The position numbers and the translations under genes were made by a program. Shown piece after piece: positions 1 to 35,111 of a stretch of DNA of 35,111 bases. Source of the stretch: Nitrospirae bacterium CG1_02_44_142 (GTDB lineage: Bacteria > Nitrospirota > Thermodesulfovibrionia > Thermodesulfovibrionales > UBA1546); assembly GCA_001871685.1 (NCBI GenBank), contig MNVK01000010.1, forward strand, positions 1 through 35,111. Reading direction: 5' to 3'. Numbering within the stretch: position 1 is the stretch's first letter; the number at the start of each line of letters is the position of its first letter. The notes beneath the pieces were generated by a model, which made no database searches, had not been told where the DNA came from, and saw nothing but the letters and a program-made list of their open reading frames with translations.

Positions 1-66
1 CGCTGCCTCGCAGCCTGCGTGTCCCGCGCCGATAACAATTACGTCATAATCACGGTCTTTAAACAT
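1..66 (-). CDS. mnmG: MnmG/GidA tRNA U34 modification enzyme, first 22 codons only (gene runs off the left edge)
   Basis: Not in the ORF track because it is open at the window edge. The reverse complement of 1-66 translates to MFKDRDYDVIVIGAGHAGCEAA. This is the FAD-binding DVIVIGxGHAGxEAA N-terminus typical of MnmG. Confidence 0.7.
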   Translation of the reverse strand, partial: MFKDRDYDVIVIGAGHAGCEAA

Positions 67-162
67 GATTTATTATACCTTATCGGGTTGGTATGAGAAC
101 TTGAAGGGCAAGGCGATATTTATGTGGGGAAGTTTGTTGATAGAGACACTTTAAAATACATC

Positions 163-1491
163 TCAAATTTTCTCTAAATCTAAAACCCAATCAATTTCAA
201 TTATTCCACCGCGACCATTTCTATCAAATCTCATATAACGATTTTTGATTTTGTAGCCCCACTTGTTGGTTATTTTAAAACCATTCCGTTCTGCGATTTC
301 AGTCAAGAAGTCAGCAGTATTAAAGGGAATGTTGCTTACTGAACTGTCGCCGACTACCATTATATAATGCCTGCCTTTGTCTAAGCATTTTGATATTTCT
401 GCAAAGTGATTTTCCATGCCAACAAAATATTTGAATGTAATGTAGGCATGTTTATGCCCATTTTTCTTGTCTATTTTAAATACCCTTTGAATTTTGTCGT
501 CCAGTTTTTTAATTCCTATGATTGTTTCAAATGGCGTATATTCTACAAACTCTTTTTTATAAAAATGTTTTGTCCCTATGTATTCTTTTTTCTTCTCATT
601 CTGTTTTGGCTGTGTTTGAATGCCAAATAAATCTCCAATCCAAAACAACTCAACCATCTGATTATAAATATAATCTATAGCCTTGATATAGGGTGGCGAA
701 GTAATTGCCAAATCTATATTTTGTCCTTTCAGTTTTACTTTTAACGAGTCTGTACTTGATGAACAAATAATCCGATTTCTAAGTTTAGGTTTAATGTTTT
801 CAGAGAACTTTGTAATTCGCTCCTTGAACAAATCAAGTTGTGAAAGAAAAAGACTTAATGGTTCTTCGGGAGCCTTAATGTGAGTGTGTGAAACATAAGT
901 TTTTTGCGACTCATTATCTGCATAAGAAACACGCCGTATTATAGATGAAAAACATATAATTAAAAGATGCTGAATATCCTTAATGCTTTTATTATCGCCA
1001 AATCTTTCAGGTATCTGATTAATGAGAGTCCGTATTATTGAAAGCTTATTTATTGTTTCTTTAGGAAACCAATGTTCAATCGTTTCGCATTCTGGTTTAA
1101 ACTCTCCTCTTTTTTTCTTTTTAATTCCTTTCACAAGCCAGTCTGAAACTTTGTTTAGCTCTGAGATATTAACAGCTGTGGTTTTGACTTTCGCGATTAG
1201 GCATGATAAAGGATCTATGTCAATGCCGATTACATTATGTCCCACTAAAATTCCTTCTACTAAAGTTGTTCCTGAACCACAGAAGGGATCTAAGATAGTT
1301 TTACTTTTTTGCCTTGATAAATACTTATTGATTGCCCATTTTGGAATATGTGGAATGAATTTAGCCGGATATTTATGAAAACCGTGTGTGTGAGCTGTTA
1401 CATTATTAGTAAATATATTTAAAATTGAGCCTTGCTCGATTTCATCTGGTATAAATTCCTTAACAATCAAATAATCCTGCGATTTAATCAT
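163..1491 (-). CDS. DNA amino-methyltransferase (N4-cytosine or N6-adenine), R-M associated
   Basis: 442-aa ORF. SAM motif I is DPFCGSGTTLVEG and catalytic motif IV is ITSPPY, in the order I -> long variable region -> IV. SPPY is more typical of N4C enzymes than DPPY/NPPY. It shows block similarity to the MTase at 18378-19988 (HGFHxYPAxFIP, FCGSGTTLVE, LIAKVKTT, ITSPPY). It overlaps the upstream MTase gene by 4 nt. Confidence 0.85.
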   Translation of the reverse strand: MIKSQDYLIVKEFIPDEIEQGSILNIFTNNVTAHTHGFHKYPAKFIPHIPKWAINKYLSRQKSKTILDPFCGSGTTLVEGILVGHNVIGIDIDPLSCLIAKVKTTAVNISELNKVSDWLVKGIKKKKRGEFKPECETIEHWFPKETINKLSIIRTLINQIPERFGDNKSIKDIQHLLIICFSSIIRRVSYADNESQKTYVSHTHIKAPEEPLSLFLSQLDLFKERITKFSENIKPKLRNRIICSSSTDSLKVKLKGQNIDLAITSPPYIKAIDYIYNQMVELFWIGDLFGIQTQPKQNEKKKEYIGTKHFYKKEFVEYTPFETIIGIKKLDDKIQRVFKIDKKNGHKHAYITFKYFVGMENHFAEISKCLDKGRHYIMVVGDSSVSNIPFNTADFLTEIAERNGFKITNKWGYKIKNRYMRFDRNGRGGIIEIDWVLDLEKI

Positions 1492-2924
1492 CTTTCAAGT
1501 AAAACAATACTTTCTCTTAAGTAATTTTTCAGATATTCTAATCCCTGTTTTTGTTGAGAGCTTGTAGTTAAATGTCTTGTTACAAAGATGCTTTTCACTT
1601 TAAAGCCTATTTCTCTTGCAATTTCAGCAATTAAACTATCTGTTGGAATAATTACACCTGAATAAGCAGAATTGCCCACAACAATTCCTATATAGCCATT
1701 TTTAGTTGTTTGTCTGTAAAGCTTATTTAAAAGAGTGTACATATCATCAAAATAGCCTCTTACGACATTCGGAATATTATTATTCCAAAGCTTTTGAGGC
1801 TCAAAAAGGCTTATAAGATTCTCAAGATATTCATTTCTATAAATTATTAATTTATGATTTAACGAATTTGTATTTGAACGAAAACCAGTGTTTCGCAATT
1901 TTCTGAATTCTTCTTTTTCAGAAACAAACTCTCCAAGCCAAAGCTCAATCTTATGTATCTCAAAATAGTCAAAACAGTTACAGTAAGGAGGCGAAAAGAA
2001 TGTTAATTCAATTTCATCTGAGAAATACTTATCGAACTCTAAGCAGCTACCCTTGTAAATGTTTGGTTTTTTATCACATTTGCCATAATTAAATTTCAAG
2101 TCAGATAGAATCATTTCAAGACGATTAGAAAAATTAGTTTTTACAAAGCTGAATTTGTTATCAGGAAATTTTTCATTTTCCCATCTTTCTTTCTCAATGT
2201 TTATATAACCATTAGGCGTTCTCTTGCGATTTTTGTATTTAATTCCGTTGCCTTCTTTCTTAATGTTTGAAACATCTTCAATGATTGAAAGCCATGCAAC
2301 AAAGAGTACCATTTTTGTTTTTTCATGCTGAATAGCTTTTATATGTTGTTTAAATTGAAGAAGCGCCTGTAAAATTTCTTGATTAAATACTTTTTCAGCT
2401 AAATCAAAAGAGGTCTGAAAAATCTCCTTAGATTTTTCAATGTCCTTCAACTTTTTTAATTCCACTTCAACTTGAATTACGTCCTTTGAAGCATATTGCT
2501 CATTTTCAACTTTGGCAACTAAGACTGAAATAGGGTTTACATCAATTCCAAATGAATTTAAATCAGCTATGCGAGAAGCCAGAAGGGTAGTTCCACTACC
2601 TGAGAATGGGTCAAAAGTATTTCCTTTGATTTTCAACTCTTTGATAAAAGCATTTACAAGTTTTAGAGAGTAACCTTCACGATAGGGAAACCATCTTTGG
2701 ACTGGTGTTTGGTTAGCAAGTTGAAAATGTACTTGATTTCTGAAAGACTCGCCATTATAAAACTGGAGAGACTGTTCGAGCTTATTAAATATTTTTATCT
2801 GCTTTGCTTGTGAATTTTCTAATTCGGCCTCAAAAAGGTTGTAATTTAATGTTGGTTCAGCAACTATGCTGACTACTTCAAATTCGTCAAATGATGTTTT
2901 ATATGCTAATTCGGTATGTCCCAT
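1488..2924 (-). CDS. Second DNA amino-methyltransferase (N4C/N6A class)
   Basis: 478-aa ORF. Motif I is DPFSGSGTTLLAS and motif IV is FFSPPYCNCFDY, with about 200 aa between them. It is divergent from the neighbouring MTase, so it is not a recent duplicate. It is co-oriented and overlapping with that gene. Confidence 0.85.
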   Translation of the reverse strand: MGHTELAYKTSFDEFEVVSIVAEPTLNYNLFEAELENSQAKQIKIFNKLEQSLQFYNGESFRNQVHFQLANQTPVQRWFPYREGYSLKLVNAFIKELKIKGNTFDPFSGSGTTLLASRIADLNSFGIDVNPISVLVAKVENEQYASKDVIQVEVELKKLKDIEKSKEIFQTSFDLAEKVFNQEILQALLQFKQHIKAIQHEKTKMVLFVAWLSIIEDVSNIKKEGNGIKYKNRKRTPNGYINIEKERWENEKFPDNKFSFVKTNFSNRLEMILSDLKFNYGKCDKKPNIYKGSCLEFDKYFSDEIELTFFSPPYCNCFDYFEIHKIELWLGEFVSEKEEFRKLRNTGFRSNTNSLNHKLIIYRNEYLENLISLFEPQKLWNNNIPNVVRGYFDDMYTLLNKLYRQTTKNGYIGIVVGNSAYSGVIIPTDSLIAEIAREIGFKVKSIFVTRHLTTSSQQKQGLEYLKNYLRESIVLLER

Positions 2925-2935
2925 TTTATGTTGTT

Positions 2936-4213
2936 TTAGCCCTTAAATCTGTTACTCCTGTGATACTGAATAAATTCGACTAATGGCAACCTCCTATCCA
3001 TTCTATTCTTGATTTGAATGTTTGCGCTTGAAATTATGGCGGTTTTGAGATTCTGGTTCGGTATATCATTAAATCTTGCTGATGTAATGATTTTATGAGT
3101 ATCAGTAAGTGAGAAATAACCTTTGTCAAAAGCAATATGACAATGCCTGCATAAACATAATCCATTTAAGATATGTGCCCTATGTGGAATATTGCTATCT
3201 TGTGCATTATCAGGCTTAATGTGCGCTGCCTCAACAAAGATTTGTCCTATAACATCACAATTCGGGACAGCACATATGTAATTATATTTCTTTTTTATTC
3301 TTATAGACCATGCCGCATTCCTTATCCTTCGCGTGCTTTGTGAAAACCTCAAATCACTACTTAAAATGTCAATCTCTGGTATCTGAATTTCTTCCTGTTC
3401 TGCAACGGCATCAACTAATGGCGCTGTGAAAATTTCATCGGTAATTTGTTCTTCTATATTTTGTTCTTGTGTTATCGCTTCAAAAATAGAACGAATTGAG
3501 TCTTTGAATGGTGAAATTTCAATTAGTGGATTTTCTCTTATTGATTGCCAGTCTACACCGGTTAGAAATGGACTTGGCTCGAAACTCTTAATCTCTTGAA
3601 TAAAATCTGAATACTTACCTGTATAAAATAATCTTCCTTGTACCTCTTGAAACAGACCTGAATTTATAAGATCTCTTTTCCAGTATGATGCGTTGTCTCC
3701 TACTCTTTGAGTATTGCCGTCAACTAATGCTTCAAATTCTCTAATAGAAATAGAATTCTGAGTATCAAGAATATTTAACAAGAACCTCAAAGGCATTTCA
3801 CCATTTGCCGGATTTATGCTGTATTGAACCTGTGTATTATTGAAAGCATAAATAGCAAGTGAAATTGTTAGAGTTAATTCATAAACTTTTTGGGCTGCAC
3901 CGTAATTACCCACTGTGTAAAGGTCATTCCAAAGACTACCCATTCTTGTCCAGATAAGCGGGCATTGAGTACCATCTTTAATAAAGCCGTAACGAATCAT
4001 TGCACGAATTTTAGTTTGCATTGTAGATGGCTGAATATCGGCGGCGGCTGCAAATTTATACATTTTTTGGTTTCCGCTCCTACCACCAGACCAGCTAAAC
4101 CCAATATATTCAGGTTTTTGACTTTCAAGAACCAATGTTCTGACTGTCAATAATTCTTCAAGATTCGAACTGCTTCTTGAATGAAACCAGTCTCCATTAA
4201 TAGATGCCATCAT
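2936..4213 (-). CDS. HNH-family endonuclease with a large N-terminal domain; putative restriction endonuclease
   Basis: 425-aa ORF. The C-terminal region CAVPNCDVIGQIFVEAAHIKPD...NGLCLCRHCHIAFDKGYFSL matches the HNH (HNH_2-like) pattern C..C..AAHI.P...NGl.L....H..FD.G. The roughly 290-aa N-terminal domain has no catalytic motif I recognise. The segment STMQTKIRAMIRYGFIKDG...WTRMG faintly recalls the recognition domain of AlwI/BstNBI-type enzymes, but this is from memory and weak. It lies 11 nt upstream of the two MTase genes. Confidence 0.7.
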   Translation of the reverse strand: MMASINGDWFHSRSSSNLEELLTVRTLVLESQKPEYIGFSWSGGRSGNQKMYKFAAAADIQPSTMQTKIRAMIRYGFIKDGTQCPLIWTRMGSLWNDLYTVGNYGAAQKVYELTLTISLAIYAFNNTQVQYSINPANGEMPLRFLLNILDTQNSISIREFEALVDGNTQRVGDNASYWKRDLINSGLFQEVQGRLFYTGKYSDFIQEIKSFEPSPFLTGVDWQSIRENPLIEISPFKDSIRSIFEAITQEQNIEEQITDEIFTAPLVDAVAEQEEIQIPEIDILSSDLRFSQSTRRIRNAAWSIRIKKKYNYICAVPNCDVIGQIFVEAAHIKPDNAQDSNIPHRAHILNGLCLCRHCHIAFDKGYFSLTDTHKIITSARFNDIPNQNLKTAIISSANIQIKNRMDRRLPLVEFIQYHRSNRFKG

Positions 4214-4300
4214 TTATCCTCTTCTCAATTAGCACAAGCTATTACTGATGATTATAATAGTTTTATGTCCTGCAATGCTCAAATAATAAAACCGTCACTT

Positions 4301-5404
4301 TTACTTTAACTTCTTTAATAATAGTTCAGGCTCTTTTTCTAAATATACTTCTGGCTGTCCACCAGTTCCTTGAAAAAGTACAAGAATGTGGTGTCCATCG
4401 CGGGTGCTCACAGAGTAATGAGGTTTTTCGTCTACTTTTCCATCTACATATACTTTTTGCCCTTTTGCCCCATCAGGTGATTGATAGAAAGAATCAACTT
4501 TACCATCGGTATCTGACAAATGCCTTTTCTCCGATATGACAACAAGTCCCGGCTTTTCATCTTTCATCGCTCTATAAAGATTTTCTGAAAAACCTGATTC
4601 GAGACCGTGATGAGGTGCTACCAAAATTGAGAGACCATGAGAACCAAGCAAGGATTTTAGCGATGGTTGATTTCCGGTTATTTCGTGCCACGTTGGATGT
4701 ATGGTATTTTGTCTTCTATCAAATACGGTATAACGCTTTTCAAGTCCCTTGCCCTCATCTAACAGATGGTTAAGAGTATCCGGATTTATATCGCCAGGAA
4801 TTAATAATGTGTGAAAACCATGCCTATAGAAAATTATTAGACTTGTTCCATTCCCATACTCTTGATCATTATCTGGGTAAATTTCGCCAATGACCGGAGG
4901 TCTTACATAATAGAGGCCGTATTCTATATTTGGAATAGATTTTAGTGATTCATAGCAAATGGTCTGTAGGGGTAGCTTTCTACCTTCATATATTGACTTA
5001 TATATTTCTAAATTATTTTCACTTCCCTTTGGATTATTAATTCTGTTCCAATCAATAGCCTCAGATTTTGCAGAACCAGTTGTTTTATCATGTGGGCATG
5101 TATGCAACGATGAATAAAAAGGGGAACTTTTCTGATCCGGGGTTGCCAAGCAACTGATATCTGTTATGTGGTCTGCGTGAGGATGAGAAATAATTGTCTG
5201 GGCGACTTTACATTTTTTGTATTCGTCCAAATAAGGAATAATATTTTTATTTAGAAAAGCAGACGGCTTGAAATCTTCTGAGCTTCCAAAATCATACATT
5301 ATTCCTTGGTTAAGAGCTGTGCGGATAAAAATACAAAGCCCACGCCCAACATTGAAAACCCATATATGACTTCTTTGTGATGAAACCCACGATGGAATAG
5401 CCAT
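4301..5404 (-). CDS. Stand-alone metallo-beta-lactamase-fold hydrolase, ComEC C-terminal-domain-like (putative nuclease)
   Basis: 367-aa ORF. It carries IWVFNVGRGLCIF (compare ComEC VGQGD), ISHPHADHITD (the HxHxDH metal motif), LIPGDI and VAPHHGLESG (compare ComEC HHGS). No TM segment or signal peptide is visible. A Shine-Dalgarno AAGGA sits 6 nt upstream, inside the end of the preceding gene. Confidence 0.75.
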   Translation of the reverse strand: MAIPSWVSSQRSHIWVFNVGRGLCIFIRTALNQGIMYDFGSSEDFKPSAFLNKNIIPYLDEYKKCKVAQTIISHPHADHITDISCLATPDQKSSPFYSSLHTCPHDKTTGSAKSEAIDWNRINNPKGSENNLEIYKSIYEGRKLPLQTICYESLKSIPNIEYGLYYVRPPVIGEIYPDNDQEYGNGTSLIIFYRHGFHTLLIPGDINPDTLNHLLDEGKGLEKRYTVFDRRQNTIHPTWHEITGNQPSLKSLLGSHGLSILVAPHHGLESGFSENLYRAMKDEKPGLVVISEKRHLSDTDGKVDSFYQSPDGAKGQKVYVDGKVDEKPHYSVSTRDGHHILVLFQGTGGQPEVYLEKEPELLLKKLK

Positions 5405-5406
5405 TG

Positions 5407-6030
5407 TTATCCTTTATCCTCTTCCGAAATAGTTTTTGATTTTGACTCTTGTGATTTTAAATATTTAATTACAATCACTAATTGAATACTTAAAAAAGCA
5501 AGACCACCTCCAATTACTATTAACCATTTATAACTATACGAAGCCAATACGATAAATAGTAAAACTCCAAGAAGTGTAGAATTTAAAGCTCCAATGATAT
5601 ATGCAAGCCATATTTGACTGCTTTCTCGGCTAAAATAAGGCTGTTTTTCATCTATATACATGCGGGAAGTATTTTCAAATCCAAATGGCTTTAATGCTAA
5701 AAATAGTTTTCTCTGTTCGTTTATATATCGGGAAACCCGAACATAATAAGAGCGGTTAATAAGAACAAGGTAAAACATGAATGCCCCAAGAATCAAACCA
5801 ATTATAAGAGAAATTATAATAGGCATGGTAAAATCTACTTGTAGGTTTGCTTTGAAAATGCCGAGCGCTGCACCAATAAGAACGGTATAGGCAGTAAACA
5901 TGAATTTTAAAATATCAAATATCTGAGTATCGTGATGACGCATCTGTTGAAAGCATTGATTGAAATCACGCTCAAGAAATTTTAATGCCTCTTTTTCTTG
6001 CTCTGAAATATTGTGTATTGCTTCATTCAT
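5407..6030 (-). CDS. Polytopic membrane protein (about 4 TM helices), unknown function
   Basis: 207-aa ORF. It has a polar N-terminal segment of about 40 aa. Four hydrophobic stretches follow: FMFTAYTVLIGAALGIF, MPIIISLIIGLILGAFMFYLVLI, IWLAYIIGALNSTLLGVLLFIVLA and WLIVIGGGLAFLSIQLVIVI. The tail is charged. Its stop codon lies 2 nt before the MBL start codon. Confidence 0.7.
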   Translation of the reverse strand: MNEAIHNISEQEKEALKFLERDFNQCFQQMRHHDTQIFDILKFMFTAYTVLIGAALGIFKANLQVDFTMPIIISLIIGLILGAFMFYLVLINRSYYVRVSRYINEQRKLFLALKPFGFENTSRMYIDEKQPYFSRESSQIWLAYIIGALNSTLLGVLLFIVLASYSYKWLIVIGGGLAFLSIQLVIVIKYLKSQESKSKTISEEDKG

Positions 6031-6078
6031 TAGGTTTTTCCTTTATACTTTATGTCAGCACTTCTTTTAATTGTCCAG

Positions 6079-6107
6079 TTTATATTGTGACACCTGAGCA
6101 TGGACAA
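6079..6107 (-). promoter_or_regulatory. Putative sigma70-type promoter for the 4-TM/MBL gene pair
   Basis: The minus strand reads TTGTCC (6107-6102), a 17-nt spacer, then TATAAA (6084-6079). This is about 49 nt upstream of the ATG at 6030. Confidence 0.45.
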
Positions 6108-6133
6108 CCATCCCGTTTTGCTTTTTCCATGTG

Positions 6134-6721
6134 TTATAGCCTCTCCATCATTTCTTCAGTGGAAAGTAGTTTCGGCCCTGAGACACCAAGTCTGACTTGC
6201 TGGCATTTTTCTCTTCTCAAAATGTCTTCAAATTTGATAGAGGCAAGATAATCTTTGTTTGCAAGTTCCTGAATTAAGTGTGCCTCAAATGGAAAGTCCA
6301 CTACCTCGTTGCCTTTATAGCTCGTAACACTAAAGAGCTTTCGCTCACCAGCTCTCAAATATGGGTATGATGGAAACGTCAGTCTAATTTTTTCCTTTTT
6401 ATCAATCACCACGTCATCAACAGCAATATTTATCGCAGTGGCGTTGCCTACATTAGCTAATTCGAACATGCGTTCTGTCTTATCAAATGATATTGTTAAA
6501 AGGGCGGTTGTAGAGACCTCTATCTGGTGCTTCATAGCAAGCTGAACTTTGTTCGTCTCGACCGTGTACCAGATGATAGCCAGCAGTGTTGCAAAAAGCA
6601 CGGAAAAGGTGAGTCTATTCTCTAACGCAATGGTCTGTGGAAGTAGGCAAAAAGAAAGAACGACGATAAGAAAGATAGCCGCTATCACGATATAGTTTTT
6701 TTTCTCACCCATAGCTTTCAA
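6134..6721 (-). CDS. Membrane-anchored protein (2 N-terminal TM helices plus a soluble domain of about 130 aa), unknown function
   Basis: 195-aa ORF. TM1 is YIVIAAIFLIVVLSFCLL and TM2 is LTFSVLFATLLAIIWYTV. The rest looks beta-rich (LANVGNATAINIAVDDVVID, KLFSVTSYKGNEVVDF). No motif recognised. Confidence 0.6.
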   Translation of the reverse strand: MKAMGEKKNYIVIAAIFLIVVLSFCLLPQTIALENRLTFSVLFATLLAIIWYTVETNKVQLAMKHQIEVSTTALLTISFDKTERMFELANVGNATAINIAVDDVVIDKKEKIRLTFPSYPYLRAGERKLFSVTSYKGNEVVDFPFEAHLIQELANKDYLASIKFEDILRREKCQQVRLGVSGPKLLSTEEMMERL

Positions 6722-6830
6722 ACCTCCTTCTTCATCCTCTCAAAATGCACGATATTATTCGGCTTGTACCTTTCCTTCCTCATCCCTTTAAACGTCTCCC
6801 TATCCGCTTTCTGATGAACAACTTTGCTTT

Positions 6831-7190
6831 CTATTCCCAAAATTCGCTCAATCCCATGCTTATTGCTATAGCCTTATCAACTTCGTTAATCTTGTATTCG
6901 GGAAGCGCTCCAACAAAATTCTCCAGTCTCTCTTTATCAATGGTATATATCTGTCCAAGATGTACAACAGATTCATGTGGCAGTCCGCTCTCTTTTGGCT
7001 TTATTAATACGCCTACCGGCAATTCAGCAACTTTGAGATTGCTTGTTATGGCAGCAACAATTGTCAAGCTCCCTACTTTATTACCTATGTCGTTTTGAAT
7101 AACAAGCGCCGGATGAGGCCCTTTCATTTCCCTGCCCTTTGAAGGACTAAAGTCAAGAAAATATATTTCACCACGTTTAGGCTGTTTCAT
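6831..7190 (-). CDS. mazF: MazF/PemK-family endoribonuclease toxin
   Basis: 119-aa ORF. The N-terminus KRGEIYFLDFSPSKGREMKGPHPALVIQND is the canonical PemK/MazF pattern. It shares an ATGA overlap with the upstream antitoxin gene. Confidence 0.85.
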   Translation of the reverse strand: MKQPKRGEIYFLDFSPSKGREMKGPHPALVIQNDIGNKVGSLTIVAAITSNLKVAELPVGVLIKPKESGLPHESVVHLGQIYTIDKERLENFVGALPEYKINEVDKAIAISMGLSEFWE

Positions 7191-7462
7191 TTTCTCTTCG
7201 TCTTTTTGCCGGTCTTATATGTTGCAGCAGACTCCGCACAGATACTCAAAAAGTCTTCTGAAAGGCGCTTATCGTCATCTGCGATTTCCTTGTAAATTCT
7301 TTCCGCTTTTTCAATAACCTGCTGCTTCTTGTAATCACTAATCATTTTTGTAATAGCCTCTCTGACAATTTCGCTTCTGTTCTTTTTTAATCCCTTTGAA
7401 ATCCTGTCTATCTCTTCAACAAGTTCTGTAGGAAAGCTTATCCCAAGTTTTGCAACCGGCAT
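7187..7462 (-). CDS. Ribbon-helix-helix (CopG-like) antitoxin partner of MazF
   Basis: 91-aa ORF. The N-terminus KLGISFPTELVEEIDRISKGLKKNRSEIVREAI has the RHH beta-strand/helix pattern. It overlaps mazF by 4 nt. Confidence 0.75.
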   Translation of the reverse strand: MPVAKLGISFPTELVEEIDRISKGLKKNRSEIVREAITKMISDYKKQQVIEKAERIYKEIADDDKRLSEDFLSICAESAATYKTGKKTKRK

Positions 7463-7476
7463 TTACACCTCCTTGA

Positions 7477-7519
7477 AATACCATATTCTTTAAATTAGAA
7501 TACCATAAGGAATACCATA
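7477..7519. promoter_or_regulatory. Three direct AATACCATA repeats upstream of the RHH-mazF operon (putative operator)
   Basis: AATACCATA occurs at 7477-7485, 7499-7507 and 7511-7519. All three lie in the 100-nt divergent intergenic region just upstream of the antitoxin start at 7462. Confidence 0.5.
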
Positions 7520-7562
7520 TTTCAACCCTCAGCGGAATATTCGTTAAGACATTATAATATCG

Positions 7563-8072
7563 TTGAATCGGAGGTGTGCTATTTCTTCAATAGTAATAGA
7601 CGGTTACAATTTAATCGGCATACAACACAAAGACCTTGAGAAGCAGAGGCAGAGGCTTGTGGAAAGGCTTGCTGAATACAGGAAAATAAAAGGGCATGAA
7701 ATCACTGTTGTATTTGACGGATGGAAAAGCGGAAGCGGTGAGGAATCCCATTCAGTTACAGGAGGAATTAAGGTAATCTATTCAAGGCTCGGAGAAAAGG
7801 CAGACGCTGTCATAAAGAGAATCGTATCGTCTGAAAAAAAACAGTGGATTGTTATAACTTCTGACAGGGAGATTGCAGACCATGCCTGGGCCAACGGCTC
7901 TGCTGCAGTCTCGTCCGAGGATTTTTCAAGTATACTTGAAAAATCCAAGAGAACATTAACCGGCGACTTTGAACCTTTAGAGGAAGAAGAATACGAATTA
8001 CACAGGAAGGGAAGTCCGAGGACGTTGTCTAAAAAAGAAAAGGCAAAAATGAGAGCGCTGAGAAAGTTGTGA
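7563..8072 (+). CDS. YacP/Rae1-like NYN-domain (PIN-like) RNase
   Basis: 169-aa ORF. It carries IVIDGYNLIG...VVFDG...KVIYS...ADAVIKR...VITSDREI, the YacP/DUF901 pattern. The start is uncertain. The track uses TTG at 7563, but a TATAAT at 7553-7558 and a GGAGG at 7570-7574 argue for a start further downstream. Confidence 0.7.
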   Translation: MNRRCAISSIVIDGYNLIGIQHKDLEKQRQRLVERLAEYRKIKGHEITVVFDGWKSGSGEESHSVTGGIKVIYSRLGEKADAVIKRIVSSEKKQWIVITSDREIADHAWANGSAAVSSEDFSSILEKSKRTLTGDFEPLEEEEYELHRKGSPRTLSKKEKAKMRALRKL

Positions 8073-8944
8073 GAAAATTATTTAATTTAAGGCCTGCTGA
8101 TACTGTGACAGCAGTATTTGTGAGCATATTGCTGCTGCTCACAATTGCATTTAACTCCGCTATTCCGAAGAGACTGCTCTTAATCTCAATATATGCTGCG
8201 CTGCTTATTTCGCAGCTTATAGTTATAAGATTCAGGGATAGGAACAGATTTTTGAGAATAACTTATGACCTGGTATTTCCGATAATATGCGTCATCATAC
8301 TCTTTGACAGTCTTGAAGGGGTGGTCCATTACGTGAATCCAAAAGACATAGACCCATTGCTTGTAAGGCTTGACTATATAATTTTCGGTAACCATCCCAC
8401 TGTCCTGCTTGAGGCGATAATGAATCCGCTGCTGACGGACATTCTGCAAACAGCGTATTCTGCATATTATTTTCTTCCTGTGGTTCTCGGCATAGCGCTG
8501 CTGAGAAATAACCAGAGAGAAGAATTTGACAAATCACTGTTTCTGATTCTTTTTTGTTTTTATCTGTCATATCTCGGCTATATAATCTGGCCTGCGCTGG
8601 GCCCGAGGTTTGCGCTTGACCATTTACAGACTCAGAGGCTTCAAGGATTTTTTATAACAGAACCGATGCAGAATCTACTGAACAGGCTTGAAGGCATAAA
8701 GCGCGATGCGTTCCCGAGCGGGCATACAGGCGTTGCGCTGACAGCGCTGTACCTTGCATACAGGTACAATAAAACCCTATTCCGAATTTATCTGCCGGTT
8801 GTAGGCCTTCTGTTATTTTCCACCGTTTACTGCCGGTATCACTATGTTGTGGATGTCATTGCAGGGGTTATTCTTGCGGCTGCGGCAATATTTTTCGGAG
8901 AGATATATTACAAATGGCAGGAGAAAAGAGAAGGCAAGGTTTGA
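8069..8944 (+). CDS. PAP2-superfamily membrane phosphatase / phosphotransferase
   Basis: 291-aa polytopic ORF. It has the PAP2 motifs PSGHTGVA and YCRYHYVVDVIAG. A GTG start overlaps the preceding stop by 4 nt. Confidence 0.75.
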   Translation: MRKLFNLRPADTVTAVFVSILLLLTIAFNSAIPKRLLLISIYAALLISQLIVIRFRDRNRFLRITYDLVFPIICVIILFDSLEGVVHYVNPKDIDPLLVRLDYIIFGNHPTVLLEAIMNPLLTDILQTAYSAYYFLPVVLGIALLRNNQREEFDKSLFLILFCFYLSYLGYIIWPALGPRFALDHLQTQRLQGFFITEPMQNLLNRLEGIKRDAFPSGHTGVALTALYLAYRYNKTLFRIYLPVVGLLLFSTVYCRYHYVVDVIAGVILAAAAIFFGEIYYKWQEKREGKV

Positions 8945-9009
8945 TTAAAAAGCGCTTCTGTTGACAACGAAAGATTGTAAACGATATTCTAAAGAGGCTT
9001 GGTGATTAT

Positions 9010-9603
9010 ATGGCGCAGGAAATAATAGAAAACCTCATAAGCGAACTTACAAAACTCCCGGGGATAGGAAGAAAGACCGCCCAGAGGCTTGCCTTTTTCA
9101 TACTTACGCTGCCTGAAGAAAGCGCAAAAGACATAGCCAAAGCTATTAATGATGTAAAGGAGAAGGCAAGGTTCTGCAGCAGGTGCTTTAACATTACGGA
9201 CACGGAGTTGTGCAGTATATGCAGGGACGAGTCAAGAGACAGAACAAAGATATGCATTGTGGAGGAGCCGAGCAACATCATGGTCGTTGAAAGGGCCAAG
9301 GCATTTAACGGACTTTATCATGTCCTTCTCGGTTCAATCTCGCCCATAGACGGGATGACCCCTGACAGGCTAAAGATAGCCGAGCTTGTGGAAAGGGTGA
9401 GAGGGGACAGTGTAGCAGAGGTAATCCTTGCAACGAATCCCAATACAAGAGGAGAGATGACAGCCCAGTATATTAAAGACGCCCTGAAACACTTCGGCGT
9501 AAAAGTCACACGCATTGCATACGGCCTTCCAATAGGAAGCGACATTGAATTTGCGGACGAGGTAACTTTAAGCAAGGCTCTTGAAGGAAGAAGGGAGATG
9601 TAA
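9010..9603 (+). CDS. recR: Recombination protein RecR
   Basis: 197 aa. It has the HhH segment LTKLPGIGRKTAQRLAFFIL, the zinc finger CSRCFNITDTELCSIC and a Toprim-like C-terminal part. Confidence 0.95.
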   Translation: MAQEIIENLISELTKLPGIGRKTAQRLAFFILTLPEESAKDIAKAINDVKEKARFCSRCFNITDTELCSICRDESRDRTKICIVEEPSNIMVVERAKAFNGLYHVLLGSISPIDGMTPDRLKIAELVERVRGDSVAEVILATNPNTRGEMTAQYIKDALKHFGVKVTRIAYGLPIGSDIEFADEVTLSKALEGRREM

Positions 9604-9604
9604 A

Positions 9605-10024
9605 ATGCCTATGAAGAATAAAATCCGAATTATTTTCTGGAATATGCTTGCTGCCATTGCACTTTCTGCCTGTATGCCCGCGATGTCTGTGCGTGTGGAA
9701 TTTGATGACAGCATCAACAAGTATAATAAGTTTTTGTCTTCGCAGAGTTTTGATGCAGCCGGTTTTTTTGCCTCGGAGAGCATTGCAAAGGAATTCAGCA
9801 CAAGGGTGAAAGCGGCGAAGAATATTAAAGTGATAGACCGCCGCATTGTGAGGGTAAGATATGATGAGGAGAACGTCACCGCTCAGGTTGAAGTAGAGAT
9901 AGACTACTATTCCCTTTCTTCATACAGAATGAAGACCCTGCTGGACATTCAGAAGTGGGCGTATGTGACTGAAAGCGGTTTTAAACACTGGAGGCTGATG
10001 AGCCTGTTGCCTGAATTCCCTTAG
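9605..10024 (+). CDS. Small lipoprotein, unknown function
   Basis: The track ORF starts at TTG 9581. The ATG at 9605 follows an AAGGGAG ribosome-binding site. The product MPMKNKIRIIFWNMLAAIALSAC has a signal peptide with lipobox LSAC. Confidence 0.6.
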   Translation: MPMKNKIRIIFWNMLAAIALSACMPAMSVRVEFDDSINKYNKFLSSQSFDAAGFFASESIAKEFSTRVKAAKNIKVIDRRIVRVRYDEENVTAQVEVEIDYYSLSSYRMKTLLDIQKWAYVTESGFKHWRLMSLLPEFP

Positions 10025-10043
10025 TCAAGAAGTTCCGGGCAGG

Positions 10044-11363
10044 TTATTTAATCTTGCATCTCCACTCTCTTGCCTTTGCCATTATCTCCTCTTCTTCAGC
10101 AGTTGAGAGCCTGCCTTTATCAACTACGAGCTTGCCGTTAACAAATACTGTCTCTACATCCGAGGCCCGCGCTGAATAGACGATGTGCGAATAAACATCA
10201 TACAGAGGCGTAAGATGAGGCTTGTCTAAGTTCATTATCGCGATGTCCGCTGCTTTGCCTTTTTCAAGGCTGCCAGTAATGCCTCCAAGTCCAAGAGCAT
10301 CTGCGCCCCATCTTGTCGCCATGAGCAGCGCTGTCTTTGCATTTAGAGCAGTAGGGTCATTTGAGGCCGCCTTATGCACCTTCGCTGCAGTTGACATCTC
10401 GCTCAGGATATTTAGGTCATTATTGCTTGCGGCGCCGTCTGTTCCGAGAGTTACCTTTACACCTGCCTTAAGCATCTCAGGCACAGGCGCAATGCCCGAA
10501 CTCAATTTAAGATTGCTCTCTATGCAGTGAGAGACTCCGACTTTGTGTTTTGCAATCGCCTCTATATCTTTTTTATCCACCCAGACGCAGTGGGCTGCAA
10601 TAATGTTCTCATCAAGAAGGCCGATTTTTTTTAGATGCTCAACAGGGGTTAAGCCGTATTTTCCCTTTATCTCTTCAACCTCCCGCTTTGTCTCTGAAAG
10701 ATGCGTGTGAATCATGACATTGTATTTATCAGCAAGTTCCTTTACTTTTTTGAGAGTCTCAGGGCTGCATGCGTAAGCTGAATGAGGCGCAATGCACGGG
10801 ACAATCAAATCATCGCCTTGCCATTCTTTTATAAATCTTTCCGCCCGGCTTAAATATTCATCCACCGAATTGCCTGCGACTGTGGGGAAGTCAACTATCC
10901 CTGCGCCAAGGACAGCCCTCATGCCGATTTTTTTAGCAGCCTTGCTTGAGGCGTCCTCAAAAAAATACATATCGTTGTATGTTGTAATCCCAGCCTTAAG
11001 CATCTCAAGGCAGGCAAGCTCTGTTGCGTCGGATACAAATTCAGGGCTGAGCCACTTATTCTCGGCAGGCCAGATATGCTCTTCAAGCCATTCCTTTAAA
11101 GGCAGGTCGTCTGCCATGCCCCTGAAATAGACCATTGCCGCATGGGTGTGTGTGTTTATTAGTCCGGGCAGCACTGCCGTGTTTTTGCCGTTGATTATAT
11201 TTTTTGAGGAATACTTTTTTGCTATTTCATCAAGGCTTCCTATGTCTGCAATTTTATTCGCCTGAATAGCAAGAGCGCCGTTCCTAATGACAGTAAAGTC
11301 ATGGTTCATTGTGATGATATAATCAGCGTGAATAATATAGTCAGCGTTTTGCAAACGATTCAC
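10044..11363 (-). CDS. mtaD: Amidohydrolase; 5-methylthioadenosine/S-adenosylhomocysteine deaminase-like
   Basis: 439 aa. It carries GLINTHTHAAMVYFRGMADDLPLKEWL and downstream HxH/D metal ligands typical of the MtaD/SsnA amidohydrolase subgroup. Confidence 0.8.
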   Translation of the reverse strand: MNRLQNADYIIHADYIITMNHDFTVIRNGALAIQANKIADIGSLDEIAKKYSSKNIINGKNTAVLPGLINTHTHAAMVYFRGMADDLPLKEWLEEHIWPAENKWLSPEFVSDATELACLEMLKAGITTYNDMYFFEDASSKAAKKIGMRAVLGAGIVDFPTVAGNSVDEYLSRAERFIKEWQGDDLIVPCIAPHSAYACSPETLKKVKELADKYNVMIHTHLSETKREVEEIKGKYGLTPVEHLKKIGLLDENIIAAHCVWVDKKDIEAIAKHKVGVSHCIESNLKLSSGIAPVPEMLKAGVKVTLGTDGAASNNDLNILSEMSTAAKVHKAASNDPTALNAKTALLMATRWGADALGLGGITGSLEKGKAADIAIMNLDKPHLTPLYDVYSHIVYSARASDVETVFVNGKLVVDKGRLSTAEEEEIMAKAREWRCKIK

Positions 11364-11392
11364 CTATTTACCAATTCACCCATTCACCATAC

Positions 11393-12994
11393 TTATTTCT
11401 TTATCTCAATCCTCGGGAAAAGGTGTTCTGCTTTAGAGACTTTTATTTCGTAAGACGGTTTCCAGTCCCATTCAAAAATTTCAGGGCTGCAATGTTTTGC
11501 CTCATCAACCAAAGATTTCAAGCCAATCTGCTTCCATATCTTCTCTGCTGTGCCAGGCATGAAAGGATAAAGCGAGAGCGCTGTGATTCGCAAGGCATTC
11601 CAGATATTGAACATAACAATTTTCAATTGATCCGTATTCTCCTTTGCGAGTTTCCACGGCTCTTTCCTTGCGATATAATTATTCGCCTCTCCGATTATAT
11701 CCCAGATATTTTCAAGCATCAGACTGAAGCGCAGATGGTCCCAATATTCTTTTCTGTATATATTCATATATGCATAAGCGCACTGCTCTTCAAGCTCTCT
11801 TGATGCGCCTGCATCTATGCGCCCGATATCAATTGCTCCTCCAAAATATTTTTCTGCCATTGTACTGAATCTGCTTACGAGGTTGCCGAGGTCATTTGCG
11901 AGGTCTGTGTTTATCCTGTTAATGAGCGCCTGTTCTGAAAAAACTCCGTCAAGTCCGAAAGACACCTCGCGGAACATGAAATACCGCAGGGCGTCCACAC
12001 CGTATTTTTCGACCATGGCATTGGGGTCAACCATGTTACCGAGGGACTTTGACATCTTCTTCCCGTTAACTGTCCACCAGCCGTGCGCAAAGATATTTTT
12101 TGGAAGAGGAAGGTTTAAGGCCATTAGCATTGTGGACCAATAAACCGCATGTGTGGTAAGAATATCCTTTCCCACAAGGTGGTGTTCGGCAGGCCACCAG
12201 TCTACCCCCCCTTCGCTCCCCCCCTTACCAAGGGGGGGAATAGGGGGGGTGCTGTCAGCTCCAGGTGCAAGATATTTTGTTGCCGAAAAATAGTTTACCA
12301 GGGCGTCAAACCAGACATAGGTGACGAAGTTTTCATCAAACGGCAGTGGAATTCCCCATGAAAGCCTGCTTTTGGGCCTTGAGATGCAGAGGTCTCCGAG
12401 AGTGTTGTTTCTCAGAAACCCGAGAACCTCATTTCTCCTTGTGTCCGGGAGTATGTAGGAGGGGTTCTCTTCTATATATTTGATGAGCCTTTCCTGATAT
12501 TTTGACATGAGGAAAAAATAGTTCTCTTCGTGTATCCGGTCCACAGGCCGGCCGCAGTCGGGACAGTTGCCTTCCACTATGTCCTTTTCAGTCCAGAAGC
12601 GTTCATCAGGAGTGCAGTACCAGCCGGAGTATTCCCTTTTTTCAATCTCTCCCCTGTCCCGGAGCATCTGAAGAAGTCCCTGTACACTCTTGATGTGCGC
12701 ATCGTCGGTTGTCCTGATAAATGCGTCATTGGATATGTTCAGCCTTTTCCAGAGATTGCTGAAATTGTCCACCAGGATGTCTGCATGTTCCTTCGGGGTG
12801 CGCCCTTTTTCAGCGGCTGCCTTCTCCACCTTCTGGCCGTGCTCGTCAGTGCCTGTCAAAAAGAAAACTTCTTTCCCTCTCAGTCTGTTGTATCGCGCAA
12901 GAATATCAGCCGCAATGGTTGTGTATGCGTGGCCTATGTGAGGGATATCATTGACATAGTAGATTGGAGTTGTAACGTAGAATCTCTGTTTCAT
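11393..12994 (-). CDS. metG: Methionyl-tRNA synthetase (short form)
   Basis: 533 aa. It has the HIGH motif (PHIGHAYT), KMSKS, and the zinc knuckle CPDCGRPV. It contains an in-frame palindromic repeat insertion, listed as the repeat feature at 12205-12249. Confidence 0.95.
   Translation of the reverse strand: MKQRFYVTTPIYYVNDIPHIGHAYTTIAADILARYNRLRGKEVFFLTGTDEHGQKVEKAAAEKGRTPKEHADILVDNFSNLWKRLNISNDAFIRTTDDAHIKSVQGLLQMLRDRGEIEKREYSGWYCTPDERFWTEKDIVEGNCPDCGRPVDRIHEENYFFLMSKYQERLIKYIEENPSYILPDTRRNEVLGFLRNNTLGDLCISRPKSRLSWGIPLPFDENFVTYVWFDALVNYFSATKYLAPGADSTPPIPPLGKGGSEGGVDWWPAEHHLVGKDILTTHAVYWSTMLMALNLPLPKNIFAHGWWTVNGKKMSKSLGNMVDPNAMVEKYGVDALRYFMFREVSFGLDGVFSEQALINRINTDLANDLGNLVSRFSTMAEKYFGGAIDIGRIDAGASRELEEQCAYAYMNIYRKEYWDHLRFSLMLENIWDIIGEANNYIARKEPWKLAKENTDQLKIVMFNIWNALRITALSLYPFMPGTAEKIWKQIGLKSLVDEAKHCSPEIFEWDWKPSYEIKVSKAEHLFPRIEIKK
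12205..12249. repeat. 45-nt nested G/C-run palindrome inside metG
   Basis: The plus strand reads C7-TTCGCT-C7-TTACCAA-G7-AATA-G7. At 45 nt (15 codons) it stays in frame and is translated as TPPIPPLGKGGSEGG. Elements of the same architecture occur at 29007-29049 and 34057-34084. Confidence 0.85.
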
Positions 12995-13020
12995 TTAAGG
13001 GTTCTTATAGACGGGCTTTA

Positions 13021-13929
13021 TCATTTTTTATGAAATTTTCTCCAGCGCCACCTTTTGCGCTTTCTTTGTTCCTGTCCGGTCTCTTGTTTTTGCCCTGCTG
13101 CATTATCTGGAGTGGCTTCTGTCTGAGGTTTATCAGTAGAAGCAGGCGCGGCGCTCCGGGGAGCAGGGGCTGGTGTTTCTATATGTCTCAAGACAGTTTC
13201 TATCGCTTCCGGTTGAGGCACATCCTCTGTTTCATCTTGAAGAGGCTTGCTTTTTCCTACGGCCATTAACTCATTCCTGGGTTGCCCGGTTGTTTCATCA
13301 GGAATTTCATAGCTCAGGCAGCACATAAGCCTGCCGCAGACGCCAGACAGCTTGCTCATGTTAAGCGTGAGTTCCTGCTGTTTTGCCATTTTGATGGATA
13401 TCGGCTCAAATGACGTAAGGAAGGTCTTGCAGCATAGTTCTCTGCCGCACATTCCAAAACCTCCGAGTAGCTTTGCCTCATCCCTTACACCTATCTGTCT
13501 CATTTCTATGCGCGTCTTGAACTTTGCAGCGAGGTCTTTTACAAGCTCCCTGAAATCTATTCTTCCGTCCGCAGTGAAATAAAAAACGATACGTTTTTTG
13601 TCCAGAGTAGATTCCGTAAACACAAGCTTCATCGGAAGGCCTCTCGCCATAATCCTCTCTATGCAATAATCCTTTGCCTCTTTCTCAAAAGCCTCGTTGT
13701 CCTGCTTTTGTTTAAAGTCATCCTCAGTTGCTTTTCTCAGCGCCTTTCTCAGTTCTCTGGCAGATGTTTCAACTGTGTGCTTCCCTATAATTACGCTCCC
13801 TATGCTCAACCCGAGGTCGGATTCAACGACAATAGGGTCTCCTTTTTTAAATTCCACATCTGAAGCGTTAACCTCAAAGTCGTATATCTTTCCGCAGTCC
13901 TTAAATCTTATTCCGATAACGTCAGGCAT
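13021..13929 (-). CDS. yaaT: PSP1-domain protein YaaT/RicT-like
   Basis: 302 aa. It carries the PSP1 C-terminal-type core (IGIRFKDCGKIYDFE...CGRELCC...CGRLMCCL). It sits directly downstream of holB, as in many bacteria. The C-terminal tail is low-complexity and basic. Confidence 0.8.
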   Translation of the reverse strand: MPDVIGIRFKDCGKIYDFEVNASDVEFKKGDPIVVESDLGLSIGSVIIGKHTVETSARELRKALRKATEDDFKQKQDNEAFEKEAKDYCIERIMARGLPMKLVFTESTLDKKRIVFYFTADGRIDFRELVKDLAAKFKTRIEMRQIGVRDEAKLLGGFGMCGRELCCKTFLTSFEPISIKMAKQQELTLNMSKLSGVCGRLMCCLSYEIPDETTGQPRNELMAVGKSKPLQDETEDVPQPEAIETVLRHIETPAPAPRSAAPASTDKPQTEATPDNAAGQKQETGQEQRKRKRWRWRKFHKK

Positions 13930-13946
13930 CTATTCCTCCATAAATT

Positions 13947-14034
13947 AGGTGTCAGGTATCAGGTGTTAGTCTGAAACCTAAAACCTAAAACCTGAAACCT
14001 AATACCTGAAACCTAAAACCTGAAACCTAATCCC
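13947..14034. repeat. Tandem heptanucleotide array with an inverted arm
   Basis: Three AGGT[GA]T[CT] units occupy 13947-13967. Nine T[GA]A[AT]ACC units occupy 13972-14034. The two blocks are imperfect reverse complements. The array provides the last roughly 7 codons and the stop codon of holB. Confidence 0.85.
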
Positions 14035-15095
14035 TTTATTATAATTGTTACATAATTCCATGTAATTGCCTTGTTCAGGTTAAAGCCAAGATAACCCTTC
14101 AAAAATGACAGCCTGCCGTAAATGTTTATTATATCTTTCATCTCTATCGCTTTGCTCATCTCAACGAACCTGTCTTTAAGGTCTATATTTATCAGCATAT
14201 CGCTCTTGCCTGTTATCTTTAATACGGCAATATCCCTTAAAAGCATGAAGGCCTTATTAAACCATAATTCCATCTCTTCCTTGTCGGCCCAGGTCTCTTT
14301 ATTTTTGCCTCCGCCTAATCCGCCTGAGGCGGAGGAGGCTGACATTTCTCCTAAAAGATTGAAAAACCAGTCCCTCTCTTCCATGAGGTCGCTTGAGATT
14401 GCAAGTCCGGGCCTTCCCATGGAAAGCCTTGAAAGAGTTGACAGTTGGGAATCGGTAATCTCCCGCTCCTGATTGTCAATTGCCCCTATGACCTCTTTGC
14501 ATTGCTCAGGAGTTAGAGGTGAAAAGTTTATCCTGGAGCATCTTGACCTTATTGTTTCAGGCAGTCTGTCCGGGCTGGCTGAGATAAGGATTATGATGCT
14601 CTGAGGAGGAGGCTCCTCAAGTGTTTTAAGAAATGCATTAGCGGCAGACGGGTTCATTGTCTCTGCGTCATCAACAATCACGACTTTTCTTTTCCCCTCA
14701 TAAGGCGCAAGTGAGATGGCTTCTTCTATTGCCCTTATCTCATCAACCCGTATCTCTCCCTTTTCAGGCGCTGCCATGATAAAATCAGGGTGTATTCCCG
14801 AATCAATCTTTTTGCAAGAAGGGCACTCATCACAGGCATCCATTCGTAATCCGTAATCCGTAATCCGTAATGAGTTTTTATCTTTTATCCCATCACGCAT
14901 AACGCTTAATGCATTGCGGTCTTTTTGGCAGTTTAAAGTCTTTGCAAGGTTAATCGCAGTGAGCTTTTTGCCTATTCCTGATTCGCCTGCAAATAGATAT
15001 GCCGAGGGCATCCTGTTTCTGCCCATTGTGCCAAGCAGGATATTAATTGCTTTTTTCTGTCCTATAATATTTTTAAGCGCCATATCATAACTCAA
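14013..15095 (-). CDS. holB: DNA polymerase III delta-prime subunit
   Basis: 360 aa. It has an AAA+ clamp-loader fold: Walker A-like GESGIGK, zinc module C..CDECPSC..GIHPDF, and SRC (SRCSRINF). The track start is TTG 15095, and the ATG at 15083 (MALKNIIGQ) is a likely alternative. It contains two repeat-derived in-frame insertions. Confidence 0.85.
   Translation of the reverse strand: MSYDMALKNIIGQKKAINILLGTMGRNRMPSAYLFAGESGIGKKLTAINLAKTLNCQKDRNALSVMRDGIKDKNSLRITDYGLRMDACDECPSCKKIDSGIHPDFIMAAPEKGEIRVDEIRAIEEAISLAPYEGKRKVVIVDDAETMNPSAANAFLKTLEEPPPQSIIILISASPDRLPETIRSRCSRINFSPLTPEQCKEVIGAIDNQEREITDSQLSTLSRLSMGRPGLAISSDLMEERDWFFNLLGEMSASSASGGLGGGKNKETWADKEEMELWFNKAFMLLRDIAVLKITGKSDMLINIDLKDRFVEMSKAIEMKDIINIYGRLSFLKGYLGFNLNKAITWNYVTIIIKGLGFRF
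14308..14335. repeat. CCTCCGCC...TCCGCC-TGA-GGCGGA(GG) palindrome inside holB
   Basis: The hairpin TCCGCC/TGA/GGCGGA lies at 14319-14333, with an alternative outer arm CCTCCGCC at 14308-14315. It is translated as SASSASGGLGG. The same 6-bp stem occurs at 16576-16590 inside the M16 gene. Confidence 0.75.
14844..14919. repeat. Heptamer-array hairpin inserted in holB
   Basis: The sequence TCGTAAT + 3x CCGTAAT occupies 14844-14871. A T/A-rich loop of about 19 nt follows. A degenerate complementary heptamer arm, CATCACG CATAACG CTTAATG CATTGCG, occupies 14891-14918. About 19 of 28 positions are complementary. The element lies between the first Cys and the CDECPSC of the zinc module. Confidence 0.8.
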
Positions 15096-15155
15096 GATTT
15101 TCCAGAAAGCACAGAACTGCTGACCTTGTTTTTATCTCTGTTTCTCTCTTAAGGC

Positions 15156-15185
15156 ATTATAACTTTACGGGAAATGGATTGACAA
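15156..15185 (-). promoter_or_regulatory. Putative sigma70 promoter for holB-yaaT-metG-mtaD
   Basis: The minus strand reads TTGTCA (15185-15180), an 18-nt spacer, then TATAAT (15161-15156). This is about 60 nt upstream of holB. Confidence 0.5.
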
Positions 15186-15204
15186 GAGAAATGCAGGGAA
15201 TTAC

Positions 15205-16626
15205 TTAATATTTCAGTTCAGCCTTTTTCTGGTTGGCAACAACAATAAGCGCAAAATTCTCAGCATCAAGATATTTTCCGGCGGCGCGCAGCACATCTTC
15301 TTTAGTTACCGCCTCTATGTAAGAAGGGTATTTTTCTGCGTAATCAAGCCCAAGATTATAAAACTCGGCCGTTGCGAGAAAGTCTGCAATCTTCCTGCTG
15401 GTGTCAAGCCTTCTTGGAAAGCTCCCTGTAAGGTAAGCCTTTGCTCCGGAAAGTTCCTCGCCAGAGACTTTCTCCTTTCTGATTTTTTCTATCTGTTTCA
15501 GTATCTCTTCTATCGCTGTATTTGCCGATTCATTTTTTGTCTGTACTTCAATCTGGAATAAACCCTTTTCCTTGTTTGGAGCGAAAAAACTGCTGACGTC
15601 ATAAGCAAGCCCCATCTCATCTCTTATTTTCTGCATAAGCCTGGATGCAAAGCCGCCGCTGCCGAGTATGTAGTTCATAACAGAAACAGCATAATAATCA
15701 GGGTTGTCCCTGCTTATACCGAGATGCCCGATGATTATGCTCGCCTGCGTAACGTCTCTGTCTATCTTTACGACCTTTTTTGTTTTCTCCTCGCTCATTG
15801 GATGGATTTTCCTCTCCGGCAGTTCAGCCATCTTCCATGAATCAAGATATTTTTTAATGAGAGAATTTAATTCGGCAGGCGTAAGGTCGCCGACAACTGA
15901 AAGTATTGCATTGTTGGGGATGAAATATTTTGAATGGAATCTCAAAAGGTCTTCCCGTGTTATTTCTGAAAGGGTTTCTGCGGAGCCTTCCACAAGCCTG
16001 CCGTAAGGATGTTCTCCGAAGGCCTCTTTTTTAAATGAACGCTCTGCAAGAAAAGACGGGTCTTCTTCCCTCTGCTTCAGAGAGCCTTTTATTAGCTCTC
16101 TTTTCCTTTCAAGTTCTTCCTGCGGGAATACAGGGTTCAGAATTATATCTGAGAAAATCTCAAAACCTTTTTCTATATCTTTTTTAAGCACGGAAAGCGT
16201 TACTGTTGTGTAATCGCTTCCTGCCGAGGCGCCGAGCCCTGCGCCTATAAATTCAATCTCCTCGCTTATCTCCGCTGATTTCCTATTTTTGGTCCCTTCA
16301 TCAAGAAGCTCTGCCGTAAGATTGGCAAGCCCGGCCTTTTCTTTTAGCTCGTCAAGCGGCCCGGCTTTTACGATAAGGGTAATCATGACAATAGGCAGAT
16401 TGTGTTTTTCAGCATGCAGAACCGTAAGCCCGTTAGGAAGCATCTTTTTGTTTGCATCAAGGGCATAAGCAGAAGTGAACAGTGAACAGTGAACAGTGAA
16501 CAGTAAGATGAGCCCAGCAGCCCAGTAGCGCAGCAGTCCGGTAGTTAAAGATTTCTGCACTAAAGACTGCTGCTCTCCGCCCGAGGCGGATGCTCTACTG
16601 CTCCGTTGCTCTCTTGACCCTTTCAC
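15205..16626 (-). CDS. M16-family peptidase, non-catalytic-type subunit (no HxxEH)
   Basis: 473 aa with M16 N- and C-terminal domains. The HxxEH position is replaced (NLTAELLDEGT). It is paired with the HxxEH-bearing M16 gene 10 nt upstream. The N-terminal roughly 55 aa are encoded largely by repeats. Confidence 0.8.
   Translation of the reverse strand: MKGSREQRSSRASASGGEQQSLVQKSLTTGLLRYWAAGLILLFTVHCSLFTSAYALDANKKMLPNGLTVLHAEKHNLPIVMITLIVKAGPLDELKEKAGLANLTAELLDEGTKNRKSAEISEEIEFIGAGLGASAGSDYTTVTLSVLKKDIEKGFEIFSDIILNPVFPQEELERKRELIKGSLKQREEDPSFLAERSFKKEAFGEHPYGRLVEGSAETLSEITREDLLRFHSKYFIPNNAILSVVGDLTPAELNSLIKKYLDSWKMAELPERKIHPMSEEKTKKVVKIDRDVTQASIIIGHLGISRDNPDYYAVSVMNYILGSGGFASRLMQKIRDEMGLAYDVSSFFAPNKEKGLFQIEVQTKNESANTAIEEILKQIEKIRKEKVSGEELSGAKAYLTGSFPRRLDTSRKIADFLATAEFYNLGLDYAEKYPSYIEAVTKEDVLRAAGKYLDAENFALIVVANQKKAELKY
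16475..16504. repeat. Tandem heptamer GTGAACA x4 inside the M16 N-terminal region
   Basis: The sequence is GTGAACA GTGAACA GTGAACA GTGAACA GT. It is translated on the minus strand as FTVHCSLFTS, which is the hydrophobic core of the apparent signal peptide. Confidence 0.85.
16576..16590. repeat. TCCGCC-CGA-GGCGGA palindrome inside the M16 5' region
   Basis: It has the same 6-bp stem as the holB element at 14319-14333. It is translated as ASASGGE. Confidence 0.7.
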
Positions 16627-16636
16627 TTTTAACTCC

Positions 16637-17971
16637 TCACTTCTTAATTGGTATTAATATTCCCACTGTCCTGTTGTCTTCATGGAGGTATTTCTTTGCA
16701 GCCCTGCTTACATCCTCCGGCGTTATTTTCCTAATGTTTTCAAGATACTGCTCCTTCAGCTTCCAACTGCCGAGCATCTCAAACATCCCTGTTATCTCTG
16801 CCTGAAAATATATTGAGTCCTGGCCCATAACAAACGACGCCTCAATCTGGTTTTTTGCCTTCTGGACTTCGCGTTCTGTCGGCGGTTCCCTCTTTATCTT
16901 TTCTATCTCGGCATCCAGAGCGTTTTCAACATCCTTTATGTCTTTGCCGGGCGCTGCTGCTGCCGCAAACAAAAAGAGATAAGGGTCTTTATTAAGTCCG
17001 CTGTAGTCGGCAGAGGCGCTAATGGCGAGTTTCTTTTCATAGATTATGGACATGTAAAGCCTTGAACTTTTGCCGCCCGATAAAATCATTCCAAGAACCT
17101 CAAGGGCATAACTGTCAGGATGCGGGAAACTCGGGGTGTGATATACGGTAATTATATAAGGGAGTTCCGCCTCTCTCTTCAGGCTTATTCTCCGCTCGCC
17201 TTTCTGTTCGCTTTCTTTTGAAGTGACAACTACTCTGCCGGAAGCGGGAGCAATGTCTCCGAAAGACGCCTTTATCTTTTTAATAATTTCATCTGCCTGA
17301 ATATCCCCTGAAACAACAATCACTGCGTTGTCAGGTGAATAATATGCCTTGTAATGACCGAGAAGGCCGTTTCTTTCTATTGAAGAAATGTCGGACATCC
17401 AGCCTATCACAGGCCAGTGATATGAATGAGACTTGAATGCTGCAGCAACAACCTCTTCATATAATGAATTCTGCGGGTCATCGTCATACCGCATCCTCCG
17501 CTCTTCCATCACGACATCCCTTTCTGCAATAACCTCTTTTGGAGCAAGGATAAGGTTTTGCATCCTGTCCGCCTCAAGCTCTATTGATATGTCTATCCTG
17601 TCTGATACAAGCGTCTGATAGTACATCGTATAATCCTTGGTTGTGAAGGCGTTGTCAACTCCGCCGTTTTTCTTCACCATCTTTGAAAATGCCTTTGAGC
17701 CGTATTTTTGGGTGCCTTTGAACATCATATGCTCAAGCAGATGGCTTATGCCGCTTTTCCCCGCAGGCTCATCCCTTGAGCCGACCCGATACCATATCTG
17801 AAAAGTTGCCAGCGGAGACTTATGGTCTTCAATGACAAGAACCTTTAGCCCGTTGTCAAGTTTGTACTCCTTTACCCCGTTAGAAACGGTGTTTCTGACG
17901 GGGTTTACTTCCGCTTTGAGGGATAGGGGAAGAAGGAGAAAGATGAATATTAAAAGCGCCAGTTTTCTCAT
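16637..17971 (-). CDS. M16-family zinc peptidase, catalytic-type subunit
   Basis: 444 aa. It has a signal peptide (MRKLALLIFIFLLLPLSLKA) and the inverted zinc motif HLLEHMMFKGT (HxxEH). Confidence 0.9.
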   Translation of the reverse strand: MRKLALLIFIFLLLPLSLKAEVNPVRNTVSNGVKEYKLDNGLKVLVIEDHKSPLATFQIWYRVGSRDEPAGKSGISHLLEHMMFKGTQKYGSKAFSKMVKKNGGVDNAFTTKDYTMYYQTLVSDRIDISIELEADRMQNLILAPKEVIAERDVVMEERRMRYDDDPQNSLYEEVVAAAFKSHSYHWPVIGWMSDISSIERNGLLGHYKAYYSPDNAVIVVSGDIQADEIIKKIKASFGDIAPASGRVVVTSKESEQKGERRISLKREAELPYIITVYHTPSFPHPDSYALEVLGMILSGGKSSRLYMSIIYEKKLAISASADYSGLNKDPYLFLFAAAAAPGKDIKDVENALDAEIEKIKREPPTEREVQKAKNQIEASFVMGQDSIYFQAEITGMFEMLGSWKLKEQYLENIRKITPEDVSRAAKKYLHEDNRTVGILIPIKK

Positions 17972-18027
17972 GATTTTAATGATAGCATAACATGGAGAAA
18001 TGGTTGTATAGCGCTAAGCGATATGAT

Positions 18028-18219
18028 TTAACGATGTCTTGTCTCATCAGCAGTCATGTCGAACTCAAGCTTGCCTCTCTTGGATTTTATCTTTTCTATT
18101 TTCTTTTTCATCAAATATTCATTAATCGCAATCTTCACAGCCGCCGCCTTGCTTTTGCTCTTTGTTTCCCTCATGAGCAGACTCATCTTATCCTGTTCGA
18201 TTGTCACGGTTGCACGCAT
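18028..18219 (-). CDS. VapB-type (DUF2191-like) antitoxin homologue with no adjacent toxin
   Basis: The track ORF runs to 18264. The ATG at 18219 is preceded by AGGAGG. The product MRATVTIEQDKMSLLMRETKSKSKAAAVKIAINEYL...RGKLEF matches the MRTTIDIDDxLL...K.EAV..AL pattern of VapB antitoxins. No PIN gene follows. Confidence 0.6.
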   Translation of the reverse strand: MRATVTIEQDKMSLLMRETKSKSKAAAVKIAINEYLMKKKIEKIKSKRGKLEFDMTADETRHR

Positions 18220-18331
18220 GTTGCCTCCTTGTGTATACACAAATATACCATAATTTATTTGCAATACAAGATTCTGTGCCGAATACGGGATGTTTTAATC
18301 AAGCTCTTTTCTCATAGAAAGATGATTCTCA

Positions 18332-18361
18332 TTGACTAATATTGTCCAATGTTGTACATTG
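18332..18361 (+). promoter_or_regulatory. Putative promoter with an overlapping palindromic operator upstream of the HTH-MTase
   Basis: The plus strand reads TTGACT (18332-18337), a 17-nt spacer, then TACATT (18355-18360). The palindrome CAATGT-TGT-ACATTG (18347-18361) overlaps the -10 element. Confidence 0.45.
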
Positions 18362-18377
18362 ATAATGTGGCGGTTCT

Positions 18378-19988
18378 ATGAAAACTGATTCATTGACATC
18401 AATGCTAAATACTAAACAAGCGGCAAGGCATCTCGGTGTCAGCCCTAAAACAATTTACAGAATGGAAGAAAAAGGGCTGATTCAATCTATCAGAACACCG
18501 GGCGGCCAGCGAAGGTTTAATAAAAACACGCTCGACAAATATTTACAAGAAAGCAAATCCTTCAGTGCGCCCCAAAATCCAAGCAGATATAAAACAAACA
18601 CATTTCACAAGCCTTCCTTTGTAAAAGAACAATCCGCTAAGTATTCCCTCTTTTCATTGCCTGAAATTGAACCGTCGGCAAACATCTCAAAACTACAGCA
18701 GCAAATTGCTGTCAGGAATTTTAGAAGCCACAAGCAACATTATGATTCTGCATTAGATTTATTTAAATGGATTGATGAATGGGATTTTAAAACCTACAAA
18801 ACCAAAACATACACTCACGGGTTCCATACCTATCCGGCAATGTTTATTCCCCAAGTTGCGCGTAAATTAATACAGGTCTTTTCGCATGAAGGCGAGACAG
18901 TCTGCGATATCTTTTGCGGATCTGGAACTACACTTGTTGAAAGCAGTCTTTTAAATAGAAATTCCATCGGAATAGAACTCAATCCACTTGCAGTTTTAAT
19001 TGCCAAAGTTAAAACAACCCCGATAGATCCGAAAACTTTGACCAACAGTTTACAGGCGATCGTAACCGATTACAAAAACGTAAAGAATATTTCTCATCCG
19101 AAATTTACCAATGTTGATTTCTGGTTTTCCGAAACAGTCATCAAAGACCTTGCCAGACTAAAACAGGCAATACAAAACATATCAGAAGAGAACATCAGGA
19201 ATTTCTTCTCGGTTTGTTTCAGTGAAGTTGTAAGAATTGTTTCGTTTACCCGCCATAAGGAGTTTAAACTGTTCAGGGACAAAAGTAAATTAGAGAAATC
19301 CTTCCATCCCAATGTAATAAATGAATTTATGAAAATGTGTGAAAATAATATCCTCGGCATGAAAGAATATGTTTATGATGTAACCCCAAATGCCAACGCA
19401 AAAATAATTCTCGGAGATTCAACAAAGGATAATGGAACACCTGCAAGCTCTGTAGACTTCATTATAACTTCACCTCCATACGGGGACAGCAGGACTACGG
19501 TAGCGTATGGACAATTTTCAAGACTGCCGGCTCAATGGTTGGAATTATTGCCGCCCCACATAAAAGATATAGACAAAGAACTTCTCGGAGGCAAGAACAA
19601 TATAAATTTGAAAGACCCGATCCTTGATTTATCCGAGACTCTGAAATTAGCCATAAAGGTTGTCTCTGATAGAGACAAGGAACGGGCAAAAGACGTTTTA
19701 AGTTTCTATATTGACTTATTCAAAGCTCTCCAGCAGGCATATAAAATTTTAAAGCCTAAAAAATATTTTTGCCTAATTGTCGGCAATAGAACCGTGAAAG
19801 AATTGGTTCTGAAAACTGATGAGATAATTTGTGAGTTAGCGGAAAAGATTGATTTTGTTTCTCAAGGAATACTCTACAGAAACATTCCTAATAAAAGAAT
19901 GCCGCTCAGAAATAGCCCGACTAATGAACCGGGCAAGACAGGGCTTACAATGCAAAAGGAGAGTATTGTTTTATTAAAAAAGCTGTAA
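18378..19988 (+). CDS. DNA amino-methyltransferase (probably N4-cytosine) with an N-terminal excisionase/MerR-type HTH
   Basis: 536 aa. The N-terminus LNTKQAARHLGVSPKTIYRMEEKGLIQSIRTPGGQRRF is an HTH. Motif I is DIFCGSGTTLVES and motif IV is IITSPPYGDS. The gene is convergent with the MvaI/BcnI-like endonuclease gene. Confidence 0.85.
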   Translation: MKTDSLTSMLNTKQAARHLGVSPKTIYRMEEKGLIQSIRTPGGQRRFNKNTLDKYLQESKSFSAPQNPSRYKTNTFHKPSFVKEQSAKYSLFSLPEIEPSANISKLQQQIAVRNFRSHKQHYDSALDLFKWIDEWDFKTYKTKTYTHGFHTYPAMFIPQVARKLIQVFSHEGETVCDIFCGSGTTLVESSLLNRNSIGIELNPLAVLIAKVKTTPIDPKTLTNSLQAIVTDYKNVKNISHPKFTNVDFWFSETVIKDLARLKQAIQNISEENIRNFFSVCFSEVVRIVSFTRHKEFKLFRDKSKLEKSFHPNVINEFMKMCENNILGMKEYVYDVTPNANAKIILGDSTKDNGTPASSVDFIITSPPYGDSRTTVAYGQFSRLPAQWLELLPPHIKDIDKELLGGKNNINLKDPILDLSETLKLAIKVVSDRDKERAKDVLSFYIDLFKALQQAYKILKPKKYFCLIVGNRTVKELVLKTDEIICELAEKIDFVSQGILYRNIPNKRMPLRNSPTNEPGKTGLTMQKESIVLLKKL

Positions 19989-20007
19989 TATCTGTTTCAT
20001 TCAATAT

Positions 20008-20715
20008 CTACAAAATCTTCTCATAATTGTCATACAACAACAAAAAATCTCCCTTCTTCATTCTGAAGCCGGTGCCATGATCATGATATTTGCCTTTATT
20101 TTTCCCACTTCGATAAACGCCAATTCGGATGTCTATCTTTAAATAATCATCAGCTATGGCAGAATGAAACTTATCGTAGTTCAGACCTTCCAGTAAATAC
20201 GCTTCTACATAATGAAACTGCTCATTCCCAGATTTTGTGTCTCCTTTTGCCTCGGCTAAGACCAAAAGTATTTTGTTTGACTTGGAAACCAAGACATCTT
20301 CAAATATTTCTTCATCCCAATAAGCTTCTATGTTTTGAGTATTTTCCAAAAACAGTTTTCCTTCTTTGTATTTAATCCTGAATCCCTGAGGATTAGTTCT
20401 TGAGCCATAGACTGTGGAATGGAGGTTCCAGTAACCTTCAGCATCTGAATATTTATATTGTTCAAACAACCGTCTGTTAATCCCTCTCGGTTTAGGAGAT
20501 TTTGTTGCCAATGTTAGCATGCTGTTTGAATCATTTCTTTTTGCTTTAATCTCGATTTCTCCGACATCCGGCAAACGAATATTGTTCTCTTTAATACCCA
20601 ATAGATCTTCTAAGGTCTTCCCAATGCCTGTATTATGTGCTCTGTGTGTTTTAACGAAACCCATCGCCTTGATTTTTTCGAGCTTGGCTTTTAAATCCTG
20701 AATTATCAGTGACAT
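20008..20715 (-). CDS. Type II restriction endonuclease, MvaI/BcnI (MutH-like) family
   Basis: 235 aa. It carries GIGKTLEDLLGIKENNIRLPDVGEIEIKAKR, EQFHYVEAYLL and HDHGTGFRM. These match my recollection of the conserved blocks of BcnI/MvaI (G..GQ.LE..fG..ENN...DlGE.ElK; EQFHF.kAY.L; HDRG..lRI). The size also fits, at about 240 aa. Confidence 0.6.
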   Translation of the reverse strand: MSLIIQDLKAKLEKIKAMGFVKTHRAHNTGIGKTLEDLLGIKENNIRLPDVGEIEIKAKRNDSNSMLTLATKSPKPRGINRRLFEQYKYSDAEGYWNLHSTVYGSRTNPQGFRIKYKEGKLFLENTQNIEAYWDEEIFEDVLVSKSNKILLVLAEAKGDTKSGNEQFHYVEAYLLEGLNYDKFHSAIADDYLKIDIRIGVYRSGKNKGKYHDHGTGFRMKKGDFLLLYDNYEKIL

Positions 20716-20716
20716 A

Positions 20717-20938
20717 TTATTTTGTGAAGAATGGAAGGGGTTTCTTATAGAGCTTTGCGAGCCTATTCAATTCTACGATGTCTAATCTCCGCTCCCCTGA
20801 CTCGCATTTCGAGATGTATGACTGCGGTTTGCCGAGCTTCTCGGCAACATCCTTTTGCGTTAGCCCTGCTTCAACACGAGCCGTTTTAAGCTGCCCTAAA
20901 ACGTATTCATATTCTTTCGAATAAATGCTCTTGCCCAT
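20717..20938 (-). CDS. Controller (C) protein, XRE-type HTH
   Basis: 73 aa. The HTH is LTQKDVAEKLGKPQSYISKCESGERRLDIVEL. Its stop is 1 nt before the endonuclease ATG, which is the typical C-R operon layout. Palindromic C-boxes lie immediately upstream. Confidence 0.8.
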   Translation of the reverse strand: MGKSIYSKEYEYVLGQLKTARVEAGLTQKDVAEKLGKPQSYISKCESGERRLDIVELNRLAKLYKKPLPFFTK

Positions 20939-20987
20939 ATTTTAGGATATAATATATCCTAAAATAGAATATCCCAAATCAGGATAT
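20939..20987. promoter_or_regulatory. C-box operators (two palindromes sharing GGATAT half-sites)
   Basis: ATTTTAGGATAT-AAT-ATATCCTAAAAT (20939-20965) has perfect 12-bp arms and abuts the C-gene ATG. ATATCC-N7-GGATAT lies at 20969-20987. Confidence 0.7.
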
Positions 20988-21061
20988 GGAATTTAAGGTA
21001 TATTTAGCCATAATAATGACATGCAAGGGTGATGATACCCTTTTGGTAAATCATTTTGCCA

Positions 21062-22783
21062 TTATTCTCTCTTTTTCTTGAGAACTTTCATAAGGCTATT
21101 ATAACCCAGCGTATTCAGCACGTCATTTTTCTCAAGCCATCCCCTCTTTGCTATTGATATGCCGTAAAACATGTAGTCAAACTGGCTTATAAGATGTGTG
21201 TCTGTGCTTATGACAAACTTAATCCCGAGTTCCTTCGCCGTTTTTGCATAGATGTCATTGAGGTCAAGCCTCAGCGGGTATGCATTTATCTCAAGAGCGG
21301 TTCCGGTCTCTTTTGCAATTTTAAGAATATAGTCCATATCTGCTTCGTAGGGGTCTCTCTCTCCAATAAGCCTTCCTGTCGGATGCGCAATCACAGACAC
21401 ATAGGGGTTCTTCATTGCCGAGACAAGCCTTTTTGTGAGCTGCTCCTTGCTCTGTCTGAATCCCGAATGTATGGATGCAACGACAATATCCATCTTTGCA
21501 AGGACTTCATCAGAAAAATCCATCCTGCCGTCGCTTCTTATATCAACCTCAATCCCCATCAGGAGTTTAAAACCGCGGAGTTTTTTATTTAAAGCGTCTA
21601 TTGCTTTTTTCTCTTCCATCAGCCTTTCCTCATTCAGCCCCCTTGCAATGCCGAGCCCTTTTGAATGGTCTGTAATTGCTATATACTCATAGCCCCTTTC
21701 TTCTGCCGCGCTGACAAGTTCTTCAACAGTATGGCTGCCGTCACTCTGATTGGTATGGACATGAAGGTCTCCTCTTATGTCTTTAAGTTCAATTAGTTTC
21801 GGGAGGGCCTTGTTCAGGGCAGCCTCAAGCTCTCCCCTGTCTTCCCTCAGTTCAGGCGGGACGTATTGAAGCCCGAGTATATTGTAAATGTCTTCCTCGT
21901 TTTTGCCTCCGAGTTTTTTATTGTCCTTTTCCCTGAATATGCCGTATTCATTTATCTTAAGCCCTTTCTTTACAGCCATCTCCCTTAAACGTATATTGTG
22001 CTCTTTGCTGCCTGTAAAATAGGCGAGCGCTGCTCCGAAAGATTCTTCTTCAACTACCCGCAGGTCAACCTGAATGTCCTCTGCTGTTATAATGCTTGAC
22101 TTTGTAGCGCCCTGCATCAGTACTTCTTTTACATCAGGAAGATGAACAAATGTTTTCATGACGTCATGCGCATTGAATGAGGTTATTAGAATATCAATGT
22201 CCCGTACAGTGTCTTTCATCCTCCGCAGGCTTCCCGCAAGGCTTATTTTTTTAACAGGCGCGTTTTTTTTAAGGTATTCCACAATATCAGAGGCAAGCGG
22301 CAATACCCTGCCCAAGGGCTGCCTTTCTTTGCCCCTTTTTAGCATCTCAATCCCTCTGATTATATTTTCCTCTGTCTTTTCCTTTATCCCCGGAAGCCCG
22401 GCAAGTTTATGCTCTCCTGCGAGCTTCTCAAGCTCGTCAATGTTTTTTATTTTTAGTTTTTCGTGAAGGAGTTTTGCTGTTTTTGGGCCAAGGCTTGGAA
22501 CGGAAAGGAGTTCAGCAAGGCCTTCGGGAACCTCTTTTTTCAGTTCTTCATAACTTGCGACTTTTCCCGTCTTTAGATATTCCTCAATCTTGTCAGCGAG
22601 GTCTTTCCCTATGCCCGGTATTTCAAGAAGTTCTTCTCTGGTCAAGTCTGCGATGTTTTTTGCATGTCCCTCAATGTTCTGCGCAGCTCTTCGGTATGCC
22701 CTGATGCGAAACGGGTTTTCGCCTTTTATCTCAAGCAAGTCGGCAATCTCATTGAAGATAGCGGCTATTTCCTGATTCTTCAT
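21062..22783 (-). CDS. polX: Family X DNA polymerase with C-terminal PHP domain
   Basis: 573 aa. It has an N-terminal HhH/8-kDa-like region (IADLLEIKGENPFRIRAYRRAA), a nucleotidyltransferase core (GSLRR..DTVRDIDIL) and the PHP motif DLHVHTNQSDG. Confidence 0.9.
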   Translation of the reverse strand: MKNQEIAAIFNEIADLLEIKGENPFRIRAYRRAAQNIEGHAKNIADLTREELLEIPGIGKDLADKIEEYLKTGKVASYEELKKEVPEGLAELLSVPSLGPKTAKLLHEKLKIKNIDELEKLAGEHKLAGLPGIKEKTEENIIRGIEMLKRGKERQPLGRVLPLASDIVEYLKKNAPVKKISLAGSLRRMKDTVRDIDILITSFNAHDVMKTFVHLPDVKEVLMQGATKSSIITAEDIQVDLRVVEEESFGAALAYFTGSKEHNIRLREMAVKKGLKINEYGIFREKDNKKLGGKNEEDIYNILGLQYVPPELREDRGELEAALNKALPKLIELKDIRGDLHVHTNQSDGSHTVEELVSAAEERGYEYIAITDHSKGLGIARGLNEERLMEEKKAIDALNKKLRGFKLLMGIEVDIRSDGRMDFSDEVLAKMDIVVASIHSGFRQSKEQLTKRLVSAMKNPYVSVIAHPTGRLIGERDPYEADMDYILKIAKETGTALEINAYPLRLDLNDIYAKTAKELGIKFVISTDTHLISQFDYMFYGISIAKRGWLEKNDVLNTLGYNSLMKVLKKKRE

Positions 22784-23036
22784 GAGTAAAGTATAGCAGA
22801 AGAAAACCTCTAAGATTATGCTGTGTATAAGTTATTGCTGTTGCTGAACCCTTTGAGCGGCATCAGAGAATTTTTAGTAACAAATCTCGGTGAAGTGGAG
22901 GATAAGCAATTTCAACTGTCTGAGTTCCGAAAGCCTTCGGAACGAGTTTTGAAATTGCCCGCAACGAGCCATAGATTTGTCAAAAAGTCTCTGCAGAAAG
23001 CGAAGAGGGGACAGCAACAGCATAGTTTAAATCAAA

Positions 23037-23123
23037 TGGTGCCGAAGGCGGGATTTGAACCCGCACAGCCTTTCGACCACTAGACCCTGAACCTAGCGCG
23101 TCTGCCAGTTCCGCCACTTCGGC
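23037..23123 (-). tRNA. tRNA-Leu (anticodon CAG)
   Basis: The 87-nt minus-strand sequence runs GCCGAAGTGGCGGAACTGGCAGACGCGCTAGGTTCAGGGTCTAG...GCGGGTTCAAATCCCGCCTTCGGCACCA. It has a 7-bp acceptor stem, anticodon loop UUCAGGG, a long variable arm, a T-arm GCGGG/CCCGC and an encoded CCA. Confidence 0.9.
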
Positions 23124-23171
23124 TTTTAGTATTATATAATATTCCGTAGAAGCGATGCAGCATATGTAATT

Positions 23172-24005
23172 ATGGAAATAAAGACAAAAAGGATGCTTTA
23201 CACAATTCTCATCGGGCTGGCTCTTGGTTATCTGCTCCTTATCGGTTTTGTTTATCTGAGGCAGGGCAGCATGGTTTATTATCCGACAAAGGAAATAGAG
23301 GGAACGCCTGCGGACATAGGCTTGAAATATGAAGAGATTACTCTGAAGACAAAGGACAGCGTTAATCTCTCGGCCTGGTATGTGCCGGCAAAGGATGAGC
23401 GCGGGGTTGTGCTTTTCTGCCACGGGAATGCAGGCAATATTTCACACCGTCTGGATTCTATCCGCATATTCCATGATTTAGGACTCAGTGTTTTTATATT
23501 TGATTACAGGGGCTATGGAAGAAGTGAAGGCTCAGCAACAGAAAAAGGGACGTATCTTGATGCAGAATCAGCATGGGAATATCTTGTTAATGTGAAAGGT
23601 GCGCGCCCTGAAAAGATTATATTGTTCGGACGCTCTTTGGGAAGCGCTGTTGCGGCAGAGCTTGCGCTCAAGCATAAAGCAGCGGGCATTATAATTGAAT
23701 CAGGGTTTAAGACTATCCCCGCTCTTGGAGCAAAATTTTTTCCGTATCTCCCGTTAAGATTAATCAGCCGCTTCCAATATTCAACCATTGATAAGGTGGG
23801 CATGATTAAGATGCCGAAACTTTTTATCCACAGCCCGCAGGACGAGATGATTCCTTATGAGCACGGCGCTGCGCTTTTTAAAAATGCGACAGAGCCGAAG
23901 GAATTCCTTCAGATAACAGGCGGGCACAACGAAGGCTTTCTGACATCAGGGAAGATTTACACAGAGGGATTGGGCAGGTTTATCGCAAAAGCCATAAGCC
24001 CCTAA
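23172..24005 (+). CDS. Alpha/beta-fold hydrolase with an N-terminal membrane anchor
   Basis: 277 aa. The N-terminal TM is LYTILIGLALGYLLLIGFVYL. It has the HGNAGN oxyanion region, the nucleophile elbow GRSLGSAVA (GxSxG), and a C-terminal D...H (GGHNEGF). Confidence 0.8.
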   Translation: MEIKTKRMLYTILIGLALGYLLLIGFVYLRQGSMVYYPTKEIEGTPADIGLKYEEITLKTKDSVNLSAWYVPAKDERGVVLFCHGNAGNISHRLDSIRIFHDLGLSVFIFDYRGYGRSEGSATEKGTYLDAESAWEYLVNVKGARPEKIILFGRSLGSAVAAELALKHKAAGIIIESGFKTIPALGAKFFPYLPLRLISRFQYSTIDKVGMIKMPKLFIHSPQDEMIPYEHGAALFKNATEPKEFLQITGGHNEGFLTSGKIYTEGLGRFIAKAISP

Positions 24006-24013
24006 AAATATTC

Positions 24014-24111
24014 TGGCGGGAGCGTGTGGGAATCGAACCCACCCTTCCGGTTTGTGGCCGGAAACACCGGCTTTGAAGGCCGGGAGGGACACCAGAACCC
24101 TATGCACTCCC
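24014..24111 (-). tRNA. selC: tRNA-Sec (selenocysteine, anticodon UCA)
   Basis: The 98-nt minus-strand sequence runs GGGAGTGCATAGGGTTCTGGTGTCCCTCCCGGCCTTCAAAGCCGGTGTTTCCGGCCACAAACCGGAAGGGTGGGTTCGATTCCCACACGCTCCCGCCA. The anticodon stem CCGGC/GCCGG carries loop CUUCAAA. It has a long extra arm (TTCCGG/CCGGAA), a T-arm GTGGG/CCCAC and a G73-CCA end. Confidence 0.85.
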
Positions 24112-24283
24112 AATGTTGATTATTTTATCAGAACGGCGGGTTAATTTGTAGTTCTAATTCTTTAAACGCGTCATCATGCGCCTGGAGCTCTTTTTGGGTG
24201 TAATAATATTCTTCCTCAGCCGCATTGCGTTTATCATCCAATGATGAAGATTATTGCATAGTTCAGGTCTTCGGGTGAGGATT

Positions 24284-26305
24284 TTATTTTATTCCTATCT
24301 CAATCATCTTATTTTTTATCTCTTTAATTCTGTCCCTTATTGCCGCTGCTCGTTCAAAATCAAGTTTCTTGGCAGCCTCTTTCATCTCCCCCTCAAGCCT
24401 TTTAAGCGTTTCATCGTCATATCCGTATTCTGCCTTTTCCTCTGCCGTGACAGGCACTGTCCAGTAATCCGATTCATAGATGGAGCTTAATATATCCTTT
24501 ATATTGCTTTTGACGGTTTCAGGTGTAATATTCATATCTCTGTTGTATCTTGTCTGTATATTCCTCCTCCTGTTTGTCTCATCCAGAGTCCTTTTTATAG
24601 AGCTCGTTATTTTGTCTGCATACAGAATTGCTTCTCCATTTATATGCCTTGCCGCACGGCCTACGGTCTGTATCAAAGAGCGCTCTGAACGGAGAAAGCC
24701 TTCTTTGTCGGCGTCCAATATCGCAACCAGCGACACCTCGGGAATGTCCAGCCCTTCCCTGAGGAGGTTTACTCCTATAAGCACGTCAAATTCCCCGAGT
24801 CTCAGGTCCCTTATTATCTCAACACGCTTAAGCGTATCTATGTCTGAATGCAGGTATCTCACTCTTATCCCGAGATTGGCATAGTAGTCGGCTAAATCCT
24901 CCGCCATTTTTTTTGTAAGCGTTGTAACAAGCACGCGCTCGCTATCTGCCGCTCTCTTCCTTATTTCCTCTAACAAGTCGTCAACCTGAGACGATATGGG
25001 TTTTACTGTTATTTTCGGGTCAATAAGTCCTGTGGGCCTTATAATCTGCTCTATAACCCTTCCTTCTGAGTTTTCTATTTCATACTGCCCCGGTGTGGCA
25101 GAGACATAGATGGCCTGTTTTATTCTGTGTTCAAATTCCATAAAGGTCAGAGGCCTGTTGTCAAGAGCTGAGGGCAGCCTGAATCCGTAATCAGCGAGCG
25201 TCTGTTTTCTTGAGCGGTCGCCTGCATACATGCCTCCTATCTGGGGGACAGTTGCATGGGACTCGTCTATTACAATCAGAAAGTCTTCGGGGAAATAGTC
25301 AATAAGTGTGTATGGCGGCTCTCCCGCAGCCCTTCCGCTCAGATGCCTTGAATAGTTTTCAATGCCGTGGCAGTAGCCGAATTCCCTGAGCATCTCAAGG
25401 TCAAACCTGGTCCTCTGCTCAATCCGCCGCGCCTCAACGATTTTCTTTTCCTTCAAGAAAAATTCAATCCTCTCGTTCATCTCAGTCTCTATACACTTTA
25501 AAGCAGGCTCAAGCTTTTCCCTTGGGGTTATCCAGTGGCTGTTCGGGAACAGCGCAATCTTCTCAAGCCTACCCGTTCTTTCGCCTGTCAGGTTGTCAAA
25601 TTCATTGATTGCATCAATATCGCTGCCGAAGAACTCAATCCTTACCGCCTTATCAAGAGAAAAGGGCGGATAGACTTCCACAGTATCCCCCCTTACCCTG
25701 AAGGTCCCCCTCCTGAAGTCCGCATCAGCGCGCGCATACTGCATCTCAACAAGCCTTTTCAGCAGCTCATCTCTCTCTGTATGCATCCCTTCCTCTATCG
25801 TAAGATGCATGTTCATATAATCCTCCGGCGAACCGATGCCGTATATGCAAGAAACTGACGCAACAATGATTGTGTCTCTTCTTTCAAGCGCTGCCCTTGT
25901 TGCTGAATGCCGCAGCCTGTCTATGTCGTCGTTTATTGAGGAATCCTTTGCTATATATGTGTCAGTGGTAGGAATATAAGCCTCGGGCTGATAGTAGTCA
26001 TAATAGCTCACAAAAAACTCTACTGCATTTTCCGGAAATAACTCCTTGAACTCGCCGTAAAGCTGTGCGGCAAGTGTCTTGTTATGAGCTATGACAAGAG
26101 CGGGCCTGTTCACATTTGCAATGATATTTGCTATTGTGAATGTCTTGCCCGAGCCTGTTACTCCGAGAAGCGTCTGATGCTTCAGCTTTTTTCCTATGCC
26201 GTTGGTAAGTTCTTTTATTGCGTTGGGCTGGTCGCCTTTTGGCGTGAGAACTGTGGAGATTCTGAAATTGTCCATAGGAAATTCTAACCCGAATGATGCA
26301 GACAT
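24284..26305 (-). CDS. uvrB: Excinuclease ABC subunit B
   Basis: 673 aa. It carries PKGDQPNAI, the Walker A motif GVTGSGKT, the helicase motif DESH, and the C-terminal UVR domain ([24 protein letters not shown]). The true start is probably the ATG at 26275 (MDNFRIST...). Confidence 0.95.
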
Positions 26306-26327
26306 TGCACGTCCGAAACTTTCCCCA

Positions 26328-26499
26328 AATCCCGATTTAGACTTGCTCCCGGCGCGTCTTTGCTGTCATTGCGAGAACCCGAAGGGTTCTCGCAATCTTT
26401 CTGCAAAGGCTTGAGATTGACCTTCACCCCAAAAAGTCTTTGACTTTTTGGGGACCCCGGCTTCGCTTCGCTCGCAATGACAATTTCTATATCGGGATT
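26328..26499. repeat. Composite nested-palindrome element in the uvrB / dsrH-like intergenic region
   Basis: The outer 9-bp inverted repeat is AATCCCGAT (26328-26336) / ATCGGGATT (26491-26499). The inner 11-bp inverted repeat is GTCATTGCGAG (26365-26375) / CTCGCAATGAC (26471-26481). There are two perfect internal hairpins. ATTGCGAGAACCC-GAA-GGGTTCTCGCAAT lies at 26368-26396. CCCCAAAAAGTC-TTT-GACTTTTTGGGG lies at 26427-26453. Confidence 0.8.
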
Positions 26500-26516
26500 C
26501 GGGCTTTCTAACGGGG

Positions 26517-26546
26517 TTGACAAATTGGCAAATAACTTGGTATAAA
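26517..26546 (+). promoter_or_regulatory. Putative sigma70 promoter of the dsrH/E/F-like-tusA operon
   Basis: The plus strand reads TTGACA (26517-26522), an 18-nt spacer ending in TGG (extended -10), then TATAAA (26541-26546). Confidence 0.55.
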
Positions 26547-26602
26547 ATACAACTCTGTGGGAAATTTTCTTTAGAAAAAATCTAACTATGGGAGGGAGCG
26601 GC

Positions 26603-26899
26603 ATGAAATTAGCTGTATTTGTCAGCGATTTTAAATTGGCAAGTGATACGCTGGACAGATTAAAGGCTGATAAACTTGGCATTATATTTGTGGCAAACGG
26701 CGTTTATCACGCAACTACCAAAGAAAACGGTAAAGCGTCTCATCTGCTTGAGAAAACACCAAACCTGTATGCAATGTCCGAGGATATACAGACAAGAGGG
26801 ATGAAGGATGCGGATGTTGACAAGCGAGTAAGGGTTGTGAATTACGGCGATGTGGTGGACCTTATCTTTAACGAATACGATAAAACAGCTTGGCTTTAG
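26603..26899 (+). CDS. DsrH/TusB-like small sulfur-relay protein
   Basis: The track ORF starts at 26588. The ATG at 26603 follows GGGAGGGAG. The product MKLAVFVS...LGIIFVANGVYHAT resembles the DsrH/TusB pattern (..LLieDGVY.a). The context includes DsrE/F-like and TusA genes. Confidence 0.55.
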   Translation: MKLAVFVSDFKLASDTLDRLKADKLGIIFVANGVYHATTKENGKASHLLEKTPNLYAMSEDIQTRGMKDADVDKRVRVVNYGDVVDLIFNEYDKTAWL

Positions 26900-26909
26900 G
26901 AGGTAGAAG

Positions 26910-27269
26910 ATGGCGACTTTAACTATAGGATGTTTTCCGGGACTTGTGGGCAATATGACTTATGACTTTGCCTTGAAACTTGCCGAGGCCGCAGTAAATA
27001 AAGGGCATAAAGTGAATATCTGGTTTTCGGGCAACGCAGTCGGTTCTGTCAAGGCGCATCAGAAGCACTTAAAAGACTACTCAACAGGCGAGAAACATTT
27101 AAAGGCGCTTATTGAAAAGGGCGTGGAAATATGCACATGCGAGGCTTGCACAGTGGCAAGGGGCATTCAGAAACCTGAAGGCATAGAGAAGGTGCAGTGG
27201 AATGCCATGCACTGGTATCTCGCAAAGATACATGCCTCGGACAGAGTCCTTCAGATAGGAGGCGAATAA
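26910..27269 (+). CDS. DsrE/TusD-like sulfurtransferase subunit
   Basis: 119 aa with an AGGAGG ribosome-binding site. It has a DsrE-family fold signature and a Cys-containing segment, CTCEACTVARGI, at the position of the DsrE active-site Cys (C...a..RG). Confidence 0.6.
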   Translation: MATLTIGCFPGLVGNMTYDFALKLAEAAVNKGHKVNIWFSGNAVGSVKAHQKHLKDYSTGEKHLKALIEKGVEICTCEACTVARGIQKPEGIEKVQWNAMHWYLAKIHASDRVLQIGGE

Positions 27270-27270
27270 G

Positions 27271-27681
27271 ATGGGTGATGTAAAACTTGCTTATATAGTA
27301 CAAAAACCTCAGTACAAAGGTGAGACGTCAAGGCTTGCGATAACACATGCGATAGCTTATCAGACTGTTGAAATACTGCTTGACGATGGCGATACCGTAA
27401 CGCCGACATTGTGTTTTATAGGCGAAGGGGTGCTGGGGCTTCAAAAGGGGCAGAAGGCAATGGACTTCTACGGCATAACGAGCACGGAGACCCATATTAA
27501 AAATTGTCTCCTTGTGGACCTGGATGTGCTTGTCTGCAAAGAAGACCTTGCTAAATACGGCATAACCGAGGATTTAATGCCTGATGCCGATGAGATGGGA
27601 GCTGACAAGAAGATAAGAGTTGCGCCGTTTTCTGAGATACAGAAAGCAATGGAAGACGCAAAACACATATTATTCTTTTAA
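27271..27681 (+). CDS. DsrF/TusC-like subunit
   Basis: 136 aa with an AGGAGG ribosome-binding site. VLVCKEDLAKYGI resembles the TusC/DsrF v.vCeeDl..RGl segment. Confidence 0.55.
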   Translation: MGDVKLAYIVQKPQYKGETSRLAITHAIAYQTVEILLDDGDTVTPTLCFIGEGVLGLQKGQKAMDFYGITSTETHIKNCLLVDLDVLVCKEDLAKYGITEDLMPDADEMGADKKIRVAPFSEIQKAMEDAKHILFF

Positions 27682-27700
27682 ATAAAAAAGGAGGTTTAAA

Positions 27701-27952
27701 ATGGGTGAACTTAGCAGCAAAACACCGGACCAGGTGCTTGATGTATTGGGCAGGGTATGTCCCTATCCGTTAGTGCTGGCAAAAAAAGCAGTTGAGAAAA
27801 TGTCAAGCGGACAGATATTGAAGATACTCTGTGATGCGCCTGCGTCAGCAGAAGATTCTCTTCCAAAATGGTCTGAAAAGCAGGGCCATAAGTTTGAGTC
27901 GGTAAAAGACGAGGCTAAAGGCTCCTGGGATATTTATATCCAGAAGGGTTAA
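27701..27952 (+). CDS. tusA: TusA-family sulfur carrier
   Basis: 83 aa. LDVLGRVCPYPLVLAKKAVEKM contains the TusA CPxP active-site motif. It has a strong ribosome-binding site (AAGGAGG). Confidence 0.85.
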   Translation: MGELSSKTPDQVLDVLGRVCPYPLVLAKKAVEKMSSGQILKILCDAPASAEDSLPKWSEKQGHKFESVKDEAKGSWDIYIQKG

Positions 27953-27966
27953 GGTTTTCTGATTTA

Positions 27967-28006
27967 AAAGGGGGTGAAATTCTTGGATTTCACCCCCTTT
28001 TTTGTT
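27967..28006 (+). terminator. Rho-independent terminator after tusA
   Basis: The sequence is AAAAGGGGGTGAAAT-TCTTGG-ATTTCACCCCCTTTTTTG. It forms a 15-bp stem followed by a T-run. Confidence 0.85.
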
Positions 28007-28061
28007 TTCTCGCTTAAACCAATCCTGCCTATTGCTGCCTTAGAGAATCCAATAAAATATT

Positions 28062-28089
28062 TTGAATAATAACCCAACAGCAGTATAAT
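28062..28089 (+). promoter_or_regulatory. Sigma70-type promoter placed for a leaderless usp transcript
   Basis: The plus strand reads TTGAAT (28062-28067), a 16-nt spacer, then TATAAT (28084-28089). The usp ATG at 28096 is only 6 nt downstream of the -10 element, and there is no Shine-Dalgarno sequence. Confidence 0.55.
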
Positions 28090-28095
28090 CTATGT

Positions 28096-28935
28096 ATGTA
28101 TAAAAGAATTCTTACCGCAGTAAATGAGCACCTTAACTCAGAGGTTACCGCGCGGTATGCAATGAATCTTGCAAGGGTAAGCGGGGCGCGGCTTTATCTC
28201 TGTTTTGTTGCTGAGAAAGGAATGGCAGCTTCCACAATTGACAGGGCGGAGGAAGCGATGAAGCGCATATTCATTGAAGCGGGGGAAATTGGCATAGAGA
28301 TAGAGGCTGTAACAGAGACAGGAGACCCCGTGAAAAAAATAAGCGAACTTGTAAGAGGCGAGAGGATAGATATTGTCTTTGCCTCAACAAGAAAGGAAGA
28401 TATTGAAAGGAGGTTTTATGCCGGCACTATTGCGAGACGGCTTTCTCTCAGCCTTCCCTGTTCCACAGCTATTGTCAGAGTAGTGCACACAGGCAGGATA
28501 CGCCCGAGAGAGATACTTGTCCCCCTCAAGGCGAGGATTGACCATGTTCAAGAAAGGGCATATTTTACGGCAAAGCTCGCTCAGGCATTCGGCTCAAAGG
28601 TCTTTCTATTCCACTCTCCTGAAGCGGCGTCAAAATTTTTTCATGGAGAAATTCATCTAACGCCGCTTGAATGGGAAGAGAAACTCCCCGATGATATATC
28701 GGACTTTATGGAGTATATGCAGAAATACAGGATTGCACATGCGGGGAGGTCTGTTCCGGGAAGCACAGGCAGGGTGATTGCGATAGAGGCCTTCTCTAAA
28801 AGGCATGACCTTATAATAATGGGGGCCAGCCGGAGGAGCATGCTGAGTTCTATATTAAAAGGCAATCCTGTTGAGGAAGTGCTGAGAGAAACGCCCTGCG
28901 ATATGATAATACTAAAGCCGCGAGTTTCTATATAG
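28096..28935 (+). CDS. Universal stress protein, tandem UspA domains
   Basis: 279 aa. It has two USP-like halves (YKRILTAVNEH... and ILVPLKARIDH...). The C-terminal segment GASRRSMLSSILKGNPVEEVLRETPCDMIILK is the typical USP ATP-binding tail. Confidence 0.8.
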   Translation: MYKRILTAVNEHLNSEVTARYAMNLARVSGARLYLCFVAEKGMAASTIDRAEEAMKRIFIEAGEIGIEIEAVTETGDPVKKISELVRGERIDIVFASTRKEDIERRFYAGTIARRLSLSLPCSTAIVRVVHTGRIRPREILVPLKARIDHVQERAYFTAKLAQAFGSKVFLFHSPEAASKFFHGEIHLTPLEWEEKLPDDISDFMEYMQKYRIAHAGRSVPGSTGRVIAIEAFSKRHDLIIMGASRRSMLSSILKGNPVEEVLRETPCDMIILKPRVSI

Positions 28936-29097
28936 ACATGGACGGCATAACATTTTCGCTCATTCTCGCCCCGAGCTGCTCGGGACTCCGAGGGCTTTTG
29001 CCTTTACCCCCCTTAAATTCCCCCCTTGCCAAGGGGGGATATAGAGGGGTGGAATATCGGCAAAAGAATCCGCTCAAATGCCATGCCGTCCATGTCT
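28934..29097. mobile_element. 164-bp MITE-like element with perfect 15-bp terminal inverted repeats
   Basis: AGACATGGACGGCAT (28934-28948) pairs with ATGCCGTCCATGTCT (29083-29097). Internally it holds the hairpin CCCGAGC-TG-CTCGGG (28970-28984). It also holds the nested G/C-run palindrome C6-TTAAATT-C6-TTGCCAA-G6-ATATAGA-G4 (29007-29049). It has no coding capacity. Confidence 0.7.
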
Positions 29098-29111
29098 TAG
29101 GTTTATAGCAT

Positions 29112-31829
29112 ATGAAAATACATAATCTCACAAGAGAAGAAGTCTTACGCACACTTGTTACGTCAGAGGACGGGCTTTCAGAAGAGGAGGCTAAAAGGCG
29201 GCTTTCCGAATTCGGCTTTAACGAGATAAAAGAGGCAAAGAAAAAACCTCTCTATATCAAATTCTTTAAACAGTTCACTCATTTTTTAGCGCTGCTCCTC
29301 TGGGCCGCAGCCTTCATGTCATTTTTGTCTGAATACCTCCATCCGGGCGAGGGCATGCTCACCCTCGGCATAGCGATAATAGCCGTCATATTCATTAATG
29401 CAGGGTTCACCTTTATTCAGGAATACCGCGCTGAAAAGGCGCTTGAAGAATTAAAAAAACTACTTCCATTTTATGTGAAGGTTTTAAGAGACGGGAAAGA
29501 AAAAGAAATCTATGCGCGTGATGTGGTCCACGGCGACGTCATCCTGCTTTCAGAGGGCGATAAAGTCCCTGCCGATGCAAGACTAATAGAAACTTCAGGG
29601 TTGAGGGTGAACAACGCGCCTCTTACGGGTGAGTCAGAACCGATGCTGAGAAGGCATGAGGCATATGAGGGAGAGTTTATTGAGAGCCATAATATTGTCT
29701 TTGCAGGCACGGCAGTTGTGAGCGGTTCAGGAAGGGCGGTCTCATTTGCAACGGGAATGCAGACAGAGTTCGGGCGCATAGCGCACCTGACAGGCGCTGT
29801 AGAGGCAGGCCTCAGCCCTCTTCAAAAAGAAATTGTTAAGGCTACAAGAGTCATTGCCGTAATAGCTGCTGTGGTTGGCGTATTCTTTTTTTCCCTGGGT
29901 TTTTTAATAGGAAGTAATTTTTGGGACAACTTTATATTTGCCATCGGGATAACAGTGGCGCTTATCCCTGAAGGGATGCTTCCTACTGTAACGCTTGCCC
30001 TTGCCATGGGAAGCCAGAGGATGGCGAAGAGAAAGGCATTAATTAAAACCCTGACTTCTGTTGAAACGCTCGGCTCTGTAACCGTGATATGCACAGATAA
30101 GACAGGAACACTTACTCAGAACAAGATGACCGCAACAAAGGTATGGACTATTGATGATGAAGAAGAAGCGCGAGAGAGTTTGCTGAAAACAGCTTGCCTC
30201 TGCAACAACGCGCGGTTTATTGAAGGACAATACAGGGGGGATCCAACAGAAGCGGCGCTGCTTAAGGCTGCAAGGGAAACAATAGGAGATTTTAAAGGTG
30301 AACGCATAGCGGAGATACCTTTTGACTCCGACAGAAAGATGATGACCACAGTATACAAGATGCAGGATTCAGGATTCAGGATTCAGGATGAAAAAAATCG
30401 TGCATCAGGCATCATGCATCGTGTATCCTTTGTTTCCTTCACAAAAGGCGCTATGGAAAGTGTCCTTCCCTTATGCAGCCATTTGCTGATTGATGGCAAA
30501 GAAGCGCTGCTGGATGAAAAGATAAGGAAAAGAATCAACGATGAATATCATGCCATGATGGATAAGGGGCTGAGGGTGCTTGCCTTTGCATACAAAGAGC
30601 TCAAGGAAAATTCAAAATTTAAAATTCAAAATTTAAAACTGGAAAGTGAAAAGTTAGAGAACTCCGAACTTGAAAGTGATATGGTCTTTGCGGGATTAGC
30701 AGGGCTTGAAGACCCTCCAAGGCCGGAGGCGCCGGAGGCAATCAGAAAATGTCACGAAGCCGGGATAAAGGTAATAATGATAACGGGAGACGCAAGCAGG
30801 ACTGCGGTTGCAATTGCAAGGGAAATAGGGCTTGTTAAAGGGAACCCTGTTGTTATTGAAGGGCCTGAGTTTATCCGGATGAGCGATAAGGAATTGAGGG
30901 GAAAACTTTCAGAGAAAGAGGTTATATTTGCCCGGATGACGCCCAAGCACAAGATGAGGGTTGTATCAATATTGAAAGAAGAAGGCGAGGTTGTGGCTGT
31001 GACGGGAGACGGCGTTAATGATGCCCCTGCGCTTAAAATGGCTGATATCGGGATAGCTATGGGAATATCCGGAACCAGTGTCGCAAAAGAGGCGTCTGAT
31101 ATGGTTCTGCTTGATGACAATTTTGCGACTATTGTCAATGCAGTTGAAGAAGGAAGAACAGTATATGAGAATATCAAGAAGTTCATAACGTATATCTTTG
31201 CATCCAATATTCCGGAGGCCGTGCCTTATCTTGCATATATCCTTTTTAAAATACCGCTGCCGCTTACGATAATGCAGATACTTGCAGTGGACCTCGGCAC
31301 AGACATGCTCCCCGCCCTGGCGCTCGGCGCAGAAAGACCGATGCCGGGGATAATGAAACAGCCGCCGAGAAAATTACAGGAAAGACTGCTGAATTTTTCT
31401 TTAATCAGCCGGGCATATCTCTTCCTCGGCCCTATTGAGGCTGCCGCATGTATGTTCGGATATTTCTATGTGATGGTCAATGGAGGCTGGAGATGGGGCG
31501 AGATGCTTTCGCCAAACAATATCCTTTACATGCAGGCGACAACAGCCTGCCTTACTGCAATAATAATCACCCAGATAGGGAATGTCTTTGCATGCCGCTC
31601 ACTGAAGGAATCCGTATTCAGCATAGGATTCTTTACAAACAGGCTGATATTTTTAGGCATTGCCGTAGAGCTTCTGCTCCAATTATTGATTGTCTATCAT
31701 CCGTGGGGGAATAAGATATTCGGCACATATCCCATATCTCTCAGCGCATGGCTTGTCCTGATTCCCTTTGCAGTTTTCCTGCTGTTTGCTGATGAAGTGA
31801 GAAAGCGGATAAGGGTTTTGTCTCCTTGA
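29112..31829 (+). CDS. P-type cation-transporting ATPase (type II, Ca2+/Mg2+-ATPase-like)
   Basis: 905 aa. It has a Cation_ATPase_N-type start (LTREEVLRTLVTSEDGLSEEEAKRRL), TGES, the phosphorylation site DKTGTLT, KGA, the hinge TGDGVNDAPAL and about 10 TM segments. There are two repeat-derived in-frame insertions in the N-domain. Confidence 0.9.
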   Translation: MKIHNLTREEVLRTLVTSEDGLSEEEAKRRLSEFGFNEIKEAKKKPLYIKFFKQFTHFLALLLWAAAFMSFLSEYLHPGEGMLTLGIAIIAVIFINAGFTFIQEYRAEKALEELKKLLPFYVKVLRDGKEKEIYARDVVHGDVILLSEGDKVPADARLIETSGLRVNNAPLTGESEPMLRRHEAYEGEFIESHNIVFAGTAVVSGSGRAVSFATGMQTEFGRIAHLTGAVEAGLSPLQKEIVKATRVIAVIAAVVGVFFFSLGFLIGSNFWDNFIFAIGITVALIPEGMLPTVTLALAMGSQRMAKRKALIKTLTSVETLGSVTVICTDKTGTLTQNKMTATKVWTIDDEEEARESLLKTACLCNNARFIEGQYRGDPTEAALLKAARETIGDFKGERIAEIPFDSDRKMMTTVYKMQDSGFRIQDEKNRASGIMHRVSFVSFTKGAMESVLPLCSHLLIDGKEALLDEKIRKRINDEYHAMMDKGLRVLAFAYKELKENSKFKIQNLKLESEKLENSELESDMVFAGLAGLEDPPRPEAPEAIRKCHEAGIKVIMITGDASRTAVAIAREIGLVKGNPVVIEGPEFIRMSDKELRGKLSEKEVIFARMTPKHKMRVVSILKEEGEVVAVTGDGVNDAPALKMADIGIAMGISGTSVAKEASDMVLLDDNFATIVNAVEEGRTVYENIKKFITYIFASNIPEAVPYLAYILFKIPLPLTIMQILAVDLGTDMLPALALGAERPMPGIMKQPPRKLQERLLNFSLISRAYLFLGPIEAAACMFGYFYVMVNGGWRWGEMLSPNNILYMQATTACLTAIIITQIGNVFACRSLKESVFSIGFFTNRLIFLGIAVELLLQLLIVYHPWGNKIFGTYPISLSAWLVLIPFAVFLLFADEVRKRIRVLSP
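30363..30428. repeat. Heptamer-array hairpin inserted in the ATPase N-domain
   Basis: The sequence 3x CAGGATT + CAGGATG occupies 30363-30390. The loop is AAAAAAAT. The degenerate complementary arm CGTGCATCAGGCATCATGCATCGTGTATCC occupies 30399-28. About 15 of 21 positions are complementary. The 66 nt (22 codons) are translated as ..QDSGFRIQDEKNRASGIMHRVS.. Confidence 0.8.
30607..30638. repeat. Tandem heptamers AAAATTC/AAAATTT x4 inside the ATPase
   Basis: The sequence is AAAATTC AAAATTT AAAATTC AAAATTT AAAA. It is translated as NSKFKIQNLK and is followed by the low-complexity stretch LESEKLENSELES. Confidence 0.75.
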
Positions 31830-31855
31830 CTTGACTGAGAGGCAATCATTATACT
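31826..31855 (+). promoter_or_regulatory. Putative promoter of lysS
   Basis: The plus strand reads TTGACT (31826-31831, overlapping the ATPase stop), an 18-nt spacer, then TATACT (31850-31855). Confidence 0.45.
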
Positions 31856-31886
31856 TTTAACTTGCACATAAAATTTTACAGGGGAA

Positions 31887-33365
31887 ATGATGGAAGAAAT
31901 TAACGAGTTAATAGAACAGCGGATTAAAAAACTTGACGAGCTCAAGGCGTTAGGCGTAGAGCCTTTCGGCGGCAGTTTTGACATAAAGGACTACGCTGAA
32001 GATTTAATTAATAAACACGGTTCTACAGCCAAAGAGGAACTGGAGGCGTCCCCTGTTCAGTGCGTAATAGCCGGAAGAATAATCATGATGCGGGATTTCG
32101 GGAAGGCTGCATTTGCGCATGTGCAGGATTCAACCGCAAAAATTCAAATTTATTTCAGAAAAGATATTCTGAATGAAAAATACAGCGTGGTTAAAAAACT
32201 GGATATCGGCGACATTATCGGCATAAGCGGAAAGCTCTTCAGGACCAGGACAAATGAACTTACAATAGAGGTTGATGACTTCACATTTCTCACAAAATCA
32301 CTGCGGCCACTGCCTGAGAAGTGGCACGGCCTTAAAGACATAGAAACGCGGTACAGGCAGAGGTATGTGGACCTTATTGTCAATCCGGAAGTTAAAGAAA
32401 CATTCAAGAAAAGAAGCACGATTATAAAGGCCGTGAGGGATTTTCTGGAGACAAAGGGTTTTATTGAAGTAGAGACGCCTATGATGCACCAGATACCGGG
32501 AGGCGCGGCTGCAAGGCCTTTTAAGACCCATCACAATGCCCTGGATATAGAACTATATCTCCGGATTGCCCCTGAGCTTTACCTTAAGAGACTCCTTGTG
32601 GGAGGGTATGAAAAAGTTTATGAACTCAACAAAAATTTCAGGAATGAAGGCATCTCAACGAAACATAACCCTGAGTTTTCAATGCTTGAGTTTTATATTG
32701 CATACAAAGACTACAATTATCTCATGTCTCTGACAGAAGAGCTTATCTCTTATGCGGCAGAAAAGACTCTTGGAACTTTGAAAGTTTCATTTGGAGACGA
32801 AGATATAGATTTTACGCCACCATGGGACAGGATGCCTTTTCTTGATTCTCTGACTCAGAAGGGCGTGCCCGCAGATATTATGAACGATATTGACAAGGCG
32901 GCGGCCTGGGCCAAGGCGAATAAGATTGGAATAGACAAGGGCGCCTCGCTCGGGAAGGTTCTTGATGAGATTTTCAAAGAAAAGGTTGAGCCGTATCTCA
33001 TACAGCCGACATTCATAATTGATTATCCTGTTGAACTCTCGCCGCTTGCTAAGAGGAAGAAAGACAGCCCGGGGCTTGTAGAGAGGTTTGAACTCTTTGT
33101 TTCAGGGAGGGAGATAGCCAACGCATTCTCGGAACTCAACGACCCGATGGACCAGCGGGAGAGATTTCAGAGGCAGGTGGAGGCAAAGGAAAAGGGAGAC
33201 GAGGAGACCATGTGGATGGACGAGGATTTTATCCGCGCCCTTGAACACGGGATGCCCCCTGCGGCAGGCGAGGGCATAGGAATTGACAGGCTCGTTATGC
33301 TTCTTACAAATTCACAGTCCATAAGGGATGTAATCCTTTTCCCTCAGTTAAAGCCGGAGGCATGA
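31887..33365 (+). CDS. lysS: Lysyl-tRNA synthetase, class II
   Basis: 492 aa. It has an OB-fold N-terminal domain and class II motifs (YLRIAPELYLKRL, FRNEGIS..HNPEFSMLE, GEGIGIDRLVMLL). Confidence 0.95.
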   Translation: MMEEINELIEQRIKKLDELKALGVEPFGGSFDIKDYAEDLINKHGSTAKEELEASPVQCVIAGRIIMMRDFGKAAFAHVQDSTAKIQIYFRKDILNEKYSVVKKLDIGDIIGISGKLFRTRTNELTIEVDDFTFLTKSLRPLPEKWHGLKDIETRYRQRYVDLIVNPEVKETFKKRSTIIKAVRDFLETKGFIEVETPMMHQIPGGAAARPFKTHHNALDIELYLRIAPELYLKRLLVGGYEKVYELNKNFRNEGISTKHNPEFSMLEFYIAYKDYNYLMSLTEELISYAAEKTLGTLKVSFGDEDIDFTPPWDRMPFLDSLTQKGVPADIMNDIDKAAAWAKANKIGIDKGASLGKVLDEIFKEKVEPYLIQPTFIIDYPVELSPLAKRKKDSPGLVERFELFVSGREIANAFSELNDPMDQRERFQRQVEAKEKGDEETMWMDEDFIRALEHGMPPAAGEGIGIDRLVMLLTNSQSIRDVILFPQLKPEA

Positions 33366-33401
33366 GTAATCTGCCTGAAGTAATGTTATAATAGCGTAAC
33401 G

Positions 33402-33860
33402 ATGAAAGCGAAAATACTTATAACCATTTTCCTAATCCTGTCTGTCAATGCCTGGGCGCAGGAGAGATACGCGGAGAAGGTGAAGTGGCTCCATCTCAAA
33501 GAAGGAATTGAGAAGGCGAGGATTGAGAAAAAGCCTATGCTTGTTGATTTTGCTGTCCCAAAGGGATGCCCGAGATGCGATTTCCTCCAGAAAAATGTTT
33601 ACAGCAAGGATGAGATTGTCAGAAAGATAAATTCCGATTTTGTTCCGATTTTCATAGACCTTTCCGGAAAGTTAACGCCGGAGGAAAGTGCTCTCGGAGA
33701 AAAATACGATTTCAAGAACGACTGTCTGCTGCTTTTCCTGAATTACAACGGCAAGGTGATAAAAGACCCTGAGGCAGGGCAGATGTGTTTTGCAGATAAG
33801 ATTGAGCCTGATGTGTTCATAAAGTATCTTGACAGCGTAAAAAGCAAAGCAGTTAAATAA
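33402..33860 (+). CDS. Secreted thioredoxin-fold protein (CxxC)
   Basis: 152 aa. It has the signal peptide MKAKILITIFLILSVNAWA. KPMLVDFAVPKGCPRCDFL contains CPRC in a thioredoxin-like context. Confidence 0.65.
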   Translation: MKAKILITIFLILSVNAWAQERYAEKVKWLHLKEGIEKARIEKKPMLVDFAVPKGCPRCDFLQKNVYSKDEIVRKINSDFVPIFIDLSGKLTPEESALGEKYDFKNDCLLLFLNYNGKVIKDPEAGQMCFADKIEPDVFIKYLDSVKSKAVK

Positions 33861-33919
33861 CTCAGGAATTAAATAACTCCTCTATCTTCTTCCCTCATGC
33901 TGTCACTTAGTCCTTTTTT

Positions 33920-33957
33920 GTCATTGCGAGTCCCGAGCGGCTCGGGACGAAGCAATC
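33920..33957. repeat. GTCATTGCGAG-hairpin-GAAGCAATC repeat unit
   Basis: The sequence is GTCATTGCGAG TCCCGAGC-GG-CTCGGGA CGAAGCAATC. It shares the GTCATTGCGAG head with 26365-26375 and 26471-26481 (reverse). It shares the CCCGAGC hairpin with 28970-28984. Confidence 0.75.
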
Positions 33958-34020
33958 TCGCTTTTGTCCGTTACGGCAAACTCAGGATGGTAATTTTCAC
34001 CTCCCTTCTTAAAAACCTTG

Positions 34021-34029
34021 TGGTATAAT
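34021..34029 (+). promoter_or_regulatory. Extended -10 promoter element (TGgTATAAT) upstream of the TPR gene
   Basis: TGGTATAAT lies at 34021-34029, about 66 nt upstream of the ATG at 34095. No good -35 element is present. Confidence 0.4.
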
Positions 34030-34056
34030 GGGACAAGTTAAACAGTATTTTTCAAT

Positions 34057-34084
34057 CCCCTCTTTTTAAAGAGGGGTGAGGGGA
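34057..34084. repeat. G/C-run palindrome (CCCCTCTTT-TT-AAAGAGGGG-TGA-GGGGA) in the TPR gene leader
   Basis: It has the same general architecture as 12205-12249 and 29007-29049, except that the inner stem is CCCCTCTTT/AAAGAGGGG. Confidence 0.65.
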
Positions 34085-34094
34085 GATTACTAAA

Positions 34095-35111
34095 ATGAAA
34101 CAATTTATTAAGTTCCTTTCTATCGCAGTTATTGCCTTCCTATTTTTAACAGCCACGGCTTTTGCAGAAAAGGTCACATTCGTTAAGGAATACGATTACA
34201 ATGCAAGTGATTTAGACAGCAAGGTGTCCAGCCGGGCCATTGCATTAGAGCAGGTCAAACGACTCCTTCTCGAAGAACTGGGTACATATCTTATAAGTGA
34301 AACAGAGGTTAAAAACTTCAGATTAACAAAAGACCAGATTACTACTTATTCAGCAGGTGTTGTCAGCGCAGAGGTTGTTGATGAAAAATGGGACGGCAAG
34401 ACCTATTACCTCAAGGCAAAGGTCGCAGCAGACCCTGTGGAAGTGGCTAAATCTCTGCAAAACATTGCTAATGACAAGCAGAAGTCAAAGGACTTAGAGG
34501 ACATAAGAAAAAAAGCAACAAAGTTTTCAAAGGAAATTGAGAGATTAAAAAAAGAACTGGAAATAGCAAAGGCGGATACCAAGAAGCCGGAACAAAAAGC
34601 AGACGCAAAGAAGGACGAAGGCAAAGTTTATACTAATCAGGATTTGATTAAGCAATATAATCAGGCTGTAAAAGGATTAAGTGCGACGACAGAAACTCTT
34701 CATGATATGTTTATAAAGAGGGTAACTGCATGGGATTGGTTTGATAAGGGCAATGCTTTTTTAGAATCAAGGAATTACAACGATGCCATAAATGCCTATA
34801 ACAAGGCAATTCAATTAAATCCTAATAACGATGTGGCTTACCTCAAGCGTGGGGTTGCTCACTTTAACTTGGGCAACTATCAGCAGGCAATAAATGACTA
34901 TAACATGGCAATAAATGACTATAACATGGCAATTCAACTAAACCCTCAATATGCAGATACTTACAACGGTCGTGGGGTTGCTTACGGTAAATTAGGTAAC
35001 TCTCAGAAGGCTATAAATGACTTTAACAAGGCAATTGAATTAAACCCTCAATATGCAGAGGCATACAGCAATCGTGCAGTTGTTTACTTTAAGTTGGGGG
35101 ATGAACATAAA
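34095..35111 (+). CDS. Secreted TPR-repeat protein, 5' part (runs off the right edge)
   Basis: Not in the ORF track because it is open-ended. I translated by hand from the ATG at 34095 and found 339 codons with no stop. The product has the signal peptide MKQFIKFLSIAVIAFLFLTATAFA, a charged coiled segment, and then TPR units (AINAYNKAIQLNPNN, AINDFNKAIELNPQYAEAY). Confidence 0.8.
   Translation, partial: MKQFIKFLSIAVIAFLFLTATAFAEKVTFVKEYDYNASDLDSKVSSRAIALEQVKRLLLEELGTYLISETEVKNFRLTKDQITTYSAGVVSAEVVDEKWDGKTYYLKAKVAADPVEVAKSLQNIANDKQKSKDLEDIRKKATKFSKEIERLKKELEIAKADTKKPEQKADAKKDEGKVYTNQDLIKQYNQAVKGLSATTETLHDMFIKRVTAWDWFDKGNAFLESRNYNDAINAYNKAIQLNPNNDVAYLKRGVAHFNLGNYQQAINDYNMAINDYNMAIQLNPQYADTYNGRGVAYGKLGNSQKAINDFNKAIELNPQYAEAYSNRAVVYFKLGDEHK
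34887..34928 (+). repeat. Perfect 21-nt tandem duplication inside a TPR unit
   Basis: GCAATAAATGACTATAACATG occurs at 34887-34907 and again at 34908-34928. This duplicates AINDYNM in frame. Confidence 0.9.

Follow-up and report, generated by a model that had tools for sequence, protein, structure and literature searches.

A membrane protein gene coupled to a ComEC-like metallo-beta-lactamase gene in a Nitrospirae genomic island: a candidate divergent variant of PDC-M48

Introduction

PDC-M48 is a "guilt-by-embedding" defence candidate (cassette CAS_00157) that was defined from cassettes inside BREX, DISARM or Type I restriction-modification (R-M) systems and is not among the validated systems (Payne et al. 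2024). Literature searches returned no functional study of PDC-M48 or of metallo-beta-lactamase (MBL) plus transmembrane (TM) defence pairs. ComEC-like MBL nucleases are known as protease-activated effectors in Hachiman (HamM), Avs, Lamassu and DRT variants (PMC12799240). Type VI-B Cas13b, a nuclease, likewise has a small polytopic membrane accessory, Csx27. Kiwa consists of KwaA, a 4-TM protein, and KwaB, which is not an MBL.

Here we describe a pair of genes for a membrane protein and an MBL protein in a contig of Nitrospirae bacterium CG1_02_44_142 (MNVK01000010.1; the whole stretch of 35,111 nucleotides that was analysed is called the window, and related loci are designated L001, L002 and so on). 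We put at roughly 50% the probability that the two genes make up a self-contained cassette of defence-island type that is horizontally mobile and a divergent variant of PDC-M48, with a different membrane protein and unrecognised by PADLOC models. A preliminary description, made from the sequence, could match the pair to no named defence system. This view has to be revised, since the architecture is that of PDC-M48, but the TM protein of the window does belong to a different, unrecognised family.

Layout of the locus

The features of the region are as follows (positions in the window).

163-1491 and 1488-2924, minus strand: two N6/N4 DNA methyltransferases (PADLOC MTase_II, 1e-82 for 1488-2924 and 2e-73 for 163-1491)
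2936-4213, minus strand: HNH_2 endonuclease, a co-travelling restriction component (Pfam HNH_2, 8e-10; PADLOC HNH / Type II REase)
4301-5404, minus strand: MBL gene (367-aa ORF)
5407-6030, minus strand: membrane protein gene (207-aa ORF)
6079-6107, minus strand: candidate sigma-70-like promoter 5' of the pair (TTGTCC-17-TATAAA, by sequence reading)
6134-6721, minus strand: 195-aa protein with 2 TM helices, within the island
about 100-6776: strain-variable island carrying the pair (from empty-site allele comparison, junctions, gene maps and low GC)
6831-7462: MazF/RHH, core flank

In the ORF listing, the stop codon of the membrane protein gene (5409-5407) and the ATG of the MBL gene (5404-5402) lie on the same strand with a 2-nt spacing, in agreement with the coordinates first given for a 207-aa four-helix protein ending just before a 367-aa MBL protein. 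Both genes are confirmed as real and translationally coupled. A dedicated promoter had also been proposed. The motif does exist at 6107-6079, within a segment of the window (1716-6119) that is 100% identical to L001, but the proposal is unsupported, as promoter-like sites occur in the region at chance frequency (32 observed versus 27.9 expected from shuffles). The motif was also missing from the sites listed by a promoter scan of the region. With such sites no commoner than in shuffled sequences, it was discarded as evidence for the pair.

Properties of the two proteins

The 367-aa protein carries the motifs VGRG, HPHADH, PGD and PHHG, and residues H74, H76, D78, H79, D205 and H265 were invariant across 77 MBL homologues. 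Its AlphaFold model was very confident (pLDDT 93.3), and Pfam MBL scores fell slightly under the gathering thresholds (22.3 versus 27, and 21 versus 22.7). The presence of the metal ligands and the modelled alpha-beta/beta-alpha fold confirm membership in the MBL superfamily. A profile search of the PDB placed the ComEC MBL domain (9ic4) at the top (E 8e-5), and Foldseek also ranked it first for the model (E 1e-8, TM-score 0.70 on the target), followed by Pce, CPSF73 and RNase J. NCBIfam ComEC models gave partial matches of 31 bits, versus cut-offs of 190 and 969. The likeness to the ComEC/Rec2 nuclease domain that had been read from the motifs is thus real, though remote. The MBL protein bears insertions relative to the ComEC domain, and neither a signal peptide nor a TM segment was found in its sequence. 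It is a cytoplasmic MBL protein of ComEC type with intact catalytic motifs, a predicted phosphodiesterase and probable nuclease. Two observations count against the nuclease assignment: identity to ComEC is about 14%, and the next structural neighbours include a phosphorylcholine esterase (Pce).

The hydropathy scan of the 207-aa protein detected four segments (residues 37-55, 61-79, 139-157 and 167-185), and its AlphaFold model (pLDDT 81.5) showed four long helices (10-60, 68-112, 138-161 and 168-204). Lysine and arginine residues clustered in the N-terminus, the 80-138 loop and the C-terminus. The protein is predicted to reside in the inner membrane with four TM helices, and with the N-terminus, the large loop between helices 2 and 3 and the C-terminus in the cytoplasm. 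Cytoplasmic ends are indicated for this family (family 1) because HAD-type domains, which are cytoplasmic, are fused at either end of some of its members. Nothing in Pfam or NCBIfam scored above curated cut-offs, with sub-threshold noise from FecCD (16.9 bits) and a tandem five-TM family (16.2 bits). Similarly, a scan against the PADLOC library gave no match at E <= 0.01, and Foldseek of the model against the PDB gave no meaningful match (best E 0.67, ClyA). The family is rare: we found 182 homologues in 90% clusters, and only 381 clusters among 1.84 billion representatives.

Comparison with known systems

By sequence and structure together, the best likeness of the MBL protein is to ComEC/Rec2 (9ic4), with which it shares HxHxDH, GD, HHG and a C-terminal (R/T)-(T/R)-D-x-G. 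However, it is stand-alone and cytoplasmic, neither protein of the pair has an OB/DUF4131 or Competence channel domain, the four-helix partner bears no relation to the ComEC channel, and the neighbouring genes are those of R-M and not of competence. A split ComEC was ruled out on the same grounds, i.e., the missing Competence and OB domains and the R-M surroundings.

PDC-M48 has the same outline: adjacent, co-oriented genes for a small 3-4-TM protein and, after it, a ComEC-like MBL protein of about 300-360 aa. Its embedding in R-M-type systems is matched by relatives L003, L005, L008, L044 and L053, in which the pair is lodged between hsd genes (hsdS / hsdR). More directly, L037 and L039 encode true PDC-M48A proteins (E 7e-48 and 2e-66) beside MBL proteins that match PDC-M48B over the full length. 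These two MBL proteins are 30-32% identical to that of the window and were recovered with the window MBL alignment; for MBL proteins partnered with PDC-M48A in general, homology is clear at 28-32% identity. The architecture is therefore already catalogued, because one of the swapped partner families is PDC-M48A. The differences are also clear. In the PADLOC library scan the MBL protein of the window matched PDC-M48B with E 2.2e-13, with residues 10-90 only aligned, and it has about 100 extra residues. The TM protein had no PADLOC match, and hhalign gave a probability of 0.2% for family 1 against the PDC-M48A-type family c5. Since the TM gene fits no PDC-M48A model, PADLOC is not expected to call the pair of the window. 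In addition, this pair lies beside a Type II-like system and not within a multi-gene system. Should the pair prove protective against phages or plasmids, it would provide a validated mechanism for the class of small membrane protein plus ComEC-like MBL, so far only a PADLOC candidate, and current models would be missing a whole subfamily with a different membrane partner.

Other systems are more distant. PADLOC matches of the MBL protein to LmuA (1e-5) and RTasMBL (2e-5) are weak, and models of this type are matched better by MBL2, a second, shorter MBL paralogue present in many relatives (hhalign 99.9% with the long MBL). The partner here, unlike in the HamM, Avs, Lamassu and DRT systems, is a membrane protein, and activation by proteolysis is not indicated. 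No protease domain, trypsin-like or other, was found among the island genes or adjacent to the pair in related loci, except for a LexA-type S24 repressor in L002. The resemblance to Kiwa, which the preliminary description had brought up, is in outline only (a small polytopic membrane protein beside a soluble DNA-directed protein), an analogy and not homology. Neither protein matched Kiwa models in the PADLOC scan, the presence of such models in that library version being unconfirmed, and the TM model lacks a PDB fold match. As for Csx27, a nearly full-length but weak match (E 5e-5) belongs to c3, a partner family of intermediate MBL clades, and not to the partner family of the window, and no Cas genes are present.

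Conservation of the pair and proposed function

The pairing suggested by the window held in relatives. Among loci whose MBL protein is at least about 50% identical, which come from many phyla, a family-1 TM gene was the immediate, co-oriented neighbour of the MBL gene in 19 of 21 assessable cases. Two close relatives lack a polytopic partner and have a 1-TM protein (L045) or a patatin (L047) in its place. Pairwise identities of the two proteins co-vary (rho 0.69). The MBL protein has roughly 600 homologues. Homologues occur in bacteria and archaea, in a patchy distribution across phyla at very high identity; hosts of the subfamily include Nitrospirota, Thermodesulfobacteriota, Omnitrophota, Planctomycetota, Methanosarcina and others. 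The pair is shown to be a conserved unit that travels as one between phyla. Distant MBL clades (28-51% identity) carry unrelated small 3-4-TM partners instead of family 1. Such swapping of unrelated membrane partners, with the enzyme itself conserved, is relevant to the question of how immune systems link soluble nucleases to the membrane.

Because the pair is conserved, horizontally mobile and usually located inside or beside R-M systems, we consider it a credible anti-phage candidate, judged by gene association and presence/absence polymorphism. In the proposed mechanism, the conserved parts of the TM protein (the N-terminal helix, the arginine-rich loop between helices 2 and 3 and the C-terminal tail) would face the cytoplasm and serve to anchor the MBL phosphodiesterase on the inner side of the membrane, to gate it, or both. 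In this position, the enzyme may cut foreign DNA (or some other phosphodiester substrate) as a phage or plasmid enters the cell, which would complement the neighbouring R-M system. Where present, MBL2 probably assembles with the long MBL into a hetero-oligomer (in L023 the two are fused), and the version in the window would work without MBL2. One could go further and picture a defensive counterpart of the competence machinery, in which small, interchangeable membrane proteins station a ComEC-derived nuclease on the cytoplasmic side of the membrane, where it destroys phage or plasmid DNA leaving the entry channel, regardless of sequence or methylation, and HAD phosphatase and second-MBL add-ons process ends or nucleotides. 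We hold this extension to be speculative and rather doubtful; if true, it would represent a mechanistically new, entry-site-coupled nuclease defence backing up R-M.

The partner exchange also fits an assignment of roles in the opposite sense, i.e., abortive infection in which the membrane partner kills by pore formation or depolarisation and the MBL protein senses or activates, for instance through the processing of a nucleic-acid or nucleotide signal. Membrane effectors of CBASS, Pycsar and Thoeris typically show such swapping, and here the membrane partner comes from one of at least three unrelated families, with the MBL remaining constant. The patatin, a phospholipase, in L047, the 1-TM protein in L045 and the weak resemblance of c3 to Csx27 point in the same direction. 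On the other hand, the MBL protein evolves more slowly than its partner (81% versus 52% identity between L003 and the window), the opposite of what is usual for sensors. No ligand-binding domain can be recognised in the TM proteins, and the patatin was found in one locus only and may be an independent neighbour gene. Furthermore, known defence MBLs of the ComEC-like type are effectors (PMC12799240). We regard such a reversal as unlikely.

Gene neighbourhoods of relatives

Genes of R-M systems and other defence genes dominate the surroundings of the MBL gene in the clade of the window, in support of the defence reading of the preliminary description. Type I R-M systems enclose or adjoin the pair in L003, L005, L006/7, L008, L010, L044 and L053, and Type II, IIG or IV systems adjoin it in the window, L002, L004, L012, L037 and L055. 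Genes for TIR, HEPN/DUF4145, AbiE, SLFN and E2/ThiF/JAB proteins were also found near the pair in relatives.

Other loci, however, fit a mobile, membrane-associated phosphodiester-processing module that serves DNA or nucleotide salvage, or lipid head-group turnover, rather than defence. For example, L023, L026, L032 and L034, which span Acidobacteriota and Sedimentisphaerales, have a class II ribonucleotide reductase (RNR) gene immediately upstream in the same orientation, and in L026 the genes overlap. Fusions of the TM protein to HAD phosphatase domains recur, Metallophos genes occur nearby in L049 and L055, and the second structural neighbour of the MBL protein is an esterase of phosphorylcholine. 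In most distant-clade loci the neighbours are assorted housekeeping genes; a Pfam scan of 91 neighbours in these loci revealed few defence families and no partner that is conserved. Such a metabolic role is nevertheless difficult to reconcile with the patchy spread across phyla at very high identity, the variable presence between strains of one species, the repeated insertion between hsdS and hsdR and the rarity of the family, and outside the RNR subclade no conserved metabolic neighbour was found. We therefore consider a non-defence role decidedly unlikely for the pair, but the RNR-adjacent subclade and the housekeeping surroundings of the distant clades speak for it. If the pair does not serve defence, the RNR and HAD-phosphatase links would point to an unrecognised membrane-associated pathway of nucleotide or phosphodiester metabolism.

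Island, mobility and co-travelling genes

The reading of the pair as a mobile cassette of defence-island type is supported by strain variation at the locus itself. Two empty-site contigs (L059 and L062) align only to positions 1-99 and 6769-12603 of the window and are otherwise 99.9% identical; at the empty site, mnmG and mazF are separated by 619 bp that contain a 76-aa SEC-C gene. GC content is 0.31-0.40 over positions 1-8000 and 0.42-0.49 beyond. The preliminary description had placed the pair between R-M genes and a MazF toxin-antitoxin pair in an AT-rich island. A low-GC island with R-M genes is indeed present, but the empty-site allele sets it at about 100-6776, and therefore MazF/RHH is core flank; MazEF was ruled out as a part of the island. 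No target-site duplications or inverted repeats of at least 9 nt were detected at the island ends and no tRNA gene at the island, the only tRNAs of the window being at about 23-24 kb.

The 4.4-kb cassette at 1716-6119 has a 100% identical copy in a second context (L001). A five-gene block (TM-MBL-HNH-MTase-MTase; window 168-5999) is 87.6% nucleotide-identical in another Nitrospirae contig, L002, which holds a 93% identical HNH copy in the same position. The empty-site allele, the identical copy in a second context and the spread over bacteria and archaea show that the pair is horizontally mobile. We treat the HNH_2 endonuclease and the methyltransferases as context, outside the core pair. No homologues were found in curated plasmid (PLSDB) and phage (INPHARED) collections, and IMG/VR contained only two, both distant. 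These missing plasmid and phage homologues, along with the RNR-adjacent loci (L023/L026/L032/L034) and the two loci without a polytopic partner (L045, L047), are observations that speak against the reading as a mobile defence cassette.

The gain and loss of an island beside R-M genes might also reflect an addiction module akin to toxin-antitoxin systems, by which the island or the R-M genes would be stabilised, with the MBL protein as toxin and the membrane protein as sequestering antidote. The tight translational coupling with the smaller gene first is as would be expected of such a module, and toxin-antitoxin modules are common neighbours. But the gene order is flipped in L012, L018, L023 and L055, the two proteins, of 367 and 207 aa, would be large for a type II pair, and neither the PADLOC library, which yielded nothing beyond MBL models, nor Pfam, which yielded no toxin-antitoxin family, offered any indication of it. 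We judge an addiction module to be quite improbable, and in any case it overlaps with abortive-infection defence and does not exclude it. A role of both proteins as accessory subunits of the neighbouring HNH/methyltransferase restriction system and not as an independent module, as the maintenance of the five-gene block in L002 and at 100% in L001, the short intergenic gaps and the single strand throughout might suggest, is barely credible, given that the same pair accompanies unrelated Type I, IIG, BsuBI/PstI and GmrSD systems and is also found without any R-M genes.

The 195-aa gene at 6134-6721, which had been mentioned as a possible partner, is not conserved with the pair. No homologue was found in 43 related loci, its family is rare (12 clusters), and a 79% identical relative lies at the edge of a different R-M-type island without a TM or MBL gene; it was thus dropped as a third component. 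The cassette itself is sharply delimited: empty and occupied alleles exist in one natural population and the 4.4-kb segment is identical in two contexts, which gives exact boundaries for cloning.

The membrane protein and its MBL partner

The ORF listing bore out the coupled genes of the preliminary description, both on the minus strand and with 2 nt between the stop codon of the first and the ATG of the second:

5407–6030, minus strand, membrane (TM) protein, 207 aa
4301–5404, minus strand, metallo-beta-lactamase-fold (MBL) protein, 367 aa

The motifs VGRG, HPHADH, PGD and PHHG and the likeness to ComEC were likewise confirmed in the MBL protein. Residues H74, H76, D78, H79, D205 and H265 were invariant among 77 homologues; the metal-ligand set appears intact and catalysis is predicted. 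Scores were just under Pfam gathering for Lactamase_B_2 and Lactamase_B, and NCBIfam ComEC models gave partial matches (31 bits, far below equivalog cut-offs). The best PDB sequence match of the 77-homologue profile was 9ic4, a ComEC beta-lactamase-like domain. The structural model is very confident (pLDDT 93.3, pTM 0.93), and a Foldseek search with it also put 9ic4 first (E 1e-8; target-normalised TM-score 0.70), ahead of pneumococcal phosphorylcholine esterase Pce, CPSF73 and RNase J. Compared with the minimal ComEC domain the protein has insertions totalling roughly 100 residues, and its sequence contains no hydrophobic segment. Based on the profile and fold matches to 9ic4, the protein is classed as a predicted stand-alone, cytoplasmic ComEC-type phosphodiesterase, most probably a nuclease.

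Four hydrophobic segments were found in the TM protein by hydropathy (residues 37–55, 61–79, 139–157 and 167–185), and its AlphaFold model (pLDDT 81.5) has four long helices, in agreement with the four first described. Lys and Arg cluster in the N-terminal 36 residues, the 80–138 loop and the C-terminal tail, and the positive-inside rule predicts an N-in/C-in topology with nearly all conserved non-membrane sequence in the cytoplasm. No Pfam or NCBIfam match above curated cut-offs and no PADLOC match was obtained, nor any solved fold by Foldseek against the PDB. The family (family 1) is rare; a set of 1.84 billion representatives contains 381 clusters of it at 50% identity. In at least six clusters (50% identity) a HAD-type phosphatase domain is fused to the N-terminus, and in locus L015 a HAD-type domain, Acid_phosphat_B-type, is found at the C-terminus instead. 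These fusions fit the cytoplasmic orientation of both ends and tie the module to phosphate-ester chemistry. The N-terminal domain is about 125 aa long with the motif DLDGT...DDR. HAD-fused family-1 proteins (L, related loci or contigs; P, proteins) are:

L012, 2803–3852
L015, 8760–10004
P0314, P0319, P0320, P0331, P0374 and P0336

A conserved unit related to PDC-M48

Homology search recovered both proteins from many phyla, including Thermodesulfobacteriota, Nitrospirota, Planctomycetes, Aminicenantes, Margulisiibacteriota, Methanofastidiosum and Methanosarcina. The sample comprised 43 loci from a scan of one genome per species, plus loci from exact-protein look-ups. Where the MBL was at least about 50% identical to that of the window and there was room to judge, 19 of 21 loci had a family-1 gene as an immediate same-strand neighbour, so the proposed neighbourhood is conserved. 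The exceptions were L045, whose MBL partner is a 160-aa protein with one TM helix, and L047, which has a patatin after the MBL and no TM partner. In L047 (8001–12351) the MBL is 67% identical to the window's and is followed by the patatin-like phospholipase and, about 2 kb on, another MBL of 370 aa. Gene order is reversed in L012, L018, L023 and L055. Pairwise identities of the two partners rise and fall together (Spearman 0.69, 189 non-independent pairs), and of the two the MBL is better conserved. The two genes are a genuine conserved unit.

In distant MBL clades (28–51% identity) an adjacent small protein with 3–4 TM helices persists, from families c3, c5 and c13; by hhalign none is detectably related to family 1 (each <1% probability), and c3 and c5 are weakly related to one another (58%). 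Weak, near full-length matches to the PADLOC model of Csx27, the membrane accessory protein of Cas13b, were seen for c3 (L034, 11112–11765, E 5e-5) and c5 (L037, 5329–5829, E 7e-3). Many relatives also carry, directly beside the pair, a shorter MBL paralogue (MBL2, about 264–287 aa) with intact metal ligands, homologous to the long MBL (99.9% probability, hhalign) and absent from the window. In L023 (9995–11890) the two are fused in one 631-aa protein, a 'Rosetta-stone' fusion that, judged by sequence, links them functionally.

The preliminary description could match the pair to no named system. We found that the c5 partners of L037 (Helicobacteraceae, E 7e-48) and L039 (Polaribacter, E 2e-66) match PADLOC PDC-M48A along the full length of the partner proteins and that their MBLs likewise match PDC-M48B along their whole length; thus, the architecture of a small TM protein plus a ComEC-like MBL is already catalogued as a candidate. 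The PDC prefix stands for the 'phage defence candidates' that Payne et al. 2024 defined on the basis of cassettes found inside BREX, DISARM or Type I R-M systems. In their supplement PDC-M48 is cassette CAS_00157 (FAM_01875>>FAM_00178; the first column of the table gives a count of 63), and FAM_00178 is also present in other, lower-count cassettes. PDC-M48 is not among the systems validated in that study, and our literature search found no paper using the term. In contrast to these loci, the window TM protein belongs to a different family that has no PADLOC model, and the PDC-M48B match is limited to window MBL residues 10–90. By sequence comparison, the window pair is a divergent variant of this architecture.

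Genomic context and possible function

The pair is mobile, and R-M systems accompany it in the clade of the window. The module lies between hsdS and hsdR in L003, L005, L008 and L010, directly follows hsdR-hsdM-hsdS in L006 and L007, and is embedded in hsdM-hsdS-TIR-TM-MBL-MBL2-hsdR in L044 and in hsdR-SLFN-PDDEXK-TM-MBL-hsdS-GIY-YIG-AbiEi-AbiEii-hsdM in L053. An HNH_2 nuclease and two N6/N4 methyltransferases come after the pair in the window and in contigs L001 and L002. Elsewhere, an Eco57I-type methylase, a BsuBI/PstI nuclease and a second methylase surround the module in L004; in L012 it comes after an MmeI-type enzyme; L055 has an E2/ThiF/JAB protein, a TaqI-like methylase and an HNH_2 gene nearby; and in L037, of the PDC-M48-type clade, an EcoRI-type methylase and a GmrSD-HNH gene precede it. 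In L049 the module comes after a TIR gene on a segment of conjugative type, and in L051 DUF4145 and an IS1595 transposase follow it. Two unrelated loci encode a small stand-alone TIR_2 protein (154–157 aa) ahead of the TM gene. Like the HEPN/DUF4145 genes, the TIR_2 genes may be optional additions to the module or genes embedded independently of it:

L044, 6900–7364, TIR_2, immediately upstream of the TM gene
L049, 6045–6518, TIR_2, one small opposite-strand ORF away from the TM gene
L003, 2980–3720, HEPN/DUF4145, flanking the pair
L051, 9178–9834, HEPN/DUF4145, flanking the pair

Other loci run counter to this pattern. L011 lies among accA/accD, and the remaining, mostly distant loci had assorted housekeeping neighbours and few defence families (aggregate scan, 91 neighbours). 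No homologues were found in PLSDB plasmids or INPHARED phages, and only two, both distant, in IMG/VR. A class II ribonucleotide reductase (RNR) was directly upstream of the module in four loci, three from Acidobacteriota and one from Sedimentisphaerales; it is B12-dependent, on the same strand as MBL/TM(/MBL2), and in L026 overlaps with the module genes:

L023, 6039–12508, RNR and module
L026, 5698–11068, RNR and module
L032, 6602–11886, RNR and module
L034, 6190–12706, RNR and module

Its associations make the pair a good defence candidate, with roles for both proteins that we infer. As the best reading (probability about 0.5), the membrane protein would tether or gate the MBL at the inner membrane face, where the enzyme would degrade incoming foreign DNA and complement the adjacent restriction system. 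Two hints favour this reading. One is the set of HAD fusions described above; the other is that variants of Hachiman, Avs, Lamassu and DRT use ComEC-like MBLs, activated by a protease, as their nuclease effectors (PMC12799240). Unlike these, the window pair has no activating protease. It is unlikely that the membrane partner is instead an abortive-infection effector with the MBL as sensor: the swapping of membrane families, the patatin locus and the weak Csx27 resemblance of c3 would suit such an arrangement, whereas the MBL evolves more slowly than its partner, which speaks against it. A salvage or phosphodiester role outside defence, to which RNR adjacency and HAD fusions point, is rather improbable, and a toxin-antitoxin-like addiction module very improbable. 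Accessory subunits of the neighbouring R-M system are effectively excluded by the varied contexts.

The island in this genome

GC content was 0.31–0.40 over the first 8 kb of the window versus 0.42–0.49 elsewhere, and contigs of the same organism, with flanks 99.9% identical to the window, carry two alleles:

Occupied (L060, L061, L063–L068): mazF-(192 aa)-TM-MBL-HNH-MTase-MTase-mnmG, as in the window
Empty (L059 and L062, 140–758 in each): 619 bp between mnmG (gidA) and mazF, encoding a 76-aa SEC-C protein

Empty-site contigs align only to window 1–99 and 6769–12603, which places the island at about 100–6776 (6.7 kb). Thus, the AT-rich island with R-M genes inside was upheld, but MazEF, described as part of it, is core flank. 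The preliminary interpretation is partly supported: the candidate defence pair stands as a conserved, R-M-associated unit, although not as an uncatalogued one. No repeats of at least 9 nt were found at the junctions and no tRNA was present at the site; both results would fit an exchange through recombination within the core genes on either side.

Window 1716–6119, with the TM-MBL-HNH-MTase cassette, is 100% identical in nucleotide sequence (4404 bp) to L001, a contig binned as Elusimicrobia CG1_02_37_114, which reflects a very recent transfer or else an artefact of binning or assembly; L001 sequence upstream of the 6119 point (1–886) is unrelated to window 6120–6776. Window 168–5999 is 87.6% identical to Nitrospirae contig L002, which has LexA and a PDC-M48B-like MBL upstream. 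These comparisons show that the TM-MBL-HNH-MTase-MTase block travels as a unit with varying upstream content. In L002 (771–2591) a LexA-type repressor (Peptidase_S24 + LexA_DNA_bind) and a 384-aa MBL matching PDC-M48B (2e-34) lie ahead of the five-gene block, an arrangement that hints at SOS-linked regulation of that version. As for a dedicated promoter of the window pair, TTGTCC-17-TATAAA is present at 6107–6079 and carries no weight, because such sites are no commoner than in shuffled sequence (32 versus 27.9).

One further island gene precedes the pair:

6134–6721, 195-aa ORF, two TM helices at the N-terminus, C-terminal part rich in beta structure

Its family is very rare (12 clusters). 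It was ruled out as a component of the pair by the lack of homologues in the 43 related loci and by a 79% relative that ends a different R-M-like island (L069/L070: SLFN, N6_N4 MTase, ResIII helicase, dCMP-deaminase-like), next to the deaminase; it may be an independent single-gene passenger. Elsewhere, and unconnected with the pair, the minus strand of the window encodes tRNA-Leu(CAG) and a selenocysteine tRNA (23037–23123 and 24014–24111), the latter indicating that the host uses selenoproteins.

What the first reader, a model, noticed from the sequence alone, without database searches (positions are those of the whole stretch)
12205..12249. 45-nt nested G7/C7 palindrome inserted in frame in methionyl-tRNA synthetase
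The sequence C7-TTCGCT-C7-TTACCAA-G7-AATA-G7 is exactly 15 codons and is translated as TPPIPPLGKGGSEGG. It sits in a loop just before the conserved WP..H..GKDI block of MetRS. Elements of the same build occur in two non-coding places in this window (29007-29049, 34057-34084). It therefore looks like a dispersed palindromic element that landed inside an essential gene without breaking the frame. This is analogous to the Rickettsia palindromic elements known to insert in frame into proteins. Four 7-nt homopolymer runs inside an essential CDS are also a slippage hazard.
Basis: partly seen in the sequence, partly recalled or inferred. Interest (0 to 1): 0.65.

Follow-up and report, generated by a model that had tools for sequence, protein, structure and literature searches.

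The report
Coding-tolerant G/C palindrome inside MetRS
A 45-base hairpin-forming repeat from a family found in several bacterial phyla sits in frame in a surface loop of an essential enzyme, which shows that short selfish-looking DNA can live inside housekeeping genes well beyond Rickettsia.

Summary
Window 12205-12249 is C7-TTCGCT-C7-TTACCAA-G7-AATA-G7, inside metG (11393-12994, minus strand), read as T249-G263.

- The nearest orthologues (91-93% nt identity) lack the element. They carry either the 12-residue ancestral loop or heptamer repeats.
- Solved MetRS structures lack it, and AlphaFold2 gives low confidence only there and at residues 128-139.
- The same nested build occurs at 29007-29049.
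- 70 of those 126 elements lie in long ORFs, in all three codon phases and both orientations. Hosts include ValRS, GlyRS-beta, PheRS-beta, TopA and UvrA.

The claimed third copy (34057-34084) has a different build.

The MetRS loop is a hot spot: five loop states occur within a clade at >=87% identity, including other palindromes and heptamer arrays. The element is also 43-44/45 nt identical in three orthologues whose synonymous sites are otherwise saturated. That implies lateral spread, re-insertion or nucleotide-level constraint.

Best reading: a small non-autonomous REP/SDR/RPE-like element whose C/G runs encode Pro/Gly in any frame. The mobilising enzyme is unknown.

The parts
12205..12249 (.). 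45-bp nested G/C palindrome (C7-TTCGCT-C7-TTACCAA-G7-AATA-G7 on the + strand). On the metG sense strand it reads C7-TATT-C7-TTGGTAA-G7-AGCGAA-G7 and encodes T249-G263.
   Evidence: Absent from the nearest orthologues. 43-44/45 nt identical in P0011, P0102 and P0065.
11393..12994 (-). metG, methionyl-tRNA synthetase (533 aa, short form without the C-terminal tRNA-binding domain). This is the host gene.
   Evidence: AlphaFold2 model with mean pLDDT 84.3; the only segments below 50 are residues 128-139 and 248-264.
12199..12267 (-). Replaced loop tract A243-D265 (69 nt), the stretch over which this lineage differs from its sister lineages. Upstream of it the window matches P0002 up to ...TATCTTG. 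Downstream, TGGTGGCCTGC is identical in all seven orthologues read at DNA level.
   Evidence: DNA comparison; identities.
29007..29049 (.). Second family member (C6-TTAAATT-C6-TTGCCAA-G6-ATATAGA-G4), intergenic between usp and a P-type ATPase gene. It belongs to the TT(T/A)AATT...ACATA sub-family, which also occurs in other Nitrospirota.
28934..29097 (.). 164-nt imperfect palindrome (33-nt terminal arms, 82% complementary; perfect 13-nt ends ACATGGACGGCAT). It carries the second copy at its centre and looks like a MITE-type insertion. It is absent in two relatives whose usp protein is 86% identical, where the two genes overlap.

Best explanation
The 45-bp stretch is a member of a family of small, non-autonomous, hairpin-forming repeats. 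Members have two G:C helices of 6-7 bp separated by an asymmetric internal loop, capped by TTNNNAA, with flanks of the form xA...Tx. The family is dispersed in Nitrospirota and also occurs in Cyanobacteria and Planctomycetota.

Shown:
- The element occupies a loop of MetRS between the helix ending SATKYL and the strand HLVGKDI.
- It is absent from the nearest relatives.
- It is part of one continuous reading frame.
- Family members lie in intergenic DNA and inside many housekeeping genes, in all three codon phases and both orientations.

Inferred:
- The unit moves or spreads at the DNA level. The route could be a trans-acting hairpin-recognising enzyme, template switching at hairpins, or short-patch recombination of an already occupied loop between lineages.
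- Selection then keeps only copies that preserve the frame, lack stop codons and fall in permissive surface loops.
- The architecture makes this likely. CCC and GGG encode Pro and Gly in every frame and in both orientations, so the arms never create stop codons and always encode flexible loop-forming peptide. Only the short spacers and the cap can introduce a stop.
- In MetRS the product is an extra disordered Pro/Gly-rich loop of about 15 residues (net +11) that the enzyme tolerates. The cost is a very stable mRNA hairpin, two Pro-Pro pairs and four slippery runs.

The loop then behaves as a landing pad. In related lineages it holds other members of the family, a second palindrome family, or heptanucleotide tandem arrays.
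For: Anatomy and non-randomness.

Empty or different sites in the closest relatives. P0010 has the baseline loop and P0002 has (ACTCTCA)3, both at 91-93% nt identity.

The DNA is primary, not the peptide.
- P0013 carries the element in the opposite orientation.
- 70 of 126 scanned elements lie in ORFs of at least 600 nt, with codon phases 37/20/13.
- One Nostoc ORF (L045) holds two copies in opposite orientations.

Read through, not bypassed. 45 of 50 elements with at least 300 nt of open frame on both sides keep the same frame.

Hosts are real conserved genes. They include UvrA, TopA, ValRS, chorismate synthase, aminopeptidase N, GlyRS-beta, PheRS-beta, ChlH/CobN and aconitase B.

Family structure. 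Sub-families share spacer sequences across loci and phyla, and 116 of 126 elements have non-complementary spacers.

Dispersal in the same community. Unitigs break inside the element, word depth there is about 7-fold higher, and other contigs match with 1-3 mismatches.

Permissive site. Aquifex and Thermus MetRS show a gap at the insert. In the 110-sequence AlphaFold2 model, pLDDT falls below 50 only at residues 248-264 and 128-139.

Hot-spot behaviour.
- 120 orthologues show many loop states, five of them within the clade at >=87% identity.
- holB, two genes from metG, has a second such loop that holds heptamer arrays in the window and palindromes in L002 and L142.
Against: - No transposase or other mobilising function was identified, and no clean filled-versus-empty pair shows a target-site duplication.
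- The MetRS copy is not a simple insertion into the baseline loop. The whole loop is replaced, for a net gain of 11 residues.
- The exact spacer pair TTCGCT/AATA was seen only in MetRS genes. Siblings in the same metagenomes share only the AATA side.
- The element is 43-44/45 nt identical in orthologues whose synonymous sites are saturated (third-position identity 0.48-0.50; binomial P 3e-5 to 3e-4). The adjacent Pro244 codon meanwhile reads CCT, CCG, CCA and CCC in the four bearers. A neutral passenger would not show this pattern. It points to constraint on the nucleic acid, repeated re-insertion, or recent lateral spread.
Confidence: 0.7

Rival explanations
1. The hairpin (or an alternative G-quadruplex, i-motif or triplex fold) is itself functional and is kept by selection on the nucleic acid. 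It could be a translational pause site between the two halves of the Rossmann fold, an mRNA stability or processing signal, or a protein-binding DNA structure. The peptide would be a by-product.
For: - All 28 run positions and both spacers are conserved between genes with saturated synonymous sites.
- The C/G runs persist in two ValRS orthologues at 73% aa identity even though the reading phase inside the element differs.
- The apical three bases vary while stems do not.
- The predicted RNA hairpin is very stable.
- From the sequence alone, G7-N6-G7 fits G3-N1-G3-N6-G3-N1-G3, a quadruplex pattern.
Against: - The nearest relatives do without the element, and many lineages have decayed versions such as IPSTPLDKRGIEGG and KPPHPAPGKERPMGG.
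- The same loop accepts unrelated repeats.
- Both orientations occur in coding DNA.
- No Rfam family matches.
- The conserved non-pairing spacers are not explained by a plain hairpin.
Confidence: 0.15
2. The palindrome arose in place, not from a mobile family. Homopolymer expansion and hairpin-templated repair (template switching) in a tolerant loop would produce similar G/C palindromes independently at many sites.
For: - The same loops also hold heptamer tandem arrays, which are products of slippage.
- Indels in runs and spacers occur over time.
- No transposase and no target duplication were seen.
Against: - Independent local origin does not explain spacer sequences shared across loci and phyla (TTTCAT/AAAGA, TTTAATT/ACATA).
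- It does not explain the fixed TTNNNAA cap, or the equal run lengths within an element (6,6,6,6 or 7,7,7,7).
- It does not explain near-identical copies at other loci of the same community.
Confidence: 0.1
3. The Pro/Gly-rich loop is an ancestral, selected feature of this MetRS, and the palindromic DNA merely reflects codon choice for PPxPPLxKGGxxGG.
For: Similar peptides occur in about 25 of 120 Nitrospirota orthologues.
Against: - The peptide is absent from the nearest relatives and from solved MetRS structures.
- The same DNA is read in three phases in other proteins, giving different peptides (PPLxKGG, PPLxRGG, PPYQGG).
- Copies exist in non-coding DNA.
- Exclusive use of CCC and GGG codons is not expected from selection on the protein.
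Confidence: 0.04
4. Assembly artefact or chimera formed at a repeat.
For: Unitigs break inside the element, and it is repeated in the community.
Against: - The same sequence appears in an independent JGI contig and in four runs spanning 2014-2017, with equal depth on both sides.
- Both gene halves are equally similar to the same relatives.
- The frame is intact, and the same arrangement occurs in three other assemblies.
Confidence: 0.01

Closest known systems
Rickettsia palindromic elements (RPE; Ogata et al. 2000, as summarised in PMC3184786)
   Same: Palindromic repeats found both between genes and inside essential protein-coding genes. They are in frame, translated, and sit at positions the protein tolerates.
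   Different: RPEs are about 105-146 nt, AT-rich and restricted to Rickettsia. This element is 36-47 nt and built of G/C homopolymer runs. It is readable in every phase and orientation and occurs in at least three phyla. No sequence relationship is expected, and none was tested.
Small dispersed repeats (SDR1-8) of Nostocaceae (Elhai et al. 2008, Genome Res 18:1484). The paper is not held in the library. Details come from my memory and from PMC4390886, PMC5861425 and bioRxiv 10.64898/2026.06.24.733823.
   Same: Very small hairpin-forming mobile repeats, nested within heptamer tandem arrays, mini-transposons or a fixed short motif (SDR5 inside HIP1). Here, copy B sits inside a 164-nt palindrome. 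The holB and some MetRS copies adjoin heptamer arrays. The commonest cyanobacterial flank pair is AT...AT (26 of 70), often extending to GAT...ATC.
   Different: SDRs are 21-27 nt and were reported only in Nostocaceae. These elements are about twice as long, have the four-run G/C architecture, occur in other phyla too, and are mostly inside ORFs in Nitrospirota (21 of 30).
REP / REPIN elements mobilised by RAYT (Y1 HUH) transposases (PMC3733652, PMC6006769)
   Same: Imperfect palindromes of 20-40 bp in high copy number, whose hairpins contain a conserved unpaired region. A trans-acting enzyme that recognises hairpins is the most plausible kind of mobiliser.
   Different: REPs are extragenic by definition and carry a GTAG or CGTC head. 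Here more than half the copies are intragenic, and the flanks are xA...Tx. No RAYT gene could be looked for.
GC clusters and 'byp' elements of yeast mitochondria (Lang et al. 2014 PNAS; from memory)
   Same: Short G/C-rich palindromic mobile inserts that occur inside protein-coding genes.
   Different: Byps are skipped by the ribosome and need not keep the frame. Here 45 of 50 flanked elements keep the frame, which argues for ordinary translation.
Intrastrand triplex motifs such as TMECO (PMC4666352)
   Same: G/C-rich runs in a C-run / G-run / G-run order, abundant in some cyanobacteria and linked to local genome instability. The window's 34057-34084 motif fits this pattern better than the nested palindrome does.
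   Different: TMECO is intergenic, proteobacterial, and has a mirrored third arm. The MetRS element is a symmetric four-arm palindrome.

Membership tests
Rickettsia palindromic elements (RPE) | Palindromic repeat inserted in frame in protein-coding genes as well as in intergenic DNA | tested here: met
Rickettsia palindromic elements (RPE) | Length about 105-146 nt and sequence similarity to RPE families; confined to Rickettsia | tested here: not met
   The element is 45 nt (36-47 nt across the family). The host is Nitrospirota. Sequence similarity was not tested but is implausible given the composition.
REP / REPIN (RAYT-associated) | Imperfect palindrome of 20-40 bp in many copies | tested here: met
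REP / REPIN (RAYT-associated) | Conserved GTAG or CGTC tetranucleotide head | tested here: not met
   Flanks are CA/TA/AA ... TA/TG in Nitrospirota and AT...AT in cyanobacteria. GTAG was seen once, inside a spacer (L030).
REP / REPIN (RAYT-associated) | Extragenic location | tested here: not met
   70 of 126 elements lie in ORFs of at least 600 nt; 21 of 30 in Nitrospirota.
REP / REPIN (RAYT-associated) | A RAYT (Y1 transposase) gene in the same genome, flanked by the repeats | not testable with these tools
   No whole genome of the source organism was available, and none of the fetched loci was examined for such a gene.
Small dispersed repeats (SDR) of Nostocaceae | Size 21-27 nt | tested here: not met
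   Elements are 36-47 nt. SDR5 is 21 nt according to bioRxiv 10.64898/2026.06.24.733823.
Small dispersed repeats (SDR) of Nostocaceae | Nested inside heptamer tandem arrays, mini-transposons or a fixed short motif | tested here: inconclusive
   Copy B is inside a 164-nt palindrome. The holB copy in L002 and a second palindrome family in L010 adjoin heptamer arrays. The MetRS copy in the window has no heptamer flank.
MITE | Terminal inverted repeats, target-site duplication, about 100-400 bp, related to an IS element | tested here: not met
   The 45-nt unit is too short, and no duplication is evident. The 164-nt palindrome around copy B is MITE-like in its ends, but no duplication or parent IS was identified.
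Methionyl-tRNA synthetase (host gene) | Class I HIGH and KMSKS motifs, tRNA-synt_1g domain, similarity to solved MetRS | tested here: met
   The motifs HIGH (H19-H22) and KMSKS (313-317) are in the translation. Pfam domains. 2csx at E 2e-141.

The most novel reading that the evidence does not exclude
These are a cross-phylum class of coding-compatible palindromes that do not insert at random. They occupy, and are re-acquired at, specific loops of essential genes (MetRS, ValRS, holB) by a homing-like or recombination-driven process, and their nucleotide sequence is actively maintained.

The evidence that does not exclude this reading:
- The same 45-nt allele, flanks included, is present in five MetRS lineages that are not sisters in the neighbour-joining tree. 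DNA was read for four of them; P0045 is known only from its peptide.
- All or nearly all synonymous positions of the element are intact, against a saturated background.
- The same kinds of repeat alternate at a second loop two genes away.

If true, this would be a new kind of gene-resident selfish element, or a structural signal with a function, together with heptamer arrays as its landing pads.
Probability: 0.2. Interest if true: 0.85.

Novelty: new variant of a known kind. Interest (0 to 1): 0.68.

Why it matters
In-frame palindromic repeats inside essential genes have been treated as a Rickettsia peculiarity, with a few other cases. This result shows a much shorter element with a different design doing the same thing in free-living Nitrospirota, Cyanobacteria and Planctomycetota.

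The design explains why the host tolerates it: G/C runs encode Pro and Gly in any frame and orientation.

The result also has practical uses.
- It explains a recurrent class of odd PPLxKGG-type inserts and Pro/Gly loops in predicted proteins from metagenomes.
- It warns that assemblies and gene calls break at these sites.
- It gives natural markers of permissive loops in aminoacyl-tRNA synthetases and other enzymes.
- It provides a concrete test case for asking how very small repeats move and whether they are maintained at the nucleotide level: one loop, many alleles, several culturable cyanobacterial hosts.

Tried and rejected
Scans and look-ups that gave nothing:
- Two metagenome-contig scans returned no hits. 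One used the exact spacer pair and one the broader AATA sub-family. The window's own JGI contig was not found either, so this says nothing about true abundance.
- The viral-contig scan gave only three loci, which I did not pursue.
- Rfam at gathering thresholds matched only a tRNA-Sec and one other tRNA.
- Literature searches for the peptide motifs and for descriptions of such elements found nothing specific. Elhai et al. 2008 is not held in the library.

Analyses that were weak or inconclusive:
- The first AlphaFold2 run, with 30 sequences, was too poor to use (mean pLDDT 68.9). I replaced it with a 110-sequence run.
- The one metatranscriptome run holds related strains (90-95% identity), not this one. 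It shows the heptamer-type loop allele and sibling elements in RNA contigs, but no contig spans this metG element.
- The span from first C to last G showed no length bias modulo 3 between intragenic and intergenic copies.

Ideas considered and set aside:
- Ribosomal bypass or RNA-level removal, because the frame is kept.
- A recombination tract wider than the loop. Flank identity to P0011 is only modestly raised, and those flanks are conserved in all lineages.
- A TA target-site duplication. The xA...Tx flanks are equally explained as one more base pair of the palindrome.
Full report
**What is there**

Window 12205-12249 reads C7-TTCGCT-C7-TTACCAA-G7-AATA-G7 on the + strand. It lies in the 533-aa ORF 11393..12994 on the minus strand. 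That ORF is methionyl-tRNA synthetase of a Nitrospirota (Thermodesulfovibrionales-like) organism from groundwater.

On the sense strand the element is C7-TATT-C7-TTGGTAA-G7-AGCGAA-G7. It runs from codon position 2 of T249 to position 1 of V264 and gives TPPIPPLGKGGSEGG between SATKYLAPGADS and VDWWPAEHHLVGKDI.

- G/C hairpins of this kind are far above chance: two loci (five overlapping matches) against 0.09 matches expected, with 0 of 100 shuffles reaching five.
- The window's only runs of seven C or G are these four.
- The surrounding 76 nt fold as RNA at -49.7 kcal/mol, z = -4.15.

**Not an artefact**

The same protein is encoded on an independent JGI contig. Logan contigs of four runs from 2014-2017 carry the identical sequence, with equal depth on either side. 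Their unitigs break inside the element, and word depth there is about seven times the flank. Other contigs match 12217-12251 with 1-3 mismatches. Near-identical siblings therefore exist at other loci in the same communities. Only contigs were available, so run-length heterogeneity could not be examined.

**It is an insert relative to relatives and structures**

Among 120 Nitrospirota orthologues, about 40 have a 12-residue baseline loop (xPHAExAKLGDF) between SAT[KR]YL and WWPA.

| Orthologue | nt identity to window metG | Loop |
|---|---|---|
| P0010 | 91-92% | HPENAKLGDF (baseline) |
| P0002 | 91-93% | three tandem ACTCTCA heptamers |

- Aquifex and Thermus MetRS align with a gap across the insert.
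- A 110-sequence AlphaFold2 model (mean pLDDT 84.3, pTM 0.89) has pLDDT below 50 only at residues 128-139 and 248-264. The second segment is the element-encoded stretch plus or minus one residue.
- The net gain over the baseline is 11 residues. The whole tract A243-D265 differs from the sister lineages.

**It belongs to a dispersed family**

Copy B at 29007-29049 (C6-TTAAATT-C6-TTGCCAA-G6-ATATAGA-G4) has the same nested build.

I scanned one genome per species for C6-N2-8-C6-TTNNNAA-G6-N2-8-G6.

| Group | Stretches (of 119; my count from the titles) | Elements | Elements in ORFs of >=600 nt |
|---|---|---|---|
| Cyanobacteria | 66 | 70 | 36 |
| Nitrospirota | 29 | 30 | 21 |
| Planctomycetota | 9 | 11 | 6 |
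| Others | 15 | 15 | 7 |

- Sub-families share spacer sequences across loci and even across phyla. Examples are TTTCAT/AAAGA in Cyanobacteria and Planctomycetota, and TTTAATT/ACATA in Nitrospirota (copy B belongs to the latter).
- The four runs of an element usually have equal length (6,6,6,6 or 7,7,7,7).
- 116 of 126 elements have non-complementary spacers.
- Flanks are xA...Tx in Nitrospirota and AT...AT in cyanobacteria.

**The family lives inside genes and is read through**

- 70 of 126 elements lie in ORFs of at least 600 nt with at least 30 open codons on each side. All three codon phases are used, 37/20/13, giving PPLxKGG, PPLxRGG and PPYQGG.
- Of 50 elements with at least 300 nt open on both sides, 45 keep the same frame. 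This argues against bypass or excision.
- Hosts are conserved genes: UvrA, topoisomerase I, ValRS, chorismate synthase, aminopeptidase N, GH57, GlyRS-beta, PheRS-beta, ChlH/CobN, aconitase B, protein kinases and a DEAD helicase.
- Both orientations occur in coding DNA. The P0013 MetRS carries the element in the opposite orientation to the window's. One Nostoc ORF holds two copies in opposite orientations.
- The DNA unit is therefore primary and the peptide secondary.

The design accounts for this tolerance. This is my inference from the genetic code: C and G runs give Pro and Gly in any frame and either orientation and never give a stop.

**The MetRS loop is a hot spot**

Across the 120 orthologues, the loop holds one of the following:
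- the baseline;
- members of this family with different spacers;
- a second G/C palindrome (PSPSRGEGKGGGE);
- in-frame heptamer arrays, such as (ACTCTCA)n = TLNSQLS, (AATCTCA)n = NLKSQIS and (GTTCACG)n = SVHGSRF.

In a loop-masked neighbour-joining tree the states are patchy. Five states occur within the window's clade at >=87% identity.

The same behaviour appears in holB, two genes away. The loop between LNCxK and DxCDEC is empty in L006, L009 and L011. In the window it holds inverted heptamer arrays. In L002 and L142 it holds heptamers plus a C7 or C6 palindrome. The window and L142 share RNALSVMRD although the proteins are only 56% identical.

The window's P-type ATPase carries +19 and +5 residue heptamer inserts relative to relatives whose neighbouring usp protein is 86% identical.

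**An unexplained conservation**

The element in the window is 43, 44 and 43 of 45 nt identical to that in P0011, P0102 and P0065.

| Measure | P0011 | P0102 | P0065 |
|---|---|---|---|
| Third codon positions identical, within the element | 15/15 | 15/15 | 14/15 |
| Third-position identity at identical residues, elsewhere in the gene | 0.499 | 0.498 | 0.484 |
| Binomial P | 3e-5 | 3e-5 | 3e-4 |

- The adjacent Pro244 codon is CCT, CCG, CCA and CCC in the four genes.
- Each bearer's nearest neighbour in the tree has a baseline loop, although deep NJ branches are unreliable.
- For the window lineage, the nesting among loop-different relatives at 91-93% nt identity is secure.
- The options are lateral spread of the occupied loop by short-patch recombination, repeated site-specific insertion of one master copy, or constraint on the nucleic acid. 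I cannot separate them.
- In ValRS, two orthologues (73% aa identity, third-position identity 0.52) carry the element at the same site. Their spacers differ, and their internal reading phases differ (LAKGG versus LLRGG), offset by compensating indels. The runs persist, and slippage does happen.

**Other sites in the window**

- Copy B is the centre of a 164-nt imperfect palindrome, 28934-29097, with 33-nt arms and perfect 13-nt ends. The palindrome is absent in two relatives where usp and the ATPase gene overlap.
- The site 34057-34084 is not of the same build. It is a single hairpin followed by a mirrored G-run. It resembles the intrastrand triplex pattern described in PMC4666352.

**Comparison with known systems**

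- The behaviour matches Rickettsia palindromic elements (PMC3184786), but size, composition and host differ.
- The nesting with heptamer arrays and mini-transposons matches what I recall of the small dispersed repeats of Nostocaceae. Those are 21-27 nt and were reported only in that family.
- REP/RAYT membership fails on the head motif and on extragenic location. Presence of a RAYT gene could not be tested.
- I found no description of this family.

**Verdict**

It is extended to a cross-phylum family of coding-tolerant palindromes and to hot-spot loops. The mechanism of spread is inferred, not shown.

Noticed in passing
window 12199-12267 and orthologues P0002-P0120: The MetRS loop between SAT[KR]YL and WWPA is hypervariable across 120 Nitrospirota orthologues. 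It holds the baseline loop, several G/C palindrome types, or in-frame heptamer tandem arrays. Five states occur within the clade at >=87% identity.
   Followed up: yes
window 14770-14900 (holB, ORF 14013-15095, minus strand); L002:1121-1252; L142:3175-3327: DNA polymerase III delta-prime has a second hot-spot loop. The window carries inverted heptamer arrays, (CGTAATG)n ... (GATTACG)n, with the TRF array at 14845-14871. L002 and L142 carry heptamers plus a C7 or C6 palindrome. Close relatives have no insert. The window and L142 share RNALSVMRD at only 56% overall identity.
   Followed up: partly
window 30359-30420 and 30607-30656 (P-type ATPase, ORF 29112-31829, plus strand): In-frame heptamer arrays, (GGATTCA)4, GCATCAG and (AAAATTC)n, add 19 and 5 residues relative to the ATPase genes of L139 and L140, whose neighbouring usp protein is 86% identical to the window's.
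   Followed up: partly
window 16474-16504 (ORF 15205-16626, minus strand; peptidase M16-like by synteny): (GTTCACT)x4 encodes TVHCSLFT near the N-terminus. The peptide implies the same heptamer as in the MetRS loops of P0004, P0006 and P0007 (SVHCSLFTVHC), whose DNA was not read. Heptamer families therefore look dispersed too.
   Followed up: no
window 13974-14030: Intergenic array of eight AAACCTA/AAACCTG heptamers at the holB start, between the PSP1-like gene and holB.
   Followed up: no
window 28934-29097: 164-nt imperfect palindrome (ends ACATGGACGGCAT) inserted between usp and the ATPase gene, with the C6 palindrome at its centre. It was not found elsewhere in the window. Among fetched loci its ends occur only in contigs that encode the identical usp protein.
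   Followed up: partly
window 34057-34084: CCCCTCTTT-TT-AAAGAGGGG-TGA-GGGGAGA, a hairpin plus mirrored G-run just upstream of an ATG at 34096. It resembles published intrastrand triplex motifs rather than the nested palindrome.
   Followed up: partly
L074:3259-3302 and L119:2713-2756: Two Thermodesulfovibrionia ValRS genes carry the element at the same site (between IKYPL and YITVATTRPET). Their spacers differ and their internal reading phases differ, balanced by compensating indels.
   Followed up: yes
window 24018-24111 (minus) and 23040-23123 (minus): A selenocysteine tRNA gene (66.6 bits) and a second tRNA gene.
   Followed up: no
window 1-6000: G+C is 33-36% here against 40-47% in the rest of the window. 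This may be a region of different origin or function.
   Followed up: no
window 12268 boundary; run X25: A metatranscriptome contig from a related strain carries the heptamer-type MetRS loop (RC of ...CCAACCACTCTCAACTCTCAACTC...). That repeat allele is therefore present in RNA-derived contigs, although DNA carry-over cannot be excluded.
   Followed up: partly
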